A DNA stretch of 64,000 nucleotides from Podarcis muralis (lineage: Eukaryota), in contig NC_135670.1 of NCBI RefSeq assembly GCF_964188315.1, positions 6,634,001 to 6,698,000 on the forward strand, given 5' to 3'. This document shows positions 1 through 64,000 of the stretch, piece after piece. Under the pieces are notes generated by a model. The model saw only the letters and a program-made list of their open reading frames with translations. It was not told the origin of the DNA and ran no database searches. The position numbers and the translations under genes were made by a program. Position 1 is the stretch's first letter. Every line of letters starts with the position of its first letter.

Positions 1-9746: not shown

Positions 9747-12700
9747 AATAAATAAATAAATAAATTTTATTTATATCCTGCCCTCCCCAGTCTTAGCCGG
9801 GCTCAGGGCGGCTAACAACAATCAAATAATCCAACATTCTAAATACATTTCATTATAAAAATTAATTAAAATCAAATTGATGGCAACCGTTAAGCAAAAT
9901 TCTGTGCAGATTGCCAGAGAAGGGAATCAGGCTGCGCCCTGACCAAAGGCCTGGTGGAACAGCTCTGTCTTGCAGGCCCTGCGGAAAGATGTCAAGTCCT
10001 GCAGGGCCCTAGTCTTCTGTGACAGAGCGTTCCACCAGATTGGAGCCACAGCCAAGAAAGCTCTGGCTCTAGTTGAGGCCAGCCTAACCTCTCTGAGGCC
10101 TGGGACCTTCGGGATGTTTTTATTTGCAGACCGTAAGTTCCTCTGTGGGACATACCAGGAGAGGCGGTCCCGTAGGTACGAGGGTCCTAGGCCGTGTAGG
10201 GCTTTAAAGGTTAAAACCAGCACCTTAAACCTGATCCTGTACTCCACCGGGAGCCAGTGCAGCTGGTATAGTACCGGATGAATGTGATCTCACAGCGAAG
10301 ACCCCATAAGGAGTCTCGCCGCGGCATTCTGCACCCGCTGGAGTTTCTGGGTCAGTCTCAAGGGCAGCCCCACGTAGAGCGAGTTACAATAATCCAGTCT
10401 GGAGGTGACTGTCACGTGGATCACAGTGGCTAGGTCAGGGTGAGAGAGATAAGGAGCCAACTGCTTAGCTTGGCGGAGATGAAAAAATGCTGCCTTTGTT
10501 ATAGCTGTAATCTGCGCCTCCATAGAGAGGGAGGTATCAAAGATTACACCCAAACTCTTAATGGACGGTGCTGGCACTAATTACACCCCCGCAAGAGATG
10601 GGAGTTGCCCCCTCAATCCCATATCGTCCCGTCCCAGCCAGGGGACCTCTGTCTTCAAGGGATTTAACTTCAACCGGCTCCCACGTAACCATCCAGCCAC
10701 AGCTTCCAGACATCTGGTCAGTGTGTCTGGGGCCGAGTCAGGATGGCCATCCATCAACAGATAGAGTTGGGTGTCATCAGCATACTGATGGCAACCCAGC
10801 CCAAAACTTCGGACAAGCTGGGCGAGGGGGCGCATAAAGATGTTTAAAAGCATCGGGGAGAGTATCGCACCCTGAGGCACTCCACACACCAAGGAGTGGC
10901 GCGATGACAATTCCCCCCAAGCGCCACCCTCTGTCCCCGACCAGAGAGAACCGAGCGCAGCCATTGAAGGACTGTGCCCTGGATCCCCAAGTCAGCAAGG
11001 CGGTGGTCCAGGAGTTCGTGATCGACCATGTCAAAGGCTGGTGACAGGTCTAGAAGAATCAGCAGCCCTGACCCGCCTCGATCCAGCTGCCTGTGGAGAT
11101 CATCTGTTAGGGCGACCAGAGCCGTCTCAGTCTGGAATGGATCCAGAGCCGATGTTTCATCCAGAAACCTGACAAGCTGTTCAGCAACCACTCTCAATTT
11201 GTCCCTTGGCACCGGGATATTCCCAGGGGAACTGAAGTAGGCAGTGGTGCGCCCGCTCTTAAAGAAAACATCATTAGATCCCTTAGATCTATTCAATTAC
11301 CGCCCAGTTTCAAATCTTCCATTCTTGGGTAAGATTCGAAACTGGGCAGTAATTGGATAGATCTAAGGGATCTAATGATGTTTTCTTTAAGAGCCGGTGC
11401 ACCACTGCCTACTTCAGTTCCCCTGGGAATATCCCGGTGCCAAGGGACAAATTGATGATATCCCCCAGGGGGGCCCGCACCTCGTCTGGACACGCTCTAA
11501 TCAGCCAAGACGGGCACTGGTCGAGAGTACAGGTGGTGCGCTTTCCAGCTTGGAGGAGTCTGTCCACATCGGCTGGGGATATCAGGTCAAAGTGGTCCAA
11601 TACTGGACCCGAAGACAGTCGAGGGGCCTCCAGTTCCTTTATTGTATCCAAATTGGCAGGGAGGACATAGCGGAGCAACAGGACCTTCTCCGCAAAAAAG
11701 CTCGCAAATGCCTCACAGCTGTGTGTCAAATTGTTATTTAAATTTGGCTGTCCTTCAAGGGACGTTAAAGACCTAATTATACTAAATAATTGCGCTGGGC
11801 GAGAGCTAGCGGATGCAATGGAGGCTGTGAAGTAAGACTTCTTAGAGGCCTTCACTGCCATCTCATAGGTTTTCATAAAAGCCCTATAAGATGTTCTTGA
11901 GGCTCTGTCACGGGCACCCTGCCATACTCGCTCTAGCCGTCTGAGGTCCCGCTTCATTTTCCGAAGCTTCTCGGTAAACCAGGAAGCCCGGTTTCTGTGG
12001 GGTCACAGAGGGCGCTTAGGTGTGATCTCATTGATGGCTGCCAGGAGCTGGATATTCCAGCCCTCAACAAGCTCAGTCAATGATTCGCCAGGGGGAGCAA
12101 GGTCCCGCAAGGCTTGACGGAATCTATCAGGGTCCATCAGCCTCTGCGGGCGAGCCCAAATCGGCTCGCCACCTAAGCAGGGTGGGGGTGGAAAGTCAAT
12201 CCTGGCTTTCAGAGCGTAGTGATCAGACCATGGCACCTTCATCGAAGGATACATGATCACATCTATACCGATGCCAAAGATCAAATCCAGCGTGTGGCCT
12301 GCTTGATGTGTGGGGCCAGAAACAAACTGGAAGAGCCCTAGTGTTGCCATGGAAGACACCAGGTCCAGAGCCTGTGAGGAGGGAGTGGCATCAGCATGGA
12401 TGTTGAAGTCCCCCAATACCAATAGGTTAGGGAACTCCAAGGCCCAGCCGGCCACCACCTCCAGCAGGCCTGACAGGGTGGCTGCTGGTGCGCTAGGTGG
12501 CCGGTACACCAGCCAGACAGCCAAGCTCACCTCAGAGCCCACACTAGGCCAACACATTCAATGCCGGGGATCGATGGCGATGGTAGAGCCCTGAAAGGAC
12601 AATCTTCCCAGATTAATAATGCCACCCCCCCCCCCAGCCCACAGTCCGTCACTGGTGGAGGACAGAGAAACCCGGGGGTGCCATCTCTCGTAAGGTAACA

Positions 12701-12760
12701 GTTTCCCCTTCGCGGACCCAGGTCTCCGTCACACAAGCCAGGTCGACCCCCTGCGAGGTA
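9747..12760 (-). mobile_element. L2-clade LINE, 5'-truncated, frameshifted, with internal fold-back duplication
   Basis: APE motifs (VYRPP, LGDFNIH), RT motifs (GVPQG, QYADDTQLY), (TTTA)n tail. Confidence 0.9.
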
Positions 12761-12779
12761 ATCACACTCCAAAGGGAAG

Positions 12780-13300
12780 ATATTACTTACACTAATTACC
12801 AATGAAGCCAATTTTTGCAGCCAATTGACCCTACCTATAGAGAAGATTTAAATTAGGAAATTTCAGGAGAAGAAAATGAATATGCTACGCGAAAGCTGGA
12901 AAAACGATAGAGCCCTGGGTCATCCATCTTTTTATATATATATAAATATTATATTATTTTGTGAGGAGGCAAAATCCCTGATACTTAGCTAGCATTCTGC
13001 ATCATAATCATTCCTAAGTCAGGGCATGGTTGGGAGGATGCAGATTCTTATTGACCCATAACCCTCTTAAATAGACCAAAAAAAAAAGTTCACATTTATT
13101 TTATTTCATGTTATTTATAGATCTACGATGTGAGGCATTTGATTGCCCTGAATAGGGTTGTTTTAAGATAGTTCTAGTTTATGGCCCTGGATTTAAATTT
13201 TTAAGACCGGTAAAAAAAAAAAAAACAACAACAAAAACTATAAACCAAGGATTTTGCATCAATGTGGACAAATTCAGCTAATATTCTATATTGAAATACT
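12780..13300 (+). mobile_element. Degenerate L1/Tx1 ORF2 fragment (right part)
   Basis: IIIPKSGHGWEDADSY*PITLLN matches RT domain 1 consensus IPKxG...SYRPITLLN. Confidence 0.55.
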
Positions 13301-13489
13301 GTGAAGGCTGAAACAGGGATATCTGTTGCCTCCCTTTCTCATTGGAGACACTCACTGAAGCAATATGGAATAATCCAAACGTTCATGGCTGGTGAGGAGA
13401 GGGTGGTGAATGGGGGTGGTGACTAGATTGTCAAAGTAGGACCTGGGAGACCAAGAGTTAAATCCCCACTTGGCCATGAAGCTCACACA

Positions 13490-13657
13490 CCTCTGCACAC
13501 ATTCCAGCTTCTCAATATCCTTCTTAAATTGTGGCATCCAGAACTGGACACAGTATTCCAAGTGTGGTCAGACCAAGGCTGCATAGAGTGGTACTATTAC
13601 TTCCCTTGATCTGGACACTAGACTTCTGTTGATGCAGCCTAGAATAGCAATAGCTTC

Positions 13658-13713
<56 letters not shown>

Positions 13714-13790
13714 GCTTCATCACACTGTTGACTCATGTTAAGCTTGTGGTCCACCAAGACTCCTAAATCCTTTTTACATGTACAGTGGTA
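13490..13790 (-). mobile_element. CR1 LINE 3' ORF2 fragment with expanded (GT)n
   Basis: [23 protein letters not shown] and VDHKLNMSQQCD are characteristic CR1 peptides. Confidence 0.85.
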
Positions 13791-14120
13791 CCTCTGGTTA
13801 CGAACTTAATTCTTAGCTCCAGTTTCAAGGCAAGTTTCCCCCCTGAATAAATAACTATTCATGGCACTCTGAAGGATGACGCTGCACTCGTGTTGAAAAA
13901 GAGGGAAATGTGAATTTTATCAAGATGACTATATCTTAATTTATTTCCACATATAAGTAAAGCATTCAGGGTGCTAGAATGGAGGGCTCCCCCCCCCACA
14001 CACCAGTTTTAATATGGGCAAAGGGTGCTTCAGATACCTGAAGTCCTGAACAGCTTGCTATGAAGAACTGAGGCTTAGTATTCAAAAACCAAGACACAAA
14101 CATTCTAAGAATGAAGAAGC

Positions 14121-14126
14121 TTTATT
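14121..14126 (-). terminator. Poly(A) signal of B1
   Basis: AATAAA on minus strand in ttttcaataaagc context. Confidence 0.8.
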
Positions 14127-14302
14127 GAAAAGTTCAAGGAAATGGTACATAGAGTTGTAACAAGAAGCAAGGAAGACACATAGTGTGGAAGGATCTTATT
14201 CTTCTCTACTTTAAAATAAAAGGGGGGTGATTTTTCAGCCATGATCATTTAGATTCAGCACTTGGATATCAGTCCAGGATATGCTTCTCAGATTTAATTG
14301 GC

Positions 14303-14806
14303 CTATGAACAGATGCTAAAACGGCGCCCGAACCTCTTTCCAAGGAGTGCTCCCCTCCCGTAACCCAAACCATAGCCGAAGCCCCCAGAGCTTCCAAGGA
14401 GACCAGACCCATAGCCCAAGCCCCCATAGCCTCCTACGATCCCGGAACCACCAACGGCACATGGAGTGTTGCCTCCAACAGCCACAGGCTCACAGCTGGC
14501 AGAGAGGATGGGCCCTGGGATGGTCAGAACGGAGGCAGGTGGCTGGATCACAACTTCTGCTGGTGGGATCTGGTTGATGCAGGATGGGGCAACTCCTGCC
14601 AGGACTCCAAGGTTGGCTGCTCTTTCAGCACCTCCATATCCATAGCCGAGACCACCAAATCCGTAGCCGAATCCTCCATTTCCATAGCCGAGACCTCCCA
14701 ATCCATGGCCGAGACCACCATAGCCAAGACCTCCTGCTGATCCAAACCCAACAGTGGGGGTGGAAGCACAGGATGGGACAGCACAGGATGGACCACAGTC
14801 AACCAT
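14303..14806 (-). CDS. Gly/Tyr-rich corneous beta-protein B1, 167 aa
   Basis: CBP core INQIPPAEVVIQPPASVLTIPGPILSASCEPV; acceptor at 14825-14826. Confidence 0.95.
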   Translation of the reverse strand: MVDCGPSCAVPSCASTPTVGFGSAGGLGYGGLGHGLGGLGYGNGGFGYGFGGLGYGYGGAERAANLGVLAGVAPSCINQIPPAEVVIQPPASVLTIPGPILSASCEPVAVGGNTPCAVGGSGIVGGYGGLGYGSGLLGSSGGFGYGLGYGRGALLGKRFGRRFSICS

Positions 14807-15286
14807 TGTTGGATGGAGGTGAGTCTGAAAGCAAAAACACCAAGGGAGAAAATAAGTGTGGGGTACATCACTTCAATGGGGGTGAACCACAGTCAACTCT
14901 GGCTGAAGAATCTAAAGTATACAACTGAAGAACTGAGTTGAATATGGAGCATGAAAACCAAAGAGGACCAAATAATTATAAAAGCTGAGATATAAGGTAC
15001 ATCAGGGGGAGTCAGTGTGTAGTTTTTTCTGATGTTGCAGACTTCAACTCCCATCAGACCCAAGCAGCATGAACAATAGAGAAGTGTGATGAGACTATAG
15101 GAACCTCACTATAACTACTGAGTGAGAACTACACCCCTGTGGTAGATGCTGTAGAAAAATAAGAAAATACTCATAGATATTGGAAGGATGATTCAGTGAT
15201 GGTGCTCTGGATATTAAATAGCATGCTATGTCTACAATACTATCAAAAACATTTTTTTAACAGACTGGAGCACAATAAACCATTTT

Positions 15287-15430
15287 NNNNNNNNNNNNNN
15301 NNNNNNNNNNNNNNNNNNNNNNNNNNNNNNNNNNNNNNNNNNNNNNNNNNNNNNNNNNNNNNNNNNNNNNNNNNNNNNNNNNNNNNNNNNNNNNNNNNNN
15401 NNNNNNNNNNNNNNNNNNNNNNNNNNNNNN
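15287..15430. other. Assembly gap in B1 intron
   Basis: Run of n. Confidence 1.
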
Positions 15431-16043
15431 CCTGGGATTAAGCATCTGTGAACACAACAGGGCTTACTTATCAGTAAAATGCAGATATTTTGTGCCACAA
15501 AATAGAGAAGTGTGCCTGTGTGCATGCGAGCACCTGTCTGTTTATCCCTGACTGTGTTTAAATTACATTCAGGGAGACAATGGAAAGCTGGTGGTGCCTT
15601 CCAAACATCACAATTCTCCCTAACGAATTTAGAGTTCATTAATATGAATTTCCCACCTTAGCCTTCCTAAATGTAAGATGGCAGAGCCAGCTTCTAACTC
15701 TCATCCGCCTCAGCCCACATGTCAAATGGTCGAGGATGATGGGAGTTATGGCTCAACAACATGTGCAAGTTCACTTTTTCTCCTTTTTTCCCCTAGACAA
15801 GTGTCCCAACAGCCAGGGATCACATATTAAATATACTTACAGAGGGTAACGTAGGGTTGGGGAACCTGTGGCCCTCCAGTTGTTCAGTAACCCAAGTCAC
15901 CTTAGGCATCATTCCTAATGGTCAGGGATGATGTGAGCAACATCTCAAGGACCACAGGATAGCCATCCCTGTCCTAACTGGAAAGTCCATCTAGCCTATC
16001 CTTTGACATCTCTGGGAATATTCCACCTAGAAAATAGACTTAC

Positions 16044-16125
16044 CTGCTTCTTTGAGAAGATGAAGTAAAGATGGAAGAGTCAGATGGAGTTGTTGGAGGA
16101 ACTGAAGGAAGTCTGAGCTTTTATA
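16044..16125 (-). promoter_or_regulatory. TATA box and non-coding exon 1 of B1
   Basis: tataaaa (16119-16125, minus), exon ending aagaagcag|gtaagt (GT 16042-16043); paralogous block at 34698-34779. Confidence 0.75.
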
Positions 16126-16980
16126 CAGTTCAGCCAGCCTCCCCAGTGCCTCTTTCCAGCTAATCATTGTTGGCAATTGTTCTTTCATGTGCAATTTTTT
16201 TTAAAAAAATCAGTTTACGAAGCTCAAAGAGGGAGGCCACAAAATTAAACTGTGGTAACAGTGCAGCATAATCATGACACCTATTCCTTTGTGCCTCCCT
16301 TCCTTTTAATTTTGCTGATCTCGAGTCAAATAGCTCCAGTTTGTCTGATGTTTCAAAGCAGAAACACCCAGAGGGAGGAGATGGAGATCATCAAAGCTCT
16401 TTCATCAGCACCGGGGTCTGTAGGACATCATCAAAGCTTTTTGCATATGCATACAGGATTCTGAGACATCTCCAGTAACAGTGGAAAACAGTGTCTTTGA
16501 ATGCCACAGGTACAGCAGAAGAGTCCTGCTGAACAAGGCCAAAAAGCCCATCAAATACGACATCCCTTTCTCTCTCTTGCCCACCAGATCCCTTACCAAA
16601 ATGCTAGCAAGCCAGACCTGAGTCCAGCAATACCAACACCAGTTGGAGGGAAAGAGTTGGAAAGAGCTATGTCCCCCATGCTTTCCTTCAGGGATAACCA
16701 AGAAGCATCTCGTTGTCCACTGTAGGAAACAAGATGCTAGAGGATATAGCTCTTTGGTTTGAGCCAACTGCAATGCTCTTTCTTTATATTCTTATCTTCT
16801 CCACTTGCACTCATCCTGGCATGTCAGAGATGTTTCCTTCAGCCTAGCAAAGTTTAGGATTAATCTGAAGTGGTGTACTTCAGAGCAGGAGCAGTCCTTA
16901 TTTGAAAATAAGAGAAGCAGTAGTGTATGTTTGTATGTGTTTAAGAGATGTAGATACCCCTCCCCCACACACATAAACAC

Positions 16981-16981
<1 letters not shown>

Positions 16982-17033
<52 letters not shown>

Positions 17034-17366
17034 TTGTATCCCGCCCTCCCCGGCCAAAGCCGGGCTCAGAGCGGCTAACAACAGGTAAAAATAGCACAGT
17101 GTACATAAAATTGCACAGTCAATTAATTAAAATACATTCTAGAATCAATTAAGAATCAAATTAATGGCAACCACCGGGTTAGAGTTCTATGAAGATTACA
17201 GAAGGAGAGAGGGGGTCAGACTGTGCCTTGGCCAAAGACCTGGTGGAACAGCTCCATCTTGCAAGCCCTGTGGAACAATGTCAAGTCCCGCAGGACCCTA
17301 GTCTCTTGTGACAGAGCGTTCCACCAGATCGGGGCCACGGCCGAGAAAGCCCTGGTGAAAAACCCA
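16982..17366 (-). mobile_element. L2 3' end with (TTA)n tail
   Basis: RAFSAVAPIWWNAL peptide; same family as 9747-12760. Confidence 0.85.
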
Positions 17367-18593
17367 AGGCAGTGCTTGACAGCTCTCTTTGGCTTCCACA
17401 ACCCATCCCTACTAAGGGAACTGCAGGATGGGAGGAAAGGGTACTTCAGCGCCAATAGCCTCTTCCTCTGGGAATCAGTTGCATTGCAGATCCCAGATGC
17501 TGTTACAAAATTTGCTTCTTGGAACCAAGTCCAAGCCAGAAATATAAAATGAGTAAAGATTTGAAATCAAAAGAAAATGGCGACACTTTTCTTTTTAAAA
17601 ATGGCTTTTAAAAGGAATTAAAACTTTCATATTGGGAAGCCATGAAATGTATTCAAAGGCTGCAACTGAAAACAAAATCATTTAAAGGCAGAAAATCACA
17701 CACAAGCATAGCTGGATGGTGGTGACAGGTTGGTGGGTCATTCTCAGGTTACATCCATCAAAATCAATTGTGATGACTGACTTGCTGATTGCTTTCAACA
17801 AGTCTACTATCAGCATGACTTTAGTTGGAAATAACTAGCATTTCTGCAAAAATCTAACAAGGGAGGTAGATGGATAGCTACAATCTTTACTGAAAGCACC
17901 ATCTCATCTATGTGTCCATTTGCTCTTGCATATCGATGGGTCAGACGAGGACAGGGTGATTTCAAAGTTGAATATGGAAACAGGTGACTATTGAGGGCTT
18001 TTGTTAATCTTGCCTTGTGTTAGCTGCTTTGACATAACAACTTACAGGCAGTTTAGAAATTCACAAAATCACAGGCGTCTAGTAATGTAAGTGAATTTGA
18101 TATGTGATCTGGGACAGGTGTCTGGTGTGGAATCTGTTGCCCTCCAGATGTTTCTGGATCAAAAGTCTCATCATCCTTGCCTTCAATACCTTCATTACCT
18201 CGTTTTCAGGAGAGGGGACTTCAAGTTATTGTGAACATTTGCAAACTCTTGCCAATCAGCTGGGAAGCCCACAAGACGGTCATGATTTCACTAGCACTTG
18301 CCCCCAACTTTGATTCCCAGCTACTGGTAAACAGAGGCATGTTGTATCTGGCCGTGGAGGCAGAAAACAATGGCAATATTTTGTGCATGGGATGTTCAGC
18401 TGAAATCCTAAGTATGGAAGTCAAATAACCTATTGAGCCTATTTCCAGCTACTTCACATCTTTTAAGAGAATGAATGGGGCAGGGTATCTGTTGATCTAT
18501 CTATCAGTATGAAACATGCAGAAGCCTCTTGTTGTTGCTGCTGTTCTCCATTCCTTCCTCTTACAGTGGAGGCAGAAAACAAGAGTTTTGTTC

Positions 18594-19890
18594 ACAATAA
18601 AGATTTTAACCTCTGGGAAAAACTCTGGAAAAGTGATCTGAAGTTCACAGCATGTTATTCTTTGAAGGAGAACAACTTGAAAATGATTTACTCTGAGTAG
18701 GCAAAGATGCATAAGACTGAATCAGATAAGTGCTGGAGATGCAAAGAGGTTGAGGGAACGTTCTTTCATATGTGGCGGACTTGTAAAAGGGTAAAAGAGT
18801 ATTGGGAAATGATCCATAATGAATTGAAAAACATATTTAAAAGTACTCCCCCCCCCCAAACCAGAGTCCTTTCTGTTGGGGATAATTCAGACTGAAATTC
18901 CCAGGTGTCAAAACACGTTATTTATATGCCACTACTGTGGCCCGTGTTTTGTTAGCCCAAAAATGGCAAACTAACAAGGTCCTAACCAAAGAAGAATGGC
19001 AACTTAAGTTGGCAGAATATGTGCAGCTTGCAGACTTAACATATGGAATAAGAGAACAAGAAGAGCATATGTTTAGAGAAGATTGGAAAATGTTTATTGA
19101 ATATATGGGAAATAACAGTGGACAGGTGAAAATGCTGGCAGCATTAAGATAAATTCAACAGTGTAAATAAGTTATGATGGATGTAATAATGGAATACTGA
19201 ATGGTATAGTTTCTATAAAATATGCAGGGATTTATGATATGTAAAATGAATCATAGAATGGAAGAGAAGAGAAGAATGGAAGTCATTGATATCTTAAGGA
19301 TGTAAAAATTGAGTACAGTGGTGCCCTGCAAGACGAATGCCTCGCAAGACGAAAAACTCGCTAGACAAAAAAGGGTTTTCCATTTTTCTAGCTGCTTTGC
19401 AAGACGAATTTCCCTATGGGCTTGCTTCGCAAGACGAAAAAAATTCTGGGTTTCTGGAAGTGCTGAAAAGGTGGATGAAGCAGCAGACCATGGACAGGTT
19501 CTTCAGCAAGAAGCAAAGAGTGGAAGAGGAACCTTCTTCGAGTTGTCCCCCAGGGTCTTAGAAAATGTACTGTACACTTTGTTGATTTTTTAAATGTTTT
19601 TCTGTCATGTTTAGAAACTTAATTTATTGTTCCTTCAATTTTTGAAATGCTCTTTGCAGTATGTGTGACTTTAAAGAGCACTTAATAAACTCTTGTTGTA
19701 CCAAATTTGGCTTTGTTTGGACTTTTTTTGACCATAGGAACACATTAATTGATTTTCTATGCATTCCTATGGGAAACCGTGATTCGCAAGACGAAAAATT
19801 CGCTAGACGAAAAAACTCGCAGAACGAATTAATTTCATCTTGCGAGGCACCACTGTACTTTAAATTGTAAAGCAGAAAATTTAATAAATG
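18594..19890 (+). mobile_element. L1-clade LINE 3' end (ORF2 C-terminus plus 3' UTR), interrupted by a Tigger element
   Basis: LWEKLWKSDLKFT...KCWRCKEVEGTFFHMW Cys-rich C-terminus; aataaa near 19883. Confidence 0.8.
19316..19855 (+). mobile_element. Tigger internal-deletion derivative retaining the transposase C-terminus
   Basis: TIRs as in 1188-1542; internal KRWMKQQTMDRFFSKKQR resembles the Tigger-type KQxTxDRFF tail. Confidence 0.75.
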
Positions 19891-19895
19891 TTAGG

Positions 19896-20190
19896 TTACG
19901 GAAAAGGGACCCCTGACCATTACGTTCAGTCGCGGACGACTCTGGGGTTGCGTGCGCATCTCACTCTAGAGGCCGAGGCAGCCAGCGTTCGTCTGCAGAC
20001 AGCTTCCGGGTCATGTGGCCAGCATGACTAAGCCACTTCTGGCGAACCATAGCAGCGCATGGAAATGCCGTTTACCTTCCCGCCGGAGTGGTACCTATTT
20101 ATCTACTTGCACTTTGACATGCTTTCGAACTGCTAGGTGGGCACAAGCAGAGACCGAGCAATGGGAGCTCACCCCGTCGCAGGGATTCTG
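19896..20190 (-). mobile_element. Sauria SINE, head truncated
   Basis: gggacccctgaccatt tail and SINE body. Confidence 0.8.
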
Positions 20191-20623
20191 GTCAGCAAGC
20201 TAAGCTCTAGGCAAAGAAAACAAGAGTTTTGTTCTGTGCATGGAATGATCAACTGAAATCCTGTCTGACAGTAACACAAGCTGCTGAGAAGAGATAGCCA
20301 GCTACTTCAGCTACTTTAGAGAGATTGAATAGGGACAGGGTATCTGCTGATCTGTCTGAAAGCAAGGAACATGCAAGCAATTTTATGTTTCATTAAATTT
20401 GTTTAGCAGAAGAATGAAAATGCAAAGATCAAAAGTGTCAGAAAGGGCAAGGCGCATTGTGGGGAGCTGAGGAAATGCTAACGATTTTGCATCATTTTTC
20501 TTTCTTATTAAAGTAATTAGGGGGCATGAGACGTTTCAGAAACAGTTTGCTAATTAAAGCCTCGGGGTGAAGGGGGTGTATCCCAGCTAGCTGTGGGGCC
20601 ATCAGGGGACACAGCCAAAATAG

Positions 20624-20710
20624 TATAAAAGGGCTCCTTGGGCTGAGAAAGCCCAACAGCTTCACTTGACTTGATCTCCTTCTCTCCATTTCTACTCCTT
20701 GGAAACTTTG
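20624..20710 (+). promoter_or_regulatory. TATA box and non-coding exon 1 of A2
   Basis: tataaaa 20624-20630, donor GT 20711-20712, acceptor 22776-22777. Confidence 0.75.
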
Positions 20711-22445
20711 GTAAGTCAAGTCTACCTATATATGTTAGAATGTTATCTTTAAATGATTCTTGAACTTTCAAGTGGTTCAGATTTTTGAACTCCAAGAGAA
20801 CACCAAAATTCTATTAATCTTTGAGATGTGTAGATCTTGCACCAAGAAATTAAATTACTTAATGTCATCGGCTGGTTTCTTTGTGTTTCTATCTGTGTAT
20901 ACACAGTCTTCTGAAAACTGGAAGCTGCCTTCTCCCAGGTTGTAGTGTTAGCCTGTTGAGCTCAGTATTACCTACAATGACCACCAGTAAAAATCCAGGA
21001 TTTCTGATCAGATTCTGTCCCTGCCCAGCTGCACCCAGCCCATGACATTCTGCATGCAGAGCAGATGTTCTCCCAGTTAACTACAGCCTCTCCCCCTGCC
21101 CGCCACCCATCTTATAGTATTTGAAACATGCCTTCTGAAGTAGGTTTCTCTGTTTTCTTGGGAAGCTGGGATTCTGGGTCCCATTCTACCACACATTGTG
21201 CAAATCCAGCATTTATCATTACTGTGAGCAAAACTGTGGGATAACTAGCTGCATATGCTTAAGTCTTTTTAATTCATGAAGGGGTTAAGACCATAGAGTA
21301 AGCTGTCTTGCCAGGGTTAGCTCACCTTGAGAGGGGTTAGATAATCAAGGTTTTGTTCTCTCCCGGTCTAAGTGAGAAGTTCAGCAAGTGAAGACGCTAA
21401 GCTGGTTGATCCAGCTTTGCCGCATGACTCACACAAGCCAATCTTGAGTTCCCATAAAAAATAATTAGGAACTTTCATCATGCTGCAATTAAGCCCAGTA
21501 CTGCCTGTGCAACTTGCCTGACTGATGTGTGGAAAAGCACATGAAACTGACCTTTGAAGGGTTTGTAAGTAAACCAATTTTAACATTGCCAGCCGTGTGC
21601 TCTTTTCCTATGATCAGGAAGGAGGGAAGTTTTGGAACTTGCAAGGGCATGTTTTAAAGGTATAACAGTTTTTATGTCCATGCTTTATTTCCAGGAATTC
21701 TCTTTTATACCTTTTTTTTTTTTCATTGAACCAAAAAATTATAGCACTCATCACTCTCTATGGTTGGATACATGTGCCAGTGCTCAATGGAATCCTTTTC
21801 ATATTTCACCAATCGTTGTAACCTTCACGGGGACTGACACCAGAGGGCACCACAGACTAGTATTAATGTGTTTTTTGTGGAACAAAATTTCATGGAAGAT
21901 CTGTGCTTAAAAAGCAGGGTGTTGGTCCATCTAACTCAGTATTGTGTACAGTATAGCTTGTGGTGTTTTTTTTTATGAAAACAAGTATTTAGCTGCCTTG
22001 TACTGACTCAGAATCTTGGTCCATATAGCTTGGTATTGTCTACAATGACCAGCTGTGACTCTCCAGACCAGGTTTCAAAGAGGGAGCATTTCCCAGCTCA
22101 ACCTGGAGATTCCTGCGACTGAACTTGAGACTTTCTGCATGCAAAACATATGTCCTTCCCCCAGAAAGTGATGGTCCTTCCCCTACAAAGAAAGAGCTCA
22201 GACCTCATGGCTCTAACCTTCCTGGAATTACCAGGGACTGGATTTAGGACCCACAAGGAAGAGAAGAGCTGTAGTGATGATGTAGAGGACAATACAGAAT
22301 CCATGAATTAGGGCATAATGTTTGACGAATAATGGAAGACAGGTGATTTTCATTCAGTTAAGGTGGTATGAGTTGGGTGAAATGGAAATAAGGGAAATAT
22401 CCTAATACATCAGGCAGAACCCCTGCACTACCCATTGAAGTGATG

Positions 22446-22698
22446 TTGTTGTTGTTGTTGTTGTTTAGTCGTTTAGTCGTGTCCAACTCTTCGTGACCCC
22501 ATGGACCAGAGCACGCCAGGCACCTCTGTCCTCCACTACCTCCCGCAGTTTGGTCAAACTCATGCTGGTAACCTCGAAAACACTATCCAACCATCTTGTC
22601 CTCTGTCGCCCCCTTCTCCTTGTGCCCTCCATCTTTCCCAGCATCAGTGTCTTCTCCAGGGAGTCTTCTCTTCTCATGAGGTGGCCAAAGTCTTAGAG
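22446..22698 (-). mobile_element. Bov-B (RTE) LINE 3' end in A2 intron with 38-39-bp flanking duplication
   Basis: MRREDSLEKTLMLGKMEG...RLND peptide, (CAA)n tail, direct repeat 22408-22446 / 22699-22737. Confidence 0.9.
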
Positions 22699-22795
22699 CA
22701 TCAGGCAGAACCCCTGCACTACCCATTGAAGTGATGTACCCCACACTTATTTTCTCCCTTGGTGTTTTTGGTTTCAGACTCACCTCCATCCAACA

Positions 22796-23293
22796 ATGGT
22801 TGACTGTGGTCCATCCTGCGCTGTCCCATCCTGTGCTTCCACCCCCACTGTTGGGTTCGGCTCAGCAGGAGGCCTTGGCTATGGTGGTCTCGGCTATGGA
22901 TTGGGAGGTCTCGGCTATGGAAATAGGGGATTCGGCTACGGATTTGGTGGTCTCGGCTATGGCTATGGAGGTGCTGAAAGAGCAGCCAACCTCGGAGTCC
23001 TGGCAGGAGTTGCCCCATCCTGCATCAACCAGATCCCACCAGCAGAGGTCGTGATCCAGCCACCTGCCTCCGTTCTGACCATCCCAGGGCCCATCCTCTC
23101 TGCCAGCTGTGAGCCTGTGGCTGTTGGAGGCAACACTCCATGTGCTGTTGGTGGTTCCGGGATCGTAGGAGGCTATGGCTATGGGGGCTTGGGCTTTGGG
23201 TCTGGTCTCCTTGGAAGCTCTGGAGGTTTCGGCTATGGTTTGGGCTACGGGAGGGGAAGGAAGTTCGGGCGTCGTTTTAGCATCTGTGCATAG
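22796..23293 (+). CDS. Gly/Tyr-rich corneous beta-protein A2, 165 aa
   Basis: CBP core; near identical to A1. Confidence 0.95.
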   Translation: MVDCGPSCAVPSCASTPTVGFGSAGGLGYGGLGYGLGGLGYGNRGFGYGFGGLGYGYGGAERAANLGVLAGVAPSCINQIPPAEVVIQPPASVLTIPGPILSASCEPVAVGGNTPCAVGGSGIVGGYGYGGLGFGSGLLGSSGGFGYGLGYGRGRKFGRRFSICA

Positions 23294-23517
23294 GCCGATT
23301 AAACCTGAGAAGCATATTATGAACTGATAATCAGAGAGCTTGAAACAGATCCATTGGGCATGGTTCAAAAGAGCTTAATCCCAGAAACCACTGCTGAAGT
23401 TGAACCTTCTTCATCCCCCACCTCTTGGCTTTGAAGTCCAGAAAACTAAGATGCTTATATGCTAAATTTCCTCTGTATTTCTCATACAGCTATCAATGTC
23501 ATTTCTTGATTATTTTC

Positions 23518-23523
23518 AATAAA
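23518..23523 (+). terminator. Poly(A) signal of A2
   Basis: AATAAA in conserved context. Confidence 0.8.
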
Positions 23524-23713
23524 GCTTTTGGCGCATTACAGTAACCCATGTGTGTTGGTTTTTGTAACACTTGGCCTCAGTTCCTCACAGCAAGCTGTCC
23601 AGCTGACTGAAGTGACTTTTTCTCTAAATTAAAACTGGAATGTGTCTCAAGGCATGTTTGCCAACAAAAAATTGACAGATGTTTGGAGGTTTTATGCTTC
23701 AACTTTAAGAGAT

Positions 23714-23844
23714 TCTGTGCTGGTAGGAAGCTATGGCTATGGGTCATTGGAAGCAATTTTGGTGGCTACCTTGGAGGTCTGAGGAGGGGTGGGCTCTTTG
23801 GAAGGAAATCCCTGCTGGGATGTTGCGGTAGTATGTGCTTTTAG
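23714..23844 (+). pseudogene. Stranded C-terminal CBP fragment downstream of A2 (frameshifted)
   Basis: Paralogue of 6303-6440 with a 7-nt deletion (ggtctcc). Confidence 0.8.
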
Positions 23845-24554
23845 ATATATTGAACTCTTGAAGAACATATGTGTGATGATGCCAGGAATGACCCTGAATG
23901 GGTGAAGATGATGCAGTGTCTTGTCCTTGGACCATCATAGAAGCCAACATCTTTTGCATGAATTCTAGCCATGTTTCATTTCTCCTGCTTTTCCCCTTGA
24001 AAGTATTTAATCCATGAATGAGTTCAGAGCCCCATTGTGCTCTGTGTTTCTTTGCCTTCCTCATCTCCTTCTTCTTGCACAATTGCCAACTTGATACTTT
24101 CCACCTTTTCATTAAAGCTCATTCTTTATTCTAATATGGCTCTCTCTTCATTTGGCACCTTTTGGCAACAATTCCTCAGAGGAGGAAATCTTCCTCTTAA
24201 TCTATAATACCATGGTCATTGATCAACATTACAAACACATTGTCCAGGTGTCTTTAAAAAATGGGGGGGGGGGGGAATGACAAATAGCATAAAATACAGT
24301 GTGAAACAAAGTAAATACAAGCAGCACAGAATGAAATAAAATGGGCATCAACATTTGAAACATCTAAATCATAGCACAAACTCCAAAGAGGAAAATTTCA
24401 GAACGTTAAATGTCAGTTCTTGGTGAATTTTGCTTGCTGCAGCACAATACATTTCTATGCTGAGAGTGATAGGTGGGCTTTGATTTGAGATAAGTAGAAT
24501 GGTAGTCTCTCACACTGGCACATTCTTGGAGTATGCTGGCCTAGGGAGACCCTG

Positions 24555-24770
24555 AATTATTTGATAAATGCAGAACCTTTCATTTGTCCCTATTGAAACT
24601 CATTTTGCTAGTTTGAGCCCAGCTCTCCAATCTGTTACAGTCATTTTGAATCCTGATTGTGTCTTCAGTGGTGTTACCTACCCCTCCCTGTTTGGTGCCA
24701 TCTGCACATCTGATGAGCACATCCACTCAGTTCCTTCATCCAAGTCATTTATAAAGACACTGAACAACAA
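24555..24770 (-). mobile_element. CR1 RT fragment
   Basis: FSVFINDLDEGTEWMCS and tttcaatagggacaaatg are typical CR1 sequence. Confidence 0.75.
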
Positions 24771-25013
24771 CACAACCTTCTTGACACATATAATCCAAAA
24801 ATGGTTGCCACACATTATAGAAAAGATGGGGGTTAGAATTCTCCTTGGTCTCACAATCTGGCACATCAGATTTTCAGCCACAGCAATTGTCCAAGCTCTA
24901 GACTACCATGCTTTAATGTTCAAGCCCAAGGCAGTGCGCCATCACATGACTATTTCCATGTGTGCCACTATGAGGAGAAACATAAAAAGTACTTTATGTG
25001 CAATTGGTGGAGT

Positions 25014-25445
25014 TGTTGTTGTTGTTTAGTCGTTTAGTCGTGTCCGACTCTTCGTGACCCCATGGACCAGAGCACGCCAGGCACTCCTGTCTTCCACCGC
25101 CTCCCGCAGTTTGGTCAGGCTCATGTTTGTAGCTTCGAGAACACTATGCAACCATCTCATCCTCTGTCGTCCCCTTCTCCTTGTGCCCTCCATCTTTCCC
25201 AACATCAGGGTCTTTTCCAGGGAGTCTTCTCTTCTCATGAGGTGGCCAAAGTATTGGAGCCTCAACTTCACGATCTGTCCTTCCAGTGAGCACTCAGGTC
25301 TGATTTCCTTAAGAATGGATGCGTTTGATCTTCTTGCAGTCCATGGGACTCTCAAGAGTCTCCTCCAGCACCATAATTCAAAAGCATCAATTCTTCGGCG
25401 ATCAGCCTTCTTTATGGTCCAGCTCTCACTTCCATACATCACTAC
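25014..25445 (-). mobile_element. Bov-B LINE 3' end
   Basis: YGSESWTIKKADRRRIDAFELWCWRR peptide; TSD tggtggagt 25005-25013 / 25446-25454. Confidence 0.9.
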
Positions 25446-25679
25446 TGGTGGAGTAGACATGCCTTTTATTCCAAGCAAAGCAAGTTGATGGGTAGGTTCA
25501 TTTTGTATATTAAACTGAGTTCTTTAAATACCAGAATCAAAAATGGATAAGCAGATTTGAAAAACCCCTACATATGTACAGTACTAAGATCCAGTACTAA
25601 GATTGATGTCACCCCTGGTATCATGTGGGAAATCCAGAAAACAGTATGAGACCAGCTATGTAAGAGTTTCAAAGAGAGG

Positions 25680-25925
25680 AGGAAGAGGAAGAAGAGTTTG
25701 GATTTGATATCCTGCTTTATCACTACCCGAAGGAGTCTCAAAGCAGCTAACATTCTCCTTTCCCTTCCTCCCCCACAACAAACACTCTGTGAGGTGAGTG
25801 GGGCTGAGAGACTTCAGAGAAGTGTGACTGGCCCAAGGTCACCCAGCAGCTGCATGTGGAGGAGCGGAGACACGAACCCGGTTCACCAGATTACGAGTCT
25901 ACCGCTCTTAACCACTACACCAGCT
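25680..25925 (-). mobile_element. Squam3-like SINE
   Basis: Similar to 7175-7460. Confidence 0.7.
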
Positions 25926-25948
25926 CCATTACTTGGAGGATTCCATTA

Positions 25949-26306
25949 AAGGTAAAGGTACCCCTGCCCGTACGGGCCAGTCTTGACAGACTCTAGGGTT
26001 GTGCGCCCATCTCACTTAAGAGGCCAGGGGCCAGCGCTGTCCGGAGACACTTCCGGGTCACGTGGCCAGCATGACAAAGTCGCATCTGGCGAGCCAACGC
26101 AGCACACGGAAACGCCGTTTACCTTCCGGCTAGTAAGCGGTCCCTATTTATCTACTTGCACCCGGAGGTGCTTTCGAACTGCTAGGTTGGCAGGCGCTCG
26201 GACCGAGCAACGGGAGCGCACCCCGCCGCGGGGATTCGAACCGCCGACCTTTCGATCGGCAAGCCCTAGGCGCTGAGGCTTTTACCCACAGCGCCACCCG
26301 CGTCCC
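25949..26306 (-). mobile_element. Sauria SINE with 12-bp TSD
   Basis: Full head and tail; TSD aggattccatta 25937-25948 / 26309-26320. Confidence 0.9.
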
Positions 26307-26429
26307 GCAGGATTCCATTACTTGCACCAAAAATGTTTTGAAATGTTTCCCTCCCCACAAGCATGTTCTGCTTTTCATTAGAGATTATTACTTCAAAGTC
26401 TGTTTCCCAAGGAATTTTTGTAACCATAA

Positions 26430-28550
26430 AATTCTACCTCAAATAACATTTTAAAAATATGGTTGATACTTCTTCTTTGGCAACCACTCGTAGCCAAGTA
26501 AGATTTTCTTCCATGAGCACGGTATTAACAGTGAGTCCATAAGTGACTGTGTAGGCCACTTCTGGACCCACACGTCCTTCCACAGCTGGGACATAGGTTT
26601 CCGGGCAGGAGTTGATCATGGTGAGGGTTTGCCAAAAGTGCCTTCCTCTGAGCACATTTCTCCCTTTCGTCCTGAGTTTGAGCATCTTCAAAGTCCATGA
26701 CACTTTTAGTAAAAGTTGTTCTCCAATTGGAGCGCTTGCAGGCCAGTGTTTCCCAGTTGTCGGTGTTTATACTACTTCTTTTAGATTTGTCTTGAGAGAG
26801 TCTTTAGACCTCTTTTGTTGACGACCAGCATTATGCTTTCCATTTTTAAGTTCAGAAGTTTGGAAGATGATAATCAGGCATCCGAACAACATGACCAGTC
26901 CAACGAAGTTGATGTTGAAGAATCATTGCTTCAACACTGCTAATCTTTGCTTCTTCCAGTACACTGGCATTAGTTCGCCTGCCTTCCCAAGTGATGTACA
27001 AAATTTTTCAGAGACACTGTTGATGGAAACTTTCAAGGAGTTGGAGATGGCATTTATAAAAGGTCCATGTTTCACAAGCATGCAGTAATGTTGGCAGTAC
27101 AATAGCTTCGTAAACAAGCATTTTGGTTTCCCTGCAAATGTCCTAGTCCTCAAACACTTGATTTGGGAGAAAGCTGCATTCGCTGAACTCAGGCAATGCT
27201 GGATTTCAGCACCAATGTCAGCCCTTGTGGAAAGATAATTGCCCAGGTAAAATGTGATTGACAAGTGATCCACACTTTCCAACGTTACACCATTGAGTTG
27301 GATTTGTGGCACTGCAGAGGGGTTGTTTTGTGCTTGTTGGTGAAGTACTTTGGTTTTCTGGATGTTGAGCAATAGGCCAAGTTGTTTGTAAGCTTCAGCA
27401 AAGATATTTAGGATGGTTTGGAGGTCATCCTCTGAGTGTGCACACACTATGTTGTCATCAGCATACTGAAGCTCTATGTCTGACTCTAGGGTTGTGCGCC
27501 CATCTCACTTAAGAGGCCAGGGGCCAGCGCTGTCCGGAGACACTTCCGGGTCATGTGGCCAGCGTGATGAAGCTGCTCTGGTGAGCCAGCACCAGCACAG
27601 CACACGGAAACGCCGTTTACCTTCCCGCTATAAAGCGGTACCTATTTATCTACTTGCATTTAGGGGTGCTTTCGAACTGCTAGGTGGGCAGGAGCTGGGA
27701 CCAAAGACAGGAGCTCACCCCGCCACGGGGATTCGAACCGCCGACCATGCGATCAGCAAGTCCTAGGCACTGAGGTTTTACCCACAGCGCCACCCGCGTC
27801 CCAAGTAATCTTACTCTTTGCTTTTAGCGTATTCAGATTAAAGAGCTTTCCATCTGTTCGATATATGATTTCTACTCCAGTGGTGAGTTTCCCCTCAACA
27901 AAGTGTAGGATCATACCAATGAAAATAGTGAATAGAGTTGGGACGGTAACACAACCCTGTTTAACACCTGATCCCACTGTGAATGGTTCACTTTGAGAGC
28001 CATTATTATCTGTGATTGTTGCTGTCATATTATCATGGAGGAGCTGAATGATGTTCACAAATTTATCCTGGCAGCCAATTTTCAGAAGGACAGCCCAGAG
28101 GGCATTACAATTTATAGTATCAAAGGCCTTAGACAGGTCAATAAATGCCATATACAGGAATTGGTTTTGCTCTCCGCATTTTTCTTGAAATTGTCAAGAG
28201 GTGAAAATCATGCCCACTGTCCTCCTAGAAGGTCTAAAACCTTTTTGGGATTCAGGAAGGGTAACCTTGGATATTGTTAGGAGATGGTTTGCTAAGATTC
28301 TTCAAGTATTTTGCCGCTCACAGCTAATAAAGAGATGCCTTGATAGTTTCTGCAATCCATTTCATCACCTTTTCTTAAAGAGAGTGATAATTTTGGCATC
28401 CCTAAAGTCTGATGGGATCTCCTCTCACTCTCTCGCAGACTCTTTTTTCCCAATGAGCTTGTGATACTACACCCTTTGTTGTAGCGGGAGCATTCACCAT
28501 AAGGTGTTCTAAAGCAGTCGATTCTCAGTCTGCTTAAATGGCTGTGCATG
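26430..28550 (-). mobile_element. RTE-clade LINE (non-Bov-B), degenerate RT and 3' end
   Basis: NYQGISLLAVSGKIL, AFIDLSKAFDT, GVKQGC, ELQYADD, CAHSEDDLQ motifs. Confidence 0.85.
27478..27802 (-). mobile_element. Sauria SINE nested in the RTE LINE, tail missing
   Basis: Interrupts AKSKIT...IELQYADD; no ccttta tail, no TSD. Confidence 0.85.
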
Positions 28551-28653
28551 GTTTTAACAGAAAGAAAAACAACTAATTAAAATCAAACCATGGCCATGCT
28601 ACACTAGGAGTTTTAGTCAAGATCTGTTCTTTACATTGGGGAGGAACCAGTTA

Positions 28654-28912
28654 CCGTATTTTTTGCTCTATAAGACGCACCAAACCACAAGACGCACCTA
28701 GTTTTTGGAGGAGGAAAACAAGAAAAAAAATATTCTGAATCTCAGAAGCCAGAACAGCAAGAGGGATCGCTGCGCAGTGAAAGCAGCAATCCCTCTTGGT
28801 GTTCTGGCTTCTGGGATAGCTGCGCAGCCTGCATTCACTCCATAAGACGCACACACATTTCCCCTTACTTTTTAGGAGGGAAAAAGTGAGTCTTATAGAG
28901 CAAAAAACACGG
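28654..28912. mobile_element. Tc1/mariner MITE (CCGTATTT family)
   Basis: TIRs ccgtattttttgctctataagac / gtcttatagagcaaaaaacacgg, TA TSD; second copy 34001-34259. Confidence 0.85.
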
Positions 28913-29159
28913 TACATAAAAAAACAACAACCCTGAGTCTACATAGACCTGATTGTTCCTAGCCAGTGGCATAGAGTGGGGTGGGGGAGTAGAGGGGCGA
29001 TTCCCCAGGCACAAAATTGGTAGGGGTGCAAAATTTCAACACCTGGTGCTGTCTCAATACAGCTGTGCAATTCCAGTGCTGGGCCCAGTTGAAAATGGCT
29101 TCTCTATGTGAAGCAGGAAGTGACCTCTCCAGAAAGTGACCTCTCCAGTCAACAGAATG

Positions 29160-29160
29160 C

Positions 29161-29199
<39 letters not shown>

Positions 29200-29540
29200 T
29201 CTGTTGGCCTCTCCCAACAGAATATTAAAAACACGATAAAACATCAAACATTGAAAGCTTCTCTAAATATGACTGCCTTCAGATGTCTTCTTAAAGTCAG
29301 AGACTTGTTTATTTCTTTGACATCTGATGGGAGAGCAGGTGCCACTACCGAGAAGGCCCTCTTCCTGGTTCCCTGTAACCTCACTTCTCGTAGAGAGGGA
29401 ACTGCCAGAAGGCCCTCGGCACTGGACCTCAGTGTCCGGGCTGAATGATGGGGGTGGAGGCACTCCTTCAGGTATTCTGGGCTGAGGCCTTTTAGGGCTT
29501 TAAAGGTCAGCACCAACACTTTGAATTATACTCAGAAACG
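29160..29540 (-). mobile_element. L2 3' end with (ATG)n tail
   Basis: LVLTFKALKGLSPEYLK...RAFSVVAP peptide. Confidence 0.8.
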
Positions 29541-31334
29541 TGCTCTTATCTCTGTGGTTGCAATCTCCTGGGTGACGCGGACGCTGTTAGGTGGCTGAAT
29601 GTGCACACATATTCTGTCCATTTAATCCCACTCTGTATGGCCCCAGGAACTGGCAACCCATGCTTTGCCACTGTTCCCAGCCTTCCCAGTTTCTTGATCT
29701 TCTTAATACGCAAATGTTCTGCACATGGGATATTTCATTAATTGTCACCTACACTTTTGGGAAATACCATTTGTTGTAGTGCTTCACAACTCCCTAGGCA
29801 TCCACAACCGACATAAAACCCCTTTCCCCAAAATACATTTACTCAATTAGTCAAAGGAAATGCCTCAGATAGTTTTCAATCTGCTGTCTATATTTACTTC
29901 CTTTTTGAAGTCAGTCATTTCAGCAAAGTCTGGTGGAGTGAGAAATCCTATTCTTGAATCCATCTCTTTCTGTATCTGTTTCATCACAAACTGAATTAGC
30001 TCCCTGCATATTAGACATGGACTCCGCCTCAACAGAATGACCGCTCCCCGCTTAAAACGGGGGCACACTTTGCGTGGACGCGAGCAGCCCCTAGATCTGG
30101 AGCGGCTCCAACAGCATAGGCTTGGTTTGCCTTCCCTCAGGTGGGATACCTGGAGGTCTCCGCCTACCTCAGTCATTTGCCTAATCCCACCTGGGGGAAG
30201 CGTTGCCAAGGAGACCAGGCCAGGTAGGGGAGGGATTACCTGCCCACACAATAGAGGGAGGATCTTACCTGGGAATCCTCACTTGGCTCCAGAGCTTCTC
30301 CCACCCTACCCACCCTCAGTTAATGTCTTATTTTGCAGGTTAACTTTTCTTCACAGGTTTCGCAGGTTAACTTTTCTTCACAGGTATGCGGGCGCTGCTA
30401 CGTAAGGTCGCTGTTAAAGGGCTGGAAAGGAATTTCCCTTCATTGGCAGGTTTCGCCTTTCCCGTAGCAAAACGTCACAACTTTGGCGGTATCAGGCCTT
30501 GGGCGGAATCCTTTAGTCCATCTTCCTCTTTGCAGCGGCGATACCAGGGTTCCCCGTTAAAGGGGTTTCTGAAGGGAGGCTTTGGCCATGCGCCGAAAGG
30601 TTGTCATTGCTCTCCCCTGCGGCGGCGGTGTAACGGGGGCGGCTATCTCTGCTTGAACATATGTTCTCCAGAGCCGGCCCATCCCCCCCACACACACACA
30701 CTGGATAACCCTGATGCTCCCTAGGTCCCTGGCTGGGGACTGGGGAGGGAGAACGCCCAATGCCTGAGCCAAGGTCTACCCACATTTGAAATTTAATAAA
30801 GTTGTGGCCAATTTAATCCCATAGCACGTTGTCTCGAGTCATTATTCCACATGACGGGGGGACCGCGGGGGATCTGGGGACTCCGCCTGTCCACGCAAAA
30901 CAGTCTCCAGGTTTGCTTACAGCAGCTTTTACCTTTTGACACCTAGTGACAGGGTAAACCTTCTCTCTGGCTCCCAGTACATTCTGCCTAAGAATTTTGG
31001 CTCATCTTTCCCTCCCCAGTAAATCTTTGCCTCAGACACGGGAGCTAATCTGGATGCCGTCAGTGACCTTTGCTGTTTTGTGAGGAAACATCTTTTTGGA
31101 AGTATTTAGATCTTCTCTTAATAAAGTGATTCCTGTACCTGTGTCTAGAGATGCCCAATGTGCGTTGTTATTCATTAAAACTTCCTCCATGAACTCAGTG
31201 TCAAAGTTTGCGGCTTTCTCAAACCTCATTTACAGAGTTTGACCTTTTTGGAGGGCTTGGACTGGTTTGGACTCAGTCTGACCCTTTTGTTTCTTTCCCC
31301 CTTATGGTTTTGATCGATGGGCTACTTTTAAAAA

Positions 31335-31693
31335 CTAGGGCCAGGGCCTTTTCAGTACTGGCCCCGACTTGGTGGAATGCTCTGTCCCAAGACACCAGGG
31401 CCCTGCGGGACTTGACATCTTTCCACAGGGCCTGCAAGACAGAGCTGTTCTGCCTGGTCTTTGGTTTGGACTCGGTCTGACCCTTATGTTGCCCTCCCCT
31501 TATGGTTTTGATTCATGGGCTACTTTTAAAATGAGGCTGCATTTTAATTTGCATTTTAACCTGTATTTTAAATCGGGTTTTTTTTCTATTATGTTTTTAT
31601 TGTAATTTTACTGGTGTTAGCCGTCCTGAGCCCAGCTCTGGCCGGGGAGGGTTCGGTATAAATAAAAATTATTATTATTATTATTATTATTAT
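31335..31693 (+). mobile_element. L2 3' end with (TTA)n tail
   Basis: RARAFSVLAPTWWNAL peptide; shorter mirror copy at 40575-40790. Confidence 0.8.
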
Positions 31694-32600
31694 GGCGAGA
31701 TGTCTACAGCTTTTGCCATTTTAACTGGGGAGCTGGGGCACTAGGTGCTACTGACCTGACTTGGCACCTTTCTCTGTGCAGTTTGCTTGCCTCTCTCCTC
31801 ATCTTCAAGGCTAATTGGTCTGCTAACACAACCACCTCGTGGACATTCTGAGGATTTCTGTCTCTCAAAATTCGAGAACATGTATAGAGAGACTTTTTTC
31901 TCCCTTTCTCATCTTGCTAGAAGCAGGGGTCATGCAGGGGACCAGAATCTTGCAGAATTCAGTGAAAGCAAAAGGATATAGTTCTTCACAAAATGCATAA
32001 ACTTCTAGATTCAGTACCAGAAGATGTGGTGATTGCCACTAGTTTGGATGGCTTTAAATGCTGATTACAGATCAAAAAAATGAAGTCAAGGTTTAAATGT
32101 GCTTAATATATTTCTTTAACTCGTGTATGCAATAATTTAAAACTTTATCAAAATACAGTATTTGACTGAGAGGCTGGATAATCCTGCACCATTTGACTAC
32201 ATTATCTCCCATCAAAAATATGTTATTGTCCAAAGTCTTGTAACATATCGATTACAAAAGCTGTAGTCCACAATACATTCCACACTGTGTACGTATGCAA
32301 ATGTTGCAAAACTACAAAAGATTATCTAGCTATTATGACTGTTGCTTCTCTGAATAATTAATGGTTTGAGGCACTCTAAAAGGGGACTTGTTTTGAAAAA
32401 GGGGGAAATGATAATTCTCTCAAGGCGAATGGACCTTATTTTAACCACATAGAACTATACCATTCAGGGGGACAGAGAGAAAGTTTTAGTTTGGCCAAAA
32501 ACTGCTTCAGAAAGCTGAGGCCCTGGACACCTTGCTATGCGGAACTGAGGCTTTACATTTAAAAACCAGGACAAACAGGTTATTAGAATGCAGAACAAGC

Positions 32601-32606
32601 TTTATT
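32601..32606 (-). terminator. Poly(A) signal of B2
   Basis: AATAAA on minus strand in conserved context. Confidence 0.8.
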
Positions 32607-32811
32607 GAAAAGGTCAAAGTAAGAGCATTGAAAGGGGCAAAGAAGAAAATCGGTGTAGAAGGATCTTTTTTCTTCTGCACTCTGAAGCAAAGAACGGAGG
32701 ATGAATTCCAGGAGCGATTGCTTGAGTTCATCTTTTCTGAACCATGGCCGATAGATCTGTATCAAGCCCTCTGATTATCAGTTCAGGATATGCTTCTCAG
32801 GTTCATTTGGC

Positions 32812-33303
32812 CTATGAACAGATGCTAAAACGACGCCCGAACTTCCTTCCCCTCCCGTAGCCCAAACCATAGCCGAAACCTCCAGAGCTTCCAAGGAGGC
32901 CAGACCCATAGCCCAAGCCCCCAAAGCCTCCTACGATCCCGGAACCACCAACGGCACATGGAGTGTTGCCTCCAACAGCCACAGGCTCACAGCTGGCAGA
33001 GAGGATGGGCCCTGGGATGGTCACAACGCAGGCAGGTGGCTGGACCACGACCTCTGCTGGTGGGATCTGGTTGATGGGTTTAGGGATAATCCCATCTAGG
33101 ATGCCAAGGTTGGCTGCTCTTTCAGCACCTCCATAGCCATAGCCGAGACCACCAAATCCGTAGCCGAATCCTCCATTTCCATAGCCAAGACCTCCCAATC
33201 CATGGCCGAGACCACCATAGCCAAGACCTCCTGCTGAGCCAAACCCAACAGTGGGGGTGGAAGCACAGGATGGGACAGCGCAGGATGGACCACAGTCAAC
33301 CAT
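32812..33303 (-). CDS. Gly/Tyr-rich corneous beta-protein B2, 163 aa
   Basis: CBP core preceded by variant GILDGIIPKP; acceptor 33322-33323. Confidence 0.95.
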   Translation of the reverse strand: MVDCGPSCAVPSCASTPTVGFGSAGGLGYGGLGHGLGGLGYGNGGFGYGFGGLGYGYGGAERAANLGILDGIIPKPINQIPPAEVVVQPPACVVTIPGPILSASCEPVAVGGNTPCAVGGSGIVGGFGGLGYGSGLLGSSGGFGYGLGYGRGRKFGRRFSICS

Positions 33304-34000
33304 TGTTGGGTGGAGGTGAGTCTGAAACCAAAAACACCAAGGGAGAAAATAAGTGTGGGGTACATCACTTCAATGAGGGTGGGCCACAGTCAACCATGGG
33401 TGAAGAAGAATCTAAAGTATACAACTGAAGAACTGAGTTGAATATGGAGCATGAAAACCAAAGAGGGCCAAATAATTATAAAAGCTCAGATATAACATAC
33501 TTCAGGGAGAGTCAGTGTGTAGTTTTTTTCTGATGTTGCAGACTTCAATTTGCATCAGACCCAACCAGCATGAACAACAGAGAACGGTGATGAGACTATA
33601 GGAACCTCACTATAACTACTGAGTGAGAACTACACCCCTGTGGTAGATGCTGTAGAAAAATAAGAAAATACTCACATACTTTGTTGGTCTCCATGTTTCC
33701 ATGTTCGTGCTCTGAATCAAGAAGCTTGTTATGTCAACAATTCTATGAAGCATTTTTTGACAGGCTGGACCACTATAAACTATTATCAACCCACTATAAA
33801 CTATTATCGACCCAATCTGTTATCTATTTACCTGGGATTAAGCATTAGTGAATACAATTGGGTTTACTTATTAGTAAAACGCAGAGTTTTGTGCTATAAA
33901 AGGCAGAAATGTGTGTATATATGTGTGTGTGTGTGTGTGTAAATGACATTTAGGAAGAGAGATAATAGAAACTGGTGCCACGTTCTAAATATCACAATGA

Positions 34001-34259
34001 CCATATTTTTTGCTCTATAAAATGCACCAGACCACAAGACGCACCTAGTTTTTGGAGGAGGAAAACAAGAAAAAAAATATTCTGAATCTCAGAAGCCAGA
34101 ACAGCAAGAGGGATCACTGCGCAGTGAAAGCAGCAATCCCTCTTGCTGTTCTGGCTTCTGGGATAGCTGCGCAGCCTACATTCACTCCATAAGATGCACA
34201 CACATTTCCCCTTACTTTTTAGGAGGGAAAAAGTGAGTCTTATAGAGCAAAAAATACGG
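34001..34259. mobile_element. Tc1/mariner MITE in B2 intron
   Basis: Near copy of 28654-28912. Confidence 0.85.
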
Positions 34260-34697
34260 TATATTTAACAGGCATACATGACATTACCATGCAGATCTTC
34301 TCCTACTATGCTTGCTGAATGGCACAACCAGACTTCAACTCCCATCTGCCTCAGCCACCATAGACAATGGCCATGGAATATAGGAGCTATAGTTCATAAA
34401 CATCTGCAAAGCCCCTGGTTCTCCTTCCCGGTTCTAAACATATGTCCAAAGAATCAGGGATGATTTATTTTATAAACCTGCAGGGGGTGAAGGAGGGATG
34501 GGGAACCTGTGCCCCTGAAGTTGTTGCAGGATCCCAAGTCCTCTCAGCCAGCATTCCCAATGGACAAGGATGATGGAAGCAACATTGCAAGGAACACAGG
34601 ATGCCCATCCCTGCTCTAATTGGAAGAGCCATCTAGCCTTACTTTAATGTGAACCTATGACAAGCTTGGAAATATCCCCCCAAGAAAATAGGCTTAC

Positions 34698-34779
34698 CTG
34701 CTGCTTTGGTGAGATGTAGTGAAGACAGGAGAGTCAGATGAAGCTGTTGGAGAAACTGGAAGAACTTTGAGCTTTTATA
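34698..34779 (-). promoter_or_regulatory. TATA box and non-coding exon 1 of B2
   Basis: tataaaa 34773-34779 (minus), donor gcag|gtaag (GT 34696-34697). Confidence 0.75.
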
Positions 34780-35144
34780 CAGTTCTGCAAGCTGCCCCCG
34801 TCACCAAGGGACTGCCTCTTCTGACTAATTTTTTATTTAGTTGTTGACAATTTAATGCGCAAAATTACTTCACTAAGCACAAAAGGTCACAAAATTAAGT
34901 GGTTGTAATAATGAAAGACTAATAGTCTTAACACCATTCCCACTCCCTTCCTTTTAATTTTGCTGACTTCGAGTCTGATGCTTGAAACCAGATGCACCCA
35001 GAGGGAGCAGATAGAGATCTTCAAAGCGCTTTCATCAGCTTAAGGGACTCTAGGACATCATCAAAGATTTTGCATATGCATACCGGATTCTAAGAGATCT
35101 CCAGTATCAGTGTCCTCACGAAAATCCATCAGCACACAGTTGTA

Positions 35145-35389
35145 CAGTGGTACCTCGGGTTAAGTACTTAATTCGTTCCGGAGGTCCGTTCTTAACCTGA
35201 AACTGTTCTTAACCTGAAGCACCACTTTAGCTAATGGGGCCTCCTGCTGCTGCTGCCGCACCACCGGAGCACAATTTCTGTTCTCATCCTGAAGCAAAGT
35301 TCTTAACCTGAAGCACTATTCTTGGGTTAGCGGAGTCTGTAACCTGAAGCATATGTAATCTGAAGCGTATGTAACCCAAGGTGCCACTG
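35145..35389. mobile_element. Tigger-like MITE
   Basis: cagtggtacctc TIRs, TA TSD. Confidence 0.85.
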
Positions 35390-35524
35390 TATTCAGTTTT
35401 CCCTCATCTACACATTACTGCAGTGCAATTCTCTTTAATATCATACATTGTTGTGCCTTCTTTTCTTTAAGATATGCATTTGTAGGCACAGCTTACTCCA
35501 ATGTATTCATTTTGCTACCCATTA

Positions 35525-35753
35525 CAGTGCTACCTTGATTCTCGAATGACTTAGATGTCAAACAAATCAGCTCCCGAACCCCGAAAACCTGGAAGTAAGT
35601 GTTCCGGTTTTTGAATGTTTTTTGAAAGCCAAATGCCTGACACAATTTCCCCTTGACCGCAGGAAGCTCCTGCAGCCAATCGGAAGCCGCCCCTTGGTTT
35701 CCCAATGGTTTCAGGAGTCAAACGGATTAAGTTTGAGACCCAAGATTCCACTG
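35525..35753. mobile_element. Tigger-like MITE related to 195-418
   Basis: cagtgctaccttg / caagattccactg TIRs, TA flanks. Confidence 0.65.
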
Positions 35754-37976
35754 TACTTGGATAACTGCCCTGGGAAATGCAGACAGCTACAGATTTTGTA
35801 GCACAGCAATGTTTCAGTTTGCACATTGTTTCAAAAAAAGCTGAATAAATTTTATTTTTCTTTAAGGGTCAATTGAATTGAATTTCTCTCCTATTCCTAA
35901 ACTCACCTGCCTCTGTCACTGAAAAAACATTCCTGTTTCTACTTAAACTTACTCTACTTACTCTACTCTACTTACTCTACTTACTCTACTTGGTCCTTGT
36001 TCCCTACTGTCATGGTAGTGTATATGGTTCTGACAAGATATCACTGCACTCCCATCAGCTCCAGCCAGCATGGCCAATAGTCAGAAATTACGTGAGTGAA
36101 ATCCACAAAAACTAGGGGGAATCCTGTTGGCTACCTCTGCCCTGCTTAAATTAAGCCTAAAGCAAATACATCCAATCCAGGAATGGGGAATCTGTGGAAC
36201 CTCCTCTATTGCTGAGGTTCATATCCAAGGAAAAGTGTGCACAGTTCCCTATTCAGACCCGCTTCTTCTCATTTTGTAACAATGCCAGAGGCTGAGCTAT
36301 AAATGGCCAATAGCTATGATAGCAGTGTTTGAAATTCACCAGGTGCCAGGCTCATTTTGCACCTGGCTATTGGCCACTTGCGACCGAGTGCAGATGCCCA
36401 GGCACGAGGATGGTGCCTGATGTCTCCACCATCTGGAGGTGCATGACTGGGGATCCTTGGCTCTTGGCTGTTTTCATACACTAGCAGCACATCCTGTAGA
36501 ATTCTGTTATATTTTATCTGCACAATCAGAATGAACTTCATTCTGTTCTCAATGACCGACTTCAGGAACCAAAAGGTTGTATTAAAAAATACAACTTTTG
36601 AGCCCTCTGGCCCCAAAATGGCAACTAGGCATTCCGTTTTGGCAACTATAACCCTGGTTTAAGGAGCCATAGGTCACCTAGCTTATATACCTGAGCTTCC
36701 AACACTGTATGTATGTTCTATTTCCACTATCAGAGACTGTAAGCCTCTGAATACCAGTTGTGGGGAATCTCAGGTTGTGACTGTGCTGTTGCATTCAGAT
36801 CTTGTTTGCAGACTTCCCATTAGGAGATCTGGTTGGCCACTGGGAGAATAGGATGCTGGGCTTAATGGGTCACCTTTAGCCTGATCCAGGAGGATTCTTT
36901 TTTAGAACTACATAAATTCTTGGAGAATGAGGGTATCAATGGTCACGAGCCATGATGACTATGTTCTATAGTCAGCACGCTTTTGTATACCTATTGCTGG
37001 AAATCACTGCTGTTGGATTCAGGCCATGATGGTGAGCTTTCCATAGACATGTGTGATAACAGAATGCTGAATTAGATGGGCCTTTGGTCTGATCCAGTCG
37101 ACCATTTTTATGTCCTTAAATCCCTGGTTCTTCGAAAACAGCTGGCACTATATGAACCTTTTATTTCTTCAAATATCTTCTTTGAAAAGAATTCCCAAAT
37201 AGTTGTGGAAATTCTCATACGCTTCCTTGCTTTATTGCGTACACTTATCCATACCTCGCTATATGGTACGTTTGCATCATTGAAGACTGGAAGAGCCTTG
37301 TTCTCAATGACCAACCAGATGTCTATGGGAAGCCCAGCAAGCACAAACTGAGCATAACAGCAACTCTTCCCCCCCAAAAAAATATTCTCGATTATAATGC
37401 ATTTTTTGTATGTTATTTTCACTTAGTACAATATATGTCCATTCTTATGCACAATTTTGTACACATCAACTGGCTGCAGAACTGCATGAAATATTCGTGT
37501 AAGTGTGGATTTCATAGGAGTACACTGCTTCAGAAAACGCAACCTGGATCATTTCAGAAAACGCAACCTGGATCAAATTTCTCCCCCAATCTTACCTCCA
37601 ACAGTGGAGGTTAAACATAAACAAAACCTGCTATGTGTTGTGCACAGAATGACTAACTAAAATCCTGGGTATTAAAGTCAATTAGACTTCTGAGAAAATC
37701 AACAACTATTTTGAAAATAATGAACGGGGACAAAACACCTTTTGATCTGCCTGCCAGGAGGAACAGACAAAAATTTTTATTTTTCTTAATCTTTTATTAA
37801 CTTTGTCTTGTGGAAGAATAACTATGAAGAGAGTGGGGTGCTGTGAAAACACTTTTGCCTCGTTTCTTAATTAGGGCCATGATGCATTCCAAAAATTGCT
37901 TACTAATTAAAGCCGGAGGGGAAAGGAGGTGTATCCAAGCTGGATGTGGAGCCACCAGCAGATACAGATGAAATGG

Positions 37977-38063
37977 TATAAAAGGGCTCCCTGAGCTGAG
38001 ATCTTCCAACAGCTTCCTTTGGCTTCATCTCCTTCACTTCATTTCTACTCCTCTGAGACTTTG
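37977..38063 (+). promoter_or_regulatory. TATA box and non-coding exon 1 of A3
   Basis: tataaaa 37977-37983, donor GT 38064-38065, acceptor 38903-38904. Confidence 0.75.
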
Positions 38064-38922
38064 GTAAGTCAAGTGTATGCATATATGATGTTATATCTGA
38101 ATGATTCTTGCAGTGGTCAGAGCGTTCAGGTAACTGAACTCCAAGAGAAGGCTAAAATTCTATTACTCTGTGAATTGGGTAGATCTTCCTTCCACCAGGA
38201 ACCTTACACTCTTAAGTTGTTGGCTGTCTTCTTTTCTATATGTACCTTATGAAATCAAATATTTAGCTGCCTGATTCTGAGCGTTAGTCCATCTAGCTCA
38301 GTTTTGGCCACACTGATCAGCTGTAGTTCTCCAGAGTTTCAAGAAGGGAATCTTTAGCAACTCAATCTGCAGATTCCAAGGACCAAACCTGGGATGTTCT
38401 GAATGAAAACCACGTGTTCGGCCACTGAACAATTGTCCTCCCCCTAAAATTATAGTAAGGTACTAATCTTCATGGTTCCAAATAAATACCTGACTCAAAT
38501 GAGCATAGGGAGTTGTCCTGTACCATGACAGACCATTGGAATCCCTAGTTCAGTTTTACCTACTCAGATTGGCCGTTGTTCTACAGGCCTTGAAGCAGGG
38601 GACATTCCTAGACTATCCTGAAATTATCAGGGATTGGATTTGGGATCCACAACGAAGAGAAGGGCTGTAGTAACAAAAGCAGAGAAGAATAAAGGTTTCA
38701 GGCATAAGGGCTTAATGTTTTCAGAATTATCAAAGACAGCTGATTTTCAGTGATGGAGAAAGGAAAATGGTTTGAGTTTAGTGAACTGGGAATGGGTAAA
38801 ATATCCTACTGCCACAGGATGATTATGTCTGAAATATTCTCCCCACTGTCCATTGAAGTGATGTACCCCACACTTATTTTGTCCCTTGGTGTTTTTGGTT
38901 TCAGACTCACCTCCACCCAACA

Positions 38923-39426
38923 ATGGTTGACTGTGGTCCATCCTGTGCTGTCCCATCCTGTGCTTCCACCCCCACTGTTGGGTTTGGCTCAGCAGGAGGT
39001 CTTGGCTATGGTGGTCTCGGCCATGGATTGGGAGGTCTCGGCTACGGTTTTGGAGGACTCGGCTATGGATATGGAGGCCTGGGCTATGGAAATGGAGGTG
39101 CTGAAAGAGCAGCCAACCTTGGCATCCTAGATGGGATTATCCCTAAACCCATCAACCAGATCCCACCAGCAGAGGTCGTGGTCCAGCCACCTGCCTGCGT
39201 TGTGACCATCCCAGGGCCCATCCTCTCTGCCAGCTGTGAGCCTGTGGCTGTTGGAGGCAACACTCCATGTGCCGTTGGTGGTTCCGGGATCGTAGGAGGC
39301 TTTGGGGGCTTGGGCTATGGGTCTGGTCTCCTTGGAAGCTCTGGGGGCTTCGGCTATGGTTTGGGTTACGGGAGGGGAGCACTCCTTGGAAGGAAGTTCG
39401 GGCGCCGTTTTAGCATCTGTTCATAG
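38923..39426 (+). CDS. Gly/Tyr-rich corneous beta-protein A3, 167 aa
   Basis: CBP core preceded by GILDGIIPKP, as in B2. Confidence 0.95.
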   Translation: MVDCGPSCAVPSCASTPTVGFGSAGGLGYGGLGHGLGGLGYGFGGLGYGYGGLGYGNGGAERAANLGILDGIIPKPINQIPPAEVVVQPPACVVTIPGPILSASCEPVAVGGNTPCAVGGSGIVGGFGGLGYGSGLLGSSGGFGYGLGYGRGALLGRKFGRRFSICS

Positions 39427-39631
39427 ACCAATTAAACCTGAGAAGCATATCCTGAACTGATAATCAGAGGGCTTGATACAGATCTATCGGCCATGGTTCA
39501 GAAAAGCTGAACTCAAGCAATCGCTCCTGGAATTCATCCTCCGTTCTTTGCTTCAGAGTGCAGAAGAAAAAAGATCCTTCTTCACCGATTTTCTTCTTTG
39601 CCCCTTTCAATGCTCTTACTTTGACCTTTTC

Positions 39632-39637
39632 AATAAA
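39632..39637 (+). terminator. Poly(A) signal of A3
   Basis: AATAAA in conserved context. Confidence 0.8.
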
Positions 39638-41110
39638 GCTTGTTCTGCATTCTAATAACCTGTTTGTCCTGGTTTTTAAATGTAAAGCCTCAGTTCCGCA
39701 TAGCAAGGTGTCCAGGGCCTCAGCTGTCTGAAGCAGTTTTTGGCCAAACTAAAATTGGAACATTTGCAGGACATCTTTCTCTCTGTCCCCCTGAATGTTA
39801 TAGTTCTTTGTGGTTAAAATAAGGTCCATTCGCCTTGAGAGAATTATCATTTCCCCCTTTTTCAAAACAAGTGCTGGGTCCCCTTTTAGAGCGCCTCAAA
39901 CCATTAATTATTCAGAGAAGCAACAGTCATAATAGCTAGGTAATCTTTTGTAGTTTTGCAACATTTGCATACATACACAGTGTGGAATGTATTGTGGAAT
40001 GCAGCTTTTGTAATCGATATGTTACAAGACTTTGGACAATAACATATTTTTGGTGGGTGATAATGTAGTCAAATGCTGCAGGATTATCCAGCCTCTCAGT
40101 CAGATACTGTATTTTGATAACAGTTTTAAATTATTGCATACACGAGTTAAAGAAATATATTAAGCACATTTAAACCTTGACTTCATTTTTTGATCTGTAA
40201 TCAGCATTTAAAGCCATCCAAACTAGTGGCAATCACCACATCTTCTGGTACTGAATCTAGAAGTTTATGCATTTTGTGAAGAACTATATCCTTTTGTTTC
40301 CACTGAATTCTGCAAGATGCTGGTCCCCTGCATGACCCCTGCTTCTAGCAATATGAGAAAGGGAGGAAAAAGTCTCTCTATACATGTTCTCGAATTCTGA
40401 GAGACAGAAATCCTCAGAATGTCCACGAGGTGGTTGTGTTAGCAGACCAATAAGCCTTGAAGAGGAGGAGAGAGGCAAGCAAACTGCACAGAGAAAGGTG
40501 CGAAGTCAAGTCAGTAGCACCTAGTGCCCCAGCTCCCCAGTTAAAATGGCAAAAGCTGTAGACATCTTGCCCTAATAATAATAATAATAATAATTTTTAT
40601 TTATACCGAACTCTCCCCGGCCAGAGCCTGGCTCAGGACAGCTAACACCAGTAAAATTACAGTAAAAACATACCAGAAAAACCCCCGATTTAAAATACAG
40701 GTTAAAATTCAATTTAAAATGCAGCCTCATTTTAAAAGTAGCCCATAGATCAAAACCATAAGGGGAAAGAAACATGAGTCAGACTGAGTCCAAACCAGTC
40801 CAAGCCCTCCCAAAAGGTCAAACTCTGTAAAATGAGGTTTGAGAAAGCCGCAAGCTTTGACACCGAGTTAATGGAGGAAGTTTTAATGAATAACAACACA
40901 CATTGGGCATCTCTAGACACAGGTACAGGAATCGCTTTATTAAGAGAAGATCTAAATACTTCCACAAATATGTTTCCTCACGAAACAGCAAAAGTCACAG
41001 ACCGCATCCAGATTAGCTCCCAGTGTCTGAGGCAAAGATTTACTGGAGAGGGAAAGATGAGCCAAAATTCTTAGGCAGAATATACTGGGAGCCGGAGAGA
41101 ATGGTTGACT

Positions 41111-41263
41111 GGTTCTGGGCTGGTAGGAGGCTATGGCTATGGGTCTGGTCTCCTTGGAAGCAACTTCGGTGGCTACCTTGGAGGTTCCCTTTATGGCCTG
41201 AGGAGGGGTGGGCTCTTTGGAAGGAAGGCCCTGCTGGGACGTCGTGGTAGTGTGTGCTATTAG
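41111..41263 (+). pseudogene. Stranded 50-codon C-terminal CBP half with own 3' UTR and AATAAA (41560-41565)
   Basis: Open frame GSGLVGGYGYGSGLLGSNFGGYLGGSLYGLRRGGLFGRKALLGRRGSVCY*; no core box or in-frame start immediately upstream. Confidence 0.85.
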
Positions 41264-42681
41264 ATATATTGGACTCTTGAAGAACAAATGTGTGATGATG
41301 ACAGGAATGACCCTCAACGGAAAAAGACGATGGAGATCCATTACTGAGTGTCTCATTCTGAATTCTGAAAAATCTGAGCTTTTGGGACCATCATCAAGCC
41401 CAACAGCTTTTAAATGGCTCTCAGCAACCTTTCCTTACTCCTTTTCAAGTCTTTCCTCAAAGTCTGTAGACCAGTAATAAGTTCAGAGCCACGTTCCATT
41501 GTGTGTGCTTTTTCCTTGTTCATTTCTGCTTCTTGTACAATTCCCCCCTCAATATTTTCAATAAAGCTCATGCTGAATTCAAATATGTCTCTCTTTCTTG
41601 GTTTGTTACCTGCTCTTATTTCTCAAAAGGAAATGGGGGGGGGGGAGAGTGTATTCTCTCACGCTGGAACAGTTTTGGAGTATTTTGTCCTAGGGAGTTC
41701 CTGAGCTAACAGAGAACCGAAGGGAGGACATACTAGGCTCATAAGTTAGTGGAAGAATGGGAAACTGCATGAATTCAATATTTATCGCATTTGTATCCTA
41801 CCCTTTCTTCAGGGAGCTCAAGGTAGAACATATAGTCCTCCTCCTCCCCATCTTATCCTCACAACAATCCTATGAATTTTGTTAGGCTGAGAGTGAGTTG
41901 ACTGGCACAAGCTCACCCAGTGACCTTCATGGCCAAGTGGGGCTTTGAACTCTATTTCCCCAGGTCTTAGTCCAACATTCTAACCACTACACAACACTGG
42001 CTCCTTGGGCTTCCCAAATGTTCCTAAGGTACAACTCCAACCATCCCTGGCCACTGGTTGTACTTTGTTTTGGACCTAATATTTCTTAAAGTCTAACAGG
42101 AACCAAGTTAAATCTTCTTTGGGGTGGAAGGCGGATGCTCTCTGTGCAACCTGTCCAAAGAGAGATCCTTACTGTTGACTTAGGAGCATCCCTTCATTAT
42201 TGAGGAGTTGGAGGATAGGTATATAGGAAGCTGCTTTACACTGAATCACACTGTTGGGTCCATCTAGATCAGTGCTGTCTTTAGTGTCCGGCAGTGGTTT
42301 TCTGAGCTCGACTTGGAGATGCCAGGGAGTGCCTTCTGCATGCAAAGCAGGTGCTCTACCATGGCAACATGGTCCTTCCTGTAGAAGTAAAACAGAATCC
42401 CAGTCCTTATGATTCTGAATAAAAGGCTGGTTTAAGTAGGGGCATCAGGAGCTACTTCATATGGAGTGAGACCGTTGGTTCATACAGCTCTGTATTGTCT
42501 ATGCTGACTGTCAGTAGCTATCCAGGGTTTCCGATAGGGGTCTTTCCCAGCCCTGGTTGGAGATGCAATGGATTGAAACTTGGATATTCTGCATGCAAAG
42601 CAGGTACTCTGCAACTGATATGTGGCTCTGTGAAATCTTAGTCAAAGACAAGTGGAACAAGGGGTCTTCCTCAGTGCTCAC

Positions 42682-43585
42682 GTCTCAGGGTTCGTGCTGA
42701 GGAGGGCTGCACTGAGGAGCAATGGCCGGAGTCTCCCCCTCCCCCTGCTCCTGAATCTTCCCAGGAGCAGTGGGACAGTATATGTCAGGAGCATAGCCGA
42801 GCCAAGAGATGAAGGAGATGGAAGAGAAACAGGGTGTGACTCTCAACATGAAAGACTGCAATTAGAGCAGGAGGAAGTGGGCTCGGCCCCCTTTCTCCAA
42901 GTGTTCACTGAGTTAGTTAGAGCAGACACAGAAAGCTCACAAGACGAGGGAGGGGAAGAGATAGACAGCACTGGAGGGGTTGTTGTTTTTATTGTTGTTT
43001 AGTCGTTTAGTCGTGTCCGACTCTTCGTGACCCCATGGACCAGAGCACGCCAGGCACTTCTGTCTTCCACTGCCTCCCACAGTTTGGACAAACTCATGCT
43101 GGTATCTTCGAGAACACTGTCCCACCATCTCGTCCTCCGTCGTCCCCTTCTCCTTGTGCCCTCCATCTTTCCCAACATCAGGGTCTTTTCCAGGGAGTCT
43201 TCTCTTCTCCTGAGGTGGCCAAAGTCTTGGAGCCTCAGCTTCACGATCTGTCCTTCCAGTGAGCACTCAGGCCTGATTTCCTTAAGAATGGATAGGTTTG
43301 ATCTTCTTGCAGTCCATGGGACTCTCAAGAGTCTCCTCCAGCACCATAGTTCAAAAGCATCAATTCTTCGGCGATCAGCCTTCTTTATGGTCCAGCTCTC
43401 ACTTCCATACATCACTAAGGGGTTACTAAGCAACAATCAGATAGGCAGAGGACTGAGCGCTCATCCTTGGACAGTGTAGATTTCCCCCCTTCCCTCTGCT
43501 CACGTCCAAAGTGCTGAAAAGGTCAGATTGCAACAGTAGTGCAAAAGGGGAAAGGTGGGACGTTGGCATTTTTCCTGTTGTGACA
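42682..43585 (+). mobile_element. Putative solo LTR interrupted by Bov-B
   Basis: 5' part resembles 63321-63793; ends in tgaca; Bov-B inserted with TSD aggggtt. Confidence 0.4.
42982..43417 (-). mobile_element. Bov-B LINE 3' end
   Basis: Bov-B C-terminal peptide; TSD aggggtt 42975-42981 / 43418-43424. Confidence 0.9.
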
Positions 43586-44161
43586 CAAGTGATTTCTCAG
43601 AATGACCAGCTGATTTCTATGAAGCAGAGGGCTGTAGCCATGCTCTGATTGTATTGTGAATAAATGAAACCATTGAAAACTGCCAGAGACTCGTTAATTC
43701 TTATCTGGGCTTGGAAGCCTGCCTGGAAATCATTATGGTATAGATTTGGAATACAGTGGTTTGCAGAGCGACATAGTTCAGAAGACAGAAGTTGGGAAGA
43801 ACTGGGTGGTGAACAGCTAGGAGGAGGAGAACTGGGGGAGAGAGAGTTAATAGACTCTCTTTCACTGGAAAGCATTCATCTGCTCAGCCCAAGGTCAAGG
43901 AGAGCAGATAAGGTGGCAGCACAGAAAGCAAAGTGCTTGTGAGATCAGGTTGCAAGACATGGATGTGACGTGGATGACAAGGGGGGAAGTGGGTGGAATC
44001 CTTAATTGGGAGCACCTTCATTCCTAGAAATGGATTCTTTGTTCTCTCACTGTGATCATTAAAGTTTCTAACTGGTAAGAGACTCCTTTTGCTTTGTTCT
44101 GCTTATCTACTGCCAAAGGGGGTGGGGAGCCATGTACCTGAAGCCTGACATCACGTAATTT

Positions 44162-44239
44162 GTAATACACAATTTATTGCCACCACTTGGGTCATATTTA
44201 TAAATATGACCCAAGTGGTGGCAGCAAATTGTGTATTAC
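44162..44239. repeat. 78-bp spacerless palindrome
   Basis: 39-bp arms, 2 mismatches, centre ttta|taaa. Confidence 0.95.
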
Positions 44240-44420
44240 TGAGGGTCCTAGGCCATGAAGGGCTTTAAAGGTCAAAACCAGCACCTTAAATCTGACCCTG
44301 TACTCCACCGGGAGCCAGTGCAGCTGGAAAAGCACTGGGTGAATATGCTCCCATGGCAGAGACCCCGTGAGGAGCCTCGCTGCAGCATTCTGAACCCGCT
44401 GGAGTTCCTGAGACAGCTTC
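44240..44420 (-). mobile_element. L2 internal fragment
   Basis: LQRVQNAAARLLTG...VEYRVRFKVLVLTFKALHGLGPS peptide. Confidence 0.8.
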
Positions 44421-45281
44421 AATGGCTGTAATTTGCTCACCTGATGAAGTCTCTCCCCTCAAACTATTGTGTATCTATTTACTGCATTCTTATCCACTCT
44501 TCAGCTAAGACAGTTTGCAGAACAGCTTACTGAGATTATGAAGCCCGTCCCTGCCCTTTGGCTTAAAACTAAAAAGACACAACACAAGTCAAAAGTTGCT
44601 GGCTCCAAGTGAGCTGATGGAGCTCCCGTTTCCTCCCTCCCTGCTCCCTCTGCCACAGCCTGGTAGAATTACAACAGTTAGCTGATAGCTGGCAGAGGAA
44701 GGAACCTGGTGGAGCTGCTCTCTCAAAGGAGCCAACAGAGTGGTTTTGCTTCCCTCCTCTTTCTCTCTGCTCCCTCTCCCGCAGCCTGATGGAATGGCAT
44801 TGGTGGGCTGAAAGCTGACAGAGGGAGGACCCTAATGGAGCTGTCTTCTCAGCAGAGCTGAGGGAGGGGCCCTGCTGCTGTACCCCCACCTCTGCTGAAT
44901 TGGCTGCTGCGAGATAACAAGTGAGGGAAAGGAAATGCCTGATGCAGCTGACACAGGCTCAGCAAACTTTTCTGCAGGGGGCCGGTCCACTGTCCCTCAG
45001 ACCTTTTGGGGGCCGGACTATATTTTGAAAAAATTAATAATGAATCAATTCCTATGCCCCACAAATAACCCAGAGATGCATTTTAAATAAAAGGACACAT
45101 TCTATTCATGTAAAAACATGCTGATTTCCAAAGCTTAATCCGACTGCCTGTCTGTCTGTCTGTGGTTACATCCTCCTCACCCTGGAGGCTGCTTGCCTGC
45201 TTTGTTGCCACATTCTTCCTCCTTGGCATCTGATGCTGCTGAGGCTGAAACAGCAGTATTGGCAAGAGGTATGCAGCAGAG

Positions 45282-45560
45282 CAAAGGTCCGTATAGTAAA
45301 AGCCATCCACCCTAGACAGCATCTTAAAAAGCAGAGACATCACCTTGCCAACAAGGGTCCGTATAGTTAAAGCTATGGTTTTCCCAGTAGGGATGTATGG
45401 AATTGAGAGCTGGACCATAAAGAAGGCTGATCGCTGAAGAATTGATGCCTTTGAATTCTGGTGCTGGAGGAGACTCTTGAGAGTCCCATGGACTGCAAGA
45501 AGATCAAACCTCTCCATTCTGAAGGAAATCAGCCCTGAGTGCTCACTGGAAGGAAAGATC
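45282..45560 (+). mobile_element. Bov-B internal fragment
   Basis: gagagctggaccataaagaaggctgatc Bov-B sequence, truncated at both ends. Confidence 0.8.
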
Positions 45561-45859
45561 GTTGGATGCCATAAACAAAGCTTTACAGCCTGTTTCCACC
45601 AGATAAGAATCTGATACGTTGCTTCTTTCAGAGACTTGCATAGTCTTCATAGACTTTCAGAGACTTACATTTATTTGGTTTTATGTTTTCAAGAGTGCAT
45701 ATTTTGTGACTTTCGGAGATTCATAAATTTCCTGTTTATGTGTTTTCATATATTTCATATTATATAAAGAGTGTATATTGATATTGTATCATTGTATTTG
45801 GTCATTGTGTTGCCTTGGATATTACTAGCTATTCCTCAGCAGCTTCCACAGCCCTTGCA

Positions 45860-46085
45860 CACGAGTACCTCGGGTTAAGAACTTAATTCGTTCTGGAGGT
45901 CCATTCTTAACCGGAAACTGTTCTTAACCCGAGGTACCACTTTAGCTAATGGGGCCTCCTGCTGCCACTGCACCGCCACCGCGCAATTTCTGTTCTCTTC
46001 CTGAAGCAAAGTTCTTAACCCGAGGTACTATTTCTGGGTTAGCGGAGTCTGTGACCTGAAGCGTCTGTAACCCGAGGTACCACTG
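45860..46085. mobile_element. Tigger-like MITE
   Basis: Same family as 8155-8396; right TIR intact. Confidence 0.8.
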
Positions 46086-46399
46086 TACTCACTTTTCTGC
46101 CTGCCTGTGCCATCTGCCTGCTGCTCTGTCATCATGTTGCAGTTGCCACCTATTGGCACCAATGAGAACTACACCATGACAACATTTTTCCCCCATACAG
46201 AAATATAGTAGAGAGGGAAAGAGGCAGGGGGTAACCTTTGGCTCGTATTTAATCTGGGATTGTAAAAAGACCTTCCACAACTTGTCCATTCTCACAATAT
46301 GTAAGAGTTGTAGCAGGGTGAAGATACAAGCAGTCATTGTTAGCATGAGAATTGGAGTGTTAGCAGTGTGGCTTTGTTTTAATATGAGAATTATTGAAA

Positions 46400-46810
46400 C
46401 CTATGCGGTCAGTGGAAAATTTATTTGCATTCCTTTTTATATATCTATAAAAATTTAAATTCATTTTCACTTTTAACAATTATCATCACAATCATTTTAC
46501 AAATAGAATACTCATAATTCCCTCTACCCCTCCATGGGTTCCCTAGATCAAATTGCATCATATCATATTCTCCATATTTTCTTAAAACTCAGTTTTTATC
46601 ATAGTTCTCGTTTCATTGCAAGAGTTGTTGTTTTTAAATCCTGCCAATGTTTTTAATTGTTTACAGTGTTCTTTCAAGTGACTTATAAAATTTTCCCATT
46701 CTTTATTAAATTTATTGTCCTCTTAATCTCTGATTTTCCCAGTCTCTTTTGCCATTTTGGCATAGTCCATCATTTTTAGCAACCATTCTTCTTTTGTAGG
46801 TAGTTTGTCC
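46400..46810 (-). mobile_element. L1-like 3' end
   Basis: Resembles the 3' ORF2/UTR of 18594-19890-type elements (AKNDGL...KRDWEN). Confidence 0.45.
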
Positions 46811-47859
46811 TCCTTCCATCTTTGGGCAAGTAGGATCCGAAATTTTTATTTGCATTCCGTAGCTCAGGACTGCAATACCCCAAGGACCGCCTCTCCCCAT
46901 ATAAACTGACTCAGGAAACTGTGGCCCTCCCAATGATGATGGATTCCAACTCCCAACATCCCTAAGGGTGGACCACACTGGCTGATGAGGAGTTGGGAGT
47001 CAAATAAATTCTCTCCCATCCCCAATGAAGGGAATGGGGACATTTGCAACCTCCCTGAGAAGCATGGCTGGGTTTGTACAGCTCATCTTTTAATGTCTCA
47101 TCAAATTCTCTTGAAGAGGAACCTCCAGATTTTGAGTCAAATATTCCAACTGGGCAATTTTTAAGGACGGCTCTATATTAGAACCTTTTCCCTTGCTTCT
47201 GGCATTGCTGACCTACAAAAGCTGAGCTGACGAAGCATTGGGGAGGTACTGAAGTCAGAGTTTCTCCCAACATCCCTCAAGGATTTCAAGGCTCTTGGCT
47301 AGGGAGCTCCACACATGCTAATTCAGAACAGATCGAGACATTTCTTTGCCTAATTGCTTCGTGGCTTTACCACATTCTCTGTGATCACAGCTTCCTAAGG
47401 CATCAAGTGGCCAATGCACCTTCTTCTCTGTTAGCATTCTGCTGACCTAATGGCTGTTACCATTAGTTGGAAGAAAACACCTCTGACCCTGTTTTTTAAT
47501 TGCAACCACCTCCCCAACAAATCCATTGATTTTTCTGCACACTGAATCATTCCTGAAACTCAACCTCAGTCCACCTGTTGGAAGGCAAGAGTGAAGGCAT
47601 AGGAGGTACTGAGATCAACTGGGTGGTTTTCACTGATGTCCATGCTAAGCTGAAAACTCTCTCCTTCAGAGGGAATGTAAACTTGGGGGTTGGACTAGAT
47701 GACCCTTGGGTCCCTTCTGACTCTAAGAGTCTATGATTCATCAAAAGCAGGCAACCTCCCATCCATCTGATCTAGGGAACCATTCACTGACTCAGCCTTA
47801 TTGGTTGAGTTTATTGGTTCTCATCCAGTCTCTTACTGAGGAAAGACAATGGTTTAGCA

Positions 47860-47996
47860 CAGGTTTCCTCAACCTCGGCCCTCCAGAAGTTTTTTGGCCT
47901 ACAACTCCCATGGTCCCTAGCTAGCAGGACCAGTGGTCAGGGATGATGGGAACTGTAGCCTCAAAACATCTGGAGGGCCAAGGTTGAGGAAGCCTG
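47860..47996. mobile_element. hAT MITE
   Basis: caggtttcctcaacct / aggttgaggaagcctg TIRs, near-perfect 8-bp TSD; related copies near 48262, 56195, 58130 and 62870. Confidence 0.75.
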
Positions 47997-48479
47997 GTCT
48001 AGCACATCCACTGCCTCACCTGCAGATGTCAAGAAGAAGCAGAGCTGTGTGTCACTAGCATATTGGCGAAAACATACTCCAAAACTGTATACAACTCAAC
48101 TCAGCAGTTTCATGTAGATGTTAAACAGCATAAGCAATAAGATTGAACCCCGAGGAACCCCATATTGAAGGCTCCATGGGGCTGAACAGCACTCATCAAG
48201 CATAATCCTCTGGAAAAGACCATGCCATGCCATCCACCCCTAACTCATACTATTGCTCAGGCATAGGCCAACTCGGCCCTCCAGAAGTTTTGGGACTACA
48301 ACTCCTATGATCCCTAGCTAACAGAACCAGTGGTCAGGGATGATGGGAACTGTAGTCCCAAAACATCTGGAGGGCCAAGTTTGACGTAGAAAATCAGTTT
48401 CCTCCAAGAATGCCTGGATCCGTTCCATGACCACCCACTCAGGAGCCTTGCTCTGGAGAGGATTGGCAAGTGGTCAGTA

Positions 48480-48690
48480 ATTACTTAGATTTTCTGAATC
48501 CACAAAGGGTTTCTTGTGTGGTATCACCACTGTCCCCTTCAAGCAGGCAGGGACACACACCCCTCTTGCAATGAGGCATTAATTGTCTCCCTGGCCCAGC
48601 AGCTGTCCCCTCCCTCCTAATTTTTATCAGCCAAGAGGGGCAAGGGTCCAGAGTGCAAGTGGTTTTGCCCTGACTGATCAAAGCACCTTG
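48480..48690 (-). mobile_element. Degenerate L2 RT fragment
   Basis: TTCTLDPCPSWLIK peptide. Confidence 0.6.
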
Positions 48691-49300
48691 TCCACATCCT
48701 CAAGCCTTACTAACTGAAACTCACCTAGTGTTACAAAACTAGACAGAGCTCTGGACACCTCTTGAGGTTCAACTGATGTAAACAGTGGAGTCAAGGTATG
48801 GAAGCAATTCTATCCTCGAAATGCTTTGCAAACAAGCTGCCATTTTTTCCCCTTCGCCTCCTTCAGGCCAGAATGTAAAAGGCTCAACACTACCTGGAAA
48901 AGCTCTGTTGGACGACACAAGGAGGATGCGATGGAGGCAGCAAAGTATACCGTTTTCACCAGGTAGGCTTGATGATGAGCTGTCATCAGTCTTCAACTGC
49001 ATTCCACTGGTGTTTTCCTCCACTCATGCTCACATGGACATAATCTGAGCATGACTTAGTTCAGAGGTGGGAAAATTTTGATCATCCTAGTATTACTGAG
49101 CTCCACTCTCATCACCCTCACAAAGCTCCTGTGCAACCAACTGGCTGGGGAGTATCCCCCATGGTTTAGTTGGTTTGGAAATAGGTCGGAGATGGGATGG
49201 GTCTCTGTCAACTCTTACAACTGTCACTCCAACTGGAGCTCCACCAACTCACATCAGCACCAGCAAACATGGCCAAGGGACATGGATGATGGGAATTGTA

Positions 49301-49660
49301 AAAGGTAAAGGGACCCCTGACAGTTAAGTCCAGTCACGAACAAATCTGGGCTCATCTCGCCTTACAGGCTGAGGGAGCCGGAATCTGTCCGCTCCGCAGA
49401 CAGTTTTTCCGGGTCATGTGGCCAGCATGACTAAGCCGCTTCTGGTGCAATGGAAACCAGAGCAGCACACGGAAACACCGATTACCTTCCCGCCAGACTG
49501 GTACCTATTAATCTACTTGCACTTTTTGGTGTGCTTTTGAACTGCTGGGTTGGCAGGAGCTGGGACCGAGCAACGGGAGCTCATCCTATCATGGGGACTC
49601 GAACCACCGACCTTTTGATCGGCAAGCCCAAGGTTTAGACCACAGCGCCGCCCGAGTCCC
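49301..49660 (-). mobile_element. Sauria SINE inserted in a hAT MITE remnant
   Basis: Head and tail present; flanks gatgggaattgta / gatgggagttgta. Confidence 0.8.
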
Positions 49661-50485
49661 TGATGGGAGTTGTAATTCAGTAATATTTGGAGGGTCACAG
49701 GTCCCCCACACCTGATTTAGTTTCAAACAAGGTGGAGTGGAAGAAACTGTTCAGTTTTGGTTCTCATTTCTCTCTCTCTCTTAAATTCAAATCTTCACAT
49801 TTGAACAGAAATTCACCAACATTTTAGTGCAACTTTTGCCTACATTTTGTATGCTAATTTCACTATCAATTTTATGCAGATTTCCCTCTAATATACACAT
49901 TTTTGTACAGATTGGTTGGAGGAATACATATTCAAATATGAAGAAGTGAACGTTTTGAAGTTTGGGTGTGTTTCAGATCACCTTTTTTGAGACATGCTAA
50001 ATGATTTCTCATTAAAATGCAGACATAATCAAATTTACTTCCAATCCATAGATGTAACCTTCCGTAGATGCATGCACATTTCTTTGCAAAGCAATTTAAA
50101 ACATAATGGTGCAGTTATTTGAGTTGGCTTCATCATTTTTTAATGAGGACTATTAAGCTACTGCTACCTGCACGTAGCTTGTGTTGCAAATAAATTACAA
50201 TCATTGCAAGCATTAAATGATGGAAAGATTATAATGAATGCTTTTTGAAGTGCTTTGATGATCTGGGTGTAAATTGGAGAACACCATGCTGAGGTCAATG
50301 CTAGAGGGAAGATTAAAAATGTTAAGAGTCTTCATACTGCATTGTGACAAAAGCAAGTTAATCCTTAAGTTCCTTCTGCTTAGTCAGGCAAATTTCTGCA
50401 CATGAAAATAAATTTGTCTCCGGCAAAGGAGAAATTTAACGAGAAAAGGGTTGTGTCCAAGCCAGTAGGGAGGCTGGAAGAAGAG

Positions 50486-50570
50486 TATAAAAGCTTAGAC
50501 TTCTCTCCAAAATTCCATCAGCTTCATTTGACTCTCCCGTCTTCACAACAGCATCTTCCCAAAGAAGCAG
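50486..50570 (+). promoter_or_regulatory. TATA box and non-coding exon 1 of CBP gene C
   Basis: tataaaa 50486-50492; exon ends aaagaagcag|gtgagt (GT 50571-50572); acceptor ttctag at 51410-51411. Confidence 0.7.
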
Positions 50571-51432
50571 GTGAGTATGTTTTCTTGAAGGTGTTTTCAT
50601 TCTTATAGAAAGTTTAGGTTTTCTTGGAAGTATTTTCATTCTTATAGAAAGTTTAGGTAAATCTAGGCTTAGTTGGAACTTCCACTAGACTCTACAATTC
50701 TTCAGTACTGGGATAGCTAACCTTTGACCATCCAAATGATTCTGGATCACCACTTCCATCACTTTGGACCATGCTGATCTGGTCTGGTGGAAGTTCTAGT
50801 CCCGCAACATCTGGAGGGCCACAGATTCTAAATGGGGTCATGTAGAATGGCTCCCCTCACCTGTAACCCACCAGATGATGCTAGACTACAGCTCCCATCA
50901 TTATTGATCATTGTTGGTCATGCTGGCTACTTCCAATGGGAGCTGGAGTCCGGCAACATCTAGAGTCCCACAAGTTAGCTTTGAAACACTGCTTTGAAAC
51001 ACTAGCTTCTTAGCTAGATGGTTCAGATTCTCCCTGAATGCTGGTTGTTGTAGACATCCCAGAAATTCTGGGCTGACCAGTGTTGAAAATGAAATGCTGG
51101 ACAAATTGAGATGTGGGGTCTGATCTGGCATGCCATTTAGATTCTTTGTTCCACCCTCTTTTCCTACTCCCAACCACAAGTGGCCTCCAAAAAGTTGCCT
51201 GAAAAGGGATGCAGCCCTCCGGTGGAAGAGGGTATCCCACCTCAGAAATAAACTCTAAAGAAGTAGGGGAGCTATTATGATACATTAAAAACACAGGCTC
51301 TCTCATTTGCAGAATAAGGGTACAGAGATTGTGCAGTGAGTGGGAGAAGATGCAAATTGCATATACCCTTTGTGATTCTGAGTCATATCTGTTTCTCAAA
51401 ATTTGTTCTAGATTCATCCCATCTCTGAAACC

Positions 51433-51963
51433 ATGGTTTCCTGTGGCCCATCCTGTGCTGTCCCATCCATTGCTTCCTGCCCCACTGTTGGGTTTGGATC
51501 AGCAGGAAGTCTTGGCTCCGGAGGTCTTGGCTATGGTGGTTTTGGCTATGGAGGCCTTGGCTCTGCCGGTTTTGGCTATGGCGGTCTTGGCCATGGTGGC
51601 TTTGGCTATGGCAGTGGTTATGGCATTGGTTCAGGAGCAAGCACCAACTCAGCACAGCTTGGCACCTTGGATGGGATTATCCCACAACCCATCAACCAGA
51701 TCCCACCAGCAGAGGTCGTGATCCAGCCACCTGCCTGCGTTGTGACCATCCCAGGGCCCATCCTCTCTGCCAGCTGTGAGCCTGTGGCTGTCGGAGGCAA
51801 CACTCCATGTGCCGTTGGTGGGCTGGCAGGAGGCTTTGGTGGCTATGGGGGTGGCCTTCTTGGAAGCTATGGGGGTTATGGCTTGGGCTCTGGCAGCTTC
51901 AGAAGGGGTGGAATCATTGGAAGGAAGTCTCTTGTGGGACGTTGTGGGAGCGTTTGCTTGTAG
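51433..51963 (+). CDS. Gly-rich corneous beta-protein C, 176 aa
   Basis: Core INQIPPAEVVIQPPACVVTIPGPILSASCEPV; tail RKSLVGRCGSVCL. Confidence 0.95.
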   Translation: MVSCGPSCAVPSIASCPTVGFGSAGSLGSGGLGYGGFGYGGLGSAGFGYGGLGHGGFGYGSGYGIGSGASTNSAQLGTLDGIIPQPINQIPPAEVVIQPPACVVTIPGPILSASCEPVAVGGNTPCAVGGLAGGFGGYGGGLLGSYGGYGLGSGSFRRGGIIGRKSLVGRCGSVCL

Positions 51964-52189
51964 ACTGATCCAACCTGAGAAGAATATCCTTATGAAACAA
52001 CCATTGACCAGAGAACTCGATACAGATCCATAGGCCTTGGTTCGGAAGAGCTGACTCCAAAGAACCACTGCTGAAGCTGGGCACTTCATTATCTCCCCAC
52101 CTTTGCTTTGAAGTCCATGGGGCCAAGATGCTTCTGTGTTCTTTTCATGGACTCTTCTGCAACTATTAATGCCATTTCTGTGACCTTTT

Positions 52190-52195
52190 AATAAA
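52190..52195 (+). terminator. Poly(A) signal of gene C
   Basis: AATAAA in cttttaataaagc context. Confidence 0.8.
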
Positions 52196-54968
52196 GCTTT
52201 TGCAGCCTTCGGATAACACGTGTGTTTTCGTTTTTCACCATTGGCATCCATTCCACACTGCACAGTTTCTCGAAGCTCACAATGCTGAAGCACCTTTCTT
52301 GTCCAAACTTAAATGTGGGTTGGCTAGGCAGGAGTACACCTCATTATCCCTGACATTTAGCCTTGCTGGCTGGGGCAGGTGGGAAATGACTTCCAACCAC
52401 TTCTGGAGGGCAATAGGTTCTCCACTCCTGGTTCTCATTGAGGGGTATTCCCCTTGATCTACAAAGCTGAAGAAAGTGGGGTTGAGGAGCAATTTGGCTT
52501 ATTTGTTTCCCTTTCATCTAACCACCCATGATTAGGAGCACTCCACATTGCAACGTTTTTATTGTAGGTTCCACTTGTGTGGCTATTAAGGACCTCGGTA
52601 CATAGTTAAACTATGAAACTCACTCCCAGAGGAGGCAGTGATGGTCACCAATCGATATGGCTTTTTAAAAAAAGGATTAGATGATTTAATGCAGGGGATG
52701 TCTATCAGTGGCTACTAGCCATGTTGTGGCTACCAGCCAAACCACAGCTGGAATACTAGTTGGTGGAAACTGCAGGAGAGTAGAATGCTCTGAATATTGC
52801 TCAAAGGTTTCGCATGGGAACATCTGGTTGGCTGGTGCGAACAGAATGCTGGGCTAGATGGGCCATTTCTCTTATCCATCATGGCTCTTATGTTCTTAAG
52901 AAGATATGAGGCATTCTATCACTGGGCTAAAATGAGCTCTTGCATTCAGGTGTGTCACAGAGATGGCACAAAAGTTTTTCTGTATAGGCATGAACTTGGT
53001 TCTTCAGATGTTGTTGGATTCCTGAGGGGAGCCTCAGGTCCACCAAGGGTGACCAGTGGTCAGGGATTATGGGAGTTGGGTTCTAGCAACATATGGACCC
53101 CAATTAGTCATGCCCATTAATTTCAAGGGGTCTGCTCTGTGTAGGACTAGCACATTTAGTTGTTTTAACTAAATAAATAAAATGTTAATGGGATAACCCA
53201 GAAAGATCAAGAAGGCAAGGGTTGTTTTTTTTTTAATGATGCAGCAAGACCTTTATTAAGATAGAGCAAAGTAAAGACAGAGTAGTCTCAAGAGCTTAAT
53301 AACCCCCGGCCCACCCCCAAACATGTCAAAGTCATACAGCAAAGCATAAAGATTAACAACGGATATGGCGTTTTTCAATTGAGTGGAACACGGCTTAGGG
53401 TGCAAATAAAATTGACACTAGCTCTTGACTCAGATATCATGTTGTCTCTGCCCATGACCATTTCATGCTCTGACCATTGTCATTCTATAACATGTGTACT
53501 CAGAAGTAAGCCCCACTGAGCTCAAGGAGACTTACTCCCAAGGTCAGTGTGTAGAGGATTACAGTCTAAATAACAAGGGAACCAAAGCAGTATGCATGTA
53601 GGAAGACCTATTTCCATTCCTTTCTTTTCTTTTTAACCCACAAATTAAATTACCTTTCAACAAAAATCACCTTTACAAATCAGCAAGGCAGTTGGATTTG
53701 CTTGCCTTCATAATACTTATGGGTTATATCCAGCATTAGTCCTACTCAGTTGACCCACTTAATTTAATGGACGTCATTAAGTTAGGGCTATTATTTTCAA
53801 TAGGTCTACTCTGAGCAGAATTTAGTTGGATACCACTCTATGACTCCAATTATCTACTTTTGGATATGCCTAAGTCTTCCTGGCTCTTTATTGAGGTGGT
53901 AAATACTATTCCAGACTATACCAATGGATTAAATCGTGATAGAAGTTACCTCCATTTTTTTTAATATAATGCATTAAAGAGAAAGCTAACATTTCAGGAA
54001 AGAGGAATTTAGCACCTAGCTTTCTCTCTGACCTGCTTGCTTTAGATATGTAAGAATGATGTTTCATGAGTTTGAGGAAACATAGGAGGCTGCCTGATGC
54101 TGTACCAGACAAATGGTCCATCTAACTCAGGACTGCTAACACTGACTGCCTCTGACACTTTTCCAGGCCTTCTAGGAGATGCTGGAGATTGAACCTGGAA
54201 CTGATTGCATGCAAAACATGTTCTTTACAACTGAGCCATAGATTTACATCACATCAGTGCCACCTACAGTCTGAATTAGCACAGTTCAGGCATATATTTG
54301 CCACCTCTGACACAAGTAATACTAACTTATCCAGTAGATTTCAGAAATCGCATGCAATACTCAATTGAATTGATGTTAACATTAGATAATTGCCTTTGGA
54401 AGAAAGTTGCTTCCATTTGCAAGACATTGGAAATAAAAAAAATGTGTTGGATACAACTCAGATTCAAAAGAGATCCACTGAAATTAAAAGCCCCACGTTA
54501 GTCATGTCCATTAAGTTCAATGGATCTACTCTAAGGTAAGACTAATGTCGGATGCAACCCATTGCAATCTTCTCCCTGGAGATGTTCCCCCTGTTTTCAG
54601 ATCTATATCAACACTTGTGATCTGCACTGTTCTGTTTGATGTTTAAGTATTCTGATATTATGATCTCCCATGTAGAGGAGACCCTATGGAGCCTTGTTGT
54701 TCCAACAAAGCATGTCCCTTTGTGTTCCATAAACAACCTTACAATGTCAAATCTAAGGGGGCGGGGAATGCATAGCATAAGATGAAGTGGATTGGGAGCT
54801 GGTTGAGCTAAACACGCATACAGTGAGATATACTTTAAAAAAAGTTTGAAGACCCGCTTTTCCAGCTGACTTTGGTTGCAACCTTGGGATGCAAAGCATT
54901 TCTATATCGTTCCTGAATCAGTTCCGTTTTTTTCCTTCCATTCTTGGTTGGCTTCCTGGGTTGTCTCT

Positions 54969-55265
54969 TTAGCATGGTCCACAGGGGTTGCAAGGGTTGT
55001 AGGACAACCTACGTGGACGTCGGGAAAATAGACCGGAACCAGCACAGGGTGTGTTTCCACCCACGGAGACAGGATCACAGCTGGCTGAGAGAATCGGCCC
55101 TGGAATTGTCACGACCACGGGGGGTGGCTGGATCACCACTTCCGCTGGAGGGATCTGGTTGATGCAGGAAGGGTTAAGACCACCAACGACACCATATGGG
55201 GTCAGCGACCCACCACCGCATGATGGGATGATGCCGCATGATGGGACACATCCGTAGGAGCACAT
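54969..55265 (-). CDS. Small Cys/Pro-rich corneous beta-protein D, 98 aa
   Basis: Core SCINQIPPAEVVIQPPPVVVTIPGPILSASCDPV; acceptor tcttttcttag at 55287-55288. Confidence 0.92.
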   Translation of the reverse strand: MCSYGCVPSCGIIPSCGGGSLTPYGVVGGLNPSCINQIPPAEVVIQPPPVVVTIPGPILSASCDPVSVGGNTPCAGSGLFSRRPRRLSYNPCNPCGPC

Positions 55266-55512
55266 GACTGGTTGATGGACTTGACACTAAGAAAAGAAGA
55301 AGTTGTGAGTAAAAAGTTGTCTGTGTCAACTGTCTTGGGCATATAGGATGCTCTTATAGACTAAGTCAGGCTAATAGTCCATCGAGCTCAGTAATGTCTA
55401 CACTGACTAGTAACAGCTCTCCAGGTCTCAGAAAGGATTCTTTCCTGACTATACCTGGAGATGCCCAGGATTGCACCTGTGTCTTTGTCCATTGAAGGCT
55501 ACTAGTCCATGG

Positions 55513-55734
55513 CATAGCTGTCAAGCATCCCTTATTTGGCGGGACAGTCCCTTATCCCAGCGCCATGTCCCGCTGCAGTCCCTTATTGATGAGGCTTTCT
55601 GCCTTTGGCTCGGAGGGGCTCAGAAGTTGAACATACCTCTGCCCGGAAAATCCCTTACCGGTATTTTGGATGCTGATCCCTTATTTTCGAGGCTGCTGGT
55701 CCCTTATTTTCAAATCTGTATGTTGACAGCTATG
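55513..55734. mobile_element. hAT MITE in gene D intron
   Basis: 12-bp TIR catagctgtcaa / ttgacagctatg; perfect 8-bp TSD gtccatgg. Confidence 0.85.
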
Positions 55735-56194
55735 GTCCATGGGGACCACATAATTTTTGCTAAGACAATATTGAAGATGTCACCTTTTTAATTTTCTGGC
55801 TGGCCCTTACAATGCATTCTGTGCATTCTGTGTGTTCAAGGAAGTTTTTAATGTGTGACATTTTAATGTATTTTTAATCTTTGTTGGAAGCCGCCTAGAG
55901 TGGCTGAGGAGGCCCAGCCAGATGGGCAGAGTACAAATAATAAATTATTATTATAAATTATTATTATTAGATGTCTGAATGGTGAATGGGCAAATCTACT
56001 ATGAAACTAATGAAGCTTAATCTTCAGGGCCTCTAATCCCAGATGGGCCCCAGAACATTGCTTAACATTTTGGGGTCTGCTAGACCCAATTTGAGTTGAA
56101 TATATTTCAACAATCCCATCGTTTGAGAGTCAGTAGCACAGAAGTTCATAGAATCATAGAAATATAGAGTTGAGACCACAAGGATCATCTAGTT

Positions 56195-56330
56195 CAGGCA
56201 TCCCCAAACTCGGCCCTCCAGATGTTTTGGGACTACAACTCCCATCATCCCTAGCTAACAGGACCAGTGGTCAGGGATGATGGAAATTGTAGTCCCAAAA
56301 CATCTGGAGGGCTGGGTGTGGGGATGTCTG
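56195..56330. mobile_element. hAT MITE
   Basis: caggcatcccca / tggggatgtctg TIRs; 8-bp TSD atctagtt. Confidence 0.85.
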
Positions 56331-57506
56331 ATCTAGTTCAACCTCCTGCAGTCCAAGAATATGTAGCTGATCCACACAGGGATCAAACCTGCAACCTTGA
56401 CATTATCAGCATCCAATATATTGTAAATGTTTGGTGGGCTGTTGTGGAACAACCCCATTGAAGAAGCTAACAGTGGCTGCCTAGATCATCTTGCTGGTTG
56501 CAAAGGGGGCCCCATTACAGTTCAAGCTTCAGGACCCCCAAAATGTAGGCCCACCACTATGTCTATCTATTTAAAATACTTTTCACCCCCTCTTCACCGT
56601 ATCAACAATTCTAGAAATGGGTACATGAGCAATTTTAAAATGCTATGCACAGGAATAGCTTCACAATGGCTACAGGTGAGCAGTGGGTGATGTTTGCATC
56701 ACTTTCTCCTTTCTCTCCCTCTTTCTGGTACCTAATTTTTGTTTCTCCATCTCTCCCTCTGTCTAGTTACATTCTTCTGGGCACTTCTTGTATTCTTAAA
56801 ACTCCCTATAGCTGAAGAGAAGCAGCAAGTCTCTGACAGTCAACAATCCAATCCCAAACGCCTGAAACATATTCCGGATCTTATGTTTTTCTTCCTTCCA
56901 TCTGGCAGAATAAAGTTGCAAAGAGCTAAGGTAGTGGGAAAAAACAGTACTGTGTGGATTACAGGTGGGTTGTCTCGATTTATAATGCTGCGGCCCAGAA
57001 ACATAAGAGAATATCATAGGAAGAAAGGAAGAGCCCTATGTTGCTCAGAGAGCTAAAATTTCCCTGGGAAATTTTAGATGAATTGATAGTAAAGCTACCC
57101 CGAGAATTTTAGTCCTGTGTGAAGAATAGGCATCTCTCAACTCTTAGCACCCTTCACGAACAACTGTTCCCAGGAGTCTTTGGGGGAAGCCATGACTGTT
57201 TAAACATATGATACTGCTTTGAATTCATAGTGCAGATGGAGCTCTAATGTTTGTTCTTATTCCTTCCCCTCCTTTGTAATAGGAAGCTGTTTGTTCCAGT
57301 CCTCCCCCATGGAGCCCCACAGTACAAATGTGTCTACTCTTCTATGTGTCTGCTCTTCAAATACATGAAAATGGCTATTGTATCATCCCAGAATTCTTCT
57401 CCAGATGAAACATACCCAAACTCTCACAGTCTTTCAACCTAGGACTTGGTTTTCAAGACACACTCTATGAACAGTCTATTTGTGCTCCTTGGCAATTTTA
57501 TAAGTA

Positions 57507-57748
57507 CAGTGGTACCTCGGGTTAAGTACTTAATCCATTCCGGAGGTCCGCTCTTAACCTGAAACTGTTCTTAACCTGAAGCACCACTTTAGCTAATGGG
57601 GCCTCCCACTGCTGCCGCGCCGCCGGAGCCCGATTTCTGTTCTCATCCTGAAGCAAAGTTCTTAACCCAAGGTACTATTTCTGGGTTAGCGGAGTCTGTA
57701 ACCTGAAGCGTATGTAACCTGAAGCATATGTAACCCAAGGTACCACTG
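57507..57748. mobile_element. Tigger-like MITE
   Basis: cagtggtacct TIRs, TA TSD. Confidence 0.85.
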
Positions 57749-58280
57749 TACTTTCCATCTTATTTCCATACTAGTCTTCAAATTTTTTTTTAAAAAAGTT
57801 CATATGAAAATTAGTATTTAAATATGCACTCAATACATATTTACCACAAAAATACACATACATTTTATCTCAATGTATACATTTCTAAAAATGTTATTTT
57901 GGACTAGGATTTGCATTTTAAACTCATTTTTCATACTTTTTTTTTAAAAAAAAATGTATAACAAATTTTGAAGTGCCAAATTCTGAATTAGGTATATTCA
58001 CTGAAAAATGTAGGCTCCCGGTTGCCTCCAGCTAAGTTGTACCCAGAGTAAACCAACTGAAATCAATGGAACTACATACACCCAGCATCTTTCTCTCCAA
58101 ACTCTCGACATATTGTAGCAAATGTGAAGAACCTTTGGCCCCCCCAGAGGTTGCTGAACTACAACTGCCATCAGCCCCAGGAAGCATGGCTGTCAAGGAT
58201 GATGAGAATTGTAGTTCTGCAACCTCTGGAGGGCCAAAGGTTACCCACACCTGCATTACAGGTAGAGATGGGTAGATGAT

Positions 58281-58313
<33 letters not shown>

Positions 58314-58343
58314 GATAGATAGAAAGATCGATAGATCAATAGA

Positions 58344-58900
58344 NNNNNNNNNNNNNNNNNNNNNNNNNNNNNNNNNNNNNNNNNNNNNNNNNNNNNNNNN
58401 NNNNNNNNNNNNNNNNNNNNNNNNNNNNNNNNNNNNNNNNNNNNNNNNNNNNNNNNNNNNNNNNNNNNNNNNNNNNNNNNNNNNNNNNNNNNNNNNNNNN
58501 NNNNNNNNNNNNNNNNNNNNNNNNNNNNNNNNNNNNNNNNNNNNNNNNNNNNNNNNNNNNNNNNNNNNNNNNNNNNNNNNNNNNNNNNNNNNNNNNNNNN
58601 NNNNNNNNNNNNNNNNNNNNNNNNNNNNNNNNNNNNNNNNNNNNNNNNNNNNNNNNNNNNNNNNNNNNNNNNNNNNNNNNNNNNNNNNNNNNNNNNNNNN
58701 NNNNNNNNNNNNNNNNNNNNNNNNNNNNNNNNNNNNNNNNNNNNNNNNNNNNNNNNNNNNNNNNNNNNNNNNNNNNNNNNNNNNNNNNNNNNNNNNNNNN
58801 NNNNNNNNNNNNNNNNNNNNNNNNNNNNNNNNNNNNNNNNNNNNNNNNNNNNNNNNNNNNNNNNNNNNNNNNNNNNNNNNNNNNNNNNNNNNNNNNNNNN
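58344..58900. other. Assembly gap after (AGAT)n
   Basis: Run of n. Confidence 1.
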
Positions 58901-59101
58901 TTCCTCCAAGAAGCTCAAGGTGGTTGACATAGTTCTCCTCCACATTTTATCCTCACAAGAATCCTGTTAGGAAGGTTAGTCTGAGAGTGAGCTGATTGGT
59001 CCAAGGTCATTCAGTGAGCTTCATGGCATTTGATGCCTGGTCTTCTCAGGTCCTAGTCTGACTTTCCAACCACTACACCATACTGGATGCAATGCACTTA
59101 C

Positions 59102-59186
59102 CTCTAATCCACAAAGGAGAAGCAGATGAATGGGGTTGATCTTAGAGAAACTGTTGAATGAGCTGAGAACCTCGAAAGCTTTTATA
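59102..59186 (-). promoter_or_regulatory. Candidate TATA box and non-coding exon 1 of gene D
   Basis: tataaaagc (59180-59186, minus) about 80 nt before donor gag|gtaagt (GT 59100-59101), the same geometry as the other genes; linkage to D crosses a gap. Confidence 0.55.
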
Positions 59187-59777
59187 CCATTTCTTGGCCA
59201 TAAAAAAAATGAGTGGGAAGCATCCTTTCTTTCTTTCTTTTTGGCTGAGGGTTCTAATTAGCCTTCAACCAATACCTCTTGTTTTGTGTGTTTTTCACCC
59301 CTCGTTTTGTCTAAGTGCTAACTTTTTAATTTTTTAATCTTCAGGCTTTTGGAAAGAGTGATTAATCTGTCATTTGCCTCGTAGTATGTCATTTGTAATT
59401 TTTTACACCTATTGGTTTCTTCTCGCTTCCCATCCTTTGGGGGAAATTCCAAAGAACTAATTGGGGGCCAACCCAGACTGAATTCGTGGAACAGATCCTT
59501 GGAGTGGCTGAGATTCTTTTTCTTTGTTCCATCAGCAGATCAATAAGAGACAAGAGCTTGGAGCTGTTTTCACACTACAATTAGGGAGGTTGATGAAAAA
59601 CATGCAAACCCTGAAAAATAATGCTAGCCTTATCAAATGTTAGTTCCCTTTCCATTTAGGGTGCATCCTTGTGTAAAATCATCAGATGATTTTTGAGTTC
59701 CAGTCTTTGTTTCAGAATGGAATTGATTTAACTTAAATCCTCAGATATATATAGATATATATATGTTAAATCAATAT

Positions 59778-59915
59778 GGTTGGATAGTGTTCTCGAAGCT
59801 ACAAACATGAGTCTGACCAAACTGTGGGAGGCAGTGGAAGACAGGAGTGCCTGGCGTGCTCTGGTCCAGGGGGTCACGAAGAGTCGGACATGACTAAATG
59901 ACTAAACAACAAAAA
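59778..59915 (+). mobile_element. Short Bov-B 3' end with 15-bp TSD
   Basis: TSD atgttaaatcaatat 59763-59777 / 59916-59930. Confidence 0.9.
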
Positions 59916-59937
59916 ATGTTAAATCAATATCGATAGA

Positions 59938-60177
59938 NNNNNNNNNNNNNNNNNNNNNNNNNNNNNNNNNNNNNNNNNNNNNNNNNNNNNNNNNNNNNNN
60001 NNNNNNNNNNNNNNNNNNNNNNNNNNNNNNNNNNNNNNNNNNNNNNNNNNNNNNNNNNNNNNNNNNNNNNNNNNNNNNNNNNNNNNNNNNNNNNNNNNNN
60101 NNNNNNNNNNNNNNNNNNNNNNNNNNNNNNNNNNNNNNNNNNNNNNNNNNNNNNNNNNNNNNNNNNNNNNNNNNNNN
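59938..60177. other. Assembly gap
   Basis: Run of n. Confidence 1.
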
Positions 60178-60684
60178 AATGATTGAGTTGAGGATGGAGG
60201 AGAAATGGAATTCAGTAGAGATTTACAAGGAAATCTATTGAATTCACACTTTCTAAACCAACATGAGAACCAAAGGACAGCTATCCTTTGAAATTTGCAC
60301 CTATCCAAACAATCCTTGCAAATAGTTTCCTTTTCAATATATATATTTAAAAATATCAAAACACAAATACTGCAGACCTGGAGCATAATTATGTTTAAAA
60401 GCATCTGAAAGTCACATGGATCGAAAACGGGGGTTGTACCCAACTGAGTTATACACAGAGTTAGAACCATGGAAATTAATGGGCCTAAGTTAGACATGCC
60501 CATTAATTTCAACCGGTCTGCTCTGATTTGGACTAGCAGTGGATACAACTGAGATGGACTTCTTCATCCTTCAACTGCAGTCTGGATTTTGTCCAAGCAG
60601 GAATGGAAGAATCAAACAAAAAATGACCACCCAGTATCCTGAAACCAGAAAAAAACAATCTAGAGTTTCAAGTCATACAACTGA

Positions 60685-60740
<56 letters not shown>

Positions 60741-60873
60741 CCAGTTAGGGATGCGGGATGTACGGTAATACTTCTGCCTGTAAACCTGGTGAGCTGCTTC
60801 TAGTCACTGTTGGCAATAGTAGGCTAGATGAAACAGTGGTCTAACTTGATATTGAACAGCTTCCTGTGTGACT

Positions 60874-61346
60874 TGTTGTTTAGTCGTTTAGTCGTGTCCG
60901 ACTCTTCATGACCCCATGGACCAGAGCACACCAGGCACTCCTGTCTTCCACTGCCTCCCGCAGTTTGGTCAAACTCATGCTGGTAGCTTCGAGAACACTG
61001 TCCAACCATCTCGTCCTCTGTCGTCCCCTTCTCCTTGTGCCCTCAATCTTTCCCAACATCAGGGTCTTTTCCAGGGAGTCTTCTCTTCTCATGAGGGGGC
61101 CAAAGTATTGGAGCCTCAGCTTCAGGATCTGTCCTTCCAGTCAGCACTCATGGCTGATTTCCTTCAGAATGGAGAGGTTTGATCTGCTTGCAGTCCATGG
61201 GTCCCTCAAGAGTCTCCTCCAGCACCAGAATTCAAAAGCATCGATTCTTCGGAGATCAGCCTTCTTTATGGTCCAGCTCTCACTTCCATACATCACTACT
61301 GGGAAAACCATGGCTTTTACTATACGAACCTTTGTTGGCAAGGTGA
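60874..61346 (-). mobile_element. Bov-B LINE 3' end
   Basis: Bov-B peptides; TSD tgtgact. Confidence 0.9.
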
Positions 61347-62607
61347 TGTGACTACAGTTCCCATAATCCTTGATGAGTGACCTTGTTGGCTAGGGTGGAT
61401 GGCTGTTGGAGTTCACAATATCTAGAGGGCACCATGATGCCTACTCATCATATACTGAGTTGGCACATTTGTCTGTTTCACTCAGAATTGTCAACAGTCA
61501 CTCTACACCAAGGGTGAAGAACCTCTGGCCCTCCAGATATTGCAGGCCTCCAACTCCCATCAGCCTCGGTTATTGGGACTGATAGGAGCTGAAGTCCAAC
61601 AACATCTAGAAGCCTACACCAAAGCCTACACCAAACTTGAGTGAGAAACCTGGACATGTTGGCTTTTTTAAAGACAAATCATGGACTCATGTAAGCTTCC
61701 TTCTTAAACTTTTGTTGAAGAAATGCAAACCGGTTTGAAGACTCATTAAGCAGGCTGCAATTTTCCCCTCAGAAGCGGGCGGCATCAGCAGTACTGCTAA
61801 TGAAGGCACACCAACTTATGTCCAAGACAAAACAACCTCCAGGCTAAGATTCTGCTGAGAAGGTAAACAAATAGACAACTTTGTTGTGGGTTGAATTAGC
61901 AAACGTACCAATGTAGAGGTGCTTCTTTTCTTCATTTAATTGTCTGTGTCTTTGAACCTTTGTTTCTCACCTCGTTGGCCCACAATAGGCATTAAATAAA
62001 GCCGTTTAAAATACTTGAAGGCTATGTTATGGAAATCAGATCACATTATAACCATTTGAAATATGCATCAGGGCATCTCTTTATTTTCTGGTATGCATAT
62101 CAGGAGAGTCACCTTGCAGATCTGTTCCGTAGGTGCTCTGAACATCGTAGAAAGTGCAAAATATTTATAAAGGAATAGTCCCTTCCTCAAATATACTGGA
62201 AAAATACAAAAAGATTCATGAATATTTCAAATAAGTTTGTTCTTTTAAAATCAGCTTATCTAGCAGTTTCCTTGGCATTGCACGGGGGTCTGTGGTTACA
62301 CATTTTAGGACATTTTCTTGAAAATTATTCTTGTGGTTAGAGCAGAATATGAACCAAGCAAATGCCACCCTCAGCGCCCAATCTTTCATTGCATACACGC
62401 TTGCTGACAAGAACAAAGCTTTGACAATTATCCAGAAGTCTAGGCCTTAAACCAAATAATAGAAATCTAAAATTGAATGCAAAACTTAACCTACAAATCT
62501 ACAACTACAGTTCCCAGCATCCTTTGGGGTAAGCCATGACTGTTTAAGGTGGTATCATGGTGCTTTAAACTTTATTTTCACTTGTTGTTACCCGCTCTGA
62601 GCCCACA

Positions 62608-62662
<55 letters not shown>

Positions 62663-63320
62663 CAGCCTGTAACTGTCTTGGATTTGCATTTAAATATTCT
62701 TTTTCACCTATGGATTACAAAAAAGTTGGATGTTTTTCCTGTTTCTGAAATTACTTTGAGATATTTCATAGCAGGGCTGTCAACTCCCAATATTTGTCAG
62801 TGGGGGCTGAGCCTTCTCAATGTTTGTCTGCATGTCGCGTGAGGCATCACAATGTTGTATGTCAGCCTTTCTCAACCTGTGGGTCCCCGGATGTTGTTGA
62901 ACTGCAACTCCCATCACCCCTAGCTAACAAGGCCAGAGCTCAGGGATGATGGGAGCTGTAGTCCAACAATATCTGGGAACCCACATTTTGAGAACCAGAC
63001 CCGGTACCCAGGCATGACACTGTCGCATGTGATGTCCAGGCTTCGCACAGTCAAGCAAGCCAGAAATGTGGAGTTCCTCCTTCTCCTCCTGCCATGGAAG
63101 GGAAGCAGCCCATGGCCCATGGTGGCTGTAGCAGCAGCAGCAGGAGGAGGAGCCACCAGCCATGAAAGCAGTGCTGCCACACGATGCCTGGACGTCATGC
63201 GTAATGGCATCGCATCAAATGTCCGGGCGTCACACACAACTTTGTAATGTCACACACAGTGCCTGGACACACTGTTGCGGCATCATGCCCCTCACCCCAT
63301 CTCTTTCCTGAGTCGGTGCG

Positions 63321-63793
63321 TGTCAGGGACTGGACTGAGGCGGAATGGTGGGAGCCCCTGAACCTTCCCAAAGGCAGCAGGACAGTATTGATTTAGAACA
63401 GTGGTTTGCAGAGGGGCATAGTCCAGAGGGGGAAAGCTGGGAAATACCGGGTGAGGAGCAGATAGAAGAGGAAACACTAGGAGACAGACAGCTGGCTGAT
63501 TCAGTGTCCTTGGACAGCAATCATGAAGCCCCTCCTTCCCCTAAGACTAGACGGGCTTGGGAAATGATGGAACAGAAAGCGCATTGGCAACAAGCTCAGA
63601 TTACCCAATGTGGGAGTGATGTAGATTAATGGGGACGGAGGGGGTGAACCTGAACTGGGAGCCACACCATTTTTTAGCGTGCTATGCCTTCCGCTGTGAT
63701 GATTAAAGAACTTATCTGGTAAGAACTCTCCTTTCATTTGATCTGCTTAATTACTGCCACCAGGGGAGGGATCCGATTTCCCGAAACCTGACA
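63321..63793 (+). mobile_element. Putative solo LTR
   Basis: TGTCAG...CTGACA termini and an ATTAAA near the 3' end; no clear TSD. Confidence 0.55.
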
Positions 63794-64000
63794 GCACACC
63801 TGTTTTGTAGCAAGGAACTCATAAATGGAATGGAATCAAATCGATTAAAAAAAACACAAATCAATAACGTGGAACTTCCGGTGGCAATCATTTTATTTGT
63901 GGGATCAAAGAGTAAGCTGGCAGATGGCCAGAGCAGATGGCCAGGAAATCCTAAACAGATGGATGAAACCCACAATGAATATGCACCCACACCGCAATTA

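What the first reader, a model, noticed from the sequence alone, without database searches (positions are those of the whole stretch)
30957..41106. 2.3-kb inverted repeat enclosing both promoters: a potentially invertible promoter cassette
A3 has an A-type promoter and intron, but its CDS, 3' UTR and ~1.5 kb of flank are an inverted copy of B2. B1 has a B-type flank and A1/A2 do not, so the direction looks B2 to A3. The 5.5-kb spacer (33376-38850) holds the B2 and A3 TATA boxes and first exons back to back, and the arms start just upstream of both splice acceptors. A crossover between arms would flip the spacer and swap promoters between two intact CDSs without breaking either. B1/A2 have the same geometry with shorter (~0.57 kb) arms. 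The flipping itself is inference.
Basis: partly seen in the sequence, partly recalled or inferred. Interest (0 to 1): 0.7.

Follow-up and report, generated by a model that had tools for sequence, protein, structure and literature searches.

The report
Inverted scale-protein gene copy, lizard
Two neighbouring lizard scale-protein genes facing away from each other share a real 2.3-kb mirror-image repeat, because one gene's coding end was overwritten by a backwards copy of its neighbour; nothing shows that the promoter-bearing stretch between them actually flips.

Summary
The inverted repeat is real. The arms are 30957-33375 and 38851-41106, 2,419 and 2,256 nt long and about 94% identical counting indels. 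They enclose a 5.5-kb spacer.

The window is a cluster of corneous beta-protein (beta-keratin, PF02422) genes in a lizard. Each arm holds 54 nt of intron, the splice acceptor, the whole coding sequence, the 3'UTR and about 1.5 kb of downstream flank.

A3 is a chimera: its own promoter, exon 1 and intron, then a B2-type body. Just past the arm lies a leftover tail of its older coding sequence (41110-41260), which A1 and A2 also carry. RNA contigs join the A-type exon 1 to an exon 2 of the A3/B2 type.

Copying between paralogs is ongoing. A3 holds a B1-like 61-nt tract, and another individual carries a B1/B2 hybrid intron.

Flipping is geometrically possible by recombination between the arms, but it is untested. 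Only short contigs were available, and the reference orientation is the ancestral one shared by all units. There is no recombinase and no sign of a programmed switch.

The scan had already found a similar backwards paste 15.6 kb upstream in this cluster (s1-179016), and arm-converting inverted pairs elsewhere in this genome.

The parts
30957..33375 (-). Left arm (B2 side). In gene sense: 54 nt of intron, acceptor, 5'UTR, B2 CDS, 3'UTR (AATAAA at 32606) and about 1.65 kb of downstream flank.
38851..41106 (+). Right arm (A3 side): an inverted B2-type copy with the same content as the left arm, but lacking the 201-nt stretch.
33376..38850 (.). Spacer holding both promoters, both non-coding first exons and most of both introns. 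It also holds SINE-like repeats (33995-34264, 35143-35396). No Pfam-recognisable ORF.
32812..33303 (-). B2 coding sequence, 163 aa, corneous beta-protein (PF02422).
38923..39426 (+). A3 coding sequence, 167 aa, corneous beta-protein (PF02422). It is 95% identical to B2 as protein.
34698..34779 (-). B2 TATA box (34779-34773) and non-coding exon 1, with the donor GT at 34697-34696. This B/C-type promoter is shared with B1 and gene C.
   Evidence: Exon 1 had depth 0 in RNA run X17.
37977..38063 (+). A3 TATA box (37977-37983) and non-coding exon 1, with the donor GT at 38064-38065. This A-type promoter is shared with A1 and A2.
   Evidence: RNA contigs run from 38063 straight into exon-2 letters.
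41110..41260 (+). Relic C-type coding tail (about 48 codons, open, ends in a stop), left over from A3's older exon 2. The same relic follows A1 (6302-6440) and A2 (23713-23840, frameshifted).
33375..33397 (-). Relic coding start (ATG plus about 7 codons, with its own older acceptor just upstream) in the B2 intron, abutting the arm boundary. B1 has the same relic, with the ATG decayed.
39345..39405 (+). Third-party conversion tract. At four SNPs and the 12-nt ALLG indel, A3 has the B1 state while B2 has the A1/A2 state.
39045..39091 (+). A3-specific rearrangement of the glycine-rich repeat: 14 differences in 47 nt, unique among the five genes.
31285..31485 (-). A 201-nt stretch present only in the B2 arm, between 71-nt direct repeats (31263-31333 / 31462-31531). 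It is either a duplication in B2 or a deletion in A3.
31333..31693 (.). Dispersed repeat inside the arm, with 69-71% copies at 9739-10074 and 17008-17355. It was copied along with the flank.

Best explanation
The repeat is the footprint of gene copying inside a tandem family of corneous beta-protein (scale 'beta-keratin') genes. B2 and A3 are head-to-head neighbours. A 2.26-kb stretch of B2 was copied backwards into A3. It ran from 54 nt before B2's splice acceptor through the coding sequence, the 3'UTR and about 1.5 kb of downstream flank. The inner end of the copy lies in sequence that all five genes already shared. The outer end is a non-homologous junction at about 41106-41113, right in front of a leftover tail of A3's older coding sequence. 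A3 is therefore a chimera: its own TATA promoter, exon 1 and intron drive a B2-type protein. Shown: the anatomy, the relic tail, the B-type flank inside the A3 arm, the splice of A-type exon 1 to an A3/B2-type exon 2, and short conversion tracts from other paralogs. Inferred: the repair mechanism (homology-primed copying from the inverted neighbour, finished by end joining), the direction, and a rough age. Outer-arm divergence is 4.6% and inner non-coding divergence is 1.9%. That suggests on the order of 10-20 million years, with later arm-to-arm copying or constraint near the gene. The inverted repeat makes the spacer liable to rare inversion by non-allelic homologous recombination, as with any such repeat. 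It is not a switch, and the orientation seen here is the ancestral one.
For: All six ORFs match PF02422. Arm alignment. A3's upstream sequence matches A1 and A2, while its body matches B2 at 94% against 76-81% for A1, A2 and B1. 3'UTR identity is 98.2% for B2-A3 and 67-70% for every other A/B pair. B1 shares the B-type flank 32483-32341 with B2 and A3, but A1 and A2 do not. The relic C-type tail directly follows the arm in A3 and sits at the same place after A1 and A2. The outer junction has no extended homology. RNA contigs of X17 continue from 38063 into exon-2 letters of the CACCC (A3/B2) type, and from 38904 back into the end of exon 1. Conversion tracts: A3 39345-39405 is B1-like, and a B1/B2 hybrid contig occurs in another individual. 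Divergence is 1.9% inner against 4.6% outer, Fisher p=0.01. The B1-A2 and B2-A3 spacers are colinear, with the A promoter always on the side of the A relic tail. The published EDC gene model is a non-coding exon 1 behind a TATA promoter, and gene conversion is suspected in EDC subfamilies (PMC11431283).
Against: The outer end of the A3 arm falls within a few bases of where the shorter shared segment of A1 and A2 meets the same relic tail. That is an odd coincidence for a second, independent copying event. It would be explained if the long copy were the original state and A1/A2 had lost 1.3 kb. However, the 73 nt that A1 and A2 have there show no significant match to the A3 arm. B2's native flank cannot be followed in B1 beyond about 140 nt, because a LINE lies there, so the direction rests on limited sequence. 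No second species' genomic sequence was available to date the event.
Confidence: 0.75

Rival explanations
1. Flip-flop polymorphism. The spacer exists in both orientations among wall lizards because crossovers between the arms recur. The B2-type and A3-type coding sequences would then exchange promoters in some haplotypes.
For: The geometry allows it without breaking either gene. The arms hold perfect-identity runs of 235, 143 and 111 nt. [quoted passage not shown] A yeast 24-kb region flips between 4-kb paralog repeats (PMC9731477). The arms or their paralogs do exchange sequence. The A-type exon 1 is present in RNA run X17 while B2's exon 1 had depth 0, so the two promoters seem to differ in use.
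Against: No read or contig shows the other orientation. All three paralogous units keep the A promoter on the side of the A relic tail, so no flip has been fixed since the units arose. In the human data, recurrence depends mainly on repeat length, mostly 10 kb or more. These arms are 2.3 kb at 94-96%. A-type exon-1 letters at the B2 acceptor (33322) are ambiguous: exon 2 is identical in both arms for 42 nt, and 283 records fit two places.
Confidence: 0.1
2. Old palindrome kept alike. The 2.3-kb inverted copy dates from the origin of the A genes, before the tandem units formed. It stays 94-99% alike only in this pair through continuing arm-to-arm conversion. A1 and A2 have lost most of it.
For: Both ends of the shared segment coincide in A1, A2 and A3. 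Identity is graded, 1.9% divergence near the gene and 4.6% at the outer end. Other inverted pairs in this genome were judged to be old and conversion-maintained (s1-188846 and s1-152571, not checked here).
Against: A1's and A2's 73 nt before the relic tail do not match the A3 arm (score 13 against a shuffle mean of 12). B1-A2, the same kind of pair, shows no such long arms. The outer arm is still 94-97% alike with no sign of an old, decayed layer.
Confidence: 0.2
3. Programmed invertible promoter element: a regulated, recombinase-driven switch of the kind known in bacteria.
For: Only the geometry: promoters sit inside, coding sequences sit in the arms.
Against: The arms are kilobase-long paralog copies, not short recombinase sites. 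No ORF in or beside the spacer matches any Pfam family, and there is no Rfam match. To my knowledge, no such system is known in vertebrate germline genes.
Confidence: 0.01
4. Assembly artefact: a falsely duplicated or misjoined inverted copy.
For: The window has four N runs, none within 15 kb of the repeat.
Against: The arms differ by about 5% and by several indels, so they are two distinct sequences. Contigs of an independent individual (X2) run from the unique spacer 28 and 29 nt into each arm (33348-33903 and 37915-38879). That is just short of the tool's 31-nt bridging rule, because all paralogs share the next letters. RNA and DNA contigs of a second species label carry both the B2-specific (33215-33322, 0 differences) and the A3-specific (38982-39078, 1 difference) versions.
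Confidence: 0.02

Closest known systems
Corneous beta-protein (beta-keratin) genes of the squamate epidermal differentiation complex, as described for Podarcis muralis and Anolis (PMC11431283)
   Same: PF02422 core, glycine-rich flanks, a non-coding exon 1 behind a TATA box, the whole coding sequence in exon 2, tandem paralogs in both orientations, and suspected gene conversion within subfamilies.
   Different: That paper does not describe these particular genes. Its supplement holds neither peptide searched. It also does not describe chimeric promoter/body genes, relic coding starts and tails, or inverted repeats enclosing promoters.
Interlocus (ectopic) gene conversion and inverted segmental duplication that create chimeric paralogs
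   Same: Donor-type sequence is embedded between acceptor-type flanks. The boundaries are sharp. There are later short tracts from third paralogs and a hybrid allele in the population.
   Different: The copied tract runs about 1.4 kb past shared homology and ends in a non-homologous junction. It is therefore not a classical two-ended conversion. A copying event finished by end joining is inferred, not shown.
Inversions between flanking inverted repeats by non-allelic homologous recombination: human 'inversion toggling' (10.1101/2021.12.20.472354) and the yeast chromosome XIV flip/flop region between paralog repeats (PMC9731477)
   Same: Paralogous genes form inverted arms around a few-kb to tens-of-kb spacer, and there are signs of exchange between the arms.
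   Different: In those cases both orientations were observed. Here only one has been seen. These arms are shorter and less alike than those of most recurrent cases. What is unusual here is that the breakpoints would fall inside introns and swap promoters between intact genes.
Bacterial invertible promoters (fim- and hin-type invertons)
   Same: A promoter-bearing segment lies between inverted repeats.
   Different: Those use short repeats, a dedicated site-specific recombinase and frequent programmed switching. None of these is present here.

Membership tests
Corneous beta-protein (beta-keratin) gene of the EDC | Beta-sheet core box (Pfam PF02422 'Keratin') | tested here: met
   All six ORFs score 33.6-37.7 bits against a 25-bit cut-off.
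Corneous beta-protein (beta-keratin) gene of the EDC | Non-coding exon 1 behind a TATA box, one intron, entire coding sequence in exon 2 | tested here: met
   TATA boxes, GT donors and AG acceptors were read. RNA contigs join the A-type exon 1 end (38063) to the exon 2 start (38905). The B2 model rests on sequence and on an organism-B contig that ends exactly at the acceptor.
Corneous beta-protein (beta-keratin) gene of the EDC | Location in the EDC between its marker genes | not tested
   The window holds only CBP genes and retroelement remains. Flanking EDC markers lie outside it.
Chimeric paralog made by inverted copying or ectopic conversion | Donor-type sequence bracketed by acceptor-type sequence on both sides | tested here: met
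   A-type intron up to 38850, B2-type 38851-41106, A-type relic tail from 41110.
Chimeric paralog made by inverted copying or ectopic conversion | The donor's private flank is present in the acceptor and in the donor's own lineage | tested here: met
   B-type flank 32483-32341 is shared by B1, B2 and A3 but not by A1 or A2. This is only about 140 nt, because a LINE interrupts B1's flank.
Repeat-mediated (NAHR) inversion polymorphism / flip-flop region | [quoted passage not shown] | tested here: met
   The arms are 2.3-2.4 kb, 94-96% identical, with a longest perfect run of 235 nt.
Repeat-mediated (NAHR) inversion polymorphism / flip-flop region | Both orientations observed among haplotypes or species | not testable with these tools
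   Only Logan contigs and short RNA reads were on offer.
Repeat-mediated (NAHR) inversion polymorphism / flip-flop region | Arm-to-arm homogenisation | tested here: inconclusive
   Inner non-coding divergence is 1.9% against 4.6% outer (p=0.01). Constraint on the 3'UTR could give the same pattern.
Programmed invertible promoter (inverton) | Short recombinase-binding inverted repeats and a site-specific recombinase gene nearby | tested here: not met
   The arms are kilobase paralog copies. Ten ORFs in and beside the spacer have no Pfam match.

The most novel reading that the evidence does not exclude
The 5.5-kb spacer really is polymorphic in orientation among wall lizards (or differs between lacertid species). 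Two almost identical scale-protein coding sequences would then trade an active A-type promoter and a differently used B-type promoter. This would be a vertebrate flip-flop whose breakpoints lie in introns and swap whole promoters between intact genes. More broadly, a self-contained 'exon-2 cassette' (acceptor, coding sequence, polyA signal) may be repeatedly pasted in either orientation into neighbouring genes of this cluster, creating such repeats again and again.
Probability: 0.1. Interest if true: 0.55.

Novelty: new member of a known kind. Interest (0 to 1): 0.3.

Why it matters
The locus shows in detail how a fast-evolving skin-protein family is remodelled. A complete coding cassette is copied backwards into a neighbour, so a different promoter captures it, and leftover gene starts and tails remain as witnesses. 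This explains why coding sequences in the cluster are 91-97% alike while their promoters and 3'UTRs are not. It also warns annotators that relic exon pieces lie beside intact genes. The repeat makes the locus a reasonable place to look for a small inversion polymorphism that swaps promoters. Because the two proteins are nearly the same, the expected effect would be on dosage or site of expression, not on protein function.

Tried and rejected
1. Orientation from reads. The one read-laying run (33101-39100; runs X23, X17, X15, X2) gave only contigs that end 28-29 nt inside the arms. The raw RNA run X23 had no coverage of these genes. Orientation could not be scored.

2. Swapped transcripts. A-type exon-1 letters do appear at the B2 acceptor (33322). 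However, A1 and A3 share the last 24 nt of exon 1, and exon 2 is identical in A3 and B2 for 42 nt. The same contigs therefore fit both places, and this was rejected as evidence.

4. Exact look-up of five of the proteins found none in the collection.

5. The supplement of the wall-lizard EDC paper holds neither of the two peptides searched.

6. I tested whether A1 and A2 keep a remnant of the long arm before their relic tail. The local alignment score equals the shuffle mean, so the test does not decide.

7. I searched for a relic coding tail downstream of B1 or B2 with tblastn and found none.

8. Rfam on 28-44 kb gave nothing. Pfam on the ORFs in and beside the spacer gave nothing.

9. The large protein searches were not run. 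The family is clear from Pfam, and those tools give no genomic context.
Full report
WHAT THE WINDOW IS

Six ORFs of 163-176 aa match Pfam PF02422, the beta-keratin (corneous beta-protein, CBP) core of reptiles and birds:
- A1 5386-5883 (+)
- B1 14303-14806 (-)
- A2 22796-23293 (+)
- B2 32812-33303 (-)
- A3 38923-39426 (+)
- C 51433-51963 (+)

A further core fragment lies at 55029-55193 (-). Retroelement remains lie between the genes, with RVT_1 and endonuclease hits. Earlier notes of this scan call the genome a wall lizard, Podarcis-type. I did not verify the species. The published description of the wall-lizard epidermal differentiation complex gives the gene model seen here: a non-coding first exon behind a TATA-box promoter and the whole coding sequence in the last exon. 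It also suggests gene conversion within subfamilies (PMC11431283).

CHECKING THE OBSERVATION

The inverted repeat is real and far beyond chance. BLAST of the window against itself pairs 30957-31333 and 31462-33375 with 41106-40730 and 40797-38851, at 93.7% and 94.2%. The repeat finder reports ungapped blocks of 94-98%. A global alignment gives arms of 2,419 and 2,256 nt.

The main difference between the arms is a 201-nt stretch found only in the B2 arm (31285-31485), between 71-nt direct repeats. There are also 12-, 20- and 7-nt indels.

The spacer (33376-38850) contains these elements:
- the B2 TATA box (34779-34773, minus strand) and B2 exon 1, which ends at 34698;
- the A3 TATA box (37977-37983) and A3 exon 1, which ends at 38063.

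Both arms start exactly 54 nt upstream of the exon 2 starts at 33321 and 38905. B1 and A2 form the same head-to-head geometry with 0.61-kb arms at 93%.

ANATOMY OF THE ARMS

In gene sense, each arm holds the following:
- 54 nt of intron;
- the acceptor and 18 nt of 5'UTR;
- the coding sequence;
- a 3'UTR with AATAAA 206 nt after the stop;
- about 1.45-1.65 kb of downstream flank, which includes a dispersed repeat (31333-31693, with copies at 9739-10074 and 17008-17355).

All five A and B genes share the same left boundary, the letters ATTGAAGTG.

Upstream of that boundary, B1 and B2 carry a relic of an older exon-2 start: an acceptor, a short 5'UTR, and an ATG plus about 7 codons at 33397-33375. 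In B1 the ATG has decayed.

Downstream, A1, A2 and A3 all carry an open relic of about 45 codons. It encodes a CBP C-terminal tail of the gene-C type, ending ...RRGGLFGRK.LLG..GS.C. and a stop (A1 6302-6440, A2 23713-23840 frameshifted, A3 41110-41260).

The common coding 'cassette' has therefore been pasted into older genes more than once, leaving their own starts or tails behind. An earlier finding 15.6 kb upstream of this window describes the same kind of event (s1-179016). I did not re-test that locus.

WHY A3 IS A CHIMERA, AND THE DIRECTION OF COPYING

A3's upstream 1.2 kb matches A1 and A2 upstream sequence: 37630-38850 against A1 3851-5310 and A2 20218-22414. From 38851 to about 41109 it matches B2 at 94%. 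From 41113 it again matches A1 (6302-6682) and A2 (23713-24189).

Segment by segment, the coding sequences of all five genes are 91-97% alike. The 3'UTRs behave differently: B2-A3 is 98.2% and A1-A2 is 94%, but every A/B pair other than B2-A3, and B1-B2, is only 67-70%.

B1 shares about 140 nt more of the flank (B2 32483-32341) with B2 and A3 than A1 and A2 do. The remaining about 1.4 kb is found only in B2 and A3. B1's flank is interrupted by a LINE.

The A3 arm is thus bracketed by A-type sequence and contains B-lineage flank, which supports B2 as donor. The outer junction (about 41106-41113) shows at most a few bases of shared letters. The inner end lies in sequence the genes already shared.

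I infer homology-primed copying from the inverted neighbour that ran on into B2's flank and was closed by end joining. This step is inference.

One observation is unexplained. The outer junction coincides with the place where A1's and A2's shorter segment meets the same relic tail. The alternative is that the long arm is original and A1/A2 lost 1.3 kb. That could not be confirmed: A1's and A2's 73 nt at that place score no better than shuffles against the A3 arm.

EVIDENCE THAT PARALOGS KEEP EXCHANGING SEQUENCE

Most of the 19 coding mismatches between A3 and B2, together with the ALLG indel, fall into two clusters:
- 39045-39091, an A3-only reshuffling of the glycine repeat. The other four genes read GNGGFGYGFGGLGYGYGG; A3 reads GFGGLGYGYGGLGYGNGG.
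- 39345-39405, where four SNPs and the 12-nt ALLG indel have the B1 state in A3 and the A1/A2 state in B2. This is a short conversion tract from a third gene into one of the two.

Outside these clusters, the arms differ by about 1% in the coding sequence. Non-coding sequence differs by 1.9% near the gene and by 4.6% further out (9/471 against 54/1178, Fisher p=0.01). This fits later arm-to-arm copying near the gene or constraint on the 3'UTR.

In the DNA contigs of another individual (X2), the only contig over 33348-33903 has the B1 state at every B1/B2 difference from 33383 to 33523. That is 10 SNPs and two deletions. From 33549 on it has the B2 state at more than 40 differences. The switch lies within a single 31-mer, so it is a real hybrid. 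It is either a conversion tract or an unequal-crossover allele.

WHAT THE READS SAY ABOUT THE GENES AND ABOUT FLIPPING

The 10-kb stretch 31001-41000, which spans most of the region, is held by 14 DNA runs from five studies, with 54-70% of its sampled words.

On 33101-39100, RNA contigs of X17 run from the last base of the A-type exon 1 (38063) straight into ACTCACCTCCACCC. That is the A3/B2 form of exon 2; A1, A2 and B1 have CATCC. The contigs also run from 38904 back into CTCTGAGACTTT. This confirms the splice of the chimera.

B2's exon 1 had depth 0 in that run, so the two promoters are probably used differently. Tissue is unknown.

A contig of a second species label (X15) matches B2's exon 2 without a difference and stops exactly at the acceptor. 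Another matches A3's private repeat version with one difference. Both versions therefore exist in a close relative.

Contigs of X2 run from the unique spacer 28 and 29 nt into each arm. That is just under the tool's 31-nt rule for bridging, because the next letters are shared by all paralogs.

None of this can show orientation. A crossover inside the arms leaves both inner junctions unchanged, and only molecules spanning a whole arm can tell. A-type exon-1 letters seen at the B2 acceptor are ambiguous: 283 records fit two places, and exon 2 is identical in both arms for 42 nt.

IS IT AN INVERTIBLE PROMOTER CASSETTE?

By geometry, yes. A crossover anywhere in the arms would flip the spacer and swap promoters while keeping both genes intact.

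As a mechanism in use, there is no support:
- The orientation here is ancestral. In all three units the A-type promoter lies on the side of the A-type relic tail and the B-type promoter on the B side, and the B1-A2 and B2-A3 spacers are colinear.
- There is no recombinase or any recognisable ORF in or beside the spacer, and no Rfam family.
- The two proteins differ only by the shuffled repeat and ALLG.

What remains is the ordinary liability of inverted repeats to non-allelic homologous recombination:
- In humans, most resolved balanced inversions have flanking inverted repeats of 200 bp or more. L1 pairs of about 97% identity flank inversions of median 5.6 kb. Recurrence, however, depends mainly on repeat length, usually 10 kb or more (10.1101/2021.12.20.472354).
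- In yeast, a 24-kb region flips between 4-kb paralog repeats (PMC9731477).
- Here the arms are 2.3 kb, 94-96% identical, with a longest perfect run of 235 nt.

A rare inversion polymorphism is plausible. I put it at about 10%, and a programmed switch at about 1%.

VERDICT

The chimeric origin and direction are supported. The 'invertible cassette' reading is a correct statement of what could happen, not of what is shown.

This is a new, well-documented example of known processes in a lizard CBP cluster: inverted copying, ectopic conversion, promoter capture and relic exon pieces. The scan had already met the same kind of event in the same cluster.

LIMITS

- The age estimate assumes a neutral rate of 1-2 x 10^-9 per site per year. 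That rate is my assumption, not a tool result.

Noticed in passing
window 33383-33549 (run X2): Another individual's only contig here is a B1/B2 hybrid. It has the B1 state at all 12 differences from 33383 to 33523, then the B2 state from 33549 on. It is either a polymorphic ectopic conversion tract or an 18.5-kb unequal-crossover allele between B1 and B2.
   Followed up: partly
window 35143-35396: This SINE-like element has copies at 8148-8398, 45865-46075 and 57505-57750. It is precisely absent from an 806-nt contig of the second species label (X15), which joins 35140 to 35388. It is therefore an insertion difference between close relatives.
   Followed up: no
window 33375-33397 and 14881-14903: B1 and B2 carry a relic of an older exon-2 start inside their intron, abutting the shared cassette boundary. 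The relic has its own acceptor, an ATG and about 7 codons; the ATG has decayed in B1. The B genes were therefore themselves overwritten once.
   Followed up: partly
window 6302-6440, 23713-23840, 41110-41260: Relic C-type CBP tails follow A1, A2 and A3. They are still open reading frames in A1 and A3 and frameshifted by a 7-nt deletion in A2. Gene predictors could mistake them for exons.
   Followed up: yes
window 28648-28917 and 33995-34264: Two copies of a 270-nt repeat, 96% identical, are very abundant in every run laid. It is a young, high-copy SINE-like family. One copy sits in the B2 intron.
   Followed up: no
window 25012-25448, 42985-43417, 60873-61302, 45337-45560: Four 93-95% identical copies of a retroelement end. 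Their ORF (about 145-150 aa, ...WTIKKADRRRIDAFELWCWRRLL...) has no Pfam match. It is a recently active family scattered through the cluster.
   Followed up: no
window 55029-55193 (-): A further CBP core box (74-76% to the A3, B2 and C proteins) with no long ORF listed around it. It is either a divergent CBP gene or a pseudogene.
   Followed up: no
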